Source: a virus
Strand: one strand, 5' to 3'
Virus record (IMG/VR): IMGVR_UViG_3300025598_000021
Length of the DNA: 64,000 bases
Shown here: positions 1 to 64,000 of the stretch, one piece after another
Layout of the letters: every line of letters starts with the position of its first letter
Numbering within the stretch: position 1 is the stretch's first letter
Program-made: the position numbers and the translations under genes
The notes under the pieces: model-generated
Told to the model about the DNA's origin: nothing
Database searches by the model: none
The model's input: only the letters and a program-made list of their open reading frames with translations

Positions 1-155
1 TGGACGCAGATCAAGACGTTATCAATCTGAGTCTAAAGATCGGCATGCAGCAGGAGAAGATTGAGTTTCTAGACTCAATAATTAAGACTATAATAAACAG
101 AAATTTCTTGATAAAGAACGCTATTGATTTTATGAAATTTATTAATGGTCAATAG
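1..155 (+). CDS. uvsY: UvsY recombination mediator, C-terminal part (truncated by window edge)
   Basis: Frame from nt 3 reads DADQDVINLSLKIGMQQEKIEFLDSIIKTIINRNFLIKNAIDFMKFINGQ*, a typical UvsY C-terminus; lies upstream of uvsW as in T4-like phages. Confidence 0.8.
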   Translation, partial: DADQDVINLSLKIGMQQEKIEFLDSIIKTIINRNFLIKNAIDFMKFINGQ

Positions 156-164
156 CAGTCTTTA

Positions 165-172
165 TATAAATA
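165..172 (+). promoter_or_regulatory. T4-type late promoter TATAAATA
   Basis: Exact consensus just upstream of GGAGG RBS and ORF 194. Confidence 0.75.
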
Positions 173-193
173 AAGTCATAGGAGGAACTAACT

Positions 194-751
194 ATGACTT
201 ATCATATAATATATAAAACTACTAATATTATAAATGGTAATTATTATTATGGAATACATTCTACAGAAAATTTAAAAGATGATTATTTTGGTTCTGGATC
301 TAAATTGCAAAATGCTATAAAAAAATATGGTATTGAAAATTTTAAAAAAGAAATTATTTGTTATTTTGATAGTAGAGAAGAAGCTTTAATTTATGAATCT
401 AAAATAGTGAATGAAGAACTTGTTAATGATCCTATGTGTTATAATTTAACTATAGGAGGTGGTGCGCCACCAAGTCAAAAGGGAAAAGTTTCTGTTACTA
501 ATAAATTAAAAGGTGAAGAAAGAACAGAAAAACAAAAAGAAGCATCTAAAAGACATTCAGAAACAATGAGAGGAAGATTAGTTTGGAATAAAGGAAAAAG
601 AGGTGTTCAAACTGGGTGGAATAAAGGTACTAAATATGAAAGTGGAAAAAAACAAGCCAAAATAAAATATATTTGCCCTCATTGTGAAAAAGAAGGATTT
701 GGAAATCTTATGAAAAGATGGCACTTCGATAATTGTAAAATGAGAAAATAA
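194..751 (+). mobile_element. Free-standing GIY-YIG (Seg-like) homing endonuclease with NUMOD-type C-terminus
   Basis: IIYKTTN..NGNYYYGIH..DDYFGSG..YGIENFKKEII N-terminus, WNKG repeats, CPHC; markedly more AT-rich than flanks; inserted between uvsY and uvsW. Confidence 0.85.
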
Positions 752-2205
752 TGGATATAGTTCAGGTCGAACGTTTCGACGAAGTTTATATTAAGATCAA
801 GGCCGATCCCGGCGTCATGATGGAGCTTAGCGAGTACTTTACGTTTGACGTGCCCGGCGCTAAATTCATGCCTGCATATAAGATGAAGGTTTGGGACGGA
901 AAGGTCAGACTGTTAAACGTGATGACCGGACTGTTGTTTGCCGGACTGTTGAGATATGTCGAGGAGTTCTGCAGATCTAGAGAGTATATCGTAGAGCATC
1001 TGTCTGACTTCTCTTCTGAGGAGTTCTCTCTTAAAGAGGCAGACGAGTTCGTATCAAAATTAAAACCAACGATGCAGCCGAGAGACTATCAGCTCGACGC
1101 GTTCGTTCACGCCGTGAGGGAGAGAAGAGCGCTGCTGCTATCACCGACGGCTTCAGGCAAGTCATTCATAATCTATCTATTAACGAGGTACTATGCGAGT
1201 CGCACTCTTATTATTGTTCCAACTACTTCTCTTGTTTCTCAGCTTGCCTCTGATTTTGCTGACTACGGGTTTGATTCTGATTGTTTCGTACATCGTGTAT
1301 TTTCTGGACAGGATAAAGTATCAGATAAGCCGATTACCATCACGACCTGGCAGTCGATTTACAAACTACCTAAGACGTATTTCTCAAACTTTGATGTAGT
1401 GATCGGCGATGAGGCGCATCTTTTTAAAGCAAAATCGCTTACTTCTATTCTTTCTAAGCTTGATAACTGTAAATATCGCTTTGGCTTTACCGGAACTCTG
1501 GATGGAAGTGAAACAAACAAGCTCGTTCTTGAGGGACTGTTTGGTCCTGTTCGTAAAGTAATAACCACGTCTGAGCTTATTGAGAAGAAGCATCTAGCTG
1601 AGTTTCAGATTAAAGCTCTCGTGCTCAGCTACTCTGACGAGATCCGCAAGCACGTATCTACGCTCAAGTATCAAGATGAGATCGACTATATCGTAAGACT
1701 TCCAGAGCGTAACAACTTCGTAAAGAACCTAGCACTGTCGCTGAAGGGAAACACTCTACTGCTGTTCCAATTTGTTGACAAACACGGAAAAGTATTGTAT
1801 GATATAATCAAGAAAGAAGCTGGTGAGAGGAAGGTGTTCTATGTTTCTGGATCAGTTGATGGAGAAGAGCGGGAAGAGATTAGAAAGATTGTAGAGAGTG
1901 AAAGAGACGCGATTATTGTGGCTTCTTACGGGACTTTTAGCACTGGTGTCAACATACGCAATCTACACAATATTATTTTTAGCTCTCCTTCCAAGTCTCG
2001 GATACGCAATCTACAAAGTATAGGTAGAGGTCTAAGAAAGTCAGACACTAAAGACGCTGCGACACTATACGATATAGCAGACGATCTCACGTGGAAGAAC
2101 AAGAAGAACTTTACGATACTACATTTCATGGAAAGAATTAAGATATACAATGAAGAGAAATTTAAATATAAACTCTATCAAGTAAAGATTAAGGTAAAAC
2201 AATGA
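751..2205 (+). CDS. uvsW: UvsW SF2 DNA helicase
   Basis: SPTASGKS Walker A, DEAH, GFTGT, QSIGRGLR motifs. Confidence 0.95.
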   Translation: MDIVQVERFDEVYIKIKADPGVMMELSEYFTFDVPGAKFMPAYKMKVWDGKVRLLNVMTGLLFAGLLRYVEEFCRSREYIVEHLSDFSSEEFSLKEADEFVSKLKPTMQPRDYQLDAFVHAVRERRALLLSPTASGKSFIIYLLTRYYASRTLIIVPTTSLVSQLASDFADYGFDSDCFVHRVFSGQDKVSDKPITITTWQSIYKLPKTYFSNFDVVIGDEAHLFKAKSLTSILSKLDNCKYRFGFTGTLDGSETNKLVLEGLFGPVRKVITTSELIEKKHLAEFQIKALVLSYSDEIRKHVSTLKYQDEIDYIVRLPERNNFVKNLALSLKGNTLLLFQFVDKHGKVLYDIIKKEAGERKVFYVSGSVDGEEREEIRKIVESERDAIIVASYGTFSTGVNIRNLHNIIFSSPSKSRIRNLQSIGRGLRKSDTKDAATLYDIADDLTWKNKKNFTILHFMERIKIYNEEKFKYKLYQVKIKVKQ

Positions 2206-2759
2206 AAACAGATGAGAAGAAGCCTAGAAAGAAAGTTAACTACATAAACAATAAGACTCTGTATGGCTCAATGATTCATCACAAGAATGAAGTTACTGAG
2301 GCTAAACGTGAGAACAGACAGCCGCCGATCGTACCTAAGTATATCGGTGAGTCTATCTTATTGATCTGTAGCAACTTGGCTAAGAAACCAAACTTCTCCG
2401 GCTACACGTATAAGACCGACATGATCTCTGACGCTATAATGGACTGTGTGGCCGCTGTCGATAATTTTGATCCAGAAAAGACTAATAACCCATTCGCGTA
2501 CTTTACTCAGATCGCTTGGAACGCTTTCATACGTCGTATCCAGAAAGAAAAGAAGCAGACGTATATTAAACATAAAAACTTTGAGAACAGCTTTATCATG
2601 AACGAACTATGGTCTGACGCTGAGAACATTCACCTTAAGGCTAACGAATACTCATCTGAGATAGTCAGATCTTTTGAAGATAAGAATAAGTTGACAAAGA
2701 CTAAGAAAGCGAATAAAATGGTTGGAGTCGAGAAGTTCTCGGGAGAAGAAAATGAATAA
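2202..2759 (+). CDS. gp55: Late transcription sigma factor gp55
   Basis: NYINNK..KPNFSGYTYKTDMISDA..NPFAYFTQIAWNAFIRRIQKEKKQ. Confidence 0.95.
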   Translation: MKTDEKKPRKKVNYINNKTLYGSMIHHKNEVTEAKRENRQPPIVPKYIGESILLICSNLAKKPNFSGYTYKTDMISDAIMDCVAAVDNFDPEKTNNPFAYFTQIAWNAFIRRIQKEKKQTYIKHKNFENSFIMNELWSDAENIHLKANEYSSEIVRSFEDKNKLTKTKKANKMVGVEKFSGEENE

Positions 2760-2937
2760 GAACCTACATCTTGTGCCGATCAACGTCGTCGATATCGTTG
2801 AGCGCCTTAACAGTAAAGACCTGAGAGACAACGAGCGACAGATCCTTCTTCAGAGACTAGAGACTATTCGCGACTACTGCGCGGCAGCGGTAGTTAAGAT
2901 CAATGGTGGCTCACAGAACATTCGTAGAATCAAGTAA
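2752..2937 (+). CDS. Hypothetical protein
   Basis: ORF between gp55 and gp47; ATG at 2752 has a GGAG RBS. Confidence 0.6.
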   Translation: MNKNLHLVPINVVDIVERLNSKDLRDNERQILLQRLETIRDYCAAAVVKINGGSQNIRRIK

Positions 2938-4007
2938 TGAAGATAGCGCTAATAACGGACTCGCACGCTGGTGTCAGAAATGACTCTCTAGCGTTTCATG
3001 ACTACATGAAAAAGTTCTATGACAACATATTTTTTAAATATCTCAGTGAACACAGTATACGCACCGTGGTCCATTGCGGCGACATCATCGATCGTCGTAA
3101 GTATATCAACATCAACACGGCGTATCGTCTACGCAGAGATCTTATCGAGCCGGCACTAAATCAAGGAATCGAGTGGCACCAGATCATCGGTAACCACGAT
3201 ACATATCATAAGAACACCAACGAGGTGAGTTCTTTTACTGAACTTTTTGGTTCATACGAGAACTATACAACCCTAAATATATATGATACCACAACAGAAG
3301 TCATGTTCGGTGACACTAAGATACTGTTGATTCCTTGGATTTGTGATGACAATAAAGAACATTCCTTCGATCTAATAAGGAACACAGATGCGCAAATCGC
3401 GTTCGGTCACTTGGAACTCCAAGGCTTTGAGATGTTCAAGGGCTCAATTGTCTCACACGGATATGACCCAGAATCTTTTGGACGGTTTGATATTGTTTGC
3501 TCTGGGCATTATCATCATCGCTCAAACCGTGGCAATATTTACTATCTCGGTTCTCCTGCAGAGTATACTTGGTCTGATTACAATGATCCTAGAGGGTTTC
3601 ATATATTTGACACAGAGACGAGACAGCTAGAGTTCATTGAAAATCCATACAAGATGTTCAAGAAGGTATGGTATAACGACGGGAGCGAAGAGTTCCTAGA
3701 GAGTGAGATGGACTATTCTCAGTTTGAGAACAGTATGGTCAAGGTGATCGTCCAAGAGAAGAACAATCCTTACTGGTTCGATAAGTTTATTGAGAACATT
3801 GAGAAGCAGAACCCAGTAGACCTGCAGGTCGTAGAAGATCATCTCAACTTAGGTCTAGAAGAAGATCAAGACATCATCGACGAAGCTGAGTCTACGCTTG
3901 ATATATTTAAGAAGTATATTGGAACTGCCGAAATAAAAGGCGTGAATAAAGTAAAGTTAGAGAATAAGATAACTGAATTGTATCATGAGGCTTTGACTAT
4001 AGAATGA
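2937..4007 (+). CDS. gp47: gp47 Mre11-like recombination nuclease
   Basis: DSH, GDIIDRRK, GNHD, GHLE, SGHYH metallophosphoesterase motifs. Confidence 0.95.
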   Translation: MKIALITDSHAGVRNDSLAFHDYMKKFYDNIFFKYLSEHSIRTVVHCGDIIDRRKYININTAYRLRRDLIEPALNQGIEWHQIIGNHDTYHKNTNEVSSFTELFGSYENYTTLNIYDTTTEVMFGDTKILLIPWICDDNKEHSFDLIRNTDAQIAFGHLELQGFEMFKGSIVSHGYDPESFGRFDIVCSGHYHHRSNRGNIYYLGSPAEYTWSDYNDPRGFHIFDTETRQLEFIENPYKMFKKVWYNDGSEEFLESEMDYSQFENSMVKVIVQEKNNPYWFDKFIENIEKQNPVDLQVVEDHLNLGLEEDQDIIDEAESTLDIFKKYIGTAEIKGVNKVKLENKITELYHEALTIE

Positions 4008-5710
4008 TATACTTTAAAAAGATTAGATGGAAGAACTTACTCTCTACTGGTAATGTCTTCACCGAGATAGACCTGTGCGGAAGAGACACAACACTTATTG
4101 TCGGTACTAACGGTGCCGGTAAGTCTACTCTATTAGACGCTCTATCTTTTGGTCTGTTTGGTAAACCATTTCGTAAGATCAACAAGCCACAACTTGTTAA
4201 CTCTATCACAGAAAAGAACTGTGTCGTAGAGTTAGAGTTCTCTATTGGTTCGAACCAGTACAAGATCATCCGTGGTATTAAACCAAATATCTTTGAAGTA
4301 TATCAGAATGATAATCTTCTCAATCAGTCTGCTGAGGTGAAAGACTATCAAGAGATACTTGAAAAGCAGATTCTAAAAGTAAATCATAAGACATTTAATC
4401 AGGTAGTCATACTAGGATCAGCTACATTTCAGCCGTTCATGCAGCTTCCCGGTGGTCAGCGCAGAGACGTAATTGAAGATCTTCTAGACCTTCAGATATT
4501 CACGACGATGAATTCACTCCTTAAAGATAAGATACTCTTTAATAATGAGAATATAAATTCTGTTGTATCTGAAAAGAAATTAATCGAGTCTAAAATCGAG
4601 ATGACTAAAGAACATCTCAAAGAACTACAGACAAACAACGATAAACTTATAGAAGAGAAGCAGGAACTCTTAAAAGATACGTTTAATCAGTTAGCAGAGT
4701 TGAACGCAAAACACGTATTAATAGAAGAGGATATTGAAAAGCTTCAATCACAGATCGAAGATAACGACAGCATCTCTAAGAAGATAAGCAAGTTGTCTAA
4801 GCTCCGTCATCAGATCGAGGCGAAGGCGTCACTGTTGAATGACGACGTTAAGTTCTTTCACGATCATAAGAACTGTCCTACCTGCAAGCAGGACATCGAA
4901 GAAGATTTTCGTGAGAACACTATCGCTAGCAAGATGATAGAGATCAGAGAGATAGATAATGGTCTAGAGCTCCTATCTAAAGAATATGAGGCCGCTAACG
5001 ATAGACTAAAAGAGATAATGGAGATTAATAGTAAAATACAGTCTTTTCAGATGGAAAAGATCGAACTTAATACTAATATAAACTCTATGACTCGCTACTG
5101 CAAGCAGCTACAGAAAGATATCAGAGACATACATGAGAAGCATACTGCTGAAAAAGATATAAAGATTGTCGACTTTGAAAACACTCTTAAAGAGATAGAA
5201 GACAAGTACAACGAGCTGTCTGAGGAGAAGAATGTTTTAGCCGTAGCTAGTTCTATGCTCAAAGATGGTGGTATTAAGGCTAAGATCATCAAACAGTATA
5301 TTCCTGTGATAAATAAGCTCATCAATAAATATCTATCATCTATGGACTTCTTTGTATCATTTGAATTAAATGAAGAGTTTAATGAGAGTATTAAGTCCAG
5401 ACATAGAGATGATTTTACGTATGCTTCCTTCTCTGAAGGAGAAAAACAAAAGATAGATCTTGCACTACTGTTTACGTGGAGAGCAGTCGCTAAACTTAGA
5501 AACTCTATCAATACAAACTTATTAATCATGGATGAAGTATTTGACTCATCTCTAGATCAGAACGCGACAGACTATCTAATGAACATCATTAGAGATATAT
5601 CTAAAGACAGTAACATCTTTATTATATCTCACAAAGAACATATGAACGAAAAGTTCACTAACGTATTAAGATTTCAGAAACATAAGAATTTCTCGCAATT
5701 ACAGGAGTAA
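4004..5710 (+). CDS. gp46: gp46 Rad50-like ATPase
   Basis: GTNGAGKS, CPTC zinc hook, FSEGEK signature, MDEVFD, long coiled coil. Confidence 0.95.
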   Translation: MIYFKKIRWKNLLSTGNVFTEIDLCGRDTTLIVGTNGAGKSTLLDALSFGLFGKPFRKINKPQLVNSITEKNCVVELEFSIGSNQYKIIRGIKPNIFEVYQNDNLLNQSAEVKDYQEILEKQILKVNHKTFNQVVILGSATFQPFMQLPGGQRRDVIEDLLDLQIFTTMNSLLKDKILFNNENINSVVSEKKLIESKIEMTKEHLKELQTNNDKLIEEKQELLKDTFNQLAELNAKHVLIEEDIEKLQSQIEDNDSISKKISKLSKLRHQIEAKASLLNDDVKFFHDHKNCPTCKQDIEEDFRENTIASKMIEIREIDNGLELLSKEYEAANDRLKEIMEINSKIQSFQMEKIELNTNINSMTRYCKQLQKDIRDIHEKHTAEKDIKIVDFENTLKEIEDKYNELSEEKNVLAVASSMLKDGGIKAKIIKQYIPVINKLINKYLSSMDFFVSFELNEEFNESIKSRHRDDFTYASFSEGEKQKIDLALLFTWRAVAKLRNSINTNLLIMDEVFDSSLDQNATDYLMNIIRDISKDSNIFIISHKEHMNEKFTNVLRFQKHKNFSQLQE

Positions 5711-5713
5711 GAC

Positions 5714-6250
5714 ATGTTTAATTGGCTAAAGAAGATGTTCAATTTCAACGAATTTAATTTTAGTGCACAGCCGCTAACTCTATATTCTGCTCCAGATTTT
5801 GATCCAAATACTCTCAAAGGAAAAGACCGACCTCTGTATGTAAAACAGGTTCTCATCGATCTTGGTTGGAAAGACTTTCAGGCCGCCGCTATGGTTGGTC
5901 AGTTCATGCAGGAGAGCTATACAGATCTTCGATGTGGAGTGTGGGGCGATAAACATACGGCTTTTGGACTGGCTCAGTGGAGAGGAGATAGGCTTGCAGA
6001 TCTACAGAAGTTTGCTAATAATATCAACAGACCAATTGAAGATCTAGATACGCAGGCTCGTTTCGTACACTGGGAACTCACAAAGGGTTCTGAAAAGAGT
6101 GTAGGTTCGAAGCTCAAGAAGACTACTAATATTGACGACGCGCTGTTAATCGCTATCGCTTATGAGCGTCCACGCGGTTATACAGCTGCTCATCCTGAGA
6201 ACGGTGATGGTTTTGCTAATCGCTGTAAGTATGCAAAGAGTCTAATGTGA
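5714..6250 (+). CDS. Phage tail lysozyme-like muramidase domain protein
   Basis: AAAMVGQFMQES..AFGLAQWRGDRL..YERP motif set of the Phage_lysozyme2 family. Confidence 0.75.
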   Translation: MFNWLKKMFNFNEFNFSAQPLTLYSAPDFDPNTLKGKDRPLYVKQVLIDLGWKDFQAAAMVGQFMQESYTDLRCGVWGDKHTAFGLAQWRGDRLADLQKFANNINRPIEDLDTQARFVHWELTKGSEKSVGSKLKKTTNIDDALLIAIAYERPRGYTAAHPENGDGFANRCKYAKSLM

Positions 6251-6257
6251 GGTCGAC

Positions 6258-6728
6258 ATGGAACTTAGTGATGTATACTTGAATAAAAAATGTGAAGAGT
6301 TCGACTTTAAAGAGCCGCCGTTCGATCCAATTGAGTTTGCTAAAGAGCTGATGGCGTTCATGTATGAAAAGAATGGTCTTGGTCTCGCTGCAAATCAGGT
6401 AGGAGTTCCATATCGAATATTTGCCATGCGTGGCGCTCCTGAAAACTTCGTGTGCTTCAATCCTAAGATAGTGACGCACTCAAAAGATGATATCGTGCTA
6501 GAAGAGGGTTGTCTTAGCTATCCAGGATTACTCGTTAAAGTCAAGAGACCATCGATGATTCGTGTGAGATTCACTACACCTAACAGTGACACTATCACGA
6601 GACAGTTTATTGGAATGTCTGCACGCGTATTTCAACACGAATACGACCACCTAGATGGTATTAAATTTATAGATCGTGCTAATAAATTCCATAGAGATCA
6701 GGCTATGCGAAAATGGAAAAGAAAATAA
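6258..6728 (+). CDS. def: Peptide deformylase
   Basis: GLGLAANQVG, EGCLS, QHEYDHLDG motifs. Confidence 0.95.
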   Translation: MELSDVYLNKKCEEFDFKEPPFDPIEFAKELMAFMYEKNGLGLAANQVGVPYRIFAMRGAPENFVCFNPKIVTHSKDDIVLEEGCLSYPGLLVKVKRPSMIRVRFTTPNSDTITRQFIGMSARVFQHEYDHLDGIKFIDRANKFHRDQAMRKWKRK

Positions 6729-7156
6729 TCGTTCCAGCAAGGATCGCAGATACGGTCCTTTTAAAGAATATCGACGACGTTAGCTTCAATAAAGAGTTCC
6801 ATGAAGACATATCTTACTATGAAGATTGTTTTAAAAATGGATACGACTGCTATCTGCTCATGGTAGACAGTCTACCCGCAGGAGAGCTCATTCTTAGATT
6901 CGACGAAGAAGATACTCTAGGTCTTGAGTCTTTTGCTATAGTCCCTCAGTATCGCGGTAGAGGTTATAGTAAGTTCTTATTAGACTTCGTGGATGCGTAT
7001 GCCAAACAAAATTTTAAGAGAATCGTGCTAGAAGTTTCCACAGATAATAAGAAAGCTATTGACATTTACAAGAAACAAGGTTATAATATAAGTCATACTA
7101 TTATGGACTTCTATAAGTTTGGAATGAACGCTTATGTTATGGAGAAAATTCTGTGA
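6713..7156 (+). CDS. GNAT acetyltransferase (RimI-like)
   Basis: PQYRGRGYS acetyl-CoA motif; LEVSTDNKKAIDIYKKQGY. Confidence 0.85.
   Translation: MEKKIIVPARIADTVLLKNIDDVSFNKEFHEDISYYEDCFKNGYDCYLLMVDSLPAGELILRFDEEDTLGLESFAIVPQYRGRGYSKFLLDFVDAYAKQNFKRIVLEVSTDNKKAIDIYKKQGYNISHTIMDFYKFGMNAYVMEKIL
7059..7087 (+). promoter_or_regulatory. Sigma70-type early promoter
   Basis: TTGACA-17 nt-TATAAT inside the 3' end of the GNAT gene. Confidence 0.7.
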
Positions 7157-7274
7157 AGTACTTTCCCTTTAATCAGCTAGAAGATAAACTTCAGTACGTA
7201 GATGACTGGATCAATCTAATTCTAATTGTGTCTATTACTTATGTTTTAGTAAAGAAATTCTTAGAATGGGATAA

Positions 7275-7817
7275 TTGATGAATATATTTTATCTTAGTGA
7301 GAATCCTTTAGAAGCTGCGCAGTGGATGGTTGACAAACATGTTGTCAAGATGATCCTAGAGTCTGCGCAGCTTTTGTCTACCGCTCATCGCATACTCGAC
7401 GGTGATGAGCAAGTAGAACTATCTGAGACTGGAAGAAAAAAGAAAAGGTATAAACTCTATGACGCACGTGAACCAGTTATGTACTCAGCTACGCACATTA
7501 ATCACCCGAGTGCTGTATGGTGCAGGAGCAGCGTTGAAAATTATAATTGGCTTGTAGACCATTTCTTCGCACTCATGCAGGAATATACTTATCGCTATGA
7601 CAAAGAGCATAAGTGTTATGGCGAACTGAGCTATCAGCTATCGTCTCCACCAAAGAATCTAGATAAATTTGATATGACTCCGATGCCGTCGTGTATGGAT
7701 GACAAGTATATTATATCTGCTAATCCTATCGATAACTATAGAAACTACTACAAGAACGGCAAGACGCATCTACATAAATGGAAAAGACGTGAGGCTCCTG
7801 CGTGGATTATCAACTAA
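7275..7817 (+). CDS. Pyrimidine-dimer DNA glycosylase-like protein (DenV-related family)
   Basis: MNIFYL..DKHVVKMILESAQLLSTAH..THINHPSAVW..EYTYRY. Confidence 0.75.
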   Translation: MMNIFYLSENPLEAAQWMVDKHVVKMILESAQLLSTAHRILDGDEQVELSETGRKKKRYKLYDAREPVMYSATHINHPSAVWCRSSVENYNWLVDHFFALMQEYTYRYDKEHKCYGELSYQLSSPPKNLDKFDMTPMPSCMDDKYIISANPIDNYRNYYKNGKTHLHKWKRREAPAWIIN

Positions 7818-8383
7818 AAGAAACTACAGTACTAGATAATATCATTCCAAAAGATCTACAAGATAAGTTTCATGATCTAGTCATGTCACAGTCTTTTAAG
7901 TTCTTAAAGGACATGTCTTATGCAGACGGCGATATTAAGTACCCGTCTTATGGTTTTAATTTGTTGTTTAAACACCCACAACATGGTATAATGTCTCCAC
8001 TATATGAGACTGTCTGTGTTCCTATAGTAAACGCTCTTCTAGAAGAACTAGTTCTTAAAGTAAACGATATCTACTATACTAGAGCGTTTCTTCAGGTACC
8101 GCTCGCAGATAACTTCTACAAGGGACAAAACGGGGCCCACATAGATATTCCAGATCCGCACTACGCTTGTGTCTATTATATGAATGACTCAGATGGCGAT
8201 ACTATTATCTATGAACAGAATATACACGACACTCCACCAGGATCAAAACATATCGATCTAGTAGAACATAAGAGAGTAACCCCTAAGAAGGGAAGAATAG
8301 CAATATTTGATGGAGCAAGATATCACTGCTCTAGTCAGCCGAGAGAAAATTATCGTTGTATTATTAACTTTGTTCTTGTATGA
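7802..8383 (+). CDS. 2OG-Fe(II) oxygenase
   Basis: HID..YYMNDSDGDT..FDGARYH..R facial triad and Arg. Confidence 0.8.
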   Translation: MDYQLKETTVLDNIIPKDLQDKFHDLVMSQSFKFLKDMSYADGDIKYPSYGFNLLFKHPQHGIMSPLYETVCVPIVNALLEELVLKVNDIYYTRAFLQVPLADNFYKGQNGAHIDIPDPHYACVYYMNDSDGDTIIYEQNIHDTPPGSKHIDLVEHKRVTPKKGRIAIFDGARYHCSSQPRENYRCIINFVLV

Positions 8384-8394
8384 AAGGATTAAAG

Positions 8395-8595
8395 ATGGAT
8401 GATAAGTTAGATGAAATTGCAAGACTGATGGCTCCAATCGATGAGCAGATTACTCTGTGTGAGAGCGGCAGTGAACAGATCATGCTTGCGTGTGGAATGA
8501 TGCAGAGAGTAAAAGAGATATTGAACCACCACCTTGGAGTAGAAGGCGCGGCTAATATCTTAAAGGAATATGTTAACACTACAACTCTACAGTGA
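8395..8595 (+). CDS. Hypothetical protein
   Basis: Compact ORF in a co-oriented operon. Confidence 0.55.
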   Translation: MDDKLDEIARLMAPIDEQITLCESGSEQIMLACGMMQRVKEILNHHLGVEGAANILKEYVNTTTLQ

Positions 8596-8602
8596 GGTTA
8601 TA

Positions 8603-9007
8603 ATGAGTGCTAATTGGGTAGACGACATTTATAAGATGCACCTACACTATAAGGTACATCCAGTGATTAATGTTATGGACAAAGAGAAACTAGCAAAATT
8701 TCTAGAGTTTCGCGCTAACTTTCTACAAGAAGAGTTGAATGAGCTTAAAGAAGCCAAGTCTGCGGAAGACGTAGTAGACGCGCTTATCGATCTATGCGTA
8801 GTGGCTATCGGCACGCTAGACGGATTTGGAGTAAACTCTTATAAAGCGTGGGACGAGGTTCTTAAGGCTAATATGAATAAGACTCCTGGAGTAAAGCCTT
8901 CACGACCTAACCCGCTTGGACTTCCAGATCTTATTAAGCCAGAGGGCTGGGTTGGACCTTCGCACGAAGGTAATCACGGACTTGTGAGTAAAATCTTCGA
9001 GGACTGA
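8603..9007 (+). CDS. All-alpha NTP pyrophosphohydrolase (MazG/PRA-PH-like; candidate dCTPase/dUTPase)
   Basis: LQEELNEL..VVDALIDLCVVAIG..ANMNK..DLIKPEGW; ATG 8603 follows GAGG. Confidence 0.75.
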   Translation: MSANWVDDIYKMHLHYKVHPVINVMDKEKLAKFLEFRANFLQEELNELKEAKSAEDVVDALIDLCVVAIGTLDGFGVNSYKAWDEVLKANMNKTPGVKPSRPNPLGLPDLIKPEGWVGPSHEGNHGLVSKIFED

Positions 9008-9008
9008 G

Positions 9009-9452
9009 ATGACCGATATTCGTTATGAAATGGGTAATATAGGTGAGCTTGCAGTAGAAGAACACTTTGATTCACAGAGAACAGACGATTGGTATGACTC
9101 TCGTAAGGATGGAATGATCAACAATATGTCCTACGAGGTCAAGACCTTTCGTCTAAATGGAAAGACTAAAGGATTTTGGATTGATAAGTCTCAATGGAAG
9201 AAAGTAGATGGAGTAGACATTCTTATCTTTGTGAGAGTACCTGAGACTACCGATGAAAGAGCTAGAATATACGTATGTATAAATCATAAAAACTGTTGGC
9301 AAAAAGCTTATAGAAACGATGGAACCGGAGTAAGATCTTATCCATTGACAAATTGCATATATATTGGTACAATAGGTGAAGAAAGATCATTACAACTATA
9401 TGAGCATTCTGTAAAGATCTCTAAACATAAGAGGTTAATCAATGCCGCATGA
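9009..9452 (+). CDS. PD-(D/E)xK nuclease-like protein
   Basis: GNIGELAV..KDG..YEVKT motif. Confidence 0.5.
   Translation: MTDIRYEMGNIGELAVEEHFDSQRTDDWYDSRKDGMINNMSYEVKTFRLNGKTKGFWIDKSQWKKVDGVDILIFVRVPETTDERARIYVCINHKNCWQKAYRNDGTGVRSYPLTNCIYIGTIGEERSLQLYEHSVKISKHKRLINAA
9345..9373 (+). promoter_or_regulatory. Sigma70-type early promoter upstream of the base-modification genes
   Basis: TTGACA-17 nt-TACAAT. Confidence 0.6.
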
Positions 9453-9849
9453 ACGTTACTCAGTCCAAGTTCTACAAGAGTGCATAGACCTCCAGAACAA
9501 GAAGTCTAACGACTATCAGAACCCAAACTCTACTATTAAGCAGGCTGACTATTATCCAAATGGTTGTCAGACTATCTTGGATACTATCCAAGCTAAAGTT
9601 CTTCGCATGCGTTCTGTTATGGAAGCTATGCAGTATGATAAGAACTATAAACCAAACTTCGAATCACTTGAAGATTCAGCTAAAGATCTTATCAACTACG
9701 CTTCTTTCTTTGTGACGTTCTCGCGTGGTAAGATGGAAGGTCAAGATCCTAATCGCGACTTTCTTAATAAACAAAAACAAGTAGTGTCATACACCAGCCA
9801 TACTATCACGGTAACAGCTAGTAATGAGGTAGAAGATGCAGGTTGCTAG
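9442..9849 (+). CDS. Nucleotide-modification-associated helical protein (Nmad1/DUF1599-like)
   Basis: KKSNDY..K..R..ESLEDSAKDLINYA pattern; adjacent to gp42-like gene. Confidence 0.55.
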   Translation: MPHERYSVQVLQECIDLQNKKSNDYQNPNSTIKQADYYPNGCQTILDTIQAKVLRMRSVMEAMQYDKNYKPNFESLEDSAKDLINYASFFVTFSRGKMEGQDPNRDFLNKQKQVVSYTSHTITVTASNEVEDAGC

Positions 9850-10486
9850 AGTCCAAGACATCAGAGAGTACTTCTACGATCAGTTAAAGAAACAAAACTT
9901 TGTAACTGATAAGACTGGTGTTAAGACTATCGAACTCATTGGCGCTAACTTCATTGCCAATGAGCCTACTATCTTTGGAGAAGTAAACGAAGATTATATC
10001 CGTAAAGAATTGGCTTGGTATAAGTCGATGTCTCTAAACGTTAATGATCTAGAAGACACGCCTGCTATATGGAAGAAAGTAGCAGACGAAGATGGTTATA
10101 TCAACTCAAACTACGGCTGGTGTATCTGGTCGCACGATAATCACTATCAATATCATAACGCGTTGAATGAGCTTAATAAGAATCCAGACTCACGCCGCGC
10201 TATCATGATCTATACAAGACCATCGATGTGGCACGACTATGACTATCACGGCATGTCAGATTTTATGTGTACTAACACCGTGCAGTATTTGATCCGTGAT
10301 AATAGACTTAACGCTGTAGTTCAGATGAGATCTAACGACGTAGTCTATGGCTATCGCAATGACTACGCTTGGCAGGACTACGTATTAGACAAGATGGCAA
10401 ATGAGTTAAAAGTTGCTCGCGGCGATATTTATTGGAATGTAGGATCTCTTCATGTCTATGAAAGACACTTCGACTTGGTCATCTAA
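9836..10486 (+). CDS. gp42: dCMP hydroxymethylase (T4 gp42-type)
   Basis: DKTGVKTIELIGA, INSNYGW, NPDSRRAIMIYTRPSM, GMSDFMCTNTVQYLIRD, MRSNDVVYGYRNDYAWQ closely match T4 gp42 as recalled, with Asp (dCMP specificity) where ThyA has Asn. Confidence 0.9.
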   Translation: MQVARVQDIREYFYDQLKKQNFVTDKTGVKTIELIGANFIANEPTIFGEVNEDYIRKELAWYKSMSLNVNDLEDTPAIWKKVADEDGYINSNYGWCIWSHDNHYQYHNALNELNKNPDSRRAIMIYTRPSMWHDYDYHGMSDFMCTNTVQYLIRDNRLNAVVQMRSNDVVYGYRNDYAWQDYVLDKMANELKVARGDIYWNVGSLHVYERHFDLVI

Positions 10487-10928
10487 GTATTTAAATCTAG
10501 CAAAACACGTAGCGACTTGGTCTAAAGATCCATCCACTAAAATCGGCGCTGTAGCTGTAGGAGAACGCGGCCAGATACTAAGTACTGGCTATAATGGTTT
10601 TCCTAGAAATATTGAAGACAGACCGGACAGGCTAAACGATAGAGAGTCAAAGTATAAGTACGTAGTTCACGGTGAGATGAACTGCATATATAATGCGACA
10701 CTCAATGGTGTGAGTTTAAATGAAGCAGACTTATACGTGTATGGATTGCCTATATGCTCTGAGTGCGCTAAGGGTGTAATACAGGTCGGCATCAAGCGCG
10801 CTTTCATGTGCTATCCTGAGAATACAAGAGACAAGTGGAAAGACTCTTATAAGATTACTTCTGAGATGTTTAATGAAGTCGGAATATATCATGAGGTCGT
10901 GTATGAGAGCGATAGTGGTAGGAATTAA
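10458..10928 (+). CDS. cd: dCMP deaminase
   Basis: WSKDPSTKIGA, GYNGFPR, HGEMN, PICSEC. Confidence 0.9.
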   Translation: MKDTSTWSSKYLNLAKHVATWSKDPSTKIGAVAVGERGQILSTGYNGFPRNIEDRPDRLNDRESKYKYVVHGEMNCIYNATLNGVSLNEADLYVYGLPICSECAKGVIQVGIKRAFMCYPENTRDKWKDSYKITSEMFNEVGIYHEVVYESDSGRN

Positions 10929-11265
10929 TCCTTCTAATCATAAGACTGTCGATAAGCACTGTATTACCATAAAGCGTCTATTCAAATGGATGGACGACTT
11001 GAATATCAAGTATTTCTCGTTCGTAAACTGTATACCAAGTCCAGGAAGATATAATAAATCTGACATCGACTACGATATGATAGACGTCTGCACGAGAGAC
11101 TATAAAGTAGTACTGGCGCTTGGTAACTTTCCATCTGAAGCTTTAAACAAAATTAACGTAAAGCACTTTAAATTGCCACATCCTTCTGGGCTAAATAGAC
11201 AATTAAATGACGTCAAATATGAATTAGACATGTTGAGACAGTGCAGGAACTATATCTATGGCTAA
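10903..11265 (+). CDS. Uracil-DNA glycosylase superfamily protein
   Basis: VVGINPS, LALG, LPHPSGLN motifs. Confidence 0.7.
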   Translation: MRAIVVGINPSNHKTVDKHCITIKRLFKWMDDLNIKYFSFVNCIPSPGRYNKSDIDYDMIDVCTRDYKVVLALGNFPSEALNKINVKHFKLPHPSGLNRQLNDVKYELDMLRQCRNYIYG

Positions 11266-12352
11266 AAAGATTTTAATAACTGGTTTTAATAAAGAGCAGT
11301 GCACACGCGACTACTTTCTTACCAAAGAACTTAGAATTTTAAACTCACACTACTCTCTAATTCGATGTCTAGAAGACATGGGATTCGAGGTAGAGCAGCG
11401 ACCTGTAGACATCGGCGAAGACCTATCCGGATACGATCGCGTAATCATATATCTACATTCTATACAGTCGTTCTGCCAATTCTTGTATGACGGTCTATAC
11501 GCTATTAAGGCTCGTCCGGACGCGATTCTAGCGTTTGATGACTGGCAGGTAGATCAGGTCATGGCGTGTTTTCCACAGTTTAAGCGTAACTTACTCGACG
11601 AAGAGAAGTATAATCCATTTAGACAATATCTACTAGATCTCTATTATGGATCTTCAGACGAAGCCACTATTCGCGCTCACAAGCAAGACTATCTAGAAAG
11701 TATAGAGCAGGTACTATCTTATCAAAACAAGTTGATGATCTGTGCCTACTCAGGCGGTGACCTAAGCAAGTTTAAACTCGGATGGTCAAGCGACAAGTTG
11801 TTCAGCTTTAATCCTAACCCCTACAATCTTAATCGTGGACCGCATAACAACTTTGGCGAAGAATCTACAGGTCTAAACGCTTTCTTTGAGGAGGACACTC
11901 CTAAAGAGAAGATCAGGGCTTGGGTGTTCTCATCGCTGAATCACAAGAAAAACGATGCAGTTGTTAAGAAGAATAATTTTACGTGGGACGTCGCCATGTA
12001 TGGTCCACGACGTGGTGAATATAAAGCGCAGCGTCTAAAAGAACCTGATATGTGCAGAGAGTATGTAAAGCACTGGGGTTGTCTATTACCAAAATACTAT
12101 CACGCCGGCTCAGGATGGTGGCGATCTAGAGTACAGCAGGTGGCAGACGCCGGCTCTATTCTACTATGTGACGACGTTGAAGGCGTAATCTATGGCGACG
12201 CGTATGTCGGTCTAAACATTGCAGATATAGAAAGCATGGACAACACGCAGCTAGAAAAGCTGGCTAAATATCAGCACGACTGTTTGTATGATAATCATCC
12301 GCTAGACAAGAAAGTGCAGCGCGATGAATTGACTAAGATCTTGGAGATTTAA
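11258..12352 (+). CDS. Putative GT-B glycosyltransferase (DNA-modifying candidate)
   Basis: Rossmann-like KILITG start; C-terminal GWWRSRVQQVADAGSILL resembles the GT-B donor-binding segment; context next to gp42. Confidence 0.5.
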   Translation: MAKKILITGFNKEQCTRDYFLTKELRILNSHYSLIRCLEDMGFEVEQRPVDIGEDLSGYDRVIIYLHSIQSFCQFLYDGLYAIKARPDAILAFDDWQVDQVMACFPQFKRNLLDEEKYNPFRQYLLDLYYGSSDEATIRAHKQDYLESIEQVLSYQNKLMICAYSGGDLSKFKLGWSSDKLFSFNPNPYNLNRGPHNNFGEESTGLNAFFEEDTPKEKIRAWVFSSLNHKKNDAVVKKNNFTWDVAMYGPRRGEYKAQRLKEPDMCREYVKHWGCLLPKYYHAGSGWWRSRVQQVADAGSILLCDDVEGVIYGDAYVGLNIADIESMDNTQLEKLAKYQHDCLYDNHPLDKKVQRDELTKILEI

Positions 12353-13552
12353 ATGAAGCACGCCGCAATCATTCCACTCATCGGTGGAGAAGCGCTAGCA
12401 TCAGCGGCCGTATTTGGTAGTAGACCAGACTATATTTTAAGTTATACGCCATTTAAAAATCACGATGCGCACCTGCTTAATTATTGGGACCACGAAGTTC
12501 CATACTATCTACTAGACGAAGGTGGAAGGCATCCTCATAAAGTAGACGTCGTGTCTAGCGTGTGTCCGTGCGCCGGCCTGTCAATGTTGTCTACCGGCTA
12601 TGGCGAACACAATCCAAATAATAAATGGATGTTAGAATCTGCAGAATACGTATTAGGTGAGATGCAGCCTAAAGTATTCTGGGGTGAGAACGCTCCTGCG
12701 CTCGCTGGAAAGATCGGAGAACCTATTAGAAACCAACTAATTGATATTGGTAATAAACACGGTTATACGATGACTCTCTATCGCACTAAGAGTCTTCTAC
12801 ACGGCGTGCCACAAGTTAGAGAGCGAACGTTCTACTTCTTCTGGAAAGGTGATAAGACACCAATTCTTAACTACTACAACGTTCCATACGATAAGATCGA
12901 AGACGTAATATTGAGAATCAAAGCTAATTCTCAGATGGAACCTATCAATAAGAATAAGCCGAGCGAAGACCCGTATTATAAGTATCTCCTAGAAGTAGTC
13001 TATGGTGGTATCACTCATCGCGAACATTTTGATAAAATCGATCCTAATAACATATCCGTGAGAAGCTATGATTCGAAAAGTCTTATCGAAACTTTTGGCC
13101 ATGATTATAGGCAAGTCGGCGCGTGGATGGAAGCAAATGGATATGAAAGAGAAGTCAGTAAGTGTGATCGTATGTTTAACAAGCTCGCATCGGGTAAAAA
13201 CATCATGCGTCGCGGTACTATCGTACCGAAAGAATACATCGGTGCTTTTGTCGGTCACTACCCTACCATGCTTACGCACCCGCACGAAGACAGATACATA
13301 ACATACAGAGAGGCGATGTCTATCATGGGTCTGCCTGAAGACTTTGAACTTCTAGACCCAAAGAAAAACTACAACCATATCTGTCAAAACGTTCCATTTC
13401 GCACTGCAGTAGACATGGCTAAAGAAGTCAAGGCAGTACTAGAAGGTGAGAGAGAATTTGTTGACAATCGCTTAGTTTATCAGTATAATAGTAATAGGAA
13501 ACACGTGTTAGCTGATAAAAGACAGAACAGTCTAGCTGAATTTTTTAATTGA
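12353..13552 (+). CDS. C5-cytosine methyltransferase homolog with atypical motif I
   Basis: Motif IV VCPCAGLS, VI GENAP, VIII GVPQVRER, IX/X REAMSIMGLPEDF..QNV; motif I reads IIPLIGG instead of FxGxGG. Confidence 0.75.
   Translation: MKHAAIIPLIGGEALASAAVFGSRPDYILSYTPFKNHDAHLLNYWDHEVPYYLLDEGGRHPHKVDVVSSVCPCAGLSMLSTGYGEHNPNNKWMLESAEYVLGEMQPKVFWGENAPALAGKIGEPIRNQLIDIGNKHGYTMTLYRTKSLLHGVPQVRERTFYFFWKGDKTPILNYYNVPYDKIEDVILRIKANSQMEPINKNKPSEDPYYKYLLEVVYGGITHREHFDKIDPNNISVRSYDSKSLIETFGHDYRQVGAWMEANGYEREVSKCDRMFNKLASGKNIMRRGTIVPKEYIGAFVGHYPTMLTHPHEDRYITYREAMSIMGLPEDFELLDPKKNYNHICQNVPFRTAVDMAKEVKAVLEGEREFVDNRLVYQYNSNRKHVLADKRQNSLAEFFN
13461..13489 (+). promoter_or_regulatory. Sigma70-type early promoter
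   Basis: TTGACA-17 nt-TATAAT. Confidence 0.7.
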
Positions 13553-13559
13553 TGGAGGA

Positions 13560-13979
13560 GTGATGAGCGTCTTTAAGAATAACCCTACTATGGTAAACGG
13601 CGGAGGAACCATGATTGGATCTATAACCGCCGATGATTTATACAAGTTCGAGAACGGCAAGACATATCATGCTAGCGTTAGTTCTTCGGCTTCAGTACCA
13701 AATATCCAGTATAAATACAACGAAGGTCGTATCATTGACGACTTTCGCGCCTATATCGATAAGACATATGGGCAGCACTATATGACCGAAGACCAAAATA
13801 TAGAATGTTTTGACGTGTGGCTAGCTCTCGGCGATTCAATGCCTACCTTCAGAAACACAGCTATTAAGTATCTCTGGCGCTATGGAAAGAAAAATGGCAC
13901 CAATAGAGACGACTTGATGAAAGTATTGCATTATACTCTAATGATGTTGTATGTAGACCATTACAAGAAAGGTGAATAA
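13560..13979 (+). CDS. DUF3310/SaV-like protein
   Basis: TYGQHY..IECFD..AIKYLWRYGKKNG..DLMKVLHY. Confidence 0.65.
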   Translation: MMSVFKNNPTMVNGGGTMIGSITADDLYKFENGKTYHASVSSSASVPNIQYKYNEGRIIDDFRAYIDKTYGQHYMTEDQNIECFDVWLALGDSMPTFRNTAIKYLWRYGKKNGTNRDDLMKVLHYTLMMLYVDHYKKGE

Positions 13980-13982
13980 AAT

Positions 13983-14840
13983 ATGGAAATTCAGATCCCA
14001 GTTGAAAAGTTGCGCGAACGAGGTCTCTTTGTAGCAACTCCAATGTATGGCGGACAGTGCGCCGGTATGTTTGCACGATCCGTTGCAGATCTATCTGCTC
14101 TATGTACAAAGTATGGTATTCCTCTACAGTTCTACTTCCTGTTTAATGAGTCATTGATCACGCGCGCTAGAAACTATTGCTGCGATGAATTCATGCGCTC
14201 ACAGACGCAGCACATGATGTTTATTGACTCCGACATCGGCTTTAATCCACAAGACGTTATCGCTCTTATGGCGCTGCAGGCCAATGATGAAGATAAGTAT
14301 GATATCATCGGCGGTCCATATCCTAAGAAGTGTATCTCTTGGGAAAAGATCAAGCACGCTGTCGATAAGGGTGTCGCTGACGAAGATCCTAACGTACTTG
14401 AGAAGTTCGTTGGTGACTACGTCTTTAATCCTAAGGGCGATCAGCAGAGTATCCCACTCAGCGAGCCAGTCGAGGTTCTCGAGATCGGAACGGGCTTCAT
14501 GATGGTCACTAAGAAAGCCATGCAGAAGTTCTACGACAGCTACAAGGACCAGTACTCATACAAGCCAGATCACGTTCGCACAGAGCACTTCGACGGCTCA
14601 CGTGAGATTCTAATGTTCTTCCAGGCTGAAGTAGATCCAGCGTCTAAGCGCTATCTCTCAGAAGACTATTGGTTCTGTCAGAAAGCTCAGCAGATCGGTC
14701 TTAAGACTTGGTTCTGTCCGTGGATGGTTCTACAACACGTTGGTACGTATATCTTCGGCGGTTCACTTGCTGATATTGCTTCTGTCGGTGCAGCTGCAAC
14801 CGCTGATCCATCAAAAATTGGTGGTAAAAAGAAGAAGTAA
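13983..14840 (+). CDS. GT-A (GT2-like) glycosyltransferase
   Basis: ATPMYGG, NESLITRARN, FIDSDIGF (DxD), GTGFMM, LSEDYWFC. Confidence 0.8.
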   Translation: MEIQIPVEKLRERGLFVATPMYGGQCAGMFARSVADLSALCTKYGIPLQFYFLFNESLITRARNYCCDEFMRSQTQHMMFIDSDIGFNPQDVIALMALQANDEDKYDIIGGPYPKKCISWEKIKHAVDKGVADEDPNVLEKFVGDYVFNPKGDQQSIPLSEPVEVLEIGTGFMMVTKKAMQKFYDSYKDQYSYKPDHVRTEHFDGSREILMFFQAEVDPASKRYLSEDYWFCQKAQQIGLKTWFCPWMVLQHVGTYIFGGSLADIASVGAAATADPSKIGGKKKK

Positions 14841-14857
14841 GTGAAAGGAACTATATA

Positions 14858-15514
14858 ATGCAGATAAGTGTTAATACAATAAACGTATTAAAGAATTTCT
14901 CATCTATCAATCCTTCAATTATCATCAACGAAGGTAACGTTATTGAGACTATCTCTAATATGAAGACAGTCAAGGCAAAGGCGAAGGTCGATACGACCTT
15001 CCCACGCCGCTTTGCGATGTATAACCTCAATAAGCTGATCTCTATTCTCAGCCTATATGACAACGCAGACGTGCGATTTGAAGATAACAATCTAGTTATC
15101 TCAGACGGTGATAATAAGATCACCAACTTGACATACTCTGACGAGTCTACTATCATCAAACCACCAAAGACGATCAATCTACCAAGCGTAGATGTTTCAG
15201 TGTCTGTGACCAATGAAAATATCAAGGACGTCGAGAAGGCTCTTGGAGTCCTATCAGTTCGTAATATTATAATCTCAGGTGATGGTGAGTTCGTATATCT
15301 CCAGGCCGCTGACGGTGGTAACCCATCTGGCGATGTTTATTCCATCAAGCTTGGTATGTCAGAAAAGAAGTTCAAGGCCGTGTTTAAGGCTGAGAACATT
15401 AAAGTACTTCCTGGTAACTACACGATTGAAATTAGTTCTAAAGGAATTTCAAGGTTCTACAACGACGACGTCGAATACTTCATCGCCGTTGAGTCTGAGC
15501 TTTCGAAATTCTAA
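14858..15514 (+). CDS. gp45: Sliding clamp gp45
   Basis: TINVLKNFSSINPSI start, YFIAVE end; upstream of gp44. Confidence 0.9.
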   Translation: MQISVNTINVLKNFSSINPSIIINEGNVIETISNMKTVKAKAKVDTTFPRRFAMYNLNKLISILSLYDNADVRFEDNNLVISDGDNKITNLTYSDESTIIKPPKTINLPSVDVSVSVTNENIKDVEKALGVLSVRNIIISGDGEFVYLQAADGGNPSGDVYSIKLGMSEKKFKAVFKAENIKVLPGNYTIEISSKGISRFYNDDVEYFIAVESELSKF

Positions 15515-15520
15515 CTTGAA

Positions 15521-15548
15521 GGGGGACCCAGTGTCCCCCACTTTTTTT
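15521..15548 (+). terminator. Rho-independent terminator
   Basis: GGGGGAC-CCAGT-GTCCCCC stem followed by a T7 tract. Confidence 0.8.
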
Positions 15549-15564
15549 ATTATGATGAGGTGTT

Positions 15565-16506
15565 ATGATGAATGAACAGTTCTTGTGGGTCGAGAAGTAT
15601 CGTCCAAAGACTATTGAAGAGACAGTTCTACCGTGTGACTTAAAATCAGTATTTCAACAGTTCGTCGATCAAAAGAGTATTCCGAATTTGATATTGACCG
15701 GCAGCGCCGGTGTCGGAAAGACGACCGTAGCTAAAGCAATGCTCGAAGAGCTGGAATGTGACTATATCGTAATCAATGGATCTATGAATGGCAATATCGA
15801 TACCCTACGAAACGAAATCCACAATTTTGCATCAGCCGTCTCATTATCGGGTGGACGCAAATACGTTATCCTTGATGAGGCAGACTACCTTAATGCCAAC
15901 AGCACTCAACCTGCACTTCGCAACTTCATGGAAGAATTTTCCAGAAACTGTGGATTTATTCTCACATGTAACTTCAAAAATAGAATTATCGAACCGTTAC
16001 ATTCTCGGTGCTCTGTCATAGATTTTAAGATCAACAAGAAAGCGACAGCGAAGCTAGCAGCTCAGTTCTTTAAGCGCTGCTGCACAATACTCGAACAGGA
16101 AGGAATAACATATGACAAAGCGGTCGTTGCAGAAGTTATCAACAAACATTTTCCAGACTGGCGCCGGGTACTTAACGAGCTGCAAAGATATTCTGCTACT
16201 GGCAGCATTGATTCTGGTATTCTTGCCAATCTTAAAGAGACTTCCATCAAGCAGCTCATTGAGCTTCTAAAGGATAAAAACTTCACAGAGGTTCGTAAGT
16301 GGGTCGTAGAGAATCTAGACTACAACGTCAATGAGCTTTTTCGTAAGTTGTATGACACGTCTTCAGAATATCTAAAGCCAAACGAGGTTCCTGCATTTAT
16401 CCTTCTTATCAGCCGGTATCAGTATCAGGCCGCGTTTGTCGCAGATCAAGAGATCAACCTGATGGCGTTCTTCGCTCAGGTGATGCTTGAAGGATTCTAC
16501 GCATGA
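15565..16506 (+). CDS. gp44: Clamp loader large subunit gp44
   Basis: LWVEKYRP, GSAGVGKTT, LDEAD, SRC motifs. Confidence 0.95.
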   Translation: MMNEQFLWVEKYRPKTIEETVLPCDLKSVFQQFVDQKSIPNLILTGSAGVGKTTVAKAMLEELECDYIVINGSMNGNIDTLRNEIHNFASAVSLSGGRKYVILDEADYLNANSTQPALRNFMEEFSRNCGFILTCNFKNRIIEPLHSRCSVIDFKINKKATAKLAAQFFKRCCTILEQEGITYDKAVVAEVINKHFPDWRRVLNELQRYSATGSIDSGILANLKETSIKQLIELLKDKNFTEVRKWVVENLDYNVNELFRKLYDTSSEYLKPNEVPAFILLISRYQYQAAFVADQEINLMAFFAQVMLEGFYA

Positions 16507-16865
16507 ACCCGTTCGACATAATTAACGATATATCATACGCTAAGAGATACATACTAGAAGATGATAAAGATTATATACCATATATAGTCAATAACCACTT
16601 CTCATACTTTGGTGATTCCATATTCTTTGCAAACCAGATGAATATGAAATCAAATCTTGATAAGAGGCTGCAGCACGATTACTACTTTCACTCGCTCCGT
16701 AAGAGTAAGAGAAAGACAAAGTGGGCAAAGAAAGAAAAGTCTGATATCTTAGAGTGTGTGCAGAAATACTATAACTATGGACCTGATCAGGCCAAAGAGG
16801 CAATTAGGCTGTTAACTAAGAAACAGATAGACTATATTGTAGACAAAGTAACTCCAAAGGATTAA
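16503..16865 (+). CDS. gp62: Clamp loader small subunit gp62
   Basis: YIPYIVN..FANQMN..SLRKSKR..WAK; synteny gp44-gp62-regA. Confidence 0.85.
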   Translation: MNPFDIINDISYAKRYILEDDKDYIPYIVNNHFSYFGDSIFFANQMNMKSNLDKRLQHDYYFHSLRKSKRKTKWAKKEKSDILECVQKYYNYGPDQAKEAIRLLTKKQIDYIVDKVTPKD

Positions 16866-16876
16866 TTCTTATGAAT

Positions 16877-16884
16877 TATAAATA
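16877..16884 (+). promoter_or_regulatory. T4-type late promoter TATAAATA
   Basis: Exact consensus upstream of regA. Confidence 0.6.
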
Positions 16885-16916
16885 ATCAGTGCATAATAAT
16901 AAGAAAAGGTTTAACT

Positions 16917-17321
16917 ATGAACAATATTTTAGAATCTCTAGTAGAGGTAAAGATCGATGGAGAAGAGTCCTTCTTAAAGATCAAAGAGACCCTCACTAGA
17001 ATTGGCGTGGCTTCTCGGAAAGAGAATAAACTCTATCAATCTTGCCATATCTTCCATAAACAAGGACACTATTACATAGTACACTTTAAGGAAATGTTTA
17101 TCATCGACGGAAAGCCGTCAAACTTCTCAGAAGAAGATATGGGTCGTAGAAATAAGATCGCAGAACTACTTCAGGACTGGGGCCTATTAACGGTGCTAGA
17201 CGAAGAAAAGATCAAGTCTCCACTGGCTCCTATGAATCAGATTAAAGTATTAAACTATAAAGAAAAGAATGAATGGACTCTAGAAGCTAAGTATCAAATA
17301 GGTCGTAAACGAGTGAACTAA
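16917..17321 (+). CDS. regA: Translational repressor RegA
   Basis: FLKIKETLTRIGVASRK..LYQSCHIFHKQG.YYIVHFKE. Confidence 0.95.
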   Translation: MNNILESLVEVKIDGEESFLKIKETLTRIGVASRKENKLYQSCHIFHKQGHYYIVHFKEMFIIDGKPSNFSEEDMGRRNKIAELLQDWGLLTVLDEEKIKSPLAPMNQIKVLNYKEKNEWTLEAKYQIGRKRVN

Positions 17322-17336
17322 TGGAGAAACTATATT

Positions 17337-17699
17337 ATGTTTGGATTTACAGTGAAGAAGAAAGTAGAGACTCCTGCGGAGCAGAAGCTCGAAGAAATTA
17401 AGAATATCCTGTTTCCACCTTCTGAGACAAAAGAAGTACCAGATAAAGAATCAGGTGAGATGTTGAAGTATCAGGTGGACTACACCATCGATATGAATCT
17501 AGATTCAGCCTTGTATGATATCAGAGAGGGTTACGCAGACGCCCCGGTTCAGAATACTATCCAAGACGCGATAGACAGACTAATTAAGATTAGAAAGATT
17601 CTTGAAGCCGATATGGAGCTAGACCCAGAAGCCAACTACATCATAGTAGACAACAAGTACCAAGAACACGATATCCAAGCCTCGGAAGATAATAGTTGA
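17337..17699 (+). CDS. Hypothetical protein
   Basis: ORF with GGAG RBS. Confidence 0.6.
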   Translation: MFGFTVKKKVETPAEQKLEEIKNILFPPSETKEVPDKESGEMLKYQVDYTIDMNLDSALYDIREGYADAPVQNTIQDAIDRLIKIRKILEADMELDPEANYIIVDNKYQEHDIQASEDNS

Positions 17700-17736
17700 C
17701 AAAATCTATAGATATGGTATAATATATCTATAGATT
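17696..17736 (+). promoter_or_regulatory. Sigma70 promoter with -10 box enclosed by a 13-bp perfect inverted repeat
   Basis: TTGACA 17696, TATAAT 17718; arms AATCTATAGATAT and ATATCTATAGATT. Confidence 0.7.
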
Positions 17737-17746
17737 GGAGATCGAC

Positions 17747-18163
17747 ATGTCTATGCACCTCTTAGGTCCTTGGTATACCACCACAAATACTAAGAAACGC
17801 GGCAAGAAATCTAACACGTCTAAAGCTCTAGTATCTAAGCACGACCAGTGGCTTCTTAAGAACGGCGTGCACCCAGAGCAAATCAAATTAAAAAAATCAG
17901 TTGACAAGAACTGGAAAACAGATTATAATGAATCTATGAAGGTTGATCGTAGCGGTTATGTTTCCGCAGGTCTGTCAGGTTCTAAGTCTGCCTGCGCCAA
18001 GCGTGGCGTTATGGCCAACCTTCATAAAGAAAAGCCTGAAGTCAGAGAGGCTATATTAGAGAAAGCGTCACGCGTGATGCCGCTCTATAACAAAGGTGGT
18101 TTGCAGCTACTATCACCTTCTGACGATCTAACTAAAATTGGTACCCTATCTCGTAGGGGTTGA
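17747..18163 (+). CDS. Hypothetical basic protein
   Basis: ATG after GGAG; ends in PLYNKGGLQ, a motif seen in T4-like phage hypotheticals. Confidence 0.6.
   Translation: MSMHLLGPWYTTTNTKKRGKKSNTSKALVSKHDQWLLKNGVHPEQIKLKKSVDKNWKTDYNESMKVDRSGYVSAGLSGSKSACAKRGVMANLHKEKPEVREAILEKASRVMPLYNKGGLQLLSPSDDLTKIGTLSRRG
17901..17929 (+). promoter_or_regulatory. Sigma70-type early promoter
   Basis: TTGACA-17 nt-TATAAT. Confidence 0.6.
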
Positions 18164-18182
18164 ATATAAGATGGAGAAATGA

Positions 18183-18437
18183 ATGACGACTAAGACTAAT
18201 GCACTAGTTAATGCACTCAAGAATGGTGAAGAACTTACTTCGGCTCAGATTCGTTCGCGCTTTGGTATCGCTAACGTAACTGCGGCTATTCACTATATTC
18301 GTTCGAACCTAGGTTACGCCGTGTATCTAAACGAACGCAAGAACTCAAAGGGTGAGACGCTTACTAAGTATCGCATTGGTACGCCTTCACGCAAGGTCGT
18401 TGCGGCTGGTTATCGCGCTCTGACTGCTGGTTTCTAA
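18183..18437 (+). CDS. Small winged-HTH DNA-binding protein
   Basis: LKNGEELTSAQIRSRFGIANVTAAIHYIR..GYAVY. Confidence 0.65.
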   Translation: MTTKTNALVNALKNGEELTSAQIRSRFGIANVTAAIHYIRSNLGYAVYLNERKNSKGETLTKYRIGTPSRKVVAAGYRALTAGF

Positions 18438-18448
18438 TAATATATATA

Positions 18449-18481
18449 GTTGAGGCAGCTTCGGTTGCCTCAACATACTTT
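18449..18481 (+). terminator. Hairpin with cUUCGg tetraloop, probable terminator
   Basis: GTTGAGGCAGC-TTCG-GTTGCCTCAAC; weak T tract. Confidence 0.65.
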
Positions 18482-18503
18482 AAATATTTTTTAAGAGATT
18501 ATT

Positions 18504-18698
18504 ATGGGTTGGCCTACAAGGTATAGATGTAGAAAATGCACGAGATCTACTAGCAACTATCCAATATTTTGTGATAAAAAAGATTGCCCAGTAAAGCATG
18601 ATTGGCTGCAAGATAATGTGTTTGGTTTGGTATTGTCAATTGTTTTGATAATCGGTTGGTTTGCTTTTTGGGGCTACGCCATGTTTGGCTCTAGATAG
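18504..18698 (+). CDS. Small Cys-rich membrane protein
   Basis: CRKC..C..C N-terminus, one C-terminal hydrophobic helix. Confidence 0.5.
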   Translation: MGWPTRYRCRKCTRSTSNYPIFCDKKDCPVKHDWLQDNVFGLVLSIVLIIGWFAFWGYAMFGSR

Positions 18699-18711
18699 CA
18701 TGTTAGTTTAT

Positions 18712-18787
18712 TTCCCGATAGCTCAGTTGGTAGAGTAGGTGACTGTTAATCACTTGGTCCTTGGTTCGAGTCCAAGTCGGGGAGCCA
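18712..18787 (+). tRNA. tRNA-Asn(GTT)
   Basis: Full cloverleaf, anticodon arm GGTGA-CTGTTAA-TCACT, TTCGA loop, encoded CCA. Confidence 0.95.
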
Positions 18788-18892
18788 CTAAAAGAGTAAT
18801 TTACTTTTACTCAAGATGTTGTATAATAAGGTTAGTCGCTCAATAGACTCGCGTGAGTCCATGGTTAGCTCACAATTAACTGGAGAAAGACT

Positions 18893-19195
18893 ATGAAAAA
18901 GAAAGTTATCGCACTACTCACAGTCATTGGTATCTCAATCGCGGCGATCTCACCAGCTAGTGCTTGGTATCGCGGAGGCTGGGGTGGTGGCTACTATGGC
19001 GGATACGGCTATGGCGGTTACGGTGCCGCACTAGGTATCGGCGCTGGTGCCGCACTGCTAGGTGGTATTATCGGCGGCGCGATCGCTAACGGTGGTGGCT
19101 ACTATGGTGGTTACTATCCTTATGGCGGCAGTTACTACGGTCCTTATGGCCGTCCTATCTATGGTTATCCTTATGGTGGCTACTACGGGTGGTAA
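18893..19195 (+). CDS. Exported Gly/Tyr-rich protein with glycine zipper
   Basis: Signal peptide ending ASA; GGYYGG repeats; GAALGIGAGAALLGGIIGGAIA. Confidence 0.7.
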   Translation: MKKKVIALLTVIGISIAAISPASAWYRGGWGGGYYGGYGYGGYGAALGIGAGAALLGGIIGGAIANGGGYYGGYYPYGGSYYGPYGRPIYGYPYGGYYGW

Positions 19196-19196
19196 G

Positions 19197-19541
19197 ATGA
19201 AAAAGTTATTCTTGACTGCGTTCTCTATTCTAGCTCTGACCTCTGCGGCTAGCGCTAATGGAGATCTAATGATCGATCCAGATATTGGTCAATACAACTA
19301 CATCGACAATCGTCGAGTCGTAGAGCGTAAGACTATAGTTAAGAATAGGACAATCGTAAAACAAGTGCCGGTACCAGTTCCAGTACCACAACCTTATCCA
19401 GTTCCGGCACCAGTCGTCGCAGTACCAGCATCAGCGATGCCAGGATATATTCCACGTTGTCGCATGCAGAGGGCGCAGCCTCTAGTAGATCCTGTGTATG
19501 GTACTGTAGTAGACTATATGTATGTAAGAGTTTGTTTTTAA
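19197..19541 (+). CDS. Exported Pro/Val-rich protein
   Basis: MKKLFLTAFSILALTSAASA signal peptide; VPVPVP repeat. Confidence 0.65.
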   Translation: MKKLFLTAFSILALTSAASANGDLMIDPDIGQYNYIDNRRVVERKTIVKNRTIVKQVPVPVPVPQPYPVPAPVVAVPASAMPGYIPRCRMQRAQPLVDPVYGTVVDYMYVRVCF

Positions 19542-19547
19542 GAGTAA

Positions 19548-19623
19548 GCTGCTGTAGCTCAGCTGGCAGAGCAAGGCATTAGTAATGCCTAGGTCGGGAG
19601 TTCGAATCTCTCCAGCAGCACCA
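19548..19623 (+). tRNA. tRNA-Thr(AGT)
   Basis: GCTGCTG/CAGCAGC acceptor (G1-C72, C2-G71), anticodon arm AGGCA-TTAGTAA-TGCCT, anticodon AGT at 19581-19583, encoded CCA. Confidence 0.92.
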
Positions 19624-19641
19624 CTCCTCAAAGGATATATC

Positions 19642-19758
19642 ATGAATGAAGATCTTCTACGCAGGCAGGCAATATTTCGAATGGTCGTGTTCGTTCTTTT
19701 AATGATGACGATTGGTTTTATCGCCGGTGATTTAAACATGCTAGATGGTGGTAATTAA
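19642..19758 (+). CDS. Small membrane peptide
   Basis: MNEDLLRRQAIFRMVVFVLLMMTIGFIAGDLNMLDGGN; AAGGA RBS; stop overlaps next start. Confidence 0.45.
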   Translation: MNEDLLRRQAIFRMVVFVLLMMTIGFIAGDLNMLDGGN

Positions 19759-20549
19759 TGGCGCAGCTGCTGATGTGCAGTCCGGACCTATTTGGTGTGG
19801 ACTATGTGATTAACCCATGGATGGAAGATCAAATCGGAAACGTAAATTCTGATAAGGCCTTGTCACAGTGGACAGATCTATATAATGCACTCAGCAGGGT
19901 CGCCGTCGTTAGACTCATAGATCCGGTACCGGGTCTACCGGACATGGTGTTCACCGCCAACGCCGGTCTAGTAGTGAACAACAAGTTTTTTCTCTCTAGA
20001 TTTGCGCACAGCCAGAGACAGAAAGAAGAGAAGTATTTTAGAGAATGGTTCCTGAAGAACGGCTGGAACGTAATAGAGCAGGGCAAACACAACTTCGAGG
20101 GTGAGGGAGACTGTCTAAGAGACAAAGAATATCCTTATCAATATATCTCACACGGCTTCAGAACTCGTCAAGAGTTTCACGGCGTGCTTAGTTCTTTTGA
20201 TATAGACAACATGCCTCTAAAGCTAGTGGACCCGCGTTTCTATCATCTAGACACGTGTTTCTGCCCGCTGAATAACGGCGAAGTGCTGTATTATCCAGAA
20301 GCCTTCGATGAGAATAGCAGAAAATTTATCACGAATAACTTTGATACTGCTGTAGATGTCACTGAAGAAGAGGCATTGACTTTCTGCTGCAACGCGGTAG
20401 TAGTCGGTGAAAACATATTCATGCCTAAGTGTAAGCCTGTAGCAAATATACTAAGAAACACGCTGAACTATACCGTCCATGAGTTTGACATGTCAGAATT
20501 CATGAAGTCTGGCGGCGCATGTAAGTGCCTGGTACTGCATCTGGACTAA
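19758..20549 (+). CDS. Amidinotransferase/pentein hydrolase (arginine dihydrolase/DDAH-like)
   Basis: MCSPD..VDYVINPWM, LPDMVFTANAG, FEGEGD, FYHLDTCF, KSGGACKCL. Confidence 0.85.
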   Translation: MAQLLMCSPDLFGVDYVINPWMEDQIGNVNSDKALSQWTDLYNALSRVAVVRLIDPVPGLPDMVFTANAGLVVNNKFFLSRFAHSQRQKEEKYFREWFLKNGWNVIEQGKHNFEGEGDCLRDKEYPYQYISHGFRTRQEFHGVLSSFDIDNMPLKLVDPRFYHLDTCFCPLNNGEVLYYPEAFDENSRKFITNNFDTAVDVTEEEALTFCCNAVVVGENIFMPKCKPVANILRNTLNYTVHEFDMSEFMKSGGACKCLVLHLD

Positions 20550-20986
20550 TGATTACTTCCAAAGATAAGAAGCATATGGCCTTCGTAAGAAGACTAGCCA
20601 TAGATAACGTCGACTCGCAGACTAGAGCAAAACTCGCTGCGTGCATAGTCGTTCGTAACGATATAATATCTATTGGCCAGAATTCTTATAAGTCTCACCC
20701 ACTCCAGAAGAGATTCTCAAAGCACATAGAGTCTATATTTAAGCACGCGGAGGTAGACTGTATTATCAACGCTCTTAGACATGTCGATGCCGATAAGTTG
20801 TGTAAAGCTACTCTTTACGTTTATAGAGTTAAAAGACGTTCAAAAGACTCGATTGACTGGGTAGATGGTTACTCTGAGCCGTGTCCCGGCTGTAAGCAGG
20901 CCATAAGTCATTTTAAAATTAAAAAAGTAATATTTTCTACCGACGAGGATAGAAAATTTATTAGTATAAATAGCATATCCACGTGA
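20549..20986 (+). CDS. Zn-dependent nucleotide/nucleic-acid deaminase (CDA/TadA superfamily)
   Basis: HAE and PCPGC motifs; lacks the dCMP-deaminase SKDP/GYNG segment. Confidence 0.8.
   Translation: MITSKDKKHMAFVRRLAIDNVDSQTRAKLAACIVVRNDIISIGQNSYKSHPLQKRFSKHIESIFKHAEVDCIINALRHVDADKLCKATLYVYRVKRRSKDSIDWVDGYSEPCPGCKQAISHFKIKKVIFSTDEDRKFISINSIST
20965..20972 (+). promoter_or_regulatory. T4-type late promoter TATAAATA
   Basis: Exact consensus upstream of 21017. Confidence 0.7.
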
Positions 20987-21016
20987 AGTGGTTTTATCAT
21001 CTAAGGAGATAATATT

Positions 21017-21250
21017 ATGTTAAATGGTTATAAGACATATATTGTTGCCACACTAATCGCAGTTTTTGGTGTTCTTGCACAGTATGACTGGAATGGTTTT
21101 CTTAACGATCCAAAAGCCGGTTGGGTAGCTCTTGCGTCTGCCGTGATCATGGCAATCATGAGATCGATCACTCAGATCACCACTGTCAAAGAAGCGTTAT
21201 ATACCGACCCACCAAAGCCAAATCCAAAACCAGTTATAAAAAAGAAATAA
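21017..21250 (+). CDS. Small two-TM membrane protein (holin-like)
   Basis: GYKTYIVA start, two hydrophobic helices, basic tail, late promoter. Confidence 0.55.
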   Translation: MLNGYKTYIVATLIAVFGVLAQYDWNGFLNDPKAGWVALASAVIMAIMRSITQITTVKEALYTDPPKPNPKPVIKKK

Positions 21251-21604
21251 ATGACCCAATATATTGTAAACAATCTATCGGAGCATAAAGGTGCTCTTCA
21301 TATTCCATCTGGCTCAGTAACAATGAGCCAGATCATTCAGGCGTTAGAACTTGTAAAAGATATTGATTGGTCTAGTTTAGTAAAAATAATCGAAAATAAA
21401 GACGAACAGCTGGCTGTATTAACTACGGCAGAAGATGTAGCGAAGATTATCGCTCCATTTGTACCACAAGCCGCTTTAGCGGTTGGTGTTATAGAATTTC
21501 TAATATTTTTATCTAAACACACGCATCCCGCTCAACCATACGATGTTCCTGGATATCATTGGGATATGCTATATGGTTGGGTTCCAAATAATCAAGGAGA
21601 ATGA
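21251..21604 (+). CDS. Hypothetical protein
   Basis: ORF abutting neighbours. Confidence 0.55.
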   Translation: MTQYIVNNLSEHKGALHIPSGSVTMSQIIQALELVKDIDWSSLVKIIENKDEQLAVLTTAEDVAKIIAPFVPQAALAVGVIEFLIFLSKHTHPAQPYDVPGYHWDMLYGWVPNNQGE

Positions 21605-21606
21605 GA

Positions 21607-21950
21607 TGAGAAAATATATTGCACTACTAACAGCAGGTGCTTTAGGACTGGCAGTTGCTGGTTGTAATGCGCCCTCAACCGGCACAGTCATATCAACGAC
21701 CACAACTGTCGTTAATGACGTCGCCGCTGTCACAAAGACTGCTTGTGGATTTGTTCCTGCTGCAACTACGATCGCTCAAGTTCTAAATGCATCTTCAACA
21801 GTTCTAACTGCAGCTCAAATTGCACAGATAATCTGCCAGGCTGTTAATGCCACTCCAACTACCACGAAAGCAGCAAGTAAAGCAATTAGTCCTATTCTAC
21901 TAGAAGTAGATGGTAGAGTTGTTGTCGTGAATGGTTATTTCACAAAATAA
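21607..21950 (+). CDS. Putative lipoprotein
   Basis: MRKYIALLTAGALGLAVAGC lipobox. Confidence 0.7.
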
Positions 21951-21956
21951 TTTTTA

Positions 21957-21964
21957 TATAAATA
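21957..21964 (+). promoter_or_regulatory. T4-type late promoter TATAAATA
   Basis: Exact consensus. Confidence 0.55.
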
Positions 21965-21975
21965 GTATTAACAAG

Positions 21976-22018
21976 GCCGACTCCTCTGATCAAAAGATCA
22001 AGAGTCGGTTTTCTTTTT
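21976..22018 (+). terminator. Hairpin plus T-rich tract, probable terminator
   Basis: GCCGACTC..TGATC-AAAA-GATCA..GAGTCGGT then TTTCTTTTT. Confidence 0.7.
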
Positions 22019-22019
22019 G

Positions 22020-22027
22020 TATAAATA
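22020..22027 (+). promoter_or_regulatory. T4-type late promoter TATAAATA
   Basis: Exact consensus upstream of 22096. Confidence 0.65.
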
Positions 22028-22095
22028 GTAGGCAGCGTGCGCCTTAAACTTGTCTCTGTTGAATAGATTATGCTCATTCAACAGAGAAAGGGAAG

Positions 22096-22812
22096 ATGAA
22101 AACTAAGATAAGCCATTTCTTCGGCAATCAAGAAGATCTAGACTTACAGATTATCAAACTATCGCTTGACCTAGAAACATCAAAAGAATCAGAAGCCCTT
22201 GATAAAGGCTGGCTGGTGTATGATAATGTATGGTATACTTGCAGATCGTCTAGAATAAATGTCGATGAATATATAAATCAGATTAATTCTTCTAGTTCAA
22301 AGAAGAAAGTAAAGAATTACTCTTTTGAATATAAAGATAAGTTTATAATAGATGATTCTGTTCTAAAAGTATATAATAGGTTTTTAGAGATTAAGAAGTT
22401 TAAAAAGTTCTATCCATTAGAAACAGATATGGAAAGAAGTTCTGGGGTATTCGTATATAATAAAGATAAAGAACTAGTGGCATACACCAAGATGGTAAAG
22501 TATGACGGTGGTATCGAGAGTCAATTTACTGTATGGGATTATTCTGAGCCAAAAGCTTCTATAGGCAAATATCTAGTAGACTATGAGATAGAAGCAACTA
22601 GAGCGCTTGGGCATAAATATCTTTATATCGGGCCGGTATATGGAATGAACTCTATCTATAAAATGAACTTTAGCGGGTTCGAATGGTGGGATGGAGAGAA
22701 CTGGTCAAAAGATGAGCATGAGTTGTTTAGTATTTTAGAAAGAGATTCTAACATTAATACATTAGAAGAGTTGAGTAATGCATTCATTCAAGATTCACAA
22801 GTATGTAAATGA
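22096..22812 (+). CDS. Aminoacyl-tRNA-protein transferase-like (ATE1/Bpt family)
   Basis: ALDKGW..CRSSRI N-part; SIGKYLVDYEIEATRALGHKYLYIG..YKMNF..FEWW C-part matches the ATE_C pattern. Confidence 0.65.
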   Translation: MKTKISHFFGNQEDLDLQIIKLSLDLETSKESEALDKGWLVYDNVWYTCRSSRINVDEYINQINSSSSKKKVKNYSFEYKDKFIIDDSVLKVYNRFLEIKKFKKFYPLETDMERSSGVFVYNKDKELVAYTKMVKYDGGIESQFTVWDYSEPKASIGKYLVDYEIEATRALGHKYLYIGPVYGMNSIYKMNFSGFEWWDGENWSKDEHELFSILERDSNINTLEELSNAFIQDSQVCK

Positions 22813-23236
22813 TCCTAAGTTCAAGCAGCGTATGGCAGAAAAAGTCAACATAGATAGAAATCATGACGTGCCATACGTTGCTGGTTATTCAAAGGATGGT
22901 AAGACTATCTTCGTGGATCGTCATCTATTAAAGATGAAAGACGAGCATGATATTGAGCCTTATCTCTTAGTTCATGAGAAGACAGAGAAAGCGCTTATAG
23001 ATCTATTTGGATTAGACTATCAGCACGCCCATCATATAGCTATGGAGCAGGAAAAAGAAGCTGTAGCTAAAGGTGGGCTGGAGTGGAGTGCGTACGAGAA
23101 GCACTATAATAAGTTCATAAAGGGATGTTCACACGAGAAACTTCAAAAGGTGTCATCCAGTCTTGACATGACACCTTATAAAGATGAGAAAGACTTTAAT
23201 CTTCTCAGAGATATGGAAAAGCACGAAGTTAAGTAG
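22778..23236 (+). CDS. Hypothetical protein, possible metal-binding (LVHEKTE..HAHH)
   Basis: Last + strand ORF before the strand switch. Confidence 0.55.
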   Translation: MHSFKIHKYVNDPKFKQRMAEKVNIDRNHDVPYVAGYSKDGKTIFVDRHLLKMKDEHDIEPYLLVHEKTEKALIDLFGLDYQHAHHIAMEQEKEAVAKGGLEWSAYEKHYNKFIKGCSHEKLQKVSSSLDMTPYKDEKDFNLLRDMEKHEVK

Positions 23237-23888
23237 TAAATATTTCTATTACTCTTGCGACATAATCAGATCTATTTTTAACAAACAGCTGTGGTTCTTC
23301 ATGATCTACAGCTATCATTATTGCTATCTGTGGAATCGCAATCTTATACATCCATTCGAACATCATAGAATAGACGGTAGTCTGGAGAAAGTAGGACTCG
23401 ATCCACTCTTCTTTCTTTAGTTTGCGAGACGTCTTAAAGTCTATAACTGAAGGCACCCCGTCGAACTCTGCGATGAGATCGCACCTTCCCGCCGTCTTCA
23501 ACACTTTAGAATACAGCGGTAGTTCTATACCGAGAAGGTTATCAACATGCTTATCAAGAAGATGTTTAATAGAATGGAAAGCGTCCACACCAGAAGGCAT
23601 TCCTCCCTTGATATAATCTTCTTCATTGAGTACGTATCTCTCAGCCATGGAGTGGACTGAGGTACCACGTCTAGCCGCTTGTGTGGAAATCTTATTAGCT
23701 TGCTCTTCTCCAACTCTCTTCCTCCATTCTAAAAGACCAGTCTTATCGAGCTTTTCACCTAAAACTGTAGTCACCGAACGAAATTTACTTCCGTCCGGTA
23801 ACACATAGAATCTTCCATTATCAGTGTTCTCTGTAGTTAGACTTACTTCAGGAACTAAGTTATGCTTGAATATCTTTCTGGTACCCAT
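23229..23888 (-). CDS. PD-(D/E)xK exonuclease (Cas4/RecB-like)
   Basis: SVTTVL..WRKRVG..RGTSVH..AGRCD..IDFKTS..YFLQ. Confidence 0.85.
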   Translation of the reverse strand: MGTRKIFKHNLVPEVSLTTENTDNGRFYVLPDGSKFRSVTTVLGEKLDKTGLLEWRKRVGEEQANKISTQAARRGTSVHSMAERYVLNEEDYIKGGMPSGVDAFHSIKHLLDKHVDNLLGIELPLYSKVLKTAGRCDLIAEFDGVPSVIDFKTSRKLKKEEWIESYFLQTTVYSMMFEWMYKIAIPQIAIMIAVDHEEPQLFVKNRSDYVARVIEIFTT

Positions 23889-24510
23889 TAATCACCGTAT
23901 ATTTCGCATCCATTCTAGCAGTGGTAATATAATTACCCGGTCTGCTTGGAGATGGTGCTACCCACTGAAGAGCAATAGGACCAATTCCTTTTGCCAAATA
24001 ATATCTTGCGCCGGTCGTAGTCTTACCCCAAGATTGTTGATAGACTATAGTAAGAATGTCTAGGTATTTATCGCCGTTGCTCAGAGTGAGCTCAGGCAGC
24101 CAGGACTCCCATATCACCGTCTGCGTCCCAGTCTGAAAGGCCGGAGGATTACACGACAGCGGATCCATCTTAGGGCGATTCTGATAGAAGTTTCCTATAG
24201 TCGCCCACTCACCCCAACCTATAGGTGGGTTCATCACGACCTTTTTGCGGCCGCCAAATAGTCCACCCTTAGGATAATCGTCTCTCCATTCCATTATACC
24301 CTGTCCTGGAGTATATCTCATATACCAAGTATCCTGCCACTGCATGACAGAATTGTACTCTACATACAGCATGTCTTTCTTATCATCTGATAATAAGAAG
24401 TATGCAACGATGTCGGACATTGATCCATCAACCGCTTTATATGTGAAAGTGCTGATCTTTCCATATTCGGGTGACGGCCAATAAGATGGAACAAAGTACG
24501 TGTTACTCAT
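23860..24510 (-). CDS. Hypothetical protein
   Basis: 216 aa ORF, Trp-rich, YYLAKGIGPI motif. Confidence 0.6.
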   Translation of the reverse strand: MSNTYFVPSYWPSPEYGKISTFTYKAVDGSMSDIVAYFLLSDDKKDMLYVEYNSVMQWQDTWYMRYTPGQGIMEWRDDYPKGGLFGGRKKVVMNPPIGWGEWATIGNFYQNRPKMDPLSCNPPAFQTGTQTVIWESWLPELTLSNGDKYLDILTIVYQQSWGKTTTGARYYLAKGIGPIALQWVAPSPSRPGNYITTARMDAKYTVINGYQKDIQA

Positions 24511-25271
24511 GTTATGATCTTCATCTTATCTTTAAGAATGATGTACTCTTTAACAAGAGCAGATCTGACAATGTCATCTGCATCAAAATCTATTAACTCA
24601 AAAGATCTCATTCTCTTTACCACGTGCATGAAGTCTGTTAGACCATTCTTCTCATGCTCTCTAGTAAAGTCAGTCTGTCTAAAGTCGCCACAGAATATAA
24701 TCTTACAGTTATGGCCAATACGCGTGATGACAGAGTCTAACTCGTGTAGTGTGGCGTTCTGCATCTCATCGACAATGACTATACAGTCATTCAGCGTAAT
24801 ACCTCTGATGAACGAGGTAGATATAAACTCAATTAAACCCTTACTCTTTAAATACTCATAAGAGTCTCCGCGGCCAAACAACTCAGTACATATAGCATAG
24901 TATGGGGCTTCATACACTTTGGTCTTCTCTTTAGTATTACCTGGAAGAAAACCCATGTCTCTAGTTGGAACAACAGTACGAACTATAACTATCTTTTTAT
25001 AGAGTTCAGAACCGCTTAATATCTGTTTAAGAGAAAGGTACATAGATAAGAAAGATTTACCGGTACCAGCAATCCCATGTAGCATGAGATTCTTTTCGTC
25101 TTCAAACGCGTTAAACGTCAATCTTTGATTGTCAGTTAGCGGTTCTATGTTTTTAAGTCTATAGTTTAACTTTTCTTGATAGTTGTCTTTTTGTTGATGA
25201 TGATCGTTTCCTTGTCTAAGAAGTCTCTTTTCCCTGCGCGTTAATCTTCTTGTTCTTGGTTCGTCTTCCAT
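24507..25271 (-). CDS. phoH: PhoH family ATPase
   Basis: GIAGTGKS, MGFLPG, FIRGITL, VDEMQN, GDFRQTD. Confidence 0.95.
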   Translation of the reverse strand: MEDEPRTRRLTRREKRLLRQGNDHHQQKDNYQEKLNYRLKNIEPLTDNQRLTFNAFEDEKNLMLHGIAGTGKSFLSMYLSLKQILSGSELYKKIVIVRTVVPTRDMGFLPGNTKEKTKVYEAPYYAICTELFGRGDSYEYLKSKGLIEFISTSFIRGITLNDCIVIVDEMQNATLHELDSVITRIGHNCKIIFCGDFRQTDFTREHEKNGLTDFMHVVKRMRSFELIDFDADDIVRSALVKEYIILKDKMKIIT

Positions 25272-25282
25272 TACTGCCCTTA

Positions 25283-25525
25283 CTAAAACGTATTCACGGT
25301 GCTCCTTGTAAAACCTTTAGAATGCTCTTTCTTAATATTTTTAAGCAAGTCACGGAAACCCGCGTCGGGTTTTGCCATACCTCTGCCAGAAGAGATCAAA
25401 GGAGCTCCGTTTACTAGTTGAGTGACATTTGGATTTTCATCCAAATACGTATCAAGTGCGGAGATCGACATGAACTCCTCATACTCTTCACCGGTGTCAT
25501 TGTTTAGAAACTTGTAAGTAGGCAT
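25283..25525 (-). CDS. FmdB-like small protein (Cys-less)
   Basis: MPTYKF..TGEEYEEFMSIS. Confidence 0.6.
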   Translation of the reverse strand: MPTYKFLNNDTGEEYEEFMSISALDTYLDENPNVTQLVNGAPLISSGRGMAKPDAGFRDLLKNIKKEHSKGFTRSTVNTF

Positions 25526-25753
25526 TTAAACGCTCGTCGAGTCTAGATATGGTTTCTTTATAGAAGTCGCGTCGAGCGGCTTCTTCTTAGCCATGTGAGA
25601 ATTCTTTCCCATCGTGCCAACGACCATAGGTGCGCCGTTGATGAGAACTTGAACGTGAGGGTACTTCTCGATCTTTGCTTCCATCTCAGAGATCGTCATG
25701 AACTCTTCCCACTCTTCTTGTGTCTGTGTGTTAAGTAGTCTGTAAATAGGCAT
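25526..25753 (-). CDS. FmdB-like small protein, tandem paralog
   Basis: MPIYRL..TQEEWEEFMTIS..NGAP, similar to 25283. Confidence 0.6.
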   Translation of the reverse strand: MPIYRLLNTQTQEEWEEFMTISEMEAKIEKYPHVQVLINGAPMVVGTMGKNSHMAKKKPLDATSIKKPYLDSTSV

Positions 25754-25953
25754 TACTTTTCAAACCAATCTTTGTCGTATTCTTCGTTGTAATCGTCTTC
25801 AGCTTCTAGAAGCTCATCGATGTTCTTAGTGCGAAGAGCGTGCTCTACTCTTTTTTCTTTTCTCTTTACGAGATACGCACTCGTCGAATGATTAAACTCT
25901 TCATTCTCGCTGAAGTCATTCTTTCTAAATTTCTTCAAAGTCGATTTACTCAT
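25753..25953 (-). CDS. Hypothetical protein
   Basis: Overlapping operon ORF. Confidence 0.55.
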   Translation of the reverse strand: MSKSTLKKFRKNDFSENEEFNHSTSAYLVKRKEKRVEHALRTKNIDELLEAEDDYNEEYDKDWFEK

Positions 25954-26362
25954 TGATTAACCCCGGTAGTCCTTCTTTTACATGTTGAAGTGTGATACCG
26001 TTGAACGGCATCTTCTTGTCTTTAATAGCACATAATAGTTTTGCGTCGTTTGGATCTACTCTCTCAAGTAGCTCGATAAACATAGTCTCACGCTTGTTCT
26101 GGTTGAGCGTGTCATGAAAGCCTTTAATATAGTAGCGAAGTTTTTCACACTCTTTGATTAGAACGTGTTGCTGGTCTACGAGGTCGTTTGGCTTGTATGG
26201 AGGCTCACCGGGAGGAAGAAGCCACTCGACACTTGGATCGAACGCGCCCTGTAGAATAATACGTAAGGGTAAACTATCATTGTGTTTAATCGCGTCGATC
26301 TTCTCTTGTGTTCTTTTTAATTTTGACACTTTCTCGAGAAATTCATATAGACTAATTACCAT
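25946..26362 (-). CDS. Conserved T4-like hypothetical protein
   Basis: FDPSVEWLLPPGEPPY..KRETMFIELLE; usual neighbour of rnh. Confidence 0.65.
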   Translation of the reverse strand: MVISLYEFLEKVSKLKRTQEKIDAIKHNDSLPLRIILQGAFDPSVEWLLPPGEPPYKPNDLVDQQHVLIKECEKLRYYIKGFHDTLNQNKRETMFIELLERVDPNDAKLLCAIKDKKMPFNGITLQHVKEGLPGLINE

Positions 26363-26372
26363 CTAACTCTCC

Positions 26373-27233
26373 TTAAAATTCACTGATGTATTCAGCTAGG
26401 TTCTTTAGCTTGTTGACTATAAAATAATTCATTAGTTTTGAGCGATCTTTACCGACCTGCTCATTGTACTGATTCAATACTTTTTCTTTGATTTCGTTTG
26501 GGATGTAACTTAGATCGATAAGTTGTCTATTACGACAGAAGTTGCGATATGTTTTCTCGTCGTAGTCTTTTCCCGGAATACTATTTAATAGCTGCTCCAT
26601 CTTTTTAGCGGTCATTGGTTTCTGCCTCGTACCGACGACAAAACAGTTATCGTCTGAGAGTACGTTTGGAACACCATCGCCAGCATCACCCTTCATGATA
26701 TGCTCACTTAAGAACCTATCCGGATCATTATGGCTAATGACTTTCTTTCTGACTGGATCATATTGACTAACATTAGCAAACTTATGAAGCTGTATAAAAT
26801 CTTTATCTCCTGATAGGATGAGGATCTTCATACCGGTATTTATATTCTGACCAAATTCAGCCACGAGAGTGCCAATAATGTCGTCAGCCTCAGCAGACTC
26901 AACGTCTATTACCCTATAAGGAAAGAACTCTTTGAGCTCAGCCCTGATCTTGTTCATGCACTCGAAGATATCTTTCCAGTTTAATTCTGACTCGGCTATG
27001 GCTTTCTTACGGTTAGCCTTGTAGTATGGAAACAGCTGCTTGCGCCAGTAGTTGGTGTTGTCACACGCTATTACCAGTTCTCCATACTCTGCTGAGAACT
27101 TCTGCTTATACGAGCGTATGGAGTTTAGTACCATATGTCTAACCATCGCCTCTTCCACGTGGGCATTTAGATGGTTACCAAGCTGAACCATAAGATTGGA
27201 CAGCATCACCTGATTCAAATCGACGATAATCAC
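26373..27233 (-). CDS. rnh: T4 RNase H (5'-3' exonuclease)
   Basis: YWRK..FPYYKANRK, EADDIIG, SGDKDFIQL, GDAGDGVPN. Confidence 0.95.
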   Translation of the reverse strand: MIIVDLNQVMLSNLMVQLGNHLNAHVEEAMVRHMVLNSIRSYKQKFSAEYGELVIACDNTNYWRKQLFPYYKANRKKAIAESELNWKDIFECMNKIRAELKEFFPYRVIDVESAEADDIIGTLVAEFGQNINTGMKILILSGDKDFIQLHKFANVSQYDPVRKKVISHNDPDRFLSEHIMKGDAGDGVPNVLSDDNCFVVGTRQKPMTAKKMEQLLNSIPGKDYDEKTYRNFCRNRQLIDLSYIPNEIKEKVLNQYNEQVGKDRSKLMNYFIVNKLKNLAEYISEF

Positions 27234-27234
27234 T

Positions 27235-27615
27235 TTATTCCTCGCTTTTGTGTTCTTTCAGATCTATAGTTATACTATCTGCTATCTTAAGAGCACCCTC
27301 TTCATCCGCATCGTCTAAGAATATATTTTCAGTTATTTTCTGAAACGGATGATATATATCATAGTGTTTACACAACATCGATCGTAGAGCCTCTACGAAG
27401 AAAGCCCCGTCCTTGATATCTGTCTCTAGATCTTCTTCGTCTGGATAAAACCCAGCGATGTCCAGATGAGTAAAGATAATTGGAATGATGGTGGCGATGG
27501 TCTCTTGAATGTGATAGAGATTCATCTGCTCGACGTTGTGGTCGATCTCATCTATAGAGATCATCCTACTTAGATTCTTATTTTCTTTTGGAAAGAGGAT
27601 TACATTGTTGCTCAT
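27235..27615 (-). CDS. Hypothetical protein
   Basis: MSNNVILFP start; own promoter. Confidence 0.6.
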   Translation of the reverse strand: MSNNVILFPKENKNLSRMISIDEIDHNVEQMNLYHIQETIATIIPIIFTHLDIAGFYPDEEDLETDIKDGAFFVEALRSMLCKHYDIYHPFQKITENIFLDDADEEGALKIADSITIDLKEHKSEE

Positions 27616-27621
27616 GATTAT

Positions 27622-27661
27622 ATTATACCATATTTTCCATTAATTGTAAATTATATTTATA
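27622..27661 (-). promoter_or_regulatory. Tandem late (TATAAATA) and sigma70-type (TTTACA-17-TATAAT) promoters
   Basis: Both consensus elements seen on the minus strand. Confidence 0.6.
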
Positions 27662-28298
27662 GTCTTTCATAGTTTCTTACGTCGTCTACGACTTTGATAT
27701 TAGTTACTAGTGCTAGTAGATCTGTGTGAGAGAAGTTTAACTCTGTAGTGTGAAATACATATGCTGGGTGTATAATAAAAGTACCAGCATATGGTCTTAT
27801 AGCGTGTAACATGTTGTGATTAAGATATCTACTACGCTGTGGTATAGGATCTAAGAGATGGAGACGGTTTCCTGCCATCTTTTGATGTGTTTTTTCACCT
27901 TCTTTAGTAAGGCATTCTCCTACTTGCACGAACAGAACTGCTACGTAGTCCACTGATCTATGTGTATGTGGTTTAGAATACTGTAAATGCTTAAACTTTC
28001 TTAAATTAGTAATTGCTTCAAACACTATTTTTTCTGGATCAAAGAATCCTTCAGATTTAGCCATCTCTAGCATGCGATCTTTTAGCATCTTCTTAAATAG
28101 TTGACAAGAAGGACGAGGATCGGACAATAGATTATAAGAAGTTTCTGGATTTTTACGCATCTCTTTTGGTAGATGCGCCTCAGGGTGAAGAGATTCATAC
28201 TCTTCGCCAATATCTATTATATCCTTTATAAATTCAGGTGTAACTTCTGCAGCGTATTTTTCGTAAAGAAGATTAGTTTCCCATAGATTTCTAATCAT
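27657..28298 (-). CDS. 2OG-Fe(II) oxygenase-like protein
   Basis: PHTH..YVAVLFV..LLDP..IIHPAYVFH pattern. Confidence 0.65.
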   Translation of the reverse strand: MIRNLWETNLLYEKYAAEVTPEFIKDIIDIGEEYESLHPEAHLPKEMRKNPETSYNLLSDPRPSCQLFKKMLKDRMLEMAKSEGFFDPEKIVFEAITNLRKFKHLQYSKPHTHRSVDYVAVLFVQVGECLTKEGEKTHQKMAGNRLHLLDPIPQRSRYLNHNMLHAIRPYAGTFIIHPAYVFHTTELNFSHTDLLALVTNIKVVDDVRNYERL

Positions 28299-28882
28299 AG
28301 TTTTAAGCTCTTTAAATCCTTTACTGTAAACTGCTTTCTCATATACTGAGCCATGGCATGCATTAGGATCTGATGACAGTCTTCAACGACGCCATAGTTA
28401 TTAGACTTAACATGAACTATATGATCTGCAAGATTTCTTCTTAGAATCTGACCGCCATCAAATCCGACGAACGCGATGGTGGTATACTCTTCATACTTTG
28501 CCTGCTCTAGAGCTTTAATGATGTTCGGAGAGCTACCTGAAGAAGTAATAGCAACTACCGTGGCTAGGTCTGACTGGTGATACTCGATCTGCTTAGAGAA
28601 CACCTGCTCATAACTCATATCGTTAGCGATCGCGGTCATTAGAGCCATGTTGCTTGCTAGATTAGTGACGTTTGGCCAGATGTACGTGTCTTCACCGACG
28701 CCCTTAGTATGGTCGCACGACCAGTGTTCTGCGATAGCCGCTGATCCACCGTTACCGATTGTGAGGATTTGTTTTCTTTGTTTAGCGCATTCTACGATGT
28801 GGTCTGTTACAGTTTTTAATACGACTTCATCGACCGTATCGAGAGCCTCGTCAATCATCTTCTGATATTCTTTAAACATCAA
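28295..28882 (-). CDS. gmhA: Sedoheptulose-7-phosphate isomerase (SIS, GmhA-like)
   Basis: GNGGSAA, TAIAND, SSGSSPNII, GFDGG, EDCH. Confidence 0.85.
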   Translation of the reverse strand: MMFKEYQKMIDEALDTVDEVVLKTVTDHIVECAKQRKQILTIGNGGSAAIAEHWSCDHTKGVGEDTYIWPNVTNLASNMALMTAIANDMSYEQVFSKQIEYHQSDLATVVAITSSGSSPNIIKALEQAKYEEYTTIAFVGFDGGQILRRNLADHIVHVKSNNYGVVEDCHQILMHAMAQYMRKQFTVKDLKSLKL

Positions 28883-29853
28883 ATAGTCTCCAGAGTAGAT
28901 CCATGTTTGGCAAACCTGAACTTAAATCTCTCGTGCTGCTTCATAGCTTCATTCACTCTATTCTTGTATTTATCAGGAACATAGACTAGCAAGTATCCAC
29001 CTCCACCTGCGCCTAGAATCTTTCCACCAAGCGCGCCGTTACGCATGGCTTTGTCATACATCTCATCGATATGCGGATTACTTACGTTATCTGACAACTT
29101 CTTCTTTATCTGCCAGCCCTGATCAAGTAGACTTCCAAAGTCATCTATCTTCTTCTTTTGCAGCAGTTTAACAGACGTCTTAGCTAGTTCTACCATAGAC
29201 TTCGTCTGCTCTATATTGACGTTGTTCTTTAAGTTTTCAACCTGTTTTGTTAAAACAGAAGAAGCTTGTCTGTTTATGCCGGTGTTAAAAGCTAGTAGAT
29301 TACTATCGAGCTCATACATGGCGCTTGGATCGATATCTACAGGCTTAATTCTAGTCTCATTGCCGTGGAAGTATATCGTATTAAACCCGCCATAAGCAGC
29401 CGCATACTGATCCTGCTTGCCGATTGGTTCATTGCATCTTACTATCTCGATGTACGAAGCAAGTTCAGCGAGCTCTTTGTGATCTATGTTCTTGTTGTGT
29501 ATGATTCTATAGACAGCGTTTATTAGTCCTACAGTAAATGTGGACGAAGACCCTAGTCCCGTTCCTTTGGTGGGAACGTCTGAGAACGACGCTATCTCAA
29601 TGTTTGATGGGAATTCAAAATGTTTAAGAGTCTCTCTGACCCTGTCGTGTTTAACGTCTTCTAATTTATCGGTCTGCTCTAGTACCGAATAGATGACCCT
29701 GATATGATTTGCGACACAGCGATTAACAGCCAGATATATGTAGCTATTAATCGCTGTAGATACGACCATTCCCTCGTTGTTCTCATAGAACTGTGGAATG
29801 TCAGAACCTCCTCCAAAGAAGGAGATTCTGAGTGGTGTTTTTGTTACGATCAT
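28879..29853 (-). CDS. hddA: GHMP sugar kinase (heptose-7-phosphate kinase HddA-like)
   Basis: PLRISFFGGGSD, GTGLGSSS, IGKQDQYAAAYGG, GGKILGAGGGG. Confidence 0.9.
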   Translation of the reverse strand: MIVTKTPLRISFFGGGSDIPQFYENNEGMVVSTAINSYIYLAVNRCVANHIRVIYSVLEQTDKLEDVKHDRVRETLKHFEFPSNIEIASFSDVPTKGTGLGSSSTFTVGLINAVYRIIHNKNIDHKELAELASYIEIVRCNEPIGKQDQYAAAYGGFNTIYFHGNETRIKPVDIDPSAMYELDSNLLAFNTGINRQASSVLTKQVENLKNNVNIEQTKSMVELAKTSVKLLQKKKIDDFGSLLDQGWQIKKKLSDNVSNPHIDEMYDKAMRNGALGGKILGAGGGGYLLVYVPDKYKNRVNEAMKQHERFKFRFAKHGSTLETI

Positions 29854-30842
29854 GTTCTATACGTAAACATCTCTGATGGGGTCTTTCTAGACTCTGCGGT
29901 AGGATACTGTTCTCTCAGCTCAAGCATGAGTGACTCCCACTGCGCGCTTATCTTCTTTAGATTGAATCGCGTATCAGCATATGCCTTAACAAACTTCATA
30001 TAGTTCTGAAGATCAGGGTTATTCACCTCCTGAATAGCCTTGTCAAGGTACTTATAAAACGTCTGTGCGTGCTCTTCTGGCTTCTGACTAAACTGATACA
30101 TGAACGTCGTACCACCAGAAGTATCAGGAAGCGCGGCTAGGTTTGGATGAACTGCAAGTAGTCCAGCAGACATCGATTCAATTAGTACCCTACAAGACGT
30201 CTCAGGCCATACGCACGGGTAGGCAAGAATATGCGCTTTCTGAATATGCTCTTTAAGCTTCTCCTGCGGGGCAAAGCCGTGGTATGTCATATTTGGATGG
30301 TTGCGAATTTTGTCGTACAGGGGTTCAAAGTGCTGATCTGCCTCGTCCCAGCCGTAGATCTTAAAACTAGAGAACACGTCAAGATGAACGTTCTTGTGCT
30401 TCTGCGCTAGCGCGTCTACTACAGGAATCAACAGTTCTAGACCGCGTTGTGGGGTAGAGAAATAGATCAAATTTACTTTATCTGGATCTTTTGCTACGAG
30501 CTCAATAGGTTCGACCGGGGTCTCAATGACCTGAACCTTTGAGTCTAGCGGGATACCGAGTCTATTATTAAACTCCTGAAGCTGCCAGTTAGAGCTGAAC
30601 ACCATCTTATGAAAACGATTTCTGCTGTTTTCTTCTTTAAAGTGCGCGCACTCAGGATCGTGAGCGAGGTCGTGAGCCCAATAGATTCTAATCTTATCTT
30701 CTTCTAGATCTCTAATACGAGAAGGCACGATCTGAAATTCTTTTCCTAGCTCTTCAGGAATATACTTACCGATGCTTCTCTTTGTAATCTCAGTGCCGCC
30801 GTGAGACTTAGCAGAGATTTCATTTTCTTCAACGAACGCCAT
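29850..30842 (-). CDS. GT-B (GT4-like) glycosyltransferase
   Basis: GGTE, STPQRGL, AYPCVWPETSC..ESMSAG. Confidence 0.85.
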   Translation of the reverse strand: MAFVEENEISAKSHGGTEITKRSIGKYIPEELGKEFQIVPSRIRDLEEDKIRIYWAHDLAHDPECAHFKEENSRNRFHKMVFSSNWQLQEFNNRLGIPLDSKVQVIETPVEPIELVAKDPDKVNLIYFSTPQRGLELLIPVVDALAQKHKNVHLDVFSSFKIYGWDEADQHFEPLYDKIRNHPNMTYHGFAPQEKLKEHIQKAHILAYPCVWPETSCRVLIESMSAGLLAVHPNLAALPDTSGGTTFMYQFSQKPEEHAQTFYKYLDKAIQEVNNPDLQNYMKFVKAYADTRFNLKKISAQWESLMLELREQYPTAESRKTPSEMFTYRT

Positions 30843-31389
30843 TCTTAAACTCCATTTCAATTATAGCAACTGCGGCGGCTAAATCCGACGCGACATGATA
30901 AGGTTCACTCATATCTATATATTCTTCTGGTGGATCATACGCGTGTTCGTTACCGACTAGTATTGTCGTCAGCATACACTTGTTTCCTGGAACGATGTCT
31001 TTCCATCTATCACCGATCATATAACTACCCTGAGAATTGATCTCATAGATGCGCATGAGTGAGTCGATCATACCCGTGTTTGGCTTATAAAGATTAGTAT
31101 CTTTCTTAAGCGCGTATAACACGTGATTCACACCTAGTTCTTCTTCAAGATATTCGCAGATAGAGTCAAGCTCTACTATAAACATCTCACCGTCTAATAC
31201 GCCAGGCTGATTTGTCACTACGAACACAGAAAAGCCCATGTCTTTTAATCGTGTAATCGATTCTTTGACATGTGGATATAGTCTATCTTTAAATTCAGCG
31301 AGCGTCCATGGTGAAGTCATTCTGCCGTCTGATCTTAGCACTAGACTATTGATTACACCATCTTTATCTAAAAATACGGCTTTGCACAT
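30829..31389 (-). CDS. gmhB: Heptose-1,7-bisphosphate phosphatase (GmhB-like HAD IIIA)
   Basis: AVFLDKDGVIN, VTNQPG, KPNTGM, MIGDRWKDI. Confidence 0.85.
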   Translation of the reverse strand: MCKAVFLDKDGVINSLVLRSDGRMTSPWTLAEFKDRLYPHVKESITRLKDMGFSVFVVTNQPGVLDGEMFIVELDSICEYLEEELGVNHVLYALKKDTNLYKPNTGMIDSLMRIYEINSQGSYMIGDRWKDIVPGNKCMLTTILVGNEHAYDPPEEYIDMSEPYHVASDLAAAVAIIEMEFKNGVR

Positions 31390-31790
31390 CTGTTTCTCAG
31401 TTCTGTAGTTGAATAGCTGTGGTATCTGTCTAAGAATACTATATCGATATTTCTAATTTTACAGATATCTATGCCAGTTATTGGTTTATTCCTATCAGAA
31501 TAGTCAGCGCCAATAAACCTCTTTTGAAGATCTAGCAAAGATAATATATTGACTAGATCTTTTTCTGTGTCATATGGGATAATATTATCCACACACTTGA
31601 GTGCGCTAAGCTGAACATATCTCTCAAATACAGTCTGAGAGGGCTTGTTCTTTGAGTAGGGTCTATCTACAGTCGGATCAGTATGTAGACCAACATTAAG
31701 CCAGTCACAATTATCTCTTGCTTCTGTAAGCATGGCGATGTGACCTACGTGTAGAAGATCAAACGCCCCAAAAGTTATACCTACTATCAT
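31368..31790 (-). CDS. HIGH-family nucleotidyltransferase (TagD/HldC-like)
   Basis: TFGAFDLLHVGH, ER, GADY, YSTTELR. Confidence 0.85.
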   Translation of the reverse strand: MIVGITFGAFDLLHVGHIAMLTEARDNCDWLNVGLHTDPTVDRPYSKNKPSQTVFERYVQLSALKCVDNIIPYDTEKDLVNILSLLDLQKRFIGADYSDRNKPITGIDICKIRNIDIVFLDRYHSYSTTELRNRCAKPYF

Positions 31791-31800
31791 GTTTATCTTT

Positions 31801-32079
31801 CTAGTAGTTATCTATCACCTGTACGTATTCTACAGAATCGACGCGAAACGATCTCCAACCTGCGTTCTGCAGATCCCATACCGCAAGTACGTCTTTATTC
31901 TGCGTATGAAAATCTTTCACCTTTGGCGCTTCTGAGTTCGTATAAGACTCAGGAAGCACGTCCGGACGAAGCGAGCATCTCATAGCTCTCTTCTCACCAT
32001 TCACTTTAGTAAAATAGACCTCACACACGTTTTCAGTGAGATCGTTTAAGAGTACGTCGCGATCATATTTAACAGTCAT
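31801..32079 (-). CDS. Conserved phage SH3/WYL-like protein
   Basis: VYFTKVNGEKRAMRCSL..VWDL..GWRSFRVD. Confidence 0.7.
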   Translation of the reverse strand: MTVKYDRDVLLNDLTENVCEVYFTKVNGEKRAMRCSLRPDVLPESYTNSEAPKVKDFHTQNKDVLAVWDLQNAGWRSFRVDSVEYVQVIDNY

Positions 32080-32080
32080 T

Positions 32081-32353
32081 TTAAGCTCCAAAATAGTCTT
32101 CAACTAGAAGCTTGCGATTGTCTAGTCTCTCTTCGGTGATGCACTTGAACAGCTGCTCATAGCCACCGATATTCATACCATCGATGACGATCACCGGGAA
32201 AGTCTTAGCTTCTGGAAACTTTGATAGAAGAATCTCTCGAGTAAAGTCTTCATTAAGCTTGTACTCAAAGAAATCTTTACCGTGTGTGTTTAACAGCTGC
32301 TTAGCCTTCACACAGTTAGGACAACCGTCTTTTGAATAGATCTCAATAGCCAT
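32081..32353 (-). CDS. Glutaredoxin
   Basis: CPNC, TFPVI, IGGY. Confidence 0.9.
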   Translation of the reverse strand: MAIEIYSKDGCPNCVKAKQLLNTHGKDFFEYKLNEDFTREILLSKFPEAKTFPVIVIDGMNIGGYEQLFKCITEERLDNRKLLVEDYFGA

Positions 32354-32482
32354 TGAAATACGCCTCCCAATACTCTCTAATGGACGTGATCAACTTAGGA
32401 TCATATCCCTTCGAAGCCATATCATTCTCTACTAAAATTTCTAGATCACTCTTCCACATATATTTCTCCATATTTAGACCTG

Positions 32483-32490
32483 TATTTATA
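32483..32490 (-). promoter_or_regulatory. T4-type late promoter TATAAATA (TTGACA-type element just upstream)
   Basis: Consensus on the minus strand upstream of the grx-heptose genes. Confidence 0.5.
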
Positions 32491-32505
32491 TTATCACACT
32501 CGATA

Positions 32506-32751
32506 TCAGATGTCAACAAAAAAATACTTGATTATTCCGATCCCATATATTATAGTTATGAATATCTGAATTACTATAAGAGACCACTTTTTCCAGTGCA
32601 CGCCCATGATAAACCACAGTAGGTTTCCAACCAGGCTGATATAGATGTTGAGCGGAAAGATATTAAAAGACGTAAGAGCTACGCCGGCGACTAGTGTTAC
32701 AGTCGCCAGCCATTCTATAACGACAAATATCTTACTTGATCTTTCTGACAT
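32506..32751 (-). CDS. Small three-TM membrane protein
   Basis: Hydrophobic; WLAT..PLNIY..GNLLW. Confidence 0.6.
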   Translation of the reverse strand: MSERSSKIFVVIEWLATVTLVAGVALTSFNIFPLNIYISLVGNLLWFIMGVHWKKWSLIVIQIFITIIYGIGIIKYFFVDI

Positions 32752-33448
32752 AAGATGCCTTCACATTTCCTTTTCGAAGGGTCTCAAATCCATTAATGAA
32801 GAGATAGTCTCTCTCAATCATATCGTGGTCGTACATCCAGATATCGTCAAACACATAGACTGACCCTACCGGTGACTTTGGCAAGAAATAATTTAGCTCA
32901 TCGATCACAGCCTGATTGGTGTGGGGACCGTCATAGAAGACGAACGCGAACTTATCTTCTAACTTCTTTTCTTCGTCATACACTGGAACACCGTCCGGAT
33001 AGCGAGCAAAAAACTCAGTATCTTCAAGACAGAAGAAAGTAAAGTTAAGTCCTTTAGAGAAACCATAGTAGTATAGAGATGGAATTACTCTATTTCGCAT
33101 CGTGTTTGTGTAATCAAACTTCGTTGAAAATGAAACATCTTTAGACATCGGATCACCTTCTACCTGATGTTTACCAGGATAGTGAATAGATGCATTGATG
33201 TTTGTGATCTCGAGATCGATGTTTCCATATGGATCGATACAGAACATCGATCGGTTAGTATCACCGCTGTGCTCTAAACAGTCCATGACCATTCTGGCCG
33301 ATCCGCCGCGGCGAGTACCGATCTCAACTACAGCGCCCTCAACACCTTTGATAACAGGAACTGCGTCTACTAGAATCTCATACTCGGTACTGTCAGTATT
33401 AAAAACTTCATCAGGATTAAATCTAATCACGGTCATTTTGTTCTCCAC
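32732..33448 (-). CDS. Class I SAM methyltransferase (TylF/Methyltransf_24-like; often sugar O-methylation)
   Basis: VEIGTRRGGS, CIDPY, FYDGPH, FDD. Confidence 0.75.
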   Translation of the reverse strand: MENKMTVIRFNPDEVFNTDSTEYEILVDAVPVIKGVEGAVVEIGTRRGGSARMVMDCLEHSGDTNRSMFCIDPYGNIDLEITNINASIHYPGKHQVEGDPMSKDVSFSTKFDYTNTMRNRVIPSLYYYGFSKGLNFTFFCLEDTEFFARYPDGVPVYDEEKKLEDKFAFVFYDGPHTNQAVIDELNYFLPKSPVGSVYVFDDIWMYDHDMIERDYLFINGFETLRKGNVKASYVRKIK

Positions 33449-34015
33449 TTAGTAAAAATCAACGATCTCGTCAGCTATTCCAAACTTGATTGCTTCTTTT
33501 GGTGTTAACCAGACGTCTTCTGCTGGCAGTAAATATTTCTTTATATTAGCTTCTGTCTGACCAGTACAACGCTTATAGTGTTCTACAATCCTTTGACTGG
33601 TATTATTGAACTCTTTAACTTGAGCCATTAATTCGTGTTCTTTGCCAATAGAACCCCAAGAAAACTGGTGCGATAAGATCGCAGTGTTTCTTGTAATATA
33701 TCTATGTCCTTTAGCGCCGGCTATGAACGTCAACAGACCGCACGACGCGATCTCACCTAGTCCATATGTGTATATAGGTATTCTAGAACCCTTCATCGTA
33801 TCGATGAGTGCGAACGCAGAAGGAACTTCACCGCCAGGAGAATTGATGATCATTTTAATCTGTTTTGGTCTATCTTTTCTCATCAAATTTCTAGCAAGTA
33901 TATATTTTAAAGCGTCTCCAGTTGAAGAAGCGTCAAACGTAGAATTAAAAAGATAGTAATGAAAGTCTTCGATGTCTGGAATTTCTGATTTTTCTTTTTC
34001 TTTGTCTAGACTCAC
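33449..34015 (-). CDS. clpP: ClpP-family protease
   Basis: INSPGG, IASCG (Ser), LSHQ (His), DVWLTPKEAIKFGIAD. Confidence 0.9.
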   Translation of the reverse strand: MSLDKEKEKSEIPDIEDFHYYLFNSTFDASSTGDALKYILARNLMRKDRPKQIKMIINSPGGEVPSAFALIDTMKGSRIPIYTYGLGEIASCGLLTFIAGAKGHRYITRNTAILSHQFSWGSIGKEHELMAQVKEFNNTSQRIVEHYKRCTGQTEANIKKYLLPAEDVWLTPKEAIKFGIADEIVDFY

Positions 34016-34037
34016 GTATCTTCTCCATTGTCGGGTG

Positions 34038-34065
34038 AAAAGGGAGGCACGGACATTGCCTCCCT
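34038..34065 (-). terminator. Rho-independent terminator
   Basis: AGGGAGGCA/TGCCTCCCT stem plus TTT on minus. Confidence 0.65.
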
Positions 34066-34071
34066 AGTTGT

Positions 34072-34614
34072 TTATTTCTGAATATGAATGTGGTCGTAAT
34101 GACCAGGCACTCTCCAGAGAACCGTGTAACCAGCAGCTCTTGCTTCAGCCGCTAGCTGATCAAATCTATGCGCATATTGTGAACTGGCTTCACGCACGCC
34201 ACGGCCGACATTAATATCGATCGCATTACCGGAGTAGTGCGCCGAATGATGTGCGTGTACGTGATGAACTCCACCAAAAGACGGATGTTCAGATACGCGG
34301 AAGCCTCTATGCTGCAGTTCGTATCCGTATGCTACAAGCGAACCTGAAGCATGTCCGAAACCATACTGCTCTTCTTCGTGTTGTTGATAAGCACGTGCTT
34401 GTTTTCTTGTGCGAAATTTAACACGTGGACTAACGGACCACTCTTCTCCATTCGATGAAGTGCCACCGAGTAGCTCGGCGAACGGGTTCTCATAAGTCTC
34501 TTCTAAGTTTGTTGAATACTGAGTATTCTTGCTGTGACTGACTCTTGCTTCTGCAGTTTCGCTTATCGCGAAAACCATAGTAGCTACAGTCGCAGCTAGG
34601 ATAATCTTCTTCAT
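34072..34614 (-). CDS. Exported M15/Hedgehog-fold zinc peptidase-like protein
   Basis: Signal peptide; SAHYSGNAIDIN..HYDHIH. Confidence 0.65.
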   Translation of the reverse strand: MKKIILAATVATMVFAISETAEARVSHSKNTQYSTNLEETYENPFAELLGGTSSNGEEWSVSPRVKFRTRKQARAYQQHEEEQYGFGHASGSLVAYGYELQHRGFRVSEHPSFGGVHHVHAHHSAHYSGNAIDINVGRGVREASSQYAHRFDQLAAEARAAGYTVLWRVPGHYDHIHIQK

Positions 34615-34648
34615 ATATTTACCTTTCTTTTATGCGTAACCGACTAAG

Positions 34649-35062
34649 TCACTGCACTTGCATATGTAATCGTGCTGTTCCATGGGATTTAAAGCCGAGA
34701 GCATTGGCTACGTTTTGATTTACGTCGAGTGTTCTACCTCTGACGAATGGCCCTCTATCGGTTACGACGGCTGTTACTGTCCTTCCGTTGGCGGGATTGG
34801 TAATCAATACCCTAGTACCAAACGGAAGAGTTCTATGAGCTACACCATAGGTGGCTCTCATACCCGAAGCTGTCCGTCCACTTCGGTCATTATACCACGA
34901 GGCGTTATGACGCCCAGTGGAATAGATATTTATATGTTTAGAGTGTTTACCTTGACTCACCTGTTCTATCTGAGATCCTCCAAATAGATCATCTACAAAT
35001 CCGGCCTGAGCGGTATTCCACGTACCAAACACAAGCGCCATTATAAAAATCACGTATTTCAT
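34649..35062 (-). CDS. RlpA-like DPBB lytic transglycosylase
   Basis: ASWY..TASG..AHRTLPFGT..VTDRGPFVRGRTLD; signal peptide. Confidence 0.9.
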   Translation of the reverse strand: MKYVIFIMALVFGTWNTAQAGFVDDLFGGSQIEQVSQGKHSKHINIYSTGRHNASWYNDRSGRTASGMRATYGVAHRTLPFGTRVLITNPANGRTVTAVVTDRGPFVRGRTLDVNQNVANALGFKSHGTARLHMQVQ

Positions 35063-35081
35063 ATTATAGCCTTTCAGATAT

Positions 35082-35158
35082 TGGTACTCCTGACAGGACT
35101 CGAACCTGTAACCGCGCTGTTATGAGCAGCGAGAACTGACCAATTGTTCTACAGGAGT
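35082..35158 (-). tRNA. tRNA with CAT anticodon (elongator Met or lysidine-type Ile2)
   Basis: ACTCCTG/CAGGAGT acceptor, CGCTG-CTCATAA-CAGCG anticodon arm, encoded CCA; no initiator features. Confidence 0.9.
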
Positions 35159-35159
35159 A

Positions 35160-35735
35160 TTAGATGAAGTTAAAGTTTAACACCACTTTTCTGTTGGTGT
35201 AGGTCGGTGAGCTACTAGAATGATACTGATGCCCATTAAAGAAGATTGAAGAGTTTTCTTTTGGTGATACCCTAGTAAACTCTGTGACATTATTTTTTAA
35301 TACTTCTTGTAGGTAGAAATCAGCCGGCTGACCGTCGTCCGGATTATAAAACTCATTATACAGTATGGTATCACCATCATTGTTGTTAAAATATAGCAGC
35401 CCAGTCATATGTCTATCATCCATGTCTACGTGTGGTGGATGAATATGGCCAATAGGATTAATCTGCAGCATAGTCAATCTAATTCTAAGAATAGCGTTGA
35501 CTTTATATCCGGCGGTATCAGCCAGATGCAGAATACACGCTTCCGCTAAGTTTGTAATTTGAGAATTACTTCTTCCATCAAAGTAAGCTAGGTGATAGAA
35601 GCTGTAGCTAAACTTATCCTCATTAGACCTATACGTGGTCTCATTATAAAACCAAGGAAAGTTTCTATCAAATACTTCATTCTTGAATCTGTCAAATAGC
35701 TGTCTTGGCAGAGCGTTTTCACGTTGAATCATCAT
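35160..35735 (-). CDS. 2OG-Fe(II) oxygenase (paralog of 7802)
   Basis: PHVD..YFNNNDGDT..FNGHQYHSSSSP..R. Confidence 0.8.
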   Translation of the reverse strand: MMIQRENALPRQLFDRFKNEVFDRNFPWFYNETTYRSNEDKFSYSFYHLAYFDGRSNSQITNLAEACILHLADTAGYKVNAILRIRLTMLQINPIGHIHPPHVDMDDRHMTGLLYFNNNDGDTILYNEFYNPDDGQPADFYLQEVLKNNVTEFTRVSPKENSSIFFNGHQYHSSSSPTYTNRKVVLNFNFI

Positions 35736-35761
35736 ATAACCTATTAATTGACTATTTGCGT

Positions 35762-35790
35762 ATTATACACTACTTCTTTAGAAATGTCAA
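35762..35790 (-). promoter_or_regulatory. Sigma70-type early promoter
   Basis: TTGACA-17 nt-TATAAT. Confidence 0.7.
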
Positions 35791-36174
35791 ATGATTCTTT
35801 CTCACTTTACACATTATCCAAGAGTTATACCAGTCATCTGACTCTAACACGCTATTTTCGAACTGGTATTTTGCCTCGAAGTATGTCATCTCACCCTTAG
35901 AAGAGCAGAACCTTATAATTTCTCTACTAAAATTATGTTTTCCTAGTAGGTTGACGTCTTCATTTAATTTATCGTTAGAGCCGTAGTATTCTTTCCAGTC
36001 AGACTCTACCTTGTACCTCTTCTTCTTGCCTTTTATCTGTTTAGTCTTGGCGAAGTAGAAGTTCTTTTTGCCGATATATTTGCGTTTGGTGCGGAGATTT
36101 TCTATTATATAGACGAATCCAATAAACTTTTCGGGTATATTCTCCAATACTTTTTCTTCATAAAACCAAGTCAT
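35770..36174 (-). CDS. GIY-YIG endonuclease (DenA/EndoII-like)
   Basis: GFVYII..KYIGKKNF..ESDWKEYYGS..FSREII..E..WYNSWI. Confidence 0.8.
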   Translation of the reverse strand: MTWFYEEKVLENIPEKFIGFVYIIENLRTKRKYIGKKNFYFAKTKQIKGKKKRYKVESDWKEYYGSNDKLNEDVNLLGKHNFSREIIRFCSSKGEMTYFEAKYQFENSVLESDDWYNSWIMCKVRKNHLTFLKK

Positions 36175-36188
36175 AAGATATCCTAAAA

Positions 36189-36196
36189 TATAAATA
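36189..36196 (+). promoter_or_regulatory. T4-type late promoter TATAAATA
   Basis: Exact consensus upstream of the inverted homing endonuclease. Confidence 0.7.
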
Positions 36197-36256
36197 AAAC
36201 GTAGATCGCAGAGCGGGAACTCTCATCTACTCTAACCCTGCATGGAGGATCAGCAT

Positions 36257-36817
36257 ATGATTATTTATATTCCATATACCTATCTTATTGGATGGTCAAA
36301 ATACAATATATGGTATTATGGCGTAAGATACGCCAAAGGATGTCAACCCTCAGATTTATGGACATCTTATTTCACTTCTTCAAAACTTGTTAAAAAGGCT
36401 CGATCAGAATATGGCGAGCCTGATATTATCCAAATCCGTAAAACTTTTACAAACGAAAACAACGCCAGAATATGGGAAACTAAAGTTCTTCGAAGATTGA
36501 AAGTTGTTTTAAGAGAAGATTTTATAAATCAAACAGATAATATCGCAATTTCCATACAATCTGCTTCAGTTCCAAAACCTGGAACTTCTACCGCCATGAT
36601 CGGGAATCATAATGCTTCTGGTAACAAAGGCAAAAAACAATCAAAAGATCATATAATAAAAAGGACCAGTAAATTAAAAGGAAGAATTTTCTCTCAAGAA
36701 ACTATAGAAAAAATGAGATTAGCCAAAATTGGCAAAAAACAATCTATAGAAAGTAATTTAAAAAGATCAAAAGCTCTAACTGGTAAAAAACGTGGCCCTT
36801 ATAAGAAAAAGGATTAA
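36257..36817 (+). mobile_element. Free-standing GIY-YIG-like homing endonuclease with NUMOD3 repeats, inverted relative to flanks
   Basis: PYTYLIGWS..WYYGVRYA..YFTSS; repeated K..S.E basic motifs; AT-rich; ATG 36257 follows GGAGG. Confidence 0.75.
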
Positions 36818-36851
36818 TCCATGACATCCCGAATCTCCTTCGGGATATTTA

Positions 36852-37037
36852 TCACTCATCAAAGTCGAGTTCTTCTTGGTCGATGTCTTCGTAGTAACCT
36901 ACCAACCCACATATGTTCGAAATAAATTCATGGATGTCTGATATGTCTATACCATCTAGCTCGTCATCGTCTTCTGTGATCTTATTATCTCTAATAAATT
37001 CTCTACAGAGATCAAACAGTTCTGCGTCTACCTTCAT
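36852..37037 (-). CDS. Acidic hypothetical protein
   Basis: Overlaps stop of upstream ORF. Confidence 0.55.
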   Translation of the reverse strand: MKVDAELFDLCREFIRDNKITEDDDELDGIDISDIHEFISNICGLVGYYEDIDQEELDFDE

Positions 37038-37546
37038 TTGTTCTTCTCCTTATTAAGATAGTCCGAGCACTGTTCTTCCATGTCGTCAAACTTTCCACAA
37101 TACGTCTTGATCCAGTCTGTCTTAATCATTTCTTGTGCTTCGTCTACAGTGATGATACCGTCACAGATCTCACGATGCAGTCTATTCTCTAGCTTATCTT
37201 TAACGTGGGCGTTCCACGGCTTGGTCTCATAAGACTGCGGCCATAGATTCTTAATATCGTTAGAACCGCCGAGTTCTAGCGAGATGAGATGATCAATCTC
37301 AAACTTCTCTCTAGTGCGATCTAGATGATACAAGTCGAAAGCCTGCTGCTTAGTTCTACTCGAAACGTTTCTTACAGATCCAGAATAGCCAGAAAGACAG
37401 ATGTTCTCTCTAGTTCCTCTTGGATCCGCAACTCCAGGAGTCATCACTGGATTAGGTAGAATAGGCGATACTACTATTGGATCGCCAAAAGCAGTACCAC
37501 ACGATAAGAAAGCAAATAAGACTGCGAATTTAAATCTATTAATCAT
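37034..37546 (-). CDS. Exported HNH-like nuclease
   Basis: Signal peptide; EIDHLISLELGGSN..NLWPQ..KDKLENRLH. Confidence 0.7.
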   Translation of the reverse strand: MINRFKFAVLFAFLSCGTAFGDPIVVSPILPNPVMTPGVADPRGTRENICLSGYSGSVRNVSSRTKQQAFDLYHLDRTREKFEIDHLISLELGGSNDIKNLWPQSYETKPWNAHVKDKLENRLHREICDGIITVDEAQEMIKTDWIKTYCGKFDDMEEQCSDYLNKEKNK

Positions 37547-37760
37547 TCTTTTTCTCTTCTATTAATTGTTTTATATCCACCACCATTTCATTCTCTATAA
37601 GGTTGATACAAATCGTTGTTATTTCAATATCTTTTCTTATAAAGAACATCTTTTGATTTAGGATCTCCAGCTGTTCTTTATAATATGCTAGCTCTTTTTC
37701 TTTTCTAGCCTTAGTCTCATAGATATCAGTGAGTAGGATTATCTTACTATTCCCTGTCAT
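37539..37760 (-). CDS. Hypothetical coiled-coil protein
   Basis: RKEKELAYYKEQLE. Confidence 0.6.
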   Translation of the reverse strand: MTGNSKIILLTDIYETKARKEKELAYYKEQLEILNQKMFFIRKDIEITTICINLIENEMVVDIKQLIEEKKND

Positions 37761-37938
37761 GTTCCTTTTTCATTTTCCTATAGACAGCAGCGCCATACGC
37801 CTCTTCATAGAAGTCTTCTAGGCAGCCTGGATCTTGTATCTTAACTTCTTTAGAAGAGGCGATCTTAATGTCGGACACAGCTGTTCTATACCCTTCTTCG
37901 TATCCAGCTTTATAGCCGTTGTTCCAGTCGTCGTTCAT
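37747..37938 (-). CDS. Hypothetical protein
   Basis: GYKAGYEEGY repeat. Confidence 0.5.
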   Translation of the reverse strand: MNDDWNNGYKAGYEEGYRTAVSDIKIASSKEVKIQDPGCLEDFYEEAYGAAVYRKMKKEHDRE

Positions 37939-39818
37939 ATCTCACAACTCCCAGCTGTGCACGCTAGCGTCTGCGCCCCTTCAACTTGATCAGTCAACTC
38001 GATTAGAGAGTCCCAGTCGACCGTTGTTGGGATATTTATAATAGCAGCTTCGTATTCTTCTTTAGTGATAGTCTCGTATGGAGCCTGTCTATAAGTGCCG
38101 CCGTCGTATGGAAGGAACGACACGCCAGACATCTCCTCAAAGTGATCGTATACCCAAGCGCCGACTCTTGGCCACTCTTCCTCTTTCACGTTGATGGTGA
38201 CGGAAGGCTTGTGCTCACACCAGTGACGCTGGTACTTCAACCAGAGCTCTAGATGCTTAATGGCGTCTACTTCTTCTCTTACTATTGAGCCTTCTGGTAG
38301 TTTCATTGGAAACGAAAAGACAGTAGTAGAGTGAGGCTTAGTAACATCAGGCTCATGAGGAACGCCAGCATCGATAAGATGTTTAGTAAGGGGATCTTTG
38401 TTGTCAGACCGTACGCGACGAATATAATAGCGGTCGTGACCTGGATGAATACCGGAAGGACTAAGAACAAGTTGGCTAACAGTTCCGGATGGTTTAACAC
38501 AGGTGATAGCAGTTGACTGATTGATTCCAAGTTTCTCACTCCATTCTTTATTCGCGTCGATAGCGACCTGCTTCAACTTCTCAAGACGAGCCGGTAGATC
38601 CGGATCTTCAGGATCGTTCATAAGAGGTGAGTCGTAGATGCCTGTAAACGACACGCCTAACAGTCTCTCTTCTTCAGTATTCTTCTGCCATATCTTGCGA
38701 AGATACGGAAAGTCGGTCATCGTCGATTGAAACGTTCCCAATACTGCCGCGACTCTAATCTTTCTTGCAAGAGTTCTTTCAGTGTCATCAGCTCTGATAA
38801 CGACTTCCGTGAGATTGCAGAATTGATAAGGTCTGAGGATAATCTCTGAACAGGGGTTAGTTCCGAATTCAAACGATGGATCTCTGCGGCCGTTCTTTTT
38901 AGCGACACGTTGCGATGCAGCACGGCTAAATATGCCTCTTTCTCCTGACTTGGACTCGTAGATTGATAGCCACTCTTGCATGAACTGTCCGACTTCGGGC
39001 TTCTCTGTGTAAACTGCTGAATTATTTGAAAGAGCTCTTTGAACATTTGCTTCCCACCATTGACCTGCTTTTGCATGACGCATTCTATCGTCAGAAAGAT
39101 TAGAGAGTGAAATCATGGCGGAACGACGCACGCCACCGACGACTACCACCTCGCCGATCTTACACATGATATCGTGACACTCTAGCGAAGTCAACTTGCG
39201 GCCATGAGCGTTCTTAAATATGCGAACGATAAACTTGAACAGCTCGTTAAGTGGTTCTGGACCAGAAGAGCGTCCGCCGAACGTCTTAAGAACGGACCCG
39301 GCAGGACGAAGTTTAGACACGTCCCACTTTGGGATCTCACCGGTATACAACAGTGCGATCAACATACGCAGCGCCTTTGCCCAACCCTCTTTAGAGTCTC
39401 TAACTGTGATTAGTGTGTCACAGTCGTATAGTTGTTCTGGAATTTCCGGTAATTTATTAACGTACTGACGCTCAACTGAGAAGCCAACACCGGTGCCGTT
39501 CATAAGAATACACATGGCCTCATCGAACGCTTTAGGGTCGTCAATAGGTAGGTATGAACAGTTGTAGCCGGCGACATTGTCGCGATCTAGAGCCTTACCC
39601 GCCGTCATAAGTGCGCGCATAGACGGCATCACTTCAAGATTAAAAATAGCGTTGAATACTTCTTTCTTTAGAGACGCGTCGTCGACACCTACCTTGTCGA
39701 ACATGTAGTCGACGTAGCGCTGGACTGTCTCTTGCCAATGTTCTCTACGATTTAATTCTGGAAGATATCTTGCGTATCTGGACTTGTGAATATATTGCTG
39801 GTAAACGTTCATTGACAT
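37935..39818 (-). CDS. nrdJ: Class II (B12-dependent) ribonucleotide reductase
   Basis: YNCSY, GTGVGFSVE, VVGGVRRSA, TNPCSEI, CVKPSGT, EHKPSVT, C-terminal CTAGSCEI; no beta subunit adjacent. Confidence 0.9.
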   Translation of the reverse strand: MSMNVYQQYIHKSRYARYLPELNRREHWQETVQRYVDYMFDKVGVDDASLKKEVFNAIFNLEVMPSMRALMTAGKALDRDNVAGYNCSYLPIDDPKAFDEAMCILMNGTGVGFSVERQYVNKLPEIPEQLYDCDTLITVRDSKEGWAKALRMLIALLYTGEIPKWDVSKLRPAGSVLKTFGGRSSGPEPLNELFKFIVRIFKNAHGRKLTSLECHDIMCKIGEVVVVGGVRRSAMISLSNLSDDRMRHAKAGQWWEANVQRALSNNSAVYTEKPEVGQFMQEWLSIYESKSGERGIFSRAASQRVAKKNGRRDPSFEFGTNPCSEIILRPYQFCNLTEVVIRADDTERTLARKIRVAAVLGTFQSTMTDFPYLRKIWQKNTEEERLLGVSFTGIYDSPLMNDPEDPDLPARLEKLKQVAIDANKEWSEKLGINQSTAITCVKPSGTVSQLVLSPSGIHPGHDRYYIRRVRSDNKDPLTKHLIDAGVPHEPDVTKPHSTTVFSFPMKLPEGSIVREEVDAIKHLELWLKYQRHWCEHKPSVTINVKEEEWPRVGAWVYDHFEEMSGVSFLPYDGGTYRQAPYETITKEEYEAAIINIPTTVDWDSLIELTDQVEGAQTLACTAGSCEI

Positions 39819-39850
39819 TCTTCTATCCTTCGTACTTAAATTCGTTGTAA

Positions 39851-40543
39851 TTATTTCTTCACATCTTTTAATGACGGAAATTCTTTAACTAATTGACTCC
39901 AAGCGCTACTAGCTACTTCGCGATGTTCTTTCTGAGTTCCTTCTGACATTCTTATATCGCAGTAGTGTATCCAAGATCTAAGCGTGCCATTCATATACAT
40001 TCTAGAAATAGTCAAACCTTCTGGTAATACCGCTCTTGCCTGTTCTTTTGCAATACCGTTTGCTATTGCCCACTTATAGCCAAGAATACATTCGTGAATC
40101 AACTGCTCTTGTTTTACCTTCCAGTCTCTATGTAACTCTTTATCTCCAGTTTCAATAGAATTTTGTCTATTCTTTGTATCTTGCAGACGCGCTTCTCTAA
40201 TACCAAAACCTAAATCTGAAGTTGGATCGGCGTAGCGCTGACTGAATTCTTGAAATGTAAATGAGCGATGTCTGAGAATCTGGCGAGCGATGTCGCGTGT
40301 GGTATTTATCTCCATGACTATATTGACCATCTCAAATGGAGACCAGTGCTTATTTTTAACAAGATACTTTAGTAGCTTATCAGCAGTGAGATGGTTGTTC
40401 TGGTTAGACGGGTTAGACACCCTAGCGACGTATGCGACGAACTCATCGACCGTCAGGGCTCTCTGTCTATTGTAGAACCATTTAGAATACTCTGTCTCAT
40501 ATAACTTAGGCTGTGTAACAGCGACGATCTTAGCGTCATTCAT
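39851..40543 (-). CDS. thyX: Flavin-dependent thymidylate synthase
   Basis: HWSPFE, RQILRHRSFTFQEFSQRY, TQKEHR. Confidence 0.95.
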   Translation of the reverse strand: MNDAKIVAVTQPKLYETEYSKWFYNRQRALTVDEFVAYVARVSNPSNQNNHLTADKLLKYLVKNKHWSPFEMVNIVMEINTTRDIARQILRHRSFTFQEFSQRYADPTSDLGFGIREARLQDTKNRQNSIETGDKELHRDWKVKQEQLIHECILGYKWAIANGIAKEQARAVLPEGLTISRMYMNGTLRSWIHYCDIRMSEGTQKEHREVASSAWSQLVKEFPSLKDVKK

Positions 40544-40554
40544 GCGATGTTCCT

Positions 40555-41337
40555 TTATAATTTAAATATGTCTAGCTCGGCCGTATCTTTATCTATAAGG
40601 AAAGAGACCATAGAGTATCTCACAGTATGCTCAGGCCACTCGTCTGGATAGAAGTTCGGCGCGTGAAAGTTTCTACCACAGTACACCACTGCGCTGTTGT
40701 ACTCACTCGGCAGAGCCCCGTATCGCTCCCAGTGTTCGCTGTCTCTTATGCCGGTCCACGGCACGTCGGTAAACTGGTCGTACTTTAGCAGCTTGTGAAG
40801 CAGCGTGTAGTCGTCTTCAGGAATGCTAGCCGAGTCAAAGTACTCTCTGTCTTCTACCTTAAATTTATACAGTCCTGTACCGCAGTCCGGCATGTCTTTA
40901 GTCAACCATAGATTGGCCACGTAGTGCAGCGGGTCGTAGTGCGGCATGTCCTTGGCTAGCATTCCCTTATAGAATATGTTCGTGCTGTTTATCCACTCAT
41001 AGGACTTAATGACCGAGGTGTCTCCGGTCATCACTCGATAGGCTCTAGTCCACAGCGCAGTCAGAAGACTAAAGTCAAAGAAGTTTAAATTCTGTCTAAA
41101 CCCTGGATTCATGAAGCGAACTGAGCCGCCGTACGCGGGATATCGCTTGAGGATGTTGATGAACATCTCTGGATTCTGAAGTACGTTCTTGATGACGCAG
41201 TACTTCATCCTACTGACTGGATGCTCCATATATGAGAAGTGTATGTTAGGACTTATCTTAAACGCCTCCACCATGCTCATCCTGTCGATGGCTGCGGAGA
41301 AACCGTTTAGATTAAGTAGGTCTAACTCATTCATCAA
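40555..41337 (-). CDS. 2OG-Fe(II) oxygenase-like (DUF6445-like)
   Basis: PHYD..NLWLT..GTGLY..YNSAVVY.G..FH..R. Confidence 0.65.
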   Translation of the reverse strand: MMNELDLLNLNGFSAAIDRMSMVEAFKISPNIHFSYMEHPVSRMKYCVIKNVLQNPEMFINILKRYPAYGGSVRFMNPGFRQNLNFFDFSLLTALWTRAYRVMTGDTSVIKSYEWINSTNIFYKGMLAKDMPHYDPLHYVANLWLTKDMPDCGTGLYKFKVEDREYFDSASIPEDDYTLLHKLLKYDQFTDVPWTGIRDSEHWERYGALPSEYNSAVVYCGRNFHAPNFYPDEWPEHTVRYSMVSFLIDKDTAELDIFKL

Positions 41338-41581
41338 TTATCTCATAGGTCTGATCGAATATCGCAGGAGCGCACGGATAGAACTCGCCGGCTACACCCT
41401 TGATTATGTAGTCGTGGAGTCGCGCGGTCATGACTCCCTCTAGCGTCATAATCTGTATATATGGCTCAAAGTTATCGTCGCGCTTGATGAGCAGACCCTT
41501 ACACCACTTTGCTACAAAATCATAGTTCTCTATAGTGAGTCTATGAGCCTCGATCTCTACCGGTTTCTTTCGCGCCCTCAT
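41327..41581 (-). CDS. Conserved small phage protein
   Basis: RKKPVEIEA..TLEG..DYIIKGV.GEFYPC..IFDQTY. Confidence 0.7.
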   Translation of the reverse strand: MRARKKPVEIEAHRLTIENYDFVAKWCKGLLIKRDDNFEPYIQIMTLEGVMTARLHDYIIKGVAGEFYPCAPAIFDQTYEIIDE

Positions 41582-42603
41582 GCCTTACTCCACTTCTGCA
41601 GCGCCAACTTGGCTGCCAAATCGCTGTACGTGTTCTGTTTAATTATATGACCGATAAAGTCGGTGCTTAGACCGGCTAGAACCATGTCGTTGACGTCTTT
41701 GTGCTCCATGTTATCCGGCCATATGACCACCTTATACCCGTTCATGATCGCCTTGTCTATCTTCTTAAACGTCTCTCTAGATCTAGGCTCGTTGTCATAA
41801 ACTATCACCAGCTGAGATCGATCAAACCCGCGAACTGCAGATATAAGATCGCCACCTGCAGTTGCAATACTATTGTCAACAAACATAGAGTCGATCGGAC
41901 CTTCCAAGACAGGAATGAGTCTTGCACGATCAACATTGTCGAGACCGAAGACTTTAGGTACGTCATCGCGCAGTACAATTGTAATGTACTTAACGTGTGA
42001 GTTCTTTTTAAGAGATCTTCCTTGGAAGGCATGCACGGTCTTATTAACGTCCAGAAAAGGTATAAGAAGACGCGTCTCATCGTGAGCCAGAGACTCAGCT
42101 GAAAACTTGTCGGGAAGAAGAGTATTGACATAGTGCATAAAATTAGGACAGCAGAAAAGTCTTGCATGGTAGGCATTAGGTATCTTTCTAGATTCAACAA
42201 ACTTTTTCATCGGATGATCAGCGGAAAGCTGAGACACCTTCTTTAAACCCTTCAAAGGACCCGATGACATGAACACCGGTTTCTTCATCTTTTCTACAAA
42301 CTTCTCGTACTCGTCCTGCTCTTTAGTCTTAGTGCCGGCCAGTCGCTCGAGTCTAAAGTCGTTGTACAGGACCTGATCTACCGCCTTGATGAAATTCGGC
42401 ACAGACAGGGTTATAGAGCAGTTGTGGCAGTAGTATACGGACTTTCCCTGTTTCTCGATTATGAAACCACGAGCCTTACTGCTTACCCTCTTTGAGTCTC
42501 CGCAGATAGGACATGAAAAGTTATACATACTTCCGGACTTCCTCTTGAAGTTCCGTAAGCGACTGCTCAACAACCCTATGTACTTATGTTCTAACCAATC
42601 CAT
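41578..42603 (-). CDS. gp61: DNA primase gp61
   Basis: CPICGDS..CHNC zinc finger, EGPIDS, YDNEPR, KDVNDM. Confidence 0.95.
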   Translation of the reverse strand: MDWLEHKYIGLLSSRLRNFKRKSGSMYNFSCPICGDSKRVSSKARGFIIEKQGKSVYYCHNCSITLSVPNFIKAVDQVLYNDFRLERLAGTKTKEQDEYEKFVEKMKKPVFMSSGPLKGLKKVSQLSADHPMKKFVESRKIPNAYHARLFCCPNFMHYVNTLLPDKFSAESLAHDETRLLIPFLDVNKTVHAFQGRSLKKNSHVKYITIVLRDDVPKVFGLDNVDRARLIPVLEGPIDSMFVDNSIATAGGDLISAVRGFDRSQLVIVYDNEPRSRETFKKIDKAIMNGYKVVIWPDNMEHKDVNDMVLAGLSTDFIGHIIKQNTYSDLAAKLALQKWSKA

Positions 42604-42634
42604 AATATATCCTAGTATTAATGTGTCATAGACT

Positions 42635-42663
42635 ATTATACTAGGATTTTATAAATCTGTAAA
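42635..42663 (-). promoter_or_regulatory. Sigma70-type promoter of primase
   Basis: TTTACA-17 nt-TATAAT. Confidence 0.6.
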
Positions 42664-42669
42664 CAAAAA

Positions 42670-43044
42670 TTAATGTAAGTTGAGGATTCTTAGTATGCTA
42701 GGACCATAAGCCATTATAAACGCAACGACTGCCAGACCACCACCGTACTTCCACATGATCTTTTCCATGTCGGCTATCTTCTCAGATAGGCGCTCGGTCT
42801 GCTCTACGTTCTGCTGCTTTATGGTCTCTAATTTGTCGTTGATTGTTTCGAAGCGAAGTTCTAACTCTTCCCTTCTTCTCTCAGCTGATATCTCTACGTT
42901 ATTCAGCTGCTTTTCTTGGTGATTGAGCCTCTGGTCGTGGACTGCAATCATCTTGCTGAGATCTGAAGATATGCTCGTGAGTCGATCTACGACTTCCTCG
43001 AGTCTATCCTGTCTTCTCTCGTAAGTAGAATAATTCTCTGGCAT
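42670..43044 (-). CDS. Coiled-coil protein with C-terminal TM anchor
   Basis: Heptad pattern then WKYGGGLAVVAFIMAY. Confidence 0.6.
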   Translation of the reverse strand: MPENYSTYERRQDRLEEVVDRLTSISSDLSKMIAVHDQRLNHQEKQLNNVEISAERRREELELRFETINDKLETIKQQNVEQTERLSEKIADMEKIMWKYGGGLAVVAFIMAYGPSILRILNLH

Positions 43045-43050
43045 TAGTGA

Positions 43051-43581
43051 CTACCTCTTGTCTGATTTTCTGTCGTTCTTATAGTCACTACCTATAATGT
43101 CTCTCAGACCCTTTACTTTATTTATAATAGGCTTTCTCTTTAACATTGGTTTTAATAGTGGATCAAATCCTTGTATAGGACCGGAACTAGACGCGCCCAT
43201 ACCTCCAGCACCGACAGCGTTGGCCGCCATGCCGTCTTCCATCATATTCGCCTTAACGGCTTTATCTTTAAAAACATGTGGATATTTAATATCAAACTTT
43301 CTCATCAGTCTTCCTGCCATTTCATTGGCATTATCTTCTTTCCATTTATCGCTTCCAGATTTTTGACCACAGTGGATTAGCTCGTGGGCGATGGTTCTCA
43401 TGATATCTATTGGATGTCTATCGGTCACTCTAACGTATATATCTTTCTTATTAGTGTGGCCAAACGCATCCATCTTGTTCTCAGAACTACCTACAAAATG
43501 AATCTTAGGAAGCGCTTTGATGCCGAGCTCTTTAGCTGCAAACTTTATGAATAGATTTAAATGATCCATATTTGCCGGCAT
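43051..43581 (-). CDS. Zincin-like (HExxH) hypothetical protein
   Basis: RTIAHELIH..EDNAN..AG. Confidence 0.6.
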   Translation of the reverse strand: MPANMDHLNLFIKFAAKELGIKALPKIHFVGSSENKMDAFGHTNKKDIYVRVTDRHPIDIMRTIAHELIHCGQKSGSDKWKEDNANEMAGRLMRKFDIKYPHVFKDKAVKANMMEDGMAANAVGAGGMGASSSGPIQGFDPLLKPMLKRKPIINKVKGLRDIIGSDYKNDRKSDKR

Positions 43582-43973
43582 CAGACTTTCCTTAGTTTGT
43601 CTATTATTACAGAATCCATTTCTATGGCGTCAGTGACAACGACTTCTTCTTCGCCGACGTCGTATATCTTTTCTGCCATTATATTTAATAAGACTAAAAA
43701 TGGTTTTATATACTTCATCTGCTTGCTGAGCTTTAGGTATAAAATCTTATTTAGTACTTCAGGCCCAAAACAATTATTGAGAACGATGATATGATTCAGG
43801 ATCAAGCGCTCCTTCAGATCATCGTTCTCAATATATCTAGTTATCAATTTTTTAATATATTTTACTCTGTTTAGATCTTCAACAAACTCTTCAGTGGTAT
43901 AGTATCTCTTACCATTATAGTGTTGAGCACAGAATACAAGATAGTTATCATTAGTCAACTTTTCATTGTTCAT
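43581..43973 (-). CDS. Conserved T4-like hypothetical protein
   Basis: EEFVEDLNRVKYIKKL..LKERLILNHIIVL.N.FG. Confidence 0.7.
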   Translation of the reverse strand: MNNEKLTNDNYLVFCAQHYNGKRYYTTEEFVEDLNRVKYIKKLITRYIENDDLKERLILNHIIVLNNCFGPEVLNKILYLKLSKQMKYIKPFLVLLNIMAEKIYDVGEEEVVVTDAIEMDSVIIDKLRKV

Positions 43974-43992
43974 TATATTTTCTTATTTGTTA

Positions 43993-45243
43993 TTAAATAC
44001 CAATAGCCATCCAGTTCACAGCGGTGTTTGTCGTACTATTAGCCACAAGAGTAATGGCAGTAGAGTTAGCGGTCGTGACTGCAATCGAAGAAGCTGTCGT
44101 GTTCGTCGTAGCAGTTACAGAAAACACGTTAGTCGTAAATGCCGCGCCGGTAGCAGTTGCAAACGTCGTAACGTTAGCCGTTGAGTTAACGGCTGCTATG
44201 GTTCCCCACTGTAGCATTAGACCGTTTGGAAGTCTTGAGTAACCGTTAGCGAGAGCTGCAGTATGACCCGCTACGTTCGCCGTACCAAGATTGAACGTGT
44301 TTGTGGTAATAGTGGCGTTAGCCGCGCTGATCGTGCCGATACCTAAAGACGTACACGCGCTGGAGTTACCAACTACTATCGTTCCTGAACTTCCAGCTGC
44401 GACGTTCACGGTGAATGAAGTCGCTGTCATTGTCGAGTTGCCAGTAGGTGAAACTATAGATTCTGCTGTATTATTACCAACTCCGTAGTATGTTGAGTTG
44501 CCAGAGTAGAAGTGACTTGAGTTTGAGAACGAATTAACTGTCGTATTACCAATTGTTATCACAGAAGAGTTAACAGTGACACCACCCGTGGCAGAACCGC
44601 CGCCGGCACCTGTCTGGATATTAGTATTAACGGATAACGCAGTAGCGTTTAACTGCATCATCTGAGTGACACCGACACCACCGGTGTAGAACGTCATAGT
44701 ATCACCTGAACCAGCGCTAACACGACCGTTGTTGGTGACATAGTCGACTACGATACCGTCTGTATATGTGCCGTTGAACTGACCAACTGAGTATACGCCG
44801 TTCGTGGTCTGAACTAGACCATTAGTGATGAACGTGTTAGTAGTAGTGTTACCAAAATACGCGCTGTTAGCGAGTAGGTTAGCAGAGTGTGTATACACAC
44901 CGGTGATAGTATAGTTACCGGTAGTAGAAACTACGTTGGCAGCAGGAGTAGAGCCAACGTAGTTAGTGTTGTTAGAGGTGAGCGTTAACACGTTTGCAGT
45001 TATAGTAGTCAGCGATATGTAATTCGCTAGATTAGCTGCTAACTGCGTGTTATTAGGATAAGTCGCGTTAATATCTTGATTTATTACCATCAAAGCGGCA
45101 TTAACGAAACTATTGACAGTAATAGTACAAACAGAGGCGTTGACAGTAGTACACGCCGCGTTGTATAATACCATTATTCGATCTGTATTCGCAACAGTCG
45201 TCGTAACTGGTAGTTGTGATACTTTAAGACTATTATCTGTCAT
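43993..45243 (-). CDS. Tail-fibre-like virion protein
   Basis: KVSQLP N-terminus, N/T/S-rich beta repeats, NGYSRLPNGLMLQWG C-terminal domain. Confidence 0.7.
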   Translation of the reverse strand: MTDNSLKVSQLPVTTTVANTDRIMVLYNAACTTVNASVCTITVNSFVNAALMVINQDINATYPNNTQLAANLANYISLTTITANVLTLTSNNTNYVGSTPAANVVSTTGNYTITGVYTHSANLLANSAYFGNTTTNTFITNGLVQTTNGVYSVGQFNGTYTDGIVVDYVTNNGRVSAGSGDTMTFYTGGVGVTQMMQLNATALSVNTNIQTGAGGGSATGGVTVNSSVITIGNTTVNSFSNSSHFYSGNSTYYGVGNNTAESIVSPTGNSTMTATSFTVNVAAGSSGTIVVGNSSACTSLGIGTISAANATITTNTFNLGTANVAGHTAALANGYSRLPNGLMLQWGTIAAVNSTANVTTFATATGAAFTTNVFSVTATTNTTASSIAVTTANSTAITLVANSTTNTAVNWMAIGI

Positions 45244-45254
45244 TTATATACGCC

Positions 45255-46001
45255 TTATACGCCTGGGAATAGTGTATTATCAGAAGTAGCATCTGCTACA
45301 GTAGCTGGAGTACCATAAGCGGCAGTCTGAGCACCGAGCGAACCGAATGCAACTAGTGTTTCATGGTGAACGCGACCTGCGCGACCACCTGCAGTAACAG
45401 TAAAGTAAGTAGTCACAGTATTACCAGCAGCAGTACCGCCGGTAGCATTTGTTACGAACAGGTTTGTTGTTGGAATCGTTGCTAAGTTGAATCCAAAGCC
45501 AGGAGTCGTTAGAGTCAAAGAAACGTTACCGCCAGTAGCGTTTGTTGAGATGCTGAACTGCGCATTACCACCTGCGACTGGTGATTTTGCGACTAGAACG
45601 TCGTTGTTGTTATAACCAGTTCCTGTGTTTGTATAAACGCCAGAAACAATTGGACCTGTACCAGCGCGGCGTAGGTTCCAACCGCAGTGGGCTCCGTGCT
45701 CGACTGAGTTATTTAAGTTGTTGTTTGCCTGCTCTGTAGCTGATACACCAAATACGCCAACAGCCACGCCAGGAATAAATGCGCTTGGTGTTGTGTTGTT
45801 GAACATAGCGACGTCTACGTTTGCTCTAGAACCGGCTGACGTGTTACCAAAATGCGCATTAGCTCCATTAACACGAACAGAGGCGACTTCGCCGCCGCCT
45901 TTAATCAAAGCCCAAGTTCCAATTGGTGCTCCGTTTGATGATTCAGTCGTAGTAGTGCTATTAGCAGTTACTGACTGATCGTTTCTACCCCATTGTGCCA
46001 T
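45255..46001 (-). CDS. Virion structural protein
   Basis: MAQWG..FGVSATE..HCGW..GRAGRVHHETLVA pattern of T4-like virion proteins. Confidence 0.65.
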   Translation of the reverse strand: MAQWGRNDQSVTANSTTTTESSNGAPIGTWALIKGGGEVASVRVNGANAHFGNTSAGSRANVDVAMFNNTTPSAFIPGVAVGVFGVSATEQANNNLNNSVEHGAHCGWNLRRAGTGPIVSGVYTNTGTGYNNNDVLVAKSPVAGGNAQFSISTNATGGNVSLTLTTPGFGFNLATIPTTNLFVTNATGGTAAGNTVTTYFTVTAGGRAGRVHHETLVAFGSLGAQTAAYGTPATVADATSDNTLFPGV

Positions 46002-46036
46002 AATTGTTTTCTCCTTTGAAGTCTTTTTATTCTTAT

Positions 46037-46249
46037 TTATTCATTATCCAAAGTCAGCATGTCGAGTATGTACTGCGACTGCCTAGAAATCTTCTTCTCT
46101 TTGCCATCAACGATCAATATGCCTTCACTGACCTTATCTAATTTCGTCTTTGGCACTTGAGAGACCTGTTCAAGTGGTATCAATGGTGGTAGTTCTGGCT
46201 CTACAGACTTATTACCACTCGATATAACAGTATTAGCAATTATAGGCAT
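46037..46249 (-). CDS. Hypothetical protein
   Basis: Overlapping operon ORF. Confidence 0.55.
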   Translation of the reverse strand: MPIIANTVISSGNKSVEPELPPLIPLEQVSQVPKTKLDKVSEGILIVDGKEKKISRQSQYILDMLTLDNE

Positions 46250-48354
46250 TAGAGCTTCATTCCCTTTGCACTGTCATGCATCTTGTTTACAGCTGAATGT
46301 CTTTCAGCCGGCTTAAGCGAATTCAAATGAGCCACGATTTTTCTTCCATGATCTGGCGTGATAGTCGTCTTTGATCCATCGTTGTGATGGAATTCGATAT
46401 GTCTACCAGCCGCGGCCTGACCTGCAACTACTTGAATGTGCTGCTTAGGATCGCGACCGGAGTGTGTTGGAGCGTCGTCATCGGCTTTCTTCGGACGACC
46501 ACGAGCCTCATCAATATTTTCTTCTTTCACATTTTTCTGCATCTCTTTTGCTTTTTTGAAATGCCATCCACTACCAGGAACACCGGCTTTCTTCAATCTT
46601 CGTCCAATCTCTTTGTGCTGTTCGGGTGTAGGATTTTCGATTCTACCTTTGACGAATTCATCGTAAGATAGTTTCTTATACTCTTTCTTTTCAGTTTCTT
46701 CAATCACGCTATCAGTAAGATCGCGATCTGGAACTGTAGGTCTTACTGGGTCGCCGTTTGTAGTTGTTGACCCTGCCTTCTTAAAAGAACCTTTTTGAGT
46801 AGCGTCCTTTGACTGTCCGAGCGCTTCTACGACTGAATCAAAGTGTGCTAGTTCCTCTGCTGAGAACTCAACGTCTTCTGTAGCAGGAACTTTAGCAGTT
46901 CCTGATAATTTCTTAACAGCTAACTTCTGCATAGCTCCACGACTAGCAGTCGGGCTATGAAGTTTTCTATCGATAGGAGTACCAAAATGCATACCTGTTT
47001 CTTTACGTAGCTGATCACGAACTTCGATGCCTTTATCTCGTCGAGCAGTCTCGTCTTTCTTTGACGCTACCATATATGAACCGAGTTTAGCGCCAGAGAT
47101 CTCATCTACCTGCTCTACTTCTTCTTCAACTTTCTTACCGGCGCGAAGAGCGGCGAAGTCAGCAGCGTCTATCTCGTCTTTGTCACCTGCCACTGCGGCT
47201 ATCTTCTTCTGCTTAGCAGACAGCTTCTTTGCGGCTTCAAAGATGTTACCTGTCTTGTCGCCCTGCAGCGCCAAGAACGAATCTATAAGTGGGTTCTTGA
47301 CTTCGTCCGTCATCTCTTCTTCTTCCTTTGCTACTAGTTTTGTTCCGAATTTCTTTTGTCTTGCTTTCTCGTCTTCGTCTTTATTCACTGCGGTGGACTT
47401 GAAAGCAGTTGGCATCATGTTCAGCGCGCGACTCGTAGGATTAGCGTATGTCATCGCTGTCGTGATGGCGTGTCCAGGATCTTGGCTTATCGCTACGTTT
47501 CCGGCGTCGTATACCTTACCAGCGTGAGCGCCTAGAGCTCCAACGACTGAAGCTACCTTTGCGATATCTTTAATCTTTCCTTCTTCGACGTGTTCTACAG
47601 ACTCGGGAAGTGAATCTTTATCATTAGCTGCGCTCTTGATAGTTGGATTCCACTCTACACCAGTCTTGCCCTTTGGGTTCTTTACTTTGTCTTTATCGTC
47701 TGTGTCTTTAATAGTCTTCTTGACCTTGGGCATCTCATCTGCTGAAGGATCGTTATTCTCGTCGTCTGCTCTCTTAGCGTCCTCGTCGATTATCTTAGTC
47801 ATGATCTGACCGGTCTTATTGAGAGTAGATCCAGATGATTTAGGTCCGAAGTCTTTAAAACGCGCCATGCTCTTCACCTTGCGGCGCTCTTCAGTTCCCT
47901 TAGATACGCCATCGACGTCTGCGTATTCTGCTTCTTCCTTCATCTTCTTCTTACCAGATTCAGTAGCAGATAGAGAGCCGCAATCACCTGAAGACATAGC
48001 GCCGTCTGTCGATAGATCGCCTTCTTTAATCTTCTTCTTGCCGCTCTCAGTATTAAGTTGAGCGCTTACACCACTCATATCAGATGGTGCGCATTCTAGT
48101 TTAATATCGTCTGCCTGCTTCATGTTTGTGTGTGCGCCCTTGCCGGCCGCGACGTGTCCGCCGTTCTGAGACTTATACTTTCTAGTCATAAATGTAGTAG
48201 GGGTGCCCTTTGGCTTGTCGTCACCGATAGTTCCAATTCCCTCAGCGACGTTTCTGATAGCGTGCTCTAGAGAGATCTTTGGCTCGTCAGAAGGAGTAAA
48301 CTTACCCTCTGCGATGTTTCTGATCAGGTGTTCTAGTGATAGTCTCTTATCCAT
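46249..48354 (-). CDS. Large charged protein, probable internal head protein
   Basis: Many (I/V/L)xE sites, IDAADFAALR motif, internal duplications. Confidence 0.55.
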   Translation of the reverse strand: MDKRLSLEHLIRNIAEGKFTPSDEPKISLEHAIRNVAEGIGTIGDDKPKGTPTTFMTRKYKSQNGGHVAAGKGAHTNMKQADDIKLECAPSDMSGVSAQLNTESGKKKIKEGDLSTDGAMSSGDCGSLSATESGKKKMKEEAEYADVDGVSKGTEERRKVKSMARFKDFGPKSSGSTLNKTGQIMTKIIDEDAKRADDENNDPSADEMPKVKKTIKDTDDKDKVKNPKGKTGVEWNPTIKSAANDKDSLPESVEHVEEGKIKDIAKVASVVGALGAHAGKVYDAGNVAISQDPGHAITTAMTYANPTSRALNMMPTAFKSTAVNKDEDEKARQKKFGTKLVAKEEEEMTDEVKNPLIDSFLALQGDKTGNIFEAAKKLSAKQKKIAAVAGDKDEIDAADFAALRAGKKVEEEVEQVDEISGAKLGSYMVASKKDETARRDKGIEVRDQLRKETGMHFGTPIDRKLHSPTASRGAMQKLAVKKLSGTAKVPATEDVEFSAEELAHFDSVVEALGQSKDATQKGSFKKAGSTTTNGDPVRPTVPDRDLTDSVIEETEKKEYKKLSYDEFVKGRIENPTPEQHKEIGRRLKKAGVPGSGWHFKKAKEMQKNVKEENIDEARGRPKKADDDAPTHSGRDPKQHIQVVAGQAAAGRHIEFHHNDGSKTTITPDHGRKIVAHLNSLKPAERHSAVNKMHDSAKGMKL

Positions 48355-48357
48355 CTA

Positions 48358-48804
48358 TTATGCCTTTGTGAAAGATCTGAGCATCCATCCGTGTTTTTGA
48401 TGGGCAGTTATACGATCTTGAAGAATGTTAGAAATTCCATAGTGCTTATACTTCTCACACAACTCATATGCGTGAGTAAGAGACGCTAGTACTCTCTCGT
48501 TGTCTGCTGCTAGCTTGCTGATCATGACCAGACCGTCTGGAATGTTCTTAGCTTCTTCGATAGTAGTAAGCTCTAAGAATCTAGCCATCGATCCTGGAGA
48601 GAACGCCCCTAGAGTCCTGATATTTTCTGCAATGATATCGATGCCGTCGTTTACTTCTTCATAAAGCTCGCCAAAGAACTTATGATACTCTGAAAAGTGT
48701 GGACCAGTAACATTCCAATGGTAGTGCTGTGTCTTCACGGCGAACACGTAGCTGTCCGCAAGGGCAGCCTTCAACGCGTCTACTGGTTGAATCAGTGGAA
48801 GCAT
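48358..48804 (-). CDS. dps: Dps / DNA-binding ferritin-like protein
   Basis: HYHWNVTGPHF..H.FF.E.Y..D..AE..HQKHGWML. Confidence 0.9.
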   Translation of the reverse strand: MLPLIQPVDALKAALADSYVFAVKTQHYHWNVTGPHFSEYHKFFGELYEEVNDGIDIIAENIRTLGAFSPGSMARFLELTTIEEAKNIPDGLVMISKLAADNERVLASLTHAYELCEKYKHYGISNILQDRITAHQKHGWMLRSFTKA

Positions 48805-49856
48805 TACTTACCACCCCCGCCTGAGCTACCGCTCTTTCCTGGAGGTAGACTCTTTATAGTACCATCTGCCATTCTTATTGGAACGTTCTTGATCTTGATG
48901 TCTTTGTTTGCGGCGGCGTGGACGGTGACCTCTGAGACTTCTGTCTCTTCACAGTTCCACGCTTTTCTAGACCAGTAGTTTGCACTTGTCTTTTTACCTA
49001 GGTTACCCTGTCCAGAAGATCTAGCGCAGTATGACTTCTTACGGGCCGGCTGATCTTTCTTGATAGACATGTTTGGATCGCCAAAGTTTACTTTCTTTAC
49101 GTTTCCTGTAGAAGGATCTTTCACGAAGACTTTTGACTTCTTTACGTCGCCCTTCATCGGCTTGTTCAGAGGAACTTCCTTGCCGTGATACTTGGCTTCT
49201 TCTAGCGCTTCTTTGAACGCTTCCTTGACCGTTCTTGCGAGTCTTGCGACTCTTAAAACTTTATTAGAAGTCGCCTTCTCACCGACCGTCTTCTCGTCGT
49301 ATTCAGGCTGACCCGGAGTTGATCTTCTGTATACTTCTGATGGAGGATCGAGTCTTGAATTAGGTATCGTAGCGTCGTGAGACTTCTTCTCGTGTCCGAC
49401 GTGCTCTTCGGTCTGCGACGCCTTAAAGTCTACCGCGGTGGGAGCGCCTTTAGAACCTGGCTTGCGCATGTGCTCACCGGAACCGGCTTTAATTCTAGCT
49501 CGCTTGGCGTGGATGTTGTCCCATAGCCCGCGCTTCTCGTCTAGTAGATCTTCGTCTAGATCCATAGCAAATCCTCCCGCTATAAATGAGTTTACTCTGT
49601 CGAACCCGAACTGTTCTGCTGAACCGCCAAACGACTCGTCCCATATGAAATGACCGCGCCGATATACCTCTTCTAGTATATTGGTCGGAATTCCTGAATT
49701 CTGTGATTTTTTATAGAGGGAGAGCTTAGCTTTGTCAGTGAGGGTGACAGACTCGCCAAGTCGCACTTCGACTTCTGGCTGAGGTTCAAAAGTTTTAAAT
49801 CTATCTAACATTGGAGTTTCCCTTGGGTTTTCCAAAAACTTATGCGAGTCTGCCAT
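48804..49856 (-). CDS. Basic multi-module virion-associated hypothetical protein
   Basis: GLWDNIHAKR, KKVNFGDPNM..KKSYCARS..ANYWS modules separated by LxE sites. Confidence 0.6.
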   Translation of the reverse strand: MADSHKFLENPRETPMLDRFKTFEPQPEVEVRLGESVTLTDKAKLSLYKKSQNSGIPTNILEEVYRRGHFIWDESFGGSAEQFGFDRVNSFIAGGFAMDLDEDLLDEKRGLWDNIHAKRARIKAGSGEHMRKPGSKGAPTAVDFKASQTEEHVGHEKKSHDATIPNSRLDPPSEVYRRSTPGQPEYDEKTVGEKATSNKVLRVARLARTVKEAFKEALEEAKYHGKEVPLNKPMKGDVKKSKVFVKDPSTGNVKKVNFGDPNMSIKKDQPARKKSYCARSSGQGNLGKKTSANYWSRKAWNCEETEVSEVTVHAAANKDIKIKNVPIRMADGTIKSLPPGKSGSSGGGGK

Positions 49857-49877
49857 GGCCTTATCGCACTGACTGGT

Positions 49878-49885
49878 TATTTATA
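49878..49885 (-). promoter_or_regulatory. T4-type late promoter TATAAATA
   Basis: Exact consensus on minus upstream of 49856. Confidence 0.7.
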
Positions 49886-49887
49886 TA

Positions 49888-51588
49888 TTATAGTTGTTCA
49901 AGGAAGTTAAACGTAGCAACAAGATTAGCAGTAGAACCACCAGATGCTAGCTGTTGAACGGCTAGAGTGAGCGTTGCGGGATTACCACTAATGTCAGAAC
50001 CAAGATTAAACGACCCAGGTATGCCGTCGAACGTCTGCTGCGCAGAAGCAGACTGAGTTATTCCTGATAATAACACTAATCCACCAGAAACAGTTGCTGT
50101 ATTAGTCCATGTCCAATACTGCGAAGATCTACCCGTGTTAGGATTAGCTACAGCGTTGTTGCCGACGTAGGCATAGGTTCCGTTAACGTTAGCGTTGTAT
50201 ATTACATGGTAGAAATAAGTGCCTGGAGTAGAGTTCTTTCCTTGGTTGTTAAGATCGACTAGAGCAATCTCTCCTGGAGTAATATCAGATCTAGTATAAG
50301 GAGATCCTTCTCTTAGACCTATAGACAGTATAGGAGTCATAGAGCTGCCTGGAATAAATCCATTTATATTATAAGCGCTGGAAGGAGATGGATTGAACAG
50401 CTCCGGAGCTTCTGATTGAAAAGATATCGCAGACATATTAAACGTAGGTGAAGTAGTCTGGGATGTAGAGTTAAATATTTCTCTTCTTAGCGGCAGAGAA
50501 GCGTTACTTATAAAATTAGTATTAACGACACCAGCATAACTCTGAGTATGTACTATCTGAGGTCCAATAGGAGTGCCGAGGCCGAAACGAACACGACCTG
50601 TTCTACCGCCAATAAGATCAAACCAGAAAGTATAATACTTGTTCAGTCCAGCGGAGAATATATTAAACCCTGAAGGACCAGTTCCGTCTAGATGATCTGT
50701 ACTAAAGCTGTTAGCGTAGGTTCTGTCTTCTTGAATATACCCGTTAGCCAGAGTTCTTCTAACAACGACCGCAAGAGTGTTTGCGTTCTGCTCCCAGAAT
50801 ATTCCATCATTAGCGTCGTACAGACCAGTTCTTCTTGTCACACCAGTTTCTGAAGTATTTGCAGTAAAATTAACAGTAGTATAGACTATGTGTGAGGTGC
50901 CAGGAATGACTTTGAATCTAGAATACGTCTGTCTAATGGCAGAACCAGAAGCGGTGTTTCCACTAGTCATCTGAATCTCAGAAGTATTTGCTAAAAATAC
51001 GCTATTAGAATTTGTGCCTGTAAGAGATTGATTCCATCTAAAAGAAGTATCATTATCAACCATTGGAGCAAACCAATCTTGATTCAGCGTCGAAGAGACT
51101 CTTAATTTACTAAGAGCGTCAACAGACCAAGTTGGCGCGGCCTGAGTATATACGTAGTTGGTCGTATTAGATAAAACTTGAACGTTCTGTGTCGCAGGAA
51201 ACGCAACACTCACATTACCAGAAACTACATTTACATTAGTTACTGTAGGAAAGTTATTGACTGATACTACTACGTTTGAAGTAACGCTGGTAACGACGAC
51301 GTTGCCACCAATTGGTAGATATGGAACGTTTAATATTCCACTAGTTCCAACTTCAGTAAGATGTGTATGAACTGGATTTTCAGGAGTACTAGCAACATTA
51401 ATTGTGTTTGGAACAGATACGTTGATAGAACCGTTTGTATTAATATTAACATTAGAGCTACCAAGCGTAACTGGCAGTGGGTTCGTGTTGCTTACAATCA
51501 TGCCATTAGGCGTAGCGAGCATCTGCGCTTCAAAAAGAGTCTTATTGAATGTCTGGAACGATCCGTTAGCAGAATTAAAAGTAGCCAT
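49888..51588 (-). CDS. Putative virion structural protein
   Basis: SNTNPLPV, V/N/S-rich stalk, DALSKLRVS followed by a beta-rich domain. Confidence 0.6.
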   Translation of the reverse strand: MATFNSANGSFQTFNKTLFEAQMLATPNGMIVSNTNPLPVTLGSSNVNINTNGSINVSVPNTINVASTPENPVHTHLTEVGTSGILNVPYLPIGGNVVVTSVTSNVVVSVNNFPTVTNVNVVSGNVSVAFPATQNVQVLSNTTNYVYTQAAPTWSVDALSKLRVSSTLNQDWFAPMVDNDTSFRWNQSLTGTNSNSVFLANTSEIQMTSGNTASGSAIRQTYSRFKVIPGTSHIVYTTVNFTANTSETGVTRRTGLYDANDGIFWEQNANTLAVVVRRTLANGYIQEDRTYANSFSTDHLDGTGPSGFNIFSAGLNKYYTFWFDLIGGRTGRVRFGLGTPIGPQIVHTQSYAGVVNTNFISNASLPLRREIFNSTSQTTSPTFNMSAISFQSEAPELFNPSPSSAYNINGFIPGSSMTPILSIGLREGSPYTRSDITPGEIALVDLNNQGKNSTPGTYFYHVIYNANVNGTYAYVGNNAVANPNTGRSSQYWTWTNTATVSGGLVLLSGITQSASAQQTFDGIPGSFNLGSDISGNPATLTLAVQQLASGGSTANLVATFNFLEQL

Positions 51589-51590
51589 TA

Positions 51591-52199
51591 TTAAACCTTA
51601 CTAGAACTGACGATGTCTCGCATCATCTCATCTTTATGCGCCGGAGTCATATGTGAAGATGCTCCGGCATGGAATGTCTTTTTGTCTCCAGATCTCGCGG
51701 CTGCTCTCATCTTAGTACCGGAGATACCGGTAACACCCTCTGAGTCTGGATCCCTATCGCCGGCAGAATGAACAGTTATGGACTTAAAGTTATAGTGTCC
51801 GTGCCGACCTTCTTTACCGTTGTAGTCATTTAATAATTTATTAAATTCTCCAACCCTGTCTTGTCCTGCTACTAGATGAAGATGCTGAATTCCATTTCTA
51901 AATAAATTTGACGCATGGTGAAGTAGCGTAGGTTGCTCCTTTGACGACGTAGAGACGTTAGCGTCTGGAAACGCCCTCTGCGCATGCTTTAGTTTCTGTT
52001 CAGGAGTCAATGGATTCTTGTCTCCATCGTGGCTGTGAGATAGAATAATAGAGTGTGACGCTTTCTTCTTATTAGCTAGTGCAGTTACTTTATCAACCAC
52101 CTTTTGGTGACCGGCAGTAGGAGGATTAGCCCTCATGAAAGTCATTACGTGAGACTTTTCTGTCTCTTCTCTTATTAAGAACTGTAAAAATTTAAGCAT
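51591..52199 (-). CDS. Cytidylyltransferase-like (HIGH-type) nucleotidyltransferase
   Basis: FMRANPPTAGH, KNPL, VAGQDRV, SAGDRDPD, ISGTKMR. Confidence 0.8.
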   Translation of the reverse strand: MLKFLQFLIREETEKSHVMTFMRANPPTAGHQKVVDKVTALANKKKASHSIILSHSHDGDKNPLTPEQKLKHAQRAFPDANVSTSSKEQPTLLHHASNLFRNGIQHLHLVAGQDRVGEFNKLLNDYNGKEGRHGHYNFKSITVHSAGDRDPDSEGVTGISGTKMRAAARSGDKKTFHAGASSHMTPAHKDEMMRDIVSSSKV

Positions 52200-53403
52200 C
52201 TTGATCCTGCTGTTTTTGAAATTGACCTTTTAGAAAGTTCAATCGATTAAATTCTTGACGGTTATTCATCTTAGAAGCGTTACCATTCTTGTCGACTACA
52301 ACCGTTCCTTCTGGACCTGTGTGTTGTCCGCCGACGCTGTGATAGTACGGACTGTTCTTTGCCATGACATTAACGAGGACGTTCTTAGCAGACTGTAGAT
52401 GGTTGTGAAGATCAAGAGCTCTTTTAAAGTGATCTTGATTGTCCATCACGTGTTTAATATTAGCCGCGTGAGCCTGCGCTTTCTTATCTTTCGCTGCCTG
52501 CGTCTTAACGCTATCTACGTCTTTCTTATGTCTATTAGTAATGTCTTGCATGTAACCCTCAATAGAAGGCTTTCCTTCAGACCTAATCATATTATTGATG
52601 TGAGTCTCTAACGTCTTCTCATGACCTTTGAGTGAATCTAGCGCCTCAGGACTCATTGCGGCATAAGACTTTTTAGCCTGATTCATATGCGTTAAAAACT
52701 GTTTCTGTTCTTCAGGCGTATAGTTATTAGGATTTACTTCTACTGTTGGATCGATATTGTTGACGTCTGGATGCTCTCTAAATTTAGATCTAACGCTGTT
52801 AGGAAGGGGGCCGGCGTTCATGCTATCTAGACTTCTACCGCCGGTATATTGGGTATGAACGACGACGCCTAGTTTTTTCTTCATATTTCTACCCTCAACG
52901 CTGTCTGCTGGAGCCGAATATGTAATCGTGTTTGGTGTTACGCTGTGCATTCCATTCTTCTTAGTAACATCGCCTGTGGTGTGCATTATATCGCCTTGAT
53001 ATATGCCACCATTCTTTGGCATGATTCCAGGAAGGTGGTGAAGTGCGTGTTTTAATTTCTCGACTAGTCCTGGAGCGTGACCATGATTCTTCTCAATGTC
53101 TTCGTCTGAATAATTTATTTTTGGATTCTTATTAAACGCAGACTTTGTGGCGACGAAGAAATGTCCAGTCTGAGGATGGTGTCCAAACACTATAGATGGC
53201 GCGCCGTCAAACTTAACTGAAGCGTGTGAAGAAGTATTCTTACCAAGAAGCATGTTATGTACGTCATTAAGATGCTGATCGGCAGTAGCCACACCTTCAT
53301 GACCATTATGAATAATATGATCTTCGACGTGTGTAAGATGTTTAAGAGCTTTACCTTTTTGCTCTTCTTCTGCCTCAATTAAGAATGTCTTAAAATCTAT
53401 CAT
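52192..53403 (-). CDS. DUF6267-like protein with ligase-type KxDG motif
   Basis: HLTHVED, SVKFDGAPSI, GIYQGDIM, PNTITY, PEGTV; start MIDFKTFLIE after GGAG RBS. Confidence 0.65.
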   Translation of the reverse strand: MIDFKTFLIEAEEEQKGKALKHLTHVEDHIIHNGHEGVATADQHLNDVHNMLLGKNTSSHASVKFDGAPSIVFGHHPQTGHFFVATKSAFNKNPKINYSDEDIEKNHGHAPGLVEKLKHALHHLPGIMPKNGGIYQGDIMHTTGDVTKKNGMHSVTPNTITYSAPADSVEGRNMKKKLGVVVHTQYTGGRSLDSMNAGPLPNSVRSKFREHPDVNNIDPTVEVNPNNYTPEEQKQFLTHMNQAKKSYAAMSPEALDSLKGHEKTLETHINNMIRSEGKPSIEGYMQDITNRHKKDVDSVKTQAAKDKKAQAHAANIKHVMDNQDHFKRALDLHNHLQSAKNVLVNVMAKNSPYYHSVGGQHTGPEGTVVVDKNGNASKMNNRQEFNRLNFLKGQFQKQQDQDA

Positions 53404-53404
53404 A

Positions 53405-54679
53405 TTATTCTCCGGGACCACGAAACACCAAACCGCCGTGTGTTCCGTCAGTGTTATTGCGATAATCTTTCTTTCCTGATTCAGCACCTATATTAGCTAC
53501 TGTTTTTTTCTTAACTGGCGCTGGTTTTACCGGAACCACCGGTGCAGGCTTTTGTAATTTCTTTGGAAGCGATACTAATTTAAACGCGCCTGCGGTGCCC
53601 TTATGAGGTCCGGAACCGGCCTTTACAGTCTGTTGAGCGACCTTTGTTTCTTTACCATTATAATCGCCATATATATCTGATGTAATTCCATTTCCTTTTT
53701 TAACTCTAAGGTTTTGAAAATTATCTAAATGCGTATCAGCAATTCTGCTCATATCCCCAACATGAGAAACTGCGCTACCATCATTTTGAACTTGACTGTG
53801 TGCAACAATGTGATGTATTTTTGTTGGAGGAGAAACTTGACCTCTAATATAATTTCTTAATTGTTCGTCATTCATATTACCCAAGCCAGCATCTAAATGT
53901 CTAGCCATCTTCTTTCTTGCTATTACTGACGCGTTCTCTGCTTCTCTAGCCCTTAGAGCTTCTTTACCCTTTGGTTTAAAGTCTTTATTAGATCCACCTG
54001 AAGCTTTCCACGCTTCTCTTTGTGCGCCTTTTAATTTTCTACCAATTTTATATTGAGCATGACGTTCTGCTTTGGTTCCTGTATATCCAAGACGATCAGC
54101 CATATCTTGGTCGTGAGCTTTTTGGATATTAGTTAATGTTCCTGGTTTTAAACCACCTTTTTTTTCTAAAGTAGCCAAACCGTCATTTCTATAATTTGGT
54201 TGAACTTCTGTTCCATATTTTGCAGAAACACCAACATGTTTTACTGCTCCAGTTTTTGGATGACGTAGAGTAACAATAAGATCTCCATTAGAATTAGGAT
54301 CTCTTATACCTGTAGTTTTTTCATGATCTCCGGGTTTGTTGACAGTATCTCTGTTAGAAGTCCAATGAATATTGGAAATATCATGCCCCTTAAATTCAGG
54401 ATGGTTTTCTATATATTTTTTTATTGCTTCTGAAGTCTGTCTAGCGTGATTGTCAATTTCAGTATATGCCGCCGGACTCATTTTATCTTTTAATTTCTTA
54501 TGAACCTGTTCAGGCGTACCACCATAGTCTTCAGACTCAGATCTATGGTGTTCTGGAAGTCGATTTTCTGGATGTAGATGTTTTGCTAGCAATAACTCGT
54601 GCAGTTTACCCTTGTCGTCATTAGATTCAGAAGAACTCGCTGCCGCCATTTCAATTAGATATGTACTAAATCCTAACAT
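53405..54679 (-). CDS. Hypothetical protein, possible PD-(D/E)xK nuclease fold
   Basis: KGKLHELL..GDLIV..GVSAKY. Confidence 0.5.
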   Translation of the reverse strand: MLGFSTYLIEMAAASSSESNDDKGKLHELLLAKHLHPENRLPEHHRSESEDYGGTPEQVHKKLKDKMSPAAYTEIDNHARQTSEAIKKYIENHPEFKGHDISNIHWTSNRDTVNKPGDHEKTTGIRDPNSNGDLIVTLRHPKTGAVKHVGVSAKYGTEVQPNYRNDGLATLEKKGGLKPGTLTNIQKAHDQDMADRLGYTGTKAERHAQYKIGRKLKGAQREAWKASGGSNKDFKPKGKEALRAREAENASVIARKKMARHLDAGLGNMNDEQLRNYIRGQVSPPTKIHHIVAHSQVQNDGSAVSHVGDMSRIADTHLDNFQNLRVKKGNGITSDIYGDYNGKETKVAQQTVKAGSGPHKGTAGAFKLVSLPKKLQKPAPVVPVKPAPVKKKTVANIGAESGKKDYRNNTDGTHGGLVFRGPGE

Positions 54680-54681
54680 AA

Positions 54682-55341
54682 TCAATTTTCCTTCGATGGT
54701 TTTGGCTTTACTGAAGTCGTCGTCACTACAACCTCGCCAGATTCGGGATCATGCTTTACGTGATGTGCATGAAATTCTACTTCTGGATGATGTTTCTTAA
54801 GAGCGATAAACTTCTTTAGATTGTCTTCTGAGTCGTCATATAGATGAACTTTTTTATATTTATTCTTGTTTATCTGGTCGTGCATGATAGCGGCTTTGGC
54901 GTCAGCAGCCTTCATTGGAAGGTTACCTGCTCTTCTGACGTGTATCTGTCCGATGTCTATTCCATACTTTGACATGTGATGGGCGAACTTCTTCTGATCG
55001 TCTAGGTCTGATCGAGCGGTCAGTATCTCTACATTCTTGTTGTTCTTATGGATAGCCTTCATCTTGGCTATCATCTTTCTAATAGGTCTAGCGTGCTCAC
55101 CGAAAGCGTCTGAGCTTCTAAACTCTCTAAAGTCGTAAGAATGGTTGTCTGGAAGGGTGTGAGTATTGAACTCAGAGCTCGTTAGAGTCCTTGATCTATT
55201 GCCTTTTGGATCTAGAACGTGGATTCTCATACCTTCTGGATCGTGATGGAATAGCGTATCGTCTATGTCAAAAGCATGAAGAGTCTCAGAATCTTCGTCT
55301 TTCTTCTCGCAGATGAATTGATTAAAAGATATCATGACCAT
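54682..55341 (-). CDS. HAD-family phosphatase (polynucleotide phosphatase-like)
   Basis: FDIDDTLF, ILTARS, K, LYDDSEDN. Confidence 0.75.
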   Translation of the reverse strand: MVMISFNQFICEKKDEDSETLHAFDIDDTLFHHDPEGMRIHVLDPKGNRSRTLTSSEFNTHTLPDNHSYDFREFRSSDAFGEHARPIRKMIAKMKAIHKNNKNVEILTARSDLDDQKKFAHHMSKYGIDIGQIHVRRAGNLPMKAADAKAAIMHDQINKNKYKKVHLYDDSEDNLKKFIALKKHHPEVEFHAHHVKHDPESGEVVVTTTSVKPKPSKEN

Positions 55342-55358
55342 CCTTGTAATTTTTAAGA

Positions 55359-55366
55359 TATTTATA
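55359..55366 (-). promoter_or_regulatory. T4-type late promoter TATAAATA
   Basis: Exact consensus upstream of 55341. Confidence 0.75.
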
Positions 55367-55394
55367 TAATATCTAAAACAAGGAAAGTGTCAAT

Positions 55395-55420
55395 AAAAAA
55401 GGGGAGCCCGCAGGCTCCCC
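55395..55420 (-). terminator. Rho-independent terminator
   Basis: GGGGAGCC-TGCG-GGCTCCCC-TTTTTT on minus. Confidence 0.85.
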
Positions 55421-55527
55421 CGTCAACTCAGTATGGCTGGCGAAACCACCATCGTGATCCAGCGTTCCTTGTCTACTCTACTATTCCAGCGCTATAATCG
55501 AGCGCTTAAACATACTGAATGATTCTG
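55395..55527 (-). ncRNA. Candidate late structured small RNA (about 130 nt)
   Basis: Late promoter 55532-55539, closing stem TCAGTATG/CATACTGA, internal hairpins, strong terminator. Confidence 0.5.
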
Positions 55528-55531
55528 ATTT

Positions 55532-55539
55532 TATTTATA
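55532..55539 (-). promoter_or_regulatory. T4-type late promoter TATAAATA
   Basis: Exact consensus on minus. Confidence 0.7.
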
Positions 55540-55738
55540 TAATAAAATCAATATTTTTTGTATTTTTTAAAAAAAAATTTGGTGTATTTCCATCAAAACC
55601 ACCACCGGAGTTAAGATGTTTTAGATACTTTCTAGCGTCACAGATCTTACTACACTTAGTAACGATCTGGTTAGTCTTAGTCTCGATGACATGAAACTCA
55701 TTACGATTGATATTCACAATCTCATAATTCATTCTCAT
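55535..55738 (-). CDS. Conserved small hypothetical protein
   Basis: VIETKTNQIV..LNSGGGFDGNTPNFF; GAGG RBS before ATG 55738. Confidence 0.6.
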   Translation of the reverse strand: MRMNYEIVNINRNEFHVIETKTNQIVTKCSKICDARKYLKHLNSGGGFDGNTPNFFLKNTKNIDFII

Positions 55739-55746
55739 TCCTCTTC

Positions 55747-56490
55747 TCATGATAAAAAGATCGCCCAAAAGTCATCTGCTAGATGTTCGTTAGTTAGATA
55801 GTCATGCGGAATATAGCAGTATCCTCTATCTCCCCATCCTTCGCCCCAAGAGTTACGAACGATGAAGTTACTTCCTTCACTGCCTACGATGAGCATGCAA
55901 TGGCCACCGACTACCGTCTCTGTGTTGCTAGGCATAGGGACCACGCCGGTCTGAGCGACAGCGTCTGACTCAAACGACCGATATAGAGTAGCGCCAAACA
56001 CGATAGGAATGTTGTGGCTGAGTACGTTGACGATATTTGCTAGCTTTACCGGCACTCTAGAGTACTGTTTGATGATATGTTTCTTAGCCTCAGCGTACGC
56101 CGCGTCTGATGGTCTAGTGGTTAGCTGATTAGGGTCGAACGGCCACACATCTTCGTTAGGAGCGCCGAGAGAAGCGACTACCTTAATACCATCGCGAATT
56201 TCTGCGCCGGCGTCCTGATCAGTGGTGTTCTCAATAACGCGCTCGTTATAGTAGATGAACAGTCTTGATGGAATATAGTCGGCTTTACCTTGAGCTCTTA
56301 GACCGTACTCTACTGCGCCGGCGATGCCGTTACCGGTACAGGAACCTGTCTGACCCTGGTCGTATACGGGAGGAAGATGTCCGGTCTTTCTAAGATCGAT
56401 ATTCTTAGGTGCACCCTTCTTTGCTTTTAAATCGCAGATTAAATCTCTATGATCTGGCTTATCTGGGCGCCAGCCGTATCTTCTAATCAT
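55747..56490 (-). CDS. C1 (papain-like) cysteine peptidase
   Basis: DQGQTGSCT, SRLFIYYNER, GGHCM, RNSWG..WGDRGY. Confidence 0.9.
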   Translation of the reverse strand: MIRRYGWRPDKPDHRDLICDLKAKKGAPKNIDLRKTGHLPPVYDQGQTGSCTGNGIAGAVEYGLRAQGKADYIPSRLFIYYNERVIENTTDQDAGAEIRDGIKVVASLGAPNEDVWPFDPNQLTTRPSDAAYAEAKKHIIKQYSRVPVKLANIVNVLSHNIPIVFGATLYRSFESDAVAQTGVVPMPSNTETVVGGHCMLIVGSEGSNFIVRNSWGEGWGDRGYCYIPHDYLTNEHLADDFWAIFLS

Positions 56491-56686
56491 TCTTCTCTCC
56501 TTTGTCCGAATTAGACTTATTATTTATCTGGTGTCTTATCTCCTCAACGATCGCACCCATACAAATACCACACCTAGGATTCCAACCAAGAAAACTAAGG
56601 GCGTCTTTAACAGACGGATCGACGTGCCACCGGACATAGTCTCTTATCTCATTGGTAGAGATGACGTTACAAGAACATATGATCAT
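56483..56686 (-). CDS. bfd: Bfd-like [2Fe-2S] ferredoxin
   Basis: MIICSCNVIS..CGIC. Confidence 0.75.
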   Translation of the reverse strand: MIICSCNVISTNEIRDYVRWHVDPSVKDALSFLGWNPRCGICMGAIVEEIRHQINNKSNSDKGEKND

Positions 56687-56783
56687 GGGTTACCCAACAG
56701 CTGCATGGTAATCTTAAGAAGTACGCTAGCGCTTCCTGCTATACATAAAGCTTTTAATAGTATAACTACTCTAGGATCTAACA

Positions 56784-58199
56784 TTATTTAAACCCGCTAA
56801 ACATCGACCTGTCGAACTTAGACGCCGGCTTATTTCTTTCAAACTCTTCTTCGCCAAATTTAGAGTTGTCAAATACCGACTTCGTAGAAGGTCCATCTAG
56901 AATACCCTCTTGAGCAGACTGCTCAACATCGTAAAGTCGCATCTTTGAGCGATCAATACCAACGACGAACCTACGATTGCTCCCTGGATCATTATAGCGA
57001 TTCTTGAGCTGCTTAACCATGATCTGATTGAGTGACTCAAGCTCTTCTGTCGAGATGAGTGCAAACATAAAATCAGCTGTGGCCGGGAGTCCAAAGGATT
57101 CTGATGTATCTTCCAGTCCCACGTCGCTGTTCGAATATCCGCCTCGAGTTGTTTGAGTCGCAGAGACGATAGGTACATCGTATTCCACGGCGAGTCCTCG
57201 AAGCTCTTCTGCGATTGCCTTGATATAGGTATAAGAATTGACGTTGGCTCCATACTTCATCCTCGATGACATACAAATGTTGAGATAATCAATATAGATA
57301 ATATCCGGCTGAAAGTTCTTCTTGATCTTTAACTCATTGAGAAGATGTCTAAAGTTTGCAGATCCGGCGCATGCAGTCGGATATTCTTTGATGATAAGTT
57401 TACCAGTCGTCTTTGACTTCAACGTACCTATTTTAGAGTCATAAGACTGCTTTGGCAGCAACTCAAGTTCATCCATAGTGACGTTGAGGAGATTAGCGTC
57501 GATGCGCTCGGCGATTCTCTCCTCAGCCATCTCTAGCGTAATGTATAGTACATTGAGTCCTTTGGAGAGGTTCCCTGCTGCGCAGTGACACATGAATAGC
57601 GATTTGCCGACACCTGTACCTGCGAGTGCGATATTGAGAGTCTTGTTCGGCAGGCCACCGTTTGTGATGGCGTTAAAGTAGTCAAGATCGAATGGAACTC
57701 TCTTCTCTTTACGGTGGTAGAACTCGTATCGTTCATCAGTATCCACCAAGAAATCATGACCAATATGGGTGTCAAAAGAAACAGCAAGGGCATCAGTAAG
57801 TATTTGAGGAATCGAACCTTTTGAGATTGAAGCATTCTTCTCATCCATTATTTTGATCGACTTCATGATCGCAAGATAAAGTGATTTATCTTGACAGAAT
57901 TTCTCTGTCTGATCCAAAATCCAATCTAGTTTAGTGTTTGGGTCCTGTGACAGCGACCCGATTATGTCTTTGCACGACTTGAAGCTGTCTTCGCTTAAGC
58001 CGTCCTTATTACTTAGGTCGATCGAGAGAGCCTCGATCGATGGAAATGAATTATATTTCTTAACGTATTCATCGACCAACTCAAAGACTGTTCTCTCTGA
58101 GTAGTCTGTAAAATATTCTGTCTTTAAAAACGGTATAGCCTTCCTGCTAAAATCCTCGTTAAACACGAGATTAGAAAGTATGACGCATTCGATATTCAA
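56784..58199 (-). CDS. gp41: Replicative helicase gp41
   Basis: AGTGVGKS, TLEMAEE, IDYLNIC, SATQTTR, SESFGLPATAD; TTG start after GGAGG. Confidence 0.95.
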   Translation of the reverse strand: MNIECVILSNLVFNEDFSRKAIPFLKTEYFTDYSERTVFELVDEYVKKYNSFPSIEALSIDLSNKDGLSEDSFKSCKDIIGSLSQDPNTKLDWILDQTEKFCQDKSLYLAIMKSIKIMDEKNASISKGSIPQILTDALAVSFDTHIGHDFLVDTDERYEFYHRKEKRVPFDLDYFNAITNGGLPNKTLNIALAGTGVGKSLFMCHCAAGNLSKGLNVLYITLEMAEERIAERIDANLLNVTMDELELLPKQSYDSKIGTLKSKTTGKLIIKEYPTACAGSANFRHLLNELKIKKNFQPDIIYIDYLNICMSSRMKYGANVNSYTYIKAIAEELRGLAVEYDVPIVSATQTTRGGYSNSDVGLEDTSESFGLPATADFMFALISTEELESLNQIMVKQLKNRYNDPGSNRRFVVGIDRSKMRLYDVEQSAQEGILDGPSTKSVFDNSKFGEEEFERNKPASKFDRSMFSGFK

Positions 58200-58214
58200 T
58201 TAACATGCCTCCAG

Positions 58215-58763
58215 TTATCTAAACAGTGGACCCTTAAACCATACAGAAAGAGTCTTTCTCTCTCCTTTAGTGACGGGAGTGACTCTATGCTGCATGTATG
58301 ACGGGAATATTATCACACTTCCCATGCTATCAAATTCTTTTACGTGTTTTGGACCGTTTGAGAACAACTCAAACTTTCCACCCTCATATGGCTCAGTCGA
58401 TAGATTTACTATAGCCGTAAGCTTATAGTCGTGCATCTCACCAAATCTACCGTCAGAATGCCAGCTGTATTCGCTCTTGTGCTTTTCATTATATACGTTG
58501 TAGTGAATTATATCTGGATCTAACAGCTTATAGATATGAAATCCAAAGTTTTCATTATTCACGTGATTGACTATATCTTCAAACTCTCCTAGACTGTTCT
58601 TACAGTTCTTCCATGGAGTCATTAAAACTCTTGAAGTCTTAACGATGCCGCTGGCTGGATTGTCTGTCAATCCAGCGTCAGCAGCGCTCATCATCAAGTT
58701 AGATACAGCTTCACAACTCTGTCTTAAGAACATGTTCTCAAAGAAATAGTGATCGTACTTCAT
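58215..58763 (-). CDS. 2OG-Fe(II) oxygenase (prolyl-hydroxylase/PKHD-like)
   Basis: WHSD..KLT..YEGG..FPS..HRVTPVTKGER. Confidence 0.85.
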   Translation of the reverse strand: MKYDHYFFENMFLRQSCEAVSNLMMSAADAGLTDNPASGIVKTSRVLMTPWKNCKNSLGEFEDIVNHVNNENFGFHIYKLLDPDIIHYNVYNEKHKSEYSWHSDGRFGEMHDYKLTAIVNLSTEPYEGGKFELFSNGPKHVKEFDSMGSVIIFPSYMQHRVTPVTKGERKTLSVWFKGPLFR

Positions 58764-59818
58764 TATCCTACTTCTTCTGTCTCATCATTATATACCAGAC
58801 TTCCTTCAGTGTCAAGTGAATAAGTCTTCTTAATATAGTCTGCGAAGTCTGTGGTCTTAAACATATTCATCCAAAACTCTTTATTGTCCACGATATCAGC
58901 CGCTCTGAAGTTCTTTCCATCGACTTCGCCAGTTTCACGATTGACGACGGAGTACCATCCCACTTTTGGCTTAGCCACGTAATTACCTTCGATGGCAAGA
59001 TCGAGGAGACCGCTCCAGCGATTAATACCACCCTCATAGCTAATGGTAATCGGTATCTTAGATTTTTCACGAACGTAACGCGATTTCTCAACATTGATGA
59101 CAAAATGGTACCCCTGAATCTCTGTTCCATCTTTATCCTGCTGCCTTCCTAAGATCCAGATATTATCTGCGCCGTAGTACGCGCCTGTACCACCACCGAC
59201 GACTGCCTTTGGAAACATACCAATTTCCATGTACGTATGATTTACCGCAGCGACTGGAATGTCTTTGAGTGTAAGATGCGGAGTGATCATTCTAAACAGC
59301 GACTTAAGCTGCTTTGCGCGAGACATGTCGGCTACTGACTTTTCATTAAGAGCGTCTTCAACTTCTTTCTTAGAAGCAAGATTACCAATAGAGTCAATAA
59401 TGATAAGCACGCGATCGTTGCGATCAATCTCCTTGAGCTGCTTCATAATATCGAACTTCAACTCTTCGACGTCCGTAATTGGTGTGTGAACGACAGAGTC
59501 TAGCGGAATATTAAACTTTGAGAAATAAGACTGAGGCGTACCAAACTCTGAGTCATAGAATAAGATGACTCCATCTGGATATTTCTTAAGATAAGAAGAA
59601 GCGAGAAGAAGAGCGAAGCCGGTCTTAAAGTGCTTCGAAGGACCGGCGAGCATGGTAAGTCCAGGCGTGATACCGCCATCGATAGTACCAGAAAGAGCCA
59701 CGTTGATCATCGGCACGGGCGTTGGGATCATATCTTTCTTAGTGTAGATCTTAGAGTCCGTAAGAGTCGAAGTGTATTCAATAGTACTGTTTTTAATAAG
59801 TTTTTCTTTTAAAGACAT
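58763..59818 (-). CDS. uvsX: UvsX recombinase
   Basis: AGPSKHFKT, YDSEFG, IDSIGNLASKKE, DMSRAK. Confidence 0.95.
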   Translation of the reverse strand: MSLKEKLIKNSTIEYTSTLTDSKIYTKKDMIPTPVPMINVALSGTIDGGITPGLTMLAGPSKHFKTGFALLLASSYLKKYPDGVILFYDSEFGTPQSYFSKFNIPLDSVVHTPITDVEELKFDIMKQLKEIDRNDRVLIIIDSIGNLASKKEVEDALNEKSVADMSRAKQLKSLFRMITPHLTLKDIPVAAVNHTYMEIGMFPKAVVGGGTGAYYGADNIWILGRQQDKDGTEIQGYHFVINVEKSRYVREKSKIPITISYEGGINRWSGLLDLAIEGNYVAKPKVGWYSVVNRETGEVDGKNFRAADIVDNKEFWMNMFKTTDFADYIKKTYSLDTEGSLVYNDETEEVG

Positions 59819-59841
59819 ATTAATTCTCCATGTATTATAGT

Positions 59842-59870
59842 ATTATACAATTTATAGCGATGTATGTCAA
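59842..59870 (-). promoter_or_regulatory. Sigma70-type promoter of uvsX
   Basis: TTGACA-17 nt-TATAAT. Confidence 0.75.
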
Positions 59871-60082
59871 CTTTTAATATAATCGTCCATCTTCTTTATA
59901 AATGCATCTATCTGTTTGGATCTATCAACACCATTCCACTTGATGATGTCTTTAGTCTTATCTCCCTTGAGGTTGTTCAAGAAAGGCATGATCATGTCTC
60001 TTAGACCCTGTAGCTTTTCTTGTTGGCCTTTAAGCTCATCTTCTGTAGTGAAGCCAAAATCGAAGTCGTCACTCATTTTCAT
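59867..60082 (-). CDS. Conserved small hypothetical protein
   Basis: DDFDFGF..IMPFLNNL..IIKW. Confidence 0.6.
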   Translation of the reverse strand: MKMSDDFDFGFTTEDELKGQQEKLQGLRDMIMPFLNNLKGDKTKDIIKWNGVDRSKQIDAFIKKMDDYIKS

Positions 60083-60269
60083 TTGCCTTTTCTTTTAAAT
60101 ATTCATCAATACTTATCTGTTTAACCTCGCTGGCAGCGCCAAATGACTGCTCGGTCCAAAAAGTTTTAGTATATACTCTTTCTTGTTTTAATTTTTCTCT
60201 TAGATTTTCTCTATCTTCAAAAGACATTTTATCAAAATCTAATTTTTTATTCTTTTTTGACTTCTTCAT
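60069..60269 (-). CDS. Hypothetical protein
   Basis: ATG overlapping the gp43 stop, GGAGG RBS. Confidence 0.5.
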   Translation of the reverse strand: MKKSKKNKKLDFDKMSFEDRENLREKLKQERVYTKTFWTEQSFGAASEVKQISIDEYLKEKANENE

Positions 60270-62758
60270 CCGAAAAAATCCTCCAGTGTTGATTTCTGTT
60301 CTATGTCCCACCCGATCACTTCAGTGATTGATTTAAGTGGATCTAGAAATGATTTGTTAAACTGCATCTCTTTATCGATATACTTATCAATGTTAAATTC
60401 TTTTGGAAGCTCATCAGGAGTGGCTATAACGTTCTCATTAATAACAGGATTAGGAGTAACGAGATATACGAACCTGATCTTGTCTCCATCTACAATTGGC
60501 GGTATGTTCTTCATGTTATGCTTCTTTAACAGATTATTAAAGAGCAACGCACCCTTAATATGCATTGGAGTAGACTTCTTATAGACTCTAGATCCATCCT
60601 TGTACTTGTCTATTCCATTAACGCCGCGCGGGAACGCAATCACCTCAAACGGTAGAGTCTTAAACTCGTTCTTAAAGTTAGTAATAAACTCTCTGAGATC
60701 GTCTTGAGTACCGTTCATGATGATCTCTAGACCGTTCTTAATATTCTCCCTGCACGCGTGTGGAGTAGAAGATCTAATAGCCTCAATACCCTGAAGTTTA
60801 AGTTTTGGCTTCTCATAGCGTACTCCCTCGACGTCCCACGCGTTGAGTATGTACATCTTCTTACCACGCCATATTCCCTTGTTAGCGATGGTCTCACGCT
60901 TCATCTTCATCTTCTGCTGATACGCGTTCATCATATCGGCGAGTTCTTGGTAGCACTTGTCGATATACTGCTGCAGCTTCTTCTCACAGAATATATCTAG
61001 GGCATTGACTATCTTCTTCTCGTCTACGTCACCCATTGTAGCTACGAGTTTATCCATGCGAACGTAGATAGAATCGGTATCAGACGCGATGACATAATCT
61101 TCATCTGTCTTCAGTATCTTATTCATGTATTGATTGATTTTCTTTTCAATCCAGCGAATAGACAGCTGACCAGAAGTAGTGATGGCTTCTGCAAGATCGA
61201 AGTTAAACCAGCGAAAGTACTGGTTAGCGAGAGCGCCGTAAGCTGAGTTTAACTGAATCTTTTTTGCAAGCTGCATGTTATGATATCTAGCTACTAGCTT
61301 TTCGTCTTCTAGAGTCTTTGACTTCTCATATCGCTGCTTGGCTTCCAGCATCAGTTTCTTATACTTAGTACGATCGTCGTACATTCTTTCCATAAGTGCG
61401 GGAAGGAAACCCTGCTTGTCTTTTTTAAACGTACAACCGTTTGCGGCGTATGCGTATTTACTATCTTTATATTCAAAATTACCATCAAGCAGCCAGTCTA
61501 CGCCTCCGGAAGGACCGAGTTTTCCAGTGAGTGTCTCAGGACTGATATTGTACTGCATGATTAGATGTGGATAAAGAGAGTTCAAGTCAAAAGATACGAC
61601 CCACTTGCTCAGACCGATCTTTGGATCTTTAACATATCCGCCGACAAGACCACCCTCAAACACCTGCTTCTTAGACTGCGGGATGACTATCTTCTGATCT
61701 AGCAGATAGTTGTGGATGATGATATCCCACGGGCGAACGGTAGCCATAGTGTCAGTATAGTTCACTTTAGCGTCATATGCGATAGCCATGACCTGCTCGA
61801 TGAACTTTAACTTATCTTCTAGCTTTTGAACTAGAAGAACGTCGTGTATGTTATACTCCATATACTTTTGAAAGTTATTCTTATAGAATTCATTGAGAGA
61901 TCCATATTCAGAATAGTCTAACTTTCTCTCACTTAATTCTATCTGAGCGATATAGTCAAGTTTATAAGACTCTTGATTACCGAACGAGAACTTACGATAG
62001 AGTCGATAGTAGTCTAGATCAGACACGCCGACGATCTCGTACACCTTATTCTCTTTACCGCGAAACTCTACTACCTTTTCATTTAGCATCTTCCAAGGAG
62101 ATAGTCTTTTAGCTTCTCTTTCATTATATAGAGTCGTAATCCTGTTAATAAGATATGGGATATCAAAAAATTCAATATTCCATCCCGTGATGATGTCCGG
62201 CATCCACGCGTCTGATTCCCAGACTTGAAGAAATTTCTGAATAAGGTCATATTCGTCTTTACATTTCAAGTAGAATGAATTTTCACTGGTCGGTTTGAAG
62301 TCTTTAACGCCAAAAGACGCAGTCTTTCCACGACTGTGAATAGTAATTGCAGTTATAGGCTGATCTGCTTTATCCACATCAGGAAAACCTACGACATCTT
62401 CACCACCACACTCAATATCTAGAGTAACAACGTTGATCGTTTTAGGATCGTAGTCTATGTCTCCTTGATAGTTATCGTAGATATAAAGATAAGGATAGTT
62501 AGTAAGACCGAATACCTCGAACCCACCAACATCCTTATGCTCGTCAATGAAGTCTCTTGCATCTCTGATAGAGTCAAACTCGATCTTAGCGACCGGCCTG
62601 TTATCTAGACTCTTATACCCGCTATTTGTATTATTGCGATCGGTAACAAAGAGATAGGGCTTATAGGGCACTACCTCTTTGAACTTTAATCCTTTATCGT
62701 AACCTCTAACATAGATCTTACTTCCATATTGAAATACACTCGTGTAGAATCGCGACAT
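60266..62758 (-). CDS. gp43: Family B DNA polymerase gp43 (uninterrupted)
   Basis: LDIE exonuclease, SFDLNSLYPH, KIQLNSAYG, SDTDS, KKMY motifs. Confidence 0.97.
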   Translation of the reverse strand: MSRFYTSVFQYGSKIYVRGYDKGLKFKEVVPYKPYLFVTDRNNTNSGYKSLDNRPVAKIEFDSIRDARDFIDEHKDVGGFEVFGLTNYPYLYIYDNYQGDIDYDPKTINVVTLDIECGGEDVVGFPDVDKADQPITAITIHSRGKTASFGVKDFKPTSENSFYLKCKDEYDLIQKFLQVWESDAWMPDIITGWNIEFFDIPYLINRITTLYNEREAKRLSPWKMLNEKVVEFRGKENKVYEIVGVSDLDYYRLYRKFSFGNQESYKLDYIAQIELSERKLDYSEYGSLNEFYKNNFQKYMEYNIHDVLLVQKLEDKLKFIEQVMAIAYDAKVNYTDTMATVRPWDIIIHNYLLDQKIVIPQSKKQVFEGGLVGGYVKDPKIGLSKWVVSFDLNSLYPHLIMQYNISPETLTGKLGPSGGVDWLLDGNFEYKDSKYAYAANGCTFKKDKQGFLPALMERMYDDRTKYKKLMLEAKQRYEKSKTLEDEKLVARYHNMQLAKKIQLNSAYGALANQYFRWFNFDLAEAITTSGQLSIRWIEKKINQYMNKILKTDEDYVIASDTDSIYVRMDKLVATMGDVDEKKIVNALDIFCEKKLQQYIDKCYQELADMMNAYQQKMKMKRETIANKGIWRGKKMYILNAWDVEGVRYEKPKLKLQGIEAIRSSTPHACRENIKNGLEIIMNGTQDDLREFITNFKNEFKTLPFEVIAFPRGVNGIDKYKDGSRVYKKSTPMHIKGALLFNNLLKKHNMKNIPPIVDGDKIRFVYLVTPNPVINENVIATPDELPKEFNIDKYIDKEMQFNKSFLDPLKSITEVIGWDIEQKSTLEDFFG

Positions 62759-62787
62759 TTAATCTCCAATAATCAAGTTCAAATTTT

Positions 62788-62815
62788 ATTATATCACAAG
62801 TATGTCGTATGTCAA
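62788..62815 (-). promoter_or_regulatory. Sigma70-type promoter of gp43
   Basis: TTGACA-16 nt-TATAAT. Confidence 0.7.
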
Positions 62816-62818
62816 CTA

Positions 62819-63322
62819 TCAATGTATTCCGTGGTCTTTCATGTCTTGATATGGATCATAGTCTACCGGGGGATACCACTTACCAGCAAATAGATCTTTC
62901 TGACGAAATACTGGAACTCTCTGCACGTGGTCCCAATCGTGAAAAGTGTGTTTCTGGTGCGGAGTACCCCAGTCGATGCCGGAGATAAGTCCTACTTTCT
63001 TACATAGATCGACGAAGAAGCTGTAATGAGGGCCGTCTGGATCATATTTTCCATTAACATATAGATTTAAGTCACAAGCGACGCCAAATCCATGACAACC
63101 GACTTTTTTAAGCTGTGTATAACCCTGTTTGAACAGCTGACCCTGCCTAGTCTGTGAACGATATGTCTCAGCTACTCTAATCTCGTGACCGGCTTCATGA
63201 GCTAGAACGATCAACTTAGCTACAGCCGCTCTCGTGCCCGGTTCTAGCAGAGAAATGTCCTGTATAGCTTTAGTAGAATTGAATCTTTTGTCTTTTTTGA
63301 GTACGTCTGTGTAGAAACTCAT
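62819..63322 (-). CDS. M15-family peptidase endolysin
   Basis: ETYRSQTRQ..GCHGFGVACD..DWDHVQ. Confidence 0.8.
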   Translation of the reverse strand: MSFYTDVLKKDKRFNSTKAIQDISLLEPGTRAAVAKLIVLAHEAGHEIRVAETYRSQTRQGQLFKQGYTQLKKVGCHGFGVACDLNLYVNGKYDPDGPHYSFFVDLCKKVGLISGIDWGTPHQKHTFHDWDHVQRVPVFRQKDLFAGKWYPPVDYDPYQDMKDHGIH

Positions 63323-63341
63323 AAGAATCTCCTAAGAAAAT

Positions 63342-63364
63342 AAAAGGGAGGGTGGACCCCTCCC
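63342..63364 (-). terminator. Rho-independent terminator
   Basis: GGGAGGG/CCCTCCC stem plus TTTT on minus. Confidence 0.65.
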
Positions 63365-63380
63365 CATATTTATTAGAGAT

Positions 63381-63830
63381 TTACTTAATATTGACTTTTT
63401 TAGGTTTCTTAGACTCCGGAACAACATTTTCAAGAAAGATCTTGAGCATACCGTTGATGTATTCTGCATTCTTCACCTCAACTGTATCAGCTAGAGTGAA
63501 CTTACGCGTAAATACACGGTCTGCAATGCCCTTCCAGATGTATTCTACTGGATTACTCACGGGATCGATCTCATCGACCGTATATCCGCCTTTGACAACA
63601 AGGGTGTTATTAGCCAACTCGATGTCGAGATTGTGCTTTCCGAACCCAGCTACAGCCAACTCAATGGTGTAGTTGTTATCGTCGTTCTTTACAATGTTGT
63701 ACGGGGGATATCCTGGAACGCTCTTAGCGTATGTCTCGTGGGCTGCGTGTAGATTCTTTAACACTTTATCAGCTCCTACGAAGAACTTGTCAAAGTGCGC
63801 GGCATTCCAAGGCAATAGTTCATTTGTCAT
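63381..63830 (-). CDS. Small heat shock protein Hsp20 (IbpA-like)
   Basis: YPPYNI..IELAVAGF..KGIADRVFTRKF..NGMLKI. Confidence 0.95.
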   Translation of the reverse strand: MTNELLPWNAAHFDKFFVGADKVLKNLHAAHETYAKSVPGYPPYNIVKNDDNNYTIELAVAGFGKHNLDIELANNTLVVKGGYTVDEIDPVSNPVEYIWKGIADRVFTRKFTLADTVEVKNAEYINGMLKIFLENVVPESKKPKKVNIK

Positions 63831-64000
63831 ATGTTTCTCCTATTAAGCGAGATTTAAATTTGTGACCCTTTCGGCGCCACGTATATTATATAGTCACTAA
63901 TATCTAAAAGTCAATAGGTGGAGGCAAAATAAATCACCTCCACCCGTGTTGTTGATTAATTAGTCAGTAATGCAGAACCTTCTCTCCCAAGAAGAGCATG

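Follow-up and report, generated by a model that had tools for sequence, protein, structure and literature searches.

A block of ten genes lying directly before the sliding-clamp gene of an uncultured freshwater T4-like phage raises the question of which modified cytosine its DNA carries, and of what a cytosine methyltransferase homolog does among enzymes that would already replace cytosine. The window, the whole stretch of DNA analysed here, comprises 64,000 nt of IMGVR_UViG_3300025598_000021, and the locus under study spans positions 8603-14840. A preliminary description had presented it as a non-T4 cytosine hypermodification cluster, a contiguous operon directly before gp45. That arrangement was recovered: all ten ORFs are on the + strand where they had been placed, abutting or overlapping, and gp45 comes next. 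These genes, together with two more distant ones that bear on the argument, are as follows.

8570-9007, + strand: MazG/PRA-PH-type all-alpha NTP pyrophosphohydrolase (Pfam PF01503, PRA-PH, E 2.6e-8; PHROG_671, E 1.8e-17)
9009-9452, + strand: small protein with a PD-(D/E)xK-like motif (GxxGE...D..KD...VKT, conserved in 16 homologs)
9442-9849, + strand: conserved helical protein just upstream of gp42 (PHROG_18404, E 2.6e-11; PHROG_1485)
9836-10486, + strand: 5-hydroxymethyl-dCMP synthase, T4 gp42 type (E 1.1e-88 to T4 1b49)
10452-10928, + strand: dCMP deaminase, T4 cd-like (PF00383, E 6e-17; PHROG_174, E 1e-37)
10873-11265, + strand: probable UDG-superfamily protein of phage type, of minimal size at about 120-130 aa (PF03167, E 6e-4)
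11258-12352, + strand: GT-B glycosyltransferase, BGT-like (AF2 model pLDDT 90.3; PHROG_14998)
12353-13552, + strand: enzyme with a C5-cytosine methyltransferase fold, from a separate subfamily linked to hmC, here the MTase look-alike (PF00145, 68 bits, cut-off 22)
13560-13979, + strand: DUF3310-like small protein (PF11753, 23.5 bits, cut-off 24; PHROG_480, E 4e-25)
13983-14840, + strand: probable GT-A-type nucleotide-sugar transferase (PHROG_1574, E 7e-58)
14858-15514, + strand: gp45 sliding clamp (PHROG_223, E 3.5e-60; 36-39% identical to the clamps of DLP_6 and Cr30)
39851-40543: ThyX (E 1.6e-40)
60266-62758, - strand: 830-aa ORF taken as DNA polymerase gp43 (ending ...QKSTLEDFFG)

The genes acting on the nucleotide pool were largely read correctly from the outset. 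The product of the first gene, claimed as an NTP pyrophosphohydrolase, also resembles the DR2231 MazG-like protein (E 6e-4) and combines a MazG/PRA-PH domain with metal-binding acidic motifs (EE..E and D..LIDL) kept in 29 homologs; an NTP-PPase gene precedes gp42 in 34 of 80 related loci. It is a candidate dCTPase in the role of T4 gp56, with a presumed specificity for dCTP. The gp42-type enzyme aligns to T4 dCMP hydroxymethylase (1b49; residues 6-215 against 8-225), matches PF00303 (E 2e-21) and is 64% identical to the gp42 of Tevenvirinae/T4. In dCMP-specific thymidylate synthase (TS) homologs, Asp occupies the position of ThyA N177, Asp or Glu at L143 leads to a hydroxymethyl rather than a methyl product, and Asn at D169 marks 5-hydroxy-dCMP synthases, the Asp being retained otherwise (PMC13326640). 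The window enzyme has its catalytic Cys in FMCTN, Asp at the L143 position (SDFMC), the previously claimed Asp at the N177 position (RND; RNDYAW is present) and a retained Asp at the D169 position (RSND), and FMCTN, RND and SDFMC are the same as in T4 in the alignment. This is the signature of a 5-hydroxymethyl, not a 5-hydroxy, enzyme, and the predicted product is 5hm-dCMP. The claimed dCMP deaminase is also present, its gene adjoining gp42 in 49/80 related loci, and the combination of TS(Asp), deaminase and PRA-PH protein has been published as a marker of contigs with modified cytosine (10.1101/2024.12.05.627091). As the preliminary description had proposed, ThyX is available to supply dTMP. 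The gp42-type enzyme, pyrophosphatase and deaminase together therefore imply pre-replicative hmC, in line with the modified-C genome first suggested. No T4 gp1-type dNMP kinase, Tmk or other hm-dCMP kinase was found in the 125.5-kb record (74% complete). The glycosyl-5-hydroxycytosine systems of RB69, DLP3 and RL38J1 (PMC13326640) have in common with this locus a dCMP-specific TS homolog, a dCTPase and GT-B transferases, and RL38J1 encodes a UDP-galactopyranose mutase, as do some relatives of the window; in contrast, Asn stands at the ThyA D169 position of their synthases, whose product is 5-hydroxy-dCMP, whereas the window enzyme and all 26 aligned neighbours have Asp, like T4.

Decoration of hmC had been attributed to glycosyltransferases unlike those of T4, a view that the structural comparison does not bear out for the GT-B protein. 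The predicted GT-B structure has T4 BGT as its best Foldseek match (1nzd, E 1.4e-7) and superposes on BGT over its full length (model residues 3-364 against chain 1-351), with a VIA-align Z of 18.0 and an rmsd of 3.6 over 294 aligned residues against 1j39; thus structure prediction, which had been suggested as a check for this protein, returns a BGT-like fold. Since the second-best family reaches Z 16.8, the margin over generic GT-B enzymes is small (about 1 Z). Identity to BGT is 13-14%, and the protein gives no match to the Pfam BGT model (PF09198) even at E 10; a genome search for PF09198 at E 0.1 was likewise empty, with the controls of that search silent too. Homologs of this GT-B family occur in Aeromonas T4-like phages that encode gp42, and a 36%-identical homolog is found in phage C48C1, a phage without a TS homolog. 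On the modeled structure, the 11258-12352 product is a candidate hmC-DNA glycosyltransferase. Sugar-nucleotide genes are absent beside its gene, so that a host UDP-hexose is the likeliest sugar donor. The slot that separates the MTase look-alike from the deaminase/UDG genes is hypervariable across 54 related metagenomic loci, its contents being swapped freely among relatives: T4 AGT (PF11440, E 2e-79) occupies it in 22 loci, and a BGT-like GT in 14, with or without UDP-galactopyranose mutase and epimerase (a galactofuranose set). Another cassette pairs an inositol-phosphate-synthase-like protein with a 5-hmdU-DNA-kinase-like protein; the remaining cassettes in the survey have no function assigned.

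Support for several smaller claims is weak. The 9009-9452 product shows the conserved pattern behind its PD-(D/E)xK-like label, with no match in Pfam, PHROG or NCBIfam; its gene is found in 21/80 related loci, and a nuclease against unmodified DNA is a speculative role. For the 9442-9849 product, the proposed Nmad1 likeness is weak (Nmad1/DUF1599, E 0.05); PHROG_18404, which it matches, is a family in which a MazG domain precedes this domain, and the gene occurs in 41/80 related loci with DYQN and NFESLED..KD.INY conserved. The UDG-like protein scores 20.4 bits against PF03167, under the 24.3 cut-off, and the claim leans instead on motifs A (GxNPx) and B (HPS), conserved in 15 homologs as GxNPS...F.N...ALG...HPS..NR..N, and on similarity to virus-only UDG-like clusters (Atlas 0.97, TM 0.91). 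Its gene is present in about 20/80 related loci, its true start may be Met11, and removal of hmU, as first suggested, is a possible role. The DUF3310 label falls just short of its Pfam cut-off; 466 phage records contain homologs, almost all of them from cyanophages (Synechococcus/Prochlorococcus), a count that ignores TS status, and the gene belongs to the backbone rather than specifically to the hmC module. The GT-A assignment has its PHROG match and a DSD motif in its favor, alongside weak matches to Anp1 (E 0.0016) and GT21 (E 0.016) and an Atlas neighbor annotated as a nucleotide-diphospho-sugar transferase. Stenotrophomonas phage DLP_6 has the GT-A gene at the same position (68% identity), as does Caulobacter phage Cr30 (57%), and neither has gp42 or the MTase look-alike; the gene is a syntenic backbone gene preceding gp45, and nothing in the comparison ties it to hmC. 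Of the two GTs that were earlier proposed to turn hmC into a new base, one is left.

The locus is best explained as a T4-paradigm cytosine-replacement module inserted in a T4-superfamily backbone of the Cr30/DLP_6 kind, with the gp46/deformylase block on one side and the GT-A-gp45-gp44 block on the other. Compared with the T4 hmC pathway (gp56, gp42, cd, gp1, AGT, BGT), the gp42 active-site signature is the same, a MazG-superfamily pyrophosphatase and a dCMP deaminase lie beside gp42, the GT-B protein matches BGT best, and relatives have a true AGT in the slot. Unlike in T4, a gp1-type kinase was not found in the record, dTMP is supplied via ThyX instead of td, the genes form one block near gp45 rather than being dispersed, the GT falls outside the BGT sequence family, and there are two additional proteins, one UDG-like and the other with a C5-MTase fold. 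Because the GT-B protein has a BGT-like fold and T4 AGT sits in the slot of sister loci, the cluster is not "non-T4": the genes are present and the MTase homolog is indeed atypical, whereas the core follows the T4 scheme. It is the classic gene set for sugar-decorated hmC in place of cytosine, and in itself ordinary.

What is not ordinary is the MTase look-alike. Its atypical character, already noticed, was upheld: it exceeds the PF00145 cut-off by a wide margin and is predicted to adopt a full-length C5-MTase fold (pLDDT 88), yet motifs I, II and X are altered throughout its subfamily. Across 131 representatives drawn from at least 374 clusters, PLIGG, S-Y, (C/P)PCAGLS, ENAP, QxRxR, RE and QNVP are conserved, and PC (motif IV), ENAP (VI), QxRxR (VIII) and RE (IX) are invariant; proteins with PLIGG, S-Y and QNVP form a large, sharply defined subfamily of C5-MTases. 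The fold, PC nucleophile, ENxP, QxRxR, RE and motif X Asn are common to canonical enzymes (M.HhaI, M.HaeIII; PF00145). In contrast to these, motif I appears as PLIGG rather than the SAM-binding FxGxGG, and Ser30-Tyr31 appears to stand in for the motif II Glu-aromatic pair with its acidic residue, as read from the sequence and predicted secondary structure; motif X is QNVP, and the clamp-type C-terminal tail and the link to hm-dCMP synthases are further differences. Pfam and PDB profile alignments begin only at about residue 60, leaving the N-terminal 60 residues unaligned, and against NCBIfam dcm the protein scores 36 bits, where the cut-off is 100.65. The Rossmann N-terminal half is kept, as is a Gly-rich loop, and in some subfamily members the Pfam alignment begins at profile position 10. 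A structural neighbor is CmoX of cyanophage S-B43 (PDB 8yf3; Foldseek E 1.5e-12), a phage C5-MTase homolog repurposed as a C5-carboxymethyltransferase that works with CmoA and has as its hallmarks SPPC and Arg in the place of HhaI N304 (PMC12783734). The window protein lacks both marks, having CPCA and Asn346 in QNVP. In the post-replicative phage MT + 5mYOX/TET + GT pathways (PMC8256090; 10.1101/2023.12.21.572611), too, DNA glycosyltransferases have a C5-MTase-family gene as neighbor; the MTase of those pathways supplies 5mC to a TET enzyme, whereas here hmC comes from gp42. A search for Tet_JBP (PF12851) in four related contigs gave no match, its positive controls being silent too.

The co-occurrence survey that the preliminary description had called for found gp42 beside the MTase look-alike in 42/42 close loci whose upstream flank measures 5 kb or more (loci that are phylogenetically non-independent), together with the variable GT slot, directly behind which the MTase look-alike always lies. 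In a distant clade (31-40% identical), a TS homolog lies within 10 kb at 26 of 68 loci; all 26 aligned TS ORFs carry Asp/Asp/Asp, against Leu/Asp/Asn in three canonical TS controls. Where both flanks reach at least 9 kb, a nearby TS homolog is absent from 18 of 30 distant loci, and on two fragmentary contigs of this clade none was found anywhere. The cultured phages XG4 and S-TIM5 pair the MTase look-alike with a dCMP-type TS, and the TS homologs seen beside subfamily members are dCMP-specific in every case. The MTase look-alike travels with the hmC pathway across many lineages of phages. Tevenvirinae, by contrast, produce hmC DNA with no enzyme of this kind: only 11 of 50,697 phage records match it.

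The C-terminus of the MTase look-alike offers a further clue to function. The protein ends in NSLAEFFN, with L394 and F397 at least 90% conserved, much like the STLEDFFG tail of the 830-aa ORF, assumed to be gp43 from its size and tail; among ORFs of more than 130 aa, only these two have an S/T-L-x-x-F-F ending. The resemblance suggests that the tail is a clamp-binding peptide with gp45 as its proposed partner. Modeling of the tail with gp45 gave a score of 0.55 against 0.00 for the best control, with a partner pLDDT of 40 and contact agreement of at least 36%. The mark that this score passes is reached by 58/80 solved complexes and 2/110 mismatches, and passes at or below 0.60 comprise just 7/80 solved complexes and both mismatches. 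An RB69 clamp-peptide complex has been solved, so the tail-gp45 model could be reproducing it; the model lends weak support to binding.

Taken together, these features are consistent with the following scheme. The MazG-type pyrophosphatase presumably clears dCTP, gp42 would produce 5-hydroxymethyl-dCMP, and the deaminase would either provide dUMP for ThyX or trim the modified pool. hmC would then enter DNA during replication and be glycosylated by the BGT-like GT-B enzyme. The MTase look-alike, which retains all residues for C6 attack on a flipped cytosine on a rebuilt set of cofactor-side motifs, may ride gp45 behind the fork via its polymerase-like tail, where leftover unmodified cytosines in nascent DNA would become C5-substituted (methyl or hydroxymethyl), and the small UDG-like protein may guard against U or hmU. 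The core of hmC plus glycosylation is probable, patching of leftover cytosines by the MTase look-alike is a tentative proposal that may well fail, and the scheme as a whole, a T4-type hmC module with a clamp-tethered patching enzyme, is evenly balanced between right and wrong.

Other readings of the same genes were weighed against this scheme. Both GT-like proteins and the atypical MTase might act in series on hmC to give a new hypermodified base unlike that of the T-even phages. The co-oriented, tightly packed genes, the existence of phage GT-A-fold DNA glycosyltransferases (10.1101/2023.12.21.572611) and the presence of the GT-A gene after the MTase look-alike at 66/80 loci fit such a series; however, the same GT-A position in DLP_6 and Cr30 without the module, the spread of DUF3310 through cyanophage records, and the BGT-like GT-B protein with plain T4 AGT in sister loci make it improbable. 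The MTase look-alike could instead act on hmC itself, its Cys attacking C6 and leading to nucleophile exchange or other non-methyl chemistry, with a second, novel cytosine derivative at some sites. SAM-free C5-MTases reportedly couple thiols to hmC or strip its hydroxymethyl group in vitro (Liutkeviciute et al.), and the non-canonical cofactor-side motifs beside invariant cytosine-attacking ones, the late-starting profile alignments, the low dcm score and the strict link to hm-type TS genes all agree with such an activity. Against it, the adjacent GTs already act on the hmC hydroxyl, no constant neighboring gene would provide a dedicated nucleophile or cofactor, and the retained Rossmann half, Gly-rich loop and alignments from profile position 10 are compatible with SAM binding; its probability is low.

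An ordinary orphan SAM-dependent Dcm-type anti-restriction methylase, incidentally fixed in these lineages and with no functional tie to hmC or the clamp, would account for the strong PF00145 match, the full catalytic motifs and motif X Asn, and the 18/30 fully flanked distant loci without a nearby TS homolog, and orphan methylases are common in phages. Such an enzyme would find hardly any substrate where hmC replaces C, and the conserved position by the decoration slot, the hm-type TS neighbors (26/26 aligned), the polymerase-like tail and the subfamily-wide motif I/II changes argue against it, leaving this explanation, too, quite unlikely.

The clamp-tethered patching enzyme, if real, would close gaps in DNA protection. 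A broader proposal, which we regard as unlikely though somewhat less so than these alternatives, is that the PLIGG/QNVP subfamily is a replisome-tethered, DNA-level cytosine modifier working without ordinary SAM methylation, which might, for example, add a hydroxymethyl group to cytosines left over in nascent DNA, or derivatise hmC. Such a modifier would give the pre-replicative hmC pathways of aquatic phages a third component, widespread and previously unrecognised.

The window covers the first 64 kb, read on the reverse strand, of an IMG/VR virus record that spans 125.5 kb and has an estimated completeness of 74%. Stenotrophomonas phage DLP_6 and Caulobacter phage Cr30 share the gene order gp46, deformylase, ..., GT-A-like, gp45, gp44, gp62, RegA, which places the window phage on their branch of the T4 superfamily. 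When the cluster was compared by megablast with 50,697 phage records, no match emerged, and thus no close cultured relative. The cluster is genuine, consisting of 10 overlapping or abutting same-strand ORFs from 8570 to 14840, followed by gp45:

8570-9007, + strand: pyrophosphatase (MazG/PRA-PH)
9009-9452, + strand: PD-(D/E)xK-like motif protein
9442-9849, + strand: conserved helical protein
9836-10486, + strand: gp42, thymidylate synthase (TS) fold
10452-10928, + strand: dCMP deaminase
10873-11265, + strand: UDG-like protein
11258-12352, + strand: putative BGT-like GT-B glycosyltransferase
12353-13552, + strand: C5-MTase homolog (MTase look-alike)
13560-13979, + strand: DUF3310-like protein
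13983-14840, + strand: GT-A-like protein
14858-15514, + strand: gp45 sliding clamp

Four of the functions proposed in the preliminary description (pyrophosphatase, TS-fold enzyme, dCMP deaminase, and C5-MTase homolog) have strong database support, and the ThyX gene reported outside the cluster was borne out. The UDG-like, DUF3310, and GT-A calls stand on weak or motif-level matches, and "Nmad1-like" reduces to a weak DUF1599 match (E 0.05). For the PD-(D/E)xK call there is no database match; what it retains is a conserved GxxGE...D..KD...VKT pattern. An NCBIfam scan of eight proteins returned nothing for seven. Just 4 of the 80 related loci have the 193-aa ORF (7802-8383, + strand) that lies immediately 5′ of the module; its hits are PHROG_274 "DNA endonuclease V" (E 6e-29) and, more weakly, a PHROG of 2OG-Fe(II) oxygenases.

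The TS-fold protein shares 64% identity with Tevenvirinae gp42, and its match to T4 dCMP hydroxymethylase has an E value of 1e-88. Certain phage gp42-like enzymes yield 5-hydroxy-dCMP instead, for which Asn at the ThyA D169 position is the marker (2026 paper, PMC13326640). In contrast to these RB69-type synthases, the window enzyme (SDFMC...RSND...RND) has Asp at the L143, D169, and N177 positions, as does T4, so that an RB69-type activity was rejected and the protein is predicted, by every available sequence criterion, to be a 5-hydroxymethyl-dCMP synthase. Contigs with modified cytosine have a published signature, an Asp-type TS adjoined by a dCMP deaminase and a PRA-PH pyrophosphatase, and some of the deaminases on such contigs work on modified C nucleotides (10.1101/2024.12.05.627091). 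The UDG-fold protein could be a candidate for removing U or hmU produced by deaminase action on modified nucleotides. Searches of the phage's own 74%-complete record for Tmk and gp1-type kinases, and with the AGT and BGT Pfam models, were empty, though with an incomplete record and some silent controls this does not show that the genes are missing. Four related contigs gave no match to Tet_JBP, a result that is uninformative because the positive controls were silent as well.

To place the cluster among its relatives, the MTase look-alike was used to collect 80 IMG/VR loci (58-96% identity), which were then compared. The frame is constant: pyrophosphatase, 9442-like protein, gp42, deaminase, (UDG-like), a variable slot, MTase look-alike, (DUF3310), GT-A, gp45, gp44. 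All 42 loci having at least 5 kb of upstream sequence carry gp42. The distance from gp42 to the MTase look-alike varies from 1.1 to 6.0 kb, the gap being filled by alternative cassettes.

Cassettes found in the slot of related loci
True T4 AGT: 22 loci (PF11440, E 2e-79)
BGT-like protein alone: the window's version
BGT-like GT, NAD-dependent epimerase, and UDP-galactopyranose mutase (PF03275, E 2e-48): L058, L069, L070, L074, L055, L078
Myo-inositol-1-phosphate-synthase-like protein, small unassigned protein, and 5-hmdU DNA kinase helical-domain protein (PF18723, E 2e-11), then an unassigned protein of 350-385 aa: L026:5961-8890; also L027, L028, L035, L053, L062, L072, L087
Four genes of about 390, 335, 290, and 360 aa, none with a Pfam match: L014:1888-5974; also L016, L018, L020, L021, L022
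Single 400-aa protein without assignment

The window is thus among the simplest versions of this swap-in decoration slot. The epimerase and mutase cassette suggests galactofuranosyl-hmC in the phages that carry it, the window's copy of the GT standing alone, while the inositol-synthase-like/5-hmdU-kinase-like cassette suggests hmC hypermodified by phosphorylation, not glycosylation. Freshwater T4-like phages keep their hmC-decorating enzymes in a single swap-in slot, in which at least six cassettes alternate, and the comparison provides a ready map for locating new cytosine adducts.

The preliminary description had proposed that two glycosyltransferases unlike those of T4 could make a new base, a claim that the analysis does not support. 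The 364-aa protein encoded at 11258 has no Pfam match, and its model (pLDDT 90) adopts a GT-B fold whose best Foldseek match is T4 BGT (E 1.4e-7). VIA-align also placed T4 BGT on top (Z 18.0, rmsd 3.6 over 294 residues, end to end), followed by glycogen synthase (Z 16.8) and T4 AGT (Z 15.6), suggesting a BGT-like GT-B enzyme by a small margin over generic GT-B folds. PDB sequence searches with the GT-B and GT-A proteins gave nothing useful. The family of the GT-B protein, PHROG_14998, also occurs in gp42-encoding Aeromonas T4-like phages. It is not confined to gp42 phages, since Phage C48C1 carries a homolog without any TS homolog; this copy (L001:7995-9029, Kyanoviridae, 36% identity) is flanked by two unassigned proteins of 340-470 aa. 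The GT-A-like protein has homologs at the same position in DLP_6 (68% identity) and Cr30 (57%), both lacking gp42 and the MTase look-alike, and 466 phage records, almost all from cyanophages, contain DUF3310 homologs; both genes were therefore treated as backbone, outside the hmC module. DUF3310 was also rejected as the missing hm-dCMP kinase, because PHROG "nucleotide kinase" families match the DUF3310 segment alone and many cyanophage records contain homologs.

The claim of an atypical C5-MTase proved well founded, the anomaly being both real and widespread. Whereas canonical C5-MTases have FxGxGG, Glu-aromatic, and GNxVP in motifs I, II, and X, the MTase look-alike differs in all three, and these changes are family-wide. 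Searched with a profile, a set of 1.84 billion representatives yielded 1603 clusters at E ≤ 0.001, of which 374 reached E ≤ 1e-30; most aligned end to end. The family, termed PLIGG/QNVP from its diagnostic motifs, is very large and sharply defined (at least 374 clusters at 50% identity), and the literature search found this MTase subfamily of hmC phages described nowhere. Across 131 full-length representatives, PLIGG, Pro25, Ser30-Tyr31, Phe34, (C/P)PCAGLS, ENAP, HGxPQxRxRTF, HPxEDR, RE, and QNVP are near-invariant, so that the cytosine-attacking apparatus is intact; the model (pLDDT 88) has a complete C5-MTase fold. A CmoX-type carboxymethyltransferase was rejected for this protein, in which SPPC is absent and Asn, not Arg, lies at the HhaI N304 position. 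Fusion partners were uninformative apart from a single zf-CXXC fusion (P0346, a 598-aa family member; C-terminal PF02008, E 7e-7); in eukaryotes, zf-CXXC reads unmethylated CpG.

The association with hydroxymethylation extends to a distant clade, 31-40% identical to the window protein, whose genomic contexts come from IMG/VR loci. Here, a TS homolog lies within 10 kb in 26 of 68 loci, and all 26 aligned TS ORFs bear the Asp/Asp/Asp hm signature, in three sequence contexts (NKDFVCT, SDYPCT, and MSDFMCT), compared with Leu/Asp/Asn in three canonical TS controls. Two long contigs without a nearby TS encode an hm-type TS about 55 kb away, and two shorter fragments have no TS anywhere on the fragment. 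Epimerase/dehydratase and GT1/GT2-like genes flank the look-alike in distant clades. In probable jumbo-phage fragments (L095:8908-10020 and neighbors), the look-alike overlaps the end of an epimerase/dehydratase gene, with GT1/GT2-like genes around it, UvsX-like and DnaB-like genes near, and an hm-type TS tens of kilobases away. The only cultured phages with the look-alike are the S-TIM5 group and Pseudoalteromonas phage XG4. At a distance of 2.4 kb, S-TIM5 itself encodes a TS homolog bearing Asp at the N177 position, and XG4 has a gp42 homolog 4.6 kb upstream. The family thus accompanies hm-dCMP synthases in phages that have diverged deeply from one another.

The C-terminus of the window MTase look-alike (...NSLAEFFN) resembles that of an 830-aa putative DNA polymerase ORF (...STLEDFFG), and no other ORF above 130 aa has such an ending. 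In the close family, conservation of L394 and F397 is 90% or higher; a strict pattern is matched by only 26 of 132 diverse representatives, so the tail is a feature of T4-like clades. Modeled in complex with gp45, residues 360-399 scored 0.55 (best control, 0.00), giving weak support: 58 of 80 solved complexes and 2 of 110 mismatches attained the mark, and passes at or below 0.60 comprise only 7 of the 80 solved complexes plus both mismatches. Partner pLDDT was 40 and contact agreement at least 36%. An RB69 clamp with polymerase peptide was reportedly solved previously, and the model may be recalling such a complex. A 78-aa ORF elsewhere (23184-23420, + strand; no PHROG match) ends in ...GLDPLFFL, again like a clamp-binding peptide, and could be a gp33-like late-transcription co-activator.

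Taken together, the cluster mostly fits the T4 hmC-glycosylation scheme as a new member, and not the "non-T4 hypermodification" first proposed; its hmC and glycosyl core is textbook, leaving no new modification system to count. In the T4-type route, hmC would be formed in the nucleotide pool and afterwards glycosylated on DNA by a single BGT-like enzyme, with two accessory DNA-level proteins added, the MTase look-alike and the UDG-fold protein. The reading tentatively favored for the former is that, tethered to the clamp, it might turn leftover unmodified cytosines of nascent DNA into a C5-substituted form. This is preferred because hmC, to our knowledge, cannot be methylated, because the catalytic residues are strongly constrained, because the enzyme stays the same as the decoration changes, and because it bears a tail like that of the polymerase. 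A more novel alternative is that it performs non-methyl chemistry, on either C or hmC. If the family edits leftover C at the fork or carries out a new kind of C5 chemistry, this would explain complete modification in such phages, and epigenetic tools could gain a new DNA-modifying enzyme from the family.

What the first reader, a model, noticed from the sequence alone, without database searches (positions are those of the whole stretch)
27657..33448. Phage-encoded NDP-heptose-type pathway with a non-canonical enzyme pairing, its own GT and a nearby methyltransferase
Seen: overlapping minus-strand genes for a HIGH-family nucleotidyltransferase, GmhB, GT4-like GT, HddA and GmhA, then a 2OG oxygenase, with a TylF-like methyltransferase about 1 kb upstream. 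Established: GmhA-HddA-GmhB makes alpha-heptose-1-P, normally activated by HddC (a different fold) to GDP-heptose; HIGH-type HldC normally pairs with the ribokinase-type beta route. Inference: GHMP kinase plus HIGH transferase may make an unusual nucleotide-heptose. The acceptor could be hmC DNA (heptosyl-hmC, linking to the 8.6-14.8 kb cluster), virion proteins, or host LPS. This is the best candidate here for an undescribed system.
Basis: partly seen in the sequence, partly recalled or inferred. Interest (0 to 1): 0.85.

Follow-up and report, generated by a model that had tools for sequence, protein, structure and literature searches.

The report
Phage heptose-sugar pathway with its own glycosyltransferase
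An uncultured T4-like phage carries a complete four-enzyme pathway for an activated seven-carbon sugar. It is wrapped around a virus-specific glycosyltransferase, the cassette is common in related environmental phages, and what the sugar is attached to is still unknown.

Summary
Window 27657-32353 (minus strand) holds overlapping genes: glutaredoxin, WYL_2, a small HIGH-type nucleotidyltransferase, a GmhB-like HAD phosphatase, a retaining GT4-type GT-B, an HddA/WcbL-type GHMP kinase, a GmhA-type isomerase and a 2OG oxygenase. A sigma70-like promoter that is conserved in relatives lies upstream.

The GHMP + HIGH pairing is real. Five of five complete or near-complete relatives have it, and none has an HddC-type enzyme.

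The operon is not rare. Of 35 related viral loci, 26 keep kinase and isomerase beside the GT-B. Variants add an epimerase/dehydratase, or a transaldolase plus a sugar O-methyltransferase. Caulobacter phage Cr30 has the cassette, already annotated as heptose genes.

The GT-B is the conserved core and the heptose genes are an optional donor-supply cassette. It pairs with a GT-A at 13983-14840: same phyletic pattern, a natural fusion, and a predicted complex.

The hmC link is not supported. Two genomes that are at least 91% complete carry the cassette but have neither gp42 nor TET/JBP.

The 2OG gene is lineage-specific. The methyltransferase also occurs beside GT-B in loci without heptose genes.

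The acceptor is unresolved; I favour a phage protein. First-stage notes of this scan record the same module in at least six other genomes.

The parts
32488..32516 (-). sigma70-type promoter, TTGACA-N17-TAATAT with TG upstream of the -10
   Evidence: Consensus scan. The TTGACA-N17-TATAAT arrangement recurs at the same place in relatives L005, L006, L008 and L012.
32483..32490 (-). T4-type late-promoter motif TATAAATA overlapping the -10 region
   Evidence: Exact match. The motif is enriched in the window: 17 found, 4.7 expected. It is not exactly conserved in relatives, so timing is unresolved.
32343..32459 (-). conserved 38-aa small ORF, the first gene of the operon; it overlaps the glutaredoxin start
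   Evidence: Read from the sequence. The same peptide is encoded upstream of Grx in L005, L006, L008, L011 and L012.
32081..32353 (-). glutaredoxin (NrdC-like)
   Evidence: Pfam Glutaredoxin, 47.7 bits. It is syntenic with GT-B in Cr30, DLP6 and phiM12.
31801..32103 (-). WYL_2 (DUF2693) small protein
   Evidence: Pfam WYL_2, 42 bits. It lies next to GT-B in phiM12 and in most related loci.
31368..31790 (-). HIGH-type (cytidylyltransferase-fold) sugar-1-phosphate nucleotidyltransferase, 140 aa
   Evidence: CTP_transf_like, 46 bits. rfaE_dom_II 70 bits against TagD 44 bits. phrog_7878. The family alignment shows invariant HxGH, GLHTDPTIDRPxxKNKP and R-x-H-x-x-S-[ST]-[ST].
30829..31389 (-). HAD-IIIA phosphatase, GmhB-like
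   Evidence: TIGR01662 scores 68 bits, above its cut-off; GmhB models are below theirs. The DxDGV, TNQ, K and GDxxxD motifs are present and there is no Zn-loop cysteine.
29850..30842 (-). virus-specific retaining GT4-type GT-B glycosyltransferase, the conserved core of the module
   Evidence: Pfam. AF2 model pLDDT 96.4. Fold hits are ManT, SenB, TarM, SdgB, BshA, MshA and PimA. An E214-x7-E222 motif is nearly invariant. 1533 close homologues were found. The family is 94-99% viral.
28879..29853 (-). GHMP kinase of the HddA/WcbL heptose-7-phosphate kinase type
   Evidence: GHMP N and C domains. NCBIfam HddA 164 bits against 77 bits for the next family. WcbL E 1.6e-44 against fucokinase 1e-13.
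28295..28882 (-). GmhA-type sedoheptulose-7-phosphate isomerase
   Evidence: SIS_2, 53 bits. GmhA models score 88-104 bits. In the alignment to 1tk9 the Ser-rich phosphate loop and the catalytic His are kept, and Asp stands at the Glu position.
27657..28298 (-). 2OG-Fe(II) oxygenase, a lineage-specific addition to the end of the operon
   Evidence: phrog_81 E 1.5e-10; Pfam below cut-off. It is present only in this phage and the identical contig L010, and absent from all other related loci.
32732..33448 (-). TylF/Methyltransf_24-type methyltransferase, upstream of the operon promoter; its link to the pathway is doubtful
   Evidence: Pfam. It is conserved in close relatives. It also occurs beside GT-B in loci with no heptose genes: L123, L126, L143 and L185.
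13983..14840 (+). GT-A-fold glycosyltransferase, the predicted partner of the GT-B; it lies between the DNA-modification slot and gp45
   Evidence: It is fused to a GT-B homologue in P0249, with 32% identity and E 6e-40. It has the same phyletic pattern in cultured phages. It is present in 4 of 4 near-complete genomes. Predicted complex score 0.76 against best control 0.00.

Best explanation
This is a self-contained phage pathway for an activated heptose, built as a donor-supply cassette around a conserved, virus-specific glycosyltransferase.

Steps. Every enzyme assignment is by homology; none was assayed.
1. The GmhA-type isomerase converts sedoheptulose-7-P to D-glycero-D-manno-heptose-7-P.
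2. The HddA/WcbL-type GHMP kinase phosphorylates C1. By analogy with HddA and WcbL this gives the alpha anomer.
3. The HAD-IIIA phosphatase removes the 7-phosphate.
4. The small HIGH-type nucleotidyltransferase makes an NDP-heptose. The nucleotide is unknown. It is not made by an HddC-type enzyme, so it is probably not the classical GDP-heptose route.
5. The embedded retaining GT4-type GT-B transfers the sugar (inferred). It acts in a complex with the GT-A encoded at 13983-14840.

The whole unit is transcribed from a conserved sigma70-type promoter.

The acceptor is not shown. Because the GT pair is conserved and syntenic in phages of very different hosts, with or without hydroxymethyl-pyrimidine DNA, I take it to be a phage-encoded macromolecule, most likely a virion protein.

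My odds:
- an NDP-heptose is made: about 0.75
- the GT-B uses it: about 0.65
- the acceptor is a phage protein: about 0.4
For: Enzyme identities:
- All four enzymes hit heptose-pathway families best: GmhA, HddA, GmhB/HAD-IIIA and rfaE domain II.
- The genes overlap by 4-22 nt.

Conservation of the cassette:
- Of 35 related viral loci with enough flank, 26 have HddA and GmhA next to the GT-B, and 26 have the nucleotidyltransferase.
- One variant operon (L034) embeds a transaldolase, the enzyme that makes sedoheptulose-7-P, plus a TylF-like O-methyltransferase. The majority variant and Cr30 embed an SDR epimerase/dehydratase, which is a nucleotide-sugar enzyme.
- GHMP + HIGH is the rule. G005, G006, G007, G019 and Cr30 all have the HIGH-type enzyme and none has an NTP_transferase. 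The window's own record has neither NTP_transferase nor PfkB.

The GT-B as the core:
- L012 keeps the GT-B at 71% identity with no heptose genes. phiM12 and DLP6 do the same.
- The GT-B has an EX7E motif and GT4 retaining-type fold neighbours. As I recall it, such enzymes use alpha-linked donors, which would fit the alpha route.

The GT-A / GT-B link:
- Identical phyletic pattern in cultured phages.
- A natural fusion protein.
- GT-A is present in 4 of 4 near-complete genomes.
- The predicted complex scores 0.76 with the best of 3 controls at 0.00. That mark was reached by 58 of 80 solved complexes and 2 of 110 mismatched pairs. The runs agree in 100% of contacts and the partner's pLDDT is at least 86.

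Hints of a phage or protein acceptor:
- The GT-B family is 94-99% viral.
- Family members are fused to GT41 domains.
- The nearest solved folds include the protein O-glycosyltransferases SdgB and GtfA.
- The nearest viral folds are giant-virus, archaeal-virus and actinophage GTs, not the T4 alpha- or beta-GT.

Promoter: conserved sigma70-type element.
Against: - Every enzyme scores well below the curated equivalog cut-offs, so substrate identity is inferred.
- The nucleotidyltransferase lacks the HENase consensus (F/L)XXGXSTT; it reads RYHSYSTT. By sequence alone it is about equally distant from ECT, TagD and HldC structures.
- Known HIGH-type heptose enzymes act on the beta anomer (recalled knowledge), so the alpha-anomer step has no precedent.
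- No acceptor candidate was identified.
- The fold neighbours of the GT-B (7qsg, 3mbo, 3c4q, 2gej, 8x3q) are the same entries reported for proven DNA glycosyltransferases, so fold does not exclude DNA.
- GT-A sits next to a slot that repeatedly holds DNA-modification modules.
- An early-type promoter is what one expects for DNA-modification or host-takeover genes rather than virion modification.
- The GT-B at 71% identity works in L012 without phage heptose genes. Its donor may therefore be a common host sugar nucleotide rather than the cassette's product.
Confidence: 0.4

Rival explanations
1. DNA hypermodification. The NDP-heptose is transferred by the GT-B, alone or after another GT, onto 5-hydroxymethylcytosine in this phage's DNA. 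The product would be heptosyl-hmC or a heptose-containing oligosaccharide that protects against host nucleases.
For: - The phage has a genuine gp42 dCMP hydroxymethylase, E 1e-88 to T4 gp42, with the catalytic Cys and the dCMP-specifying Asp kept. It also has dCMP deaminase and MazG-like genes.
- There is a precedent. A phage cluster of HAD/APH kinase + cytidylyltransferase + GT-B makes mono- and di-heptosyl-5hmC in E. coli (bioRxiv 10.1101/2023.12.21.572611).
- The operon has an early-type promoter.
- The GT-B's fold neighbours coincide with those of proven 5hoC-DNA glycosyltransferases.
- GT-A lies in the replication module beside a hot spot for gp42 or TET/JBP+TAGT modules.
- Cr30, DLP6, G002 and G019 carry TET/JBP.
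Against: - G006 (93% complete) and G007 (91% complete) have the cassette and both GTs. Neither has a thymidylate-synthase-family gene or a TET/JBP gene.
- The complete phiM12 genome has both GTs with only a canonical ThyA and no TET/JBP or TAGT.
- G015 has TET/JBP but GT-B without heptose genes.
- The TET modules bring their own TAGT.
- No T4 alpha- or beta-GT appears among the top structural matches.
Confidence: 0.2
2. Host envelope remodelling. The phage makes heptose and uses its GTs to alter host LPS, capsule or S-layer glycan during infection. This would block superinfection or stop progeny adsorbing to infected cells and debris.
For: - Source annotations call homologues LPS glucosyltransferases or 'cell wall biosynthesis'.
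- Published genome papers read such phage genes as LPS or O-chain auxiliary genes (PMC7029224; PMC12801897).
- Heptose is best known from LPS cores and capsules (recalled knowledge).
- Early expression fits host takeover.
- WaaG-like GT4 enzymes act on lipid-linked acceptors from the cytoplasm (recalled knowledge).
Against: - The same syntenic GT pair is kept in phages of Caulobacter, Sinorhizobium, Rhizobium, Ochrobactrum, Stenotrophomonas and Pelagibacter. As far as I recall, the envelope glycans of these hosts differ, and some are reported to lack heptose.
- GT-A is 90-97% identical among phages whose other proteins are 60-90% identical. That is hard to square with a host-variable acceptor.
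- The family is almost wholly viral rather than recently captured from hosts.
- The published readings are untested annotations.
Confidence: 0.25
3. The cassette and the GT are not coupled. The NDP-heptose, or an intermediate, is a soluble product that tops up or diverts host metabolism. The GT pair then uses a common host sugar nucleotide.
For: - GT-B and GT-A persist without any heptose genes in L012, phiM12 and DLP6, and in 6 of 35 loci.
- The cassette's composition varies: with or without the phosphatase, and with an epimerase, methyltransferase or transaldolase.
Against: - The heptose genes flank the GT-B on both sides with overlapping reading frames, and they do so across a wide clade, down to 53% GT-B identity.
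- That order would be an odd coincidence for unrelated functions.
Confidence: 0.1
4. The small transferase is a glycerol-3-phosphate cytidylyltransferase (TagD), as many records annotate it, and no NDP-heptose is formed.
For: - JGI and GenBank annotations of homologues say so.
- By sequence, the solved structures of TagD and ECT are as close as HldC.
- It has a KNK motif like the KxK of TagD and ECT (the TagD motif is from recalled knowledge).
Against: - The TagD model scores 44 bits against a cut-off of 165, while rfaE_dom_II scores 70 bits.
- The RTEGISTT motif is not kept.
- No Pfam match in or near the operon points to a CDP-glycerol-using enzyme.
- The family is embedded with GmhA, HddA, SDR, 4,6-dehydratase and transaldolase genes.
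Confidence: 0.05

Closest known systems
GDP-D-glycero-alpha-D-manno-heptose pathway (GmhA, HddA/WcbL, GmhB, HddC/WcbM) of capsule and S-layer glycan synthesis, e.g. Aneurinibacillus, Campylobacter, Burkholderia
   Same: The first three steps use the same enzyme types: an SIS isomerase, a GHMP 1-kinase (best solved-structure hits are WcbL, 3k85 and 4n3o) and an HAD phosphatase. The expected intermediate is alpha-heptose-1-P. The downstream tailoring enzymes seen in variants (SDR epimerase/dehydratase, O-methyltransferase) match the tailoring known for GDP-heptoses.
   Different: The activating enzyme is a 140-aa HIGH/cytidylyltransferase-fold protein, not the GT-A-fold HddC. No NTP_transferase gene is found in this record or in five relatives. 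All the enzymes fall below the equivalog cut-offs. The GmhB-like protein lacks Zn-loop cysteines.
ADP-heptose pathway (GmhA, HldA/HldE kinase, GmhB, HldC) and the cross-kingdom 'HBE/HENase' enzymes of Tang et al., Science 2024 (read through commentaries PMC11573728 and PMC11461863)
   Same: The fold of the nucleotidyltransferase is the same, and rfaE_dom_II is the best profile. Viral heptose enzymes are already reported there.
   Different: The kinase is GHMP, not PfkB; no PfkB gene is present. The HENase motif (F/L)XXGXSTT and the STTR5 arginine are absent. According to the commentary, a phosphatase was absent from the viral sets, whereas this phage has one.
Phage heptosyl-5hmC DNA hypermodification cluster ('contig 53'; Pyle et al., bioRxiv 10.1101/2023.12.21.572611, cited in PMC13229309 as Cell Rep 2024)
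   Same: A phage-encoded phosphatase, kinase, cytidylyltransferase-fold enzyme and GT-B produce a heptose-containing product. The transferase is not paired with an RfaE-type kinase.
   Different: That cluster uses an APH-like kinase fused to the HAD domain. It relies on the host for heptose-7-P and sits with a C5-methyltransferase and a 5mYOX dioxygenase. The cassette here has its own GmhA and a GHMP kinase. It also occurs in genomes with no hydroxymethyl-pyrimidine route.
Arabinosyl-5-hydroxycytosine pathway of RB69, DLP3 and HY126 (PMC13326640)
   Same: The logic is the same in T4-like phages: a phosphosugar isomerase, a 1-kinase, an HAD phosphatase, a nucleotidyltransferase and GT4-like GT-B enzymes whose fold neighbours are the same PDB entries.
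   Different: The sugar is different (pentose from ribulose-5-P through a KdsD-type isomerase). The kinase and transferase folds are different. That pathway is tightly linked to a 5hodCMP synthase, and the window's TS homologue is a plain gp42 type.
Virus-encoded virion glycosylation (mycobacteriophage capsid and tail glycosylation, Freeman et al. 2023; chlorovirus capsid glycans made by cytosolic viral GTs with a methyltransferase domain). This comparison rests on recalled knowledge.
   Same: Soluble viral GTs, sometimes multi-domain or fused to methyltransferases, would build glycans on viral proteins. GT-B relatives are fused to GT41, GT25, DXD and FkbM-type domains.
   Different: No glycosylated protein has been shown for any T4-like phage of this group. 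No acceptor was identified here.

Membership tests
GmhA (sedoheptulose-7-phosphate isomerase) | SIS_2 fold and a score above the curated equivalog cut-off | tested here: inconclusive
   SIS_2 scores 53 bits against a cut-off of 27. The GmhA equivalogs score 88-104 bits against cut-offs of 209-320. All top solved-structure hits are GmhA, E 1e-21 to 1e-16.
GmhA (sedoheptulose-7-phosphate isomerase) | Catalytic Glu/His pair and Ser-rich phosphate loop (residue roles from recalled knowledge) | tested here: inconclusive
   In the alignment to 1tk9, the TSSGSSPN loop and the His in ...DCHQILMH are kept. Asp replaces the Glu of the AAEL motif.
HddA/WcbL (GHMP D-glycero-D-manno-heptose-7-phosphate 1-kinase) | GHMP N and C domains; closest to characterised heptokinases rather than to other GHMP kinases | tested here: met
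   Both Pfam domains are above their cut-offs. HddA scores 164 bits over the full length against 77 bits for mevalonate kinase. WcbL, 3k85 and 4n3o give E 1e-44 to 1e-35 against 1e-13 for fucokinase.
HddA/WcbL (GHMP D-glycero-D-manno-heptose-7-phosphate 1-kinase) | Curated equivalog score | tested here: not met
   NF049969 scores 164 bits against a cut-off of 600.
GmhB (heptose-1,7-bisphosphate 7-phosphatase) | HAD-IIIA core motifs | tested here: met
   TIGR01662 scores 68 bits against a cut-off of 44.6. DKDGV, TNQ, K and GDRWKD are present.
GmhB (heptose-1,7-bisphosphate 7-phosphatase) | GmhB equivalog score and Zn-binding Cys/His loop (the loop is from recalled knowledge) | tested here: not met
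   NF006506 scores 66 against 178, and TIGR00213 scores 51 against 150. There is no Cys cluster in the cap region.
HldC / RfaE domain II (heptose-1-phosphate adenylyltransferase; HENase) | Cytidylyltransferase fold with HxGH | tested here: met
   PF01467 scores 46 bits. HVGH is at residues 14-17 and is invariant in 38 homologues.
HldC / RfaE domain II (heptose-1-phosphate adenylyltransferase; HENase) | Equivalog score; C-terminal (F/L)XXGXSTT motif with or without the STTR5 arginine | tested here: not met
   TIGR02199 scores 70 bits against a cut-off of 181.5. The motif reads R-Y-H-S-Y-S-T-T and the family consensus is R-x-H-x-x-S-[ST]-[ST].
TagD (glycerol-3-phosphate cytidylyltransferase) | Equivalog score and RTEGISTT motif | tested here: not met
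   TIGR01518 scores 44 bits against a cut-off of 165. The motif is not kept in the alignments to 2b7l and 1coz.
HddC (GDP-heptose pyrophosphorylase, NTP_transferase fold) | Presence of a PF00483 gene to complete the canonical alpha route | tested here: not met
   There is no PF00483 match in the 125.5-kb record. There is also none in G005, G006, G007, G019 or Cr30.
GT4-type retaining GT-B glycosyltransferase | Glycos_transf_1 C-terminal domain, EX7E motif, GT-B fold | tested here: met
   PF13692 and PF00534 are above their cut-offs. E214-x7-E222 is nearly invariant in 78 sequences. The AF2 model has pLDDT 96.4, and Foldseek matches GT4 enzymes at E about 1e-11.
GT9 LPS heptosyltransferases (WaaC/WaaF) | A match to the heptosyltransferase family (Glyco_transf_9) | tested here: not met
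   No such Pfam or NCBIfam hit for any gene of the operon. None appears among the listed fold matches.
Known DNA glycosyltransferases (T4 alpha-GT and beta-GT, TAGT) | Sequence or fold similarity to these families; co-occurrence with a hydroxymethyl-pyrimidine route | tested here: not met
   No Pfam hit. No T4 GT appears in the listed PDB matches or in the top 50 BFVD matches. GT-A shows no BLAST similarity to the TAGT of G002. The cassette occurs without gp42 or TET/JBP. Caveat: proven 5hoC GTs share the same generic GT4 fold neighbours.

The most novel reading that the evidence does not exclude
A two-enzyme glycosyltransferase complex (GT-A plus GT-B, docked through the GT-B's conserved C-terminal tail) is a core, virus-only feature of a very large clade of environmental T4-like phages. 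In most of them it is fed by a phage-made, non-GDP NDP-alpha-heptose. That sugar nucleotide comes from a GHMP kinase plus a new subfamily of HIGH-type nucleotidyltransferase acting on the alpha anomer. The complex glycosylates a phage-encoded protein, which would be the first virion or phage-protein heptosylation system in T4-like phages.
Probability: 0.3. Interest if true: 0.75.

Novelty: new variant of a known kind. Interest (0 to 1): 0.58.

Why it matters
- The enzymology is new if it holds. The cassette would show a third way to activate heptose: a GHMP kinase with a HIGH-type transferase, probably giving an undescribed NDP-alpha-heptose.
- The scale is large. The GT-B has more than 1,500 close homologues and the GT-A search hit its 8,000-protein scoring cap. 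The cassette sits on phage contigs of 100-170 kb. Whatever it glycosylates is therefore a common feature of abundant environmental T4-like phages.
- It bears on interpretation. These genes are routinely filed as 'LPS auxiliary metabolic genes' or guessed to be DNA-modification genes. The comparative data here argue against a simple hmC link and against a host-specific glycan.
- It is testable. Caulobacter phage Cr30, a cultured phage with a genetically tractable host, has the cassette, both GTs and a TET/JBP gene, so one experiment could separate all three acceptor hypotheses.

Tried and rejected
- I first read Cr30 as having no hydroxymethyl-pyrimidine route because its ThyA is canonical. That was wrong: Cr30 and DLP6 carry TET/JBP genes.
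- A small-sample pattern then suggested that the heptose cassette co-occurs with a hydroxymethyl-pyrimidine module. G000, G001 and G002 had both and G003 had neither. A wider search overturned it: G006 and G007 have the cassette without either route, and G015 has TET/JBP without the cassette.
- Whole-protein pI does not discriminate. GT-B, GT-A, the GT in the gp42 cluster and TAGT all have pI 5.5-6.0.
- Fold comparison of the GT-B cannot separate DNA acceptors from others, because proven DNA GTs share the same PDB neighbours.
- The GT-A model is only moderately confident (pLDDT 67.5). Its matches are generic GT-A enzymes with TM 0.3-0.4, which says nothing about the acceptor.
- GT-A against TAGT by BLAST: no similarity.
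- The diverse GT-B alignment A1 had no stretch conserved enough for a locus scan. A closer set, A3, was used instead.
- A megablast of the region against the phage collection found nothing.
- I could not build a phylogeny of the nucleotidyltransferase with reference HldC, TagD and ECT sequences, because no reference sequences could be brought in by reference.

Full report
**What the window is.** The window is the first 64 kb of a 125.5-kb IMG/VR virus record, estimated 74% complete. It has T4-type replication genes. These include a gp46/gp47 pair, gp45, gp44/62, RNase H and a true gp42 dCMP hydroxymethylase. The gp42 match to T4 gp42 is E 1e-88, with the catalytic Cys and the dCMP-specifying Asp kept. 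I did not verify the habitat.

**Observation.**
- In order of transcription: a conserved 38-aa ORF, glutaredoxin, a WYL_2 protein, a 140-aa HIGH-type nucleotidyltransferase, a HAD-IIIA phosphatase, a GT-B glycosyltransferase, a GHMP kinase, an SIS_2 isomerase and a 2OG oxygenase.
- Neighbouring genes overlap by 4-22 nt.
- Upstream of the small ORF lies a sigma70-type promoter with an extended -10. It is conserved in four related contigs.
- An exact T4 late motif, TATAAATA, overlaps that promoter in this phage only. Timing is therefore not settled.
- The TylF/Methyltransf_24 gene lies upstream of that promoter.

**Enzyme identities.**
- The kinase is firmly of the heptose-7-phosphate GHMP type. 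NCBIfam HddA scores 164 bits over the full length, against 77 bits for the next family. The solved structures WcbL, 3k85 and 4n3o match at E 1e-44 to 1e-35, against 1e-13 for fucokinase.
- The isomerase matches only phosphoheptose isomerases among solved structures. It keeps the phosphate loop and the catalytic His, with Asp at the Glu position.
- The phosphatase has all the HAD-IIIA motifs but no Zn-loop cysteines.
- The transferase has HxGH and scores best against rfaE domain II, 70 bits against 44 for TagD. It is far below both curated cut-offs.
- Its C-terminal motif reads RYHSYSTT. The HENase consensus is (F/L)XXGXSTT and TagD has RTEGISTT.
- The transferase belongs to a tight, largely viral family with its own invariant motifs. 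More than 570 viral loci encode a member.
- All four enzymes are therefore 'like' the heptose enzymes without being curated equivalogs. The combination, not any single score, carries the argument.

**The non-canonical pairing is real and conserved.**
- The record has no NTP_transferase (HddC-type) gene and no PfkB (HldA/RfaE-I-type) gene.
- Five complete or at least 91%-complete relatives carry the kinase: G005, G006, G007, G019 and Cr30. All five have the HIGH-type transferase and none has an NTP_transferase.
- In G005 and Cr30 the transferase lies away from the rest of the cassette.

**The cassette is widespread and modular.**
- Close relatives keep the order ClpP, methyltransferase, DUF6552, Grx, WYL_2, transferase, phosphatase, GT-B, kinase, isomerase, a hypothetical gene, RNase H.
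- 35 further viral loci have at least 2.5 kb on both sides of the GT-B, whose identity to the window's protein runs down to 53%. They break down as follows.

| Genes beside GT-B | Loci |
|---|---|
| transferase + kinase + isomerase | 19 |
| all four enzymes | 4 |
| kinase + isomerase | 3 |
| transferase only | 3 |
| GT-B alone | 6 |

- The majority form and Cr30 have an SDR epimerase/dehydratase in place of the phosphatase.
- Another form (L034, from a 98%-complete genome) reads: transferase, TylF-like O-methyltransferase, SIS isomerase, HAD phosphatase, transaldolase, GT-B, kinase.
- A transaldolase, the enzyme that makes sedoheptulose-7-P, inside the operon is strong contextual support for a heptose pathway starting from that sugar.
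- The 2OG oxygenase was found only in this phage and the identical contig L010, so it is not part of the system.
- The window's methyltransferase also accompanies GT-B in four loci without heptose genes. Its link to heptose is therefore weak here, even though heptose O-methylation is plausible in the L034 lineage.

**The GT-B is the core and it has a partner.**
- The GT-B persists without heptose genes in L012 (71% identity), phiM12, DLP6 and others. It stays at the same syntenic place, Grx, WYL_2, GT-B ... RNase H.
- It has more than 1,500 close homologues, many on contigs of 100-170 kb. The family is 94-99% viral, and some members carry inteins.
- Its model (pLDDT 96.4) is a GT4-type retaining GT-B with an EX7E motif.
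- One relative, P0249, is a fusion of this GT-B with a homologue of the window's GT-A at 13983-14840 (32% identity, E 6e-40).
- That GT-A has the same distribution among cultured phages. It is present in 4 of 4 near-complete genomes and is even more conserved than the GT-B. In phiM12, Cr30 and DLP6 it lies between gp46 and gp45.
- A complex prediction supports binding, though it does not show it. The score is 0.76 with the best of three controls at 0.00. That mark was reached by 58 of 80 solved complexes and 2 of 110 mismatched pairs. The runs agree in 100% of contacts and the partner's pLDDT is at least 86.
- The predicted interface is the GT-B's last eight residues laid on the GT-A's N-terminal strand. 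Both segments are conserved among close homologues.

**The acceptor: hydroxymethyl-pyrimidine DNA.**
- Next to the GT-A there is a variable slot. In G000 and G001 it holds the gp42 cluster. In G002 it holds MazG + TET/JBP + TAGT. In G003 it holds only MazG and one unknown gene.
- Cr30, DLP6, G015 and G019 also have TET/JBP.
- This, the early-type promoter and the published heptosyl-5hmC cluster keep the DNA hypothesis alive.
- Against it, G006 (93% complete) and G007 (91%) have the cassette and both GTs but no thymidylate-synthase-family gene and no TET/JBP gene.
- The complete phiM12 genome has both GTs with only a canonical, T4 td-like ThyA.
- G015 has TET/JBP with a GT-B but no cassette.
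- The TET modules carry their own TAGT.
- The cassette therefore does not track hydroxymethyl-pyrimidine DNA.

**The acceptor: host glycan or phage protein.**
- The host-glycan reading found in the literature is untested.
- It fits poorly with a virus-only GT pair kept in phages of Caulobacter, rhizobia, Ochrobactrum, Stenotrophomonas and Pelagibacter.
- A phage-encoded acceptor, most simply a virion protein, explains the conservation best.
- It is hinted at by GT41 fusions, by SdgB and GtfA among the fold neighbours, and by giant-virus, archaeal-virus and actinophage GTs as the nearest viral folds.
- No acceptor was identified, so this step is inference.

**Comparison with what is known.**
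- The first three steps are those of the GDP-alpha-heptose route.
- The fourth enzyme has the fold used in the ADP-beta-heptose route, but its motifs diverge.
- Viral heptose enzymes have been reported (Tang et al., read through commentaries). So has heptose on 5hmC made with a cytidylyltransferase-fold enzyme.
- Cr30's genes have long been annotated as heptose genes.
- I rate this a new variant of a known kind.
- First-stage notes of this scan record the same module in at least six other genomes. That agrees with my own locus survey but is not independent evidence.

**Limits.**
- No activity, anomer, nucleotide or acceptor is shown.
- Most contigs are fragments.
- Absence calls rest on two genomes that are 91-93% complete and one complete genome.

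Noticed in passing
window 8570-13979, compared with L028:8390-10936 (G002) and L029:5300-7000 (G003): A DNA-modification hot spot lies between a conserved gene (7802-8383) and DUF3310/GT-A/gp45. This phage and G001 carry a gp42 cluster there: MazG-like, gp42, dCMP deaminase, UDG-like, an unassigned 364-aa protein and a C5-methyltransferase. G002 carries MazG + TET/JBP (83 bits) + TAGT (58 bits) at the same place. G003 carries only MazG and one unknown gene.
   Followed up: partly
window 13983-14840: The GT-A-fold protein has no Pfam family. It sits in the replication module between gp46 and gp45 in phiM12, Cr30 and DLP6. A very abundant, very conserved phage gene of unknown acceptor.
   Followed up: partly
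window 32343-32459 (minus strand): A conserved 38-aa ORF beginning MWKSDLEILVEND lies between the sigma70-type promoter and glutaredoxin and overlaps the glutaredoxin start. The same peptide is encoded in L005, L006, L008, L011 and L012. Function unknown.
   Followed up: no
proteins P0142, P0144, P0158, P0245 (GT-B relatives of about 690 aa): Some GT-B homologues are about twice the usual length and match the query in two separate stretches. P0142, the one scanned, is interrupted by an intein with a LAGLIDADG endonuclease. This is unusual for a glycosyltransferase and suggests the gene is under strong purifying selection in its phages.
   Followed up: no
L034:12071-12811 (G019, a 162-kb contig): A transaldolase (TAL_FSA, 131 bits) is embedded inside the heptose/GT operon of a related phage, next to a TylF-like O-methyltransferase. 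Phage transaldolases are usually read as pentose-phosphate-pathway boosters. Here one seems dedicated to supplying sedoheptulose-7-P for a glycosylation pathway.
   Followed up: partly
Cr30 NC_025422.1 59584-60027; DLP6 KU682439.2 27179-28525 and 24235-25098: Two cultured T4-like phages carry TET/JBP-family dioxygenase genes. In DLP6 the gene is annotated 'SNF2 DNA repair protein'; I did not read the Cr30 annotation at that place. DLP6 also has a TAGT-family gene annotated 'hypothetical protein'. Their DNA may carry glycosylated hydroxymethyl-pyrimidines.
   Followed up: no
window 31368-31790: The public gene call for the nucleotidyltransferase (P0273, 121 aa) starts at an internal Met and lacks the catalytic HxGH motif. 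The 140-aa reading is supported by all homologues.
   Followed up: yes
window 27622-27661 (minus strand): A second pair of overlapping signals lies directly after the 2OG gene and before the gene at 27235-27615 and RNase H: a sigma70-like promoter (TTTACA-N17-TATAAT with TG) and TATAAATA. The two overlapping promoter types appear here as they do upstream of the heptose operon.
   Followed up: no
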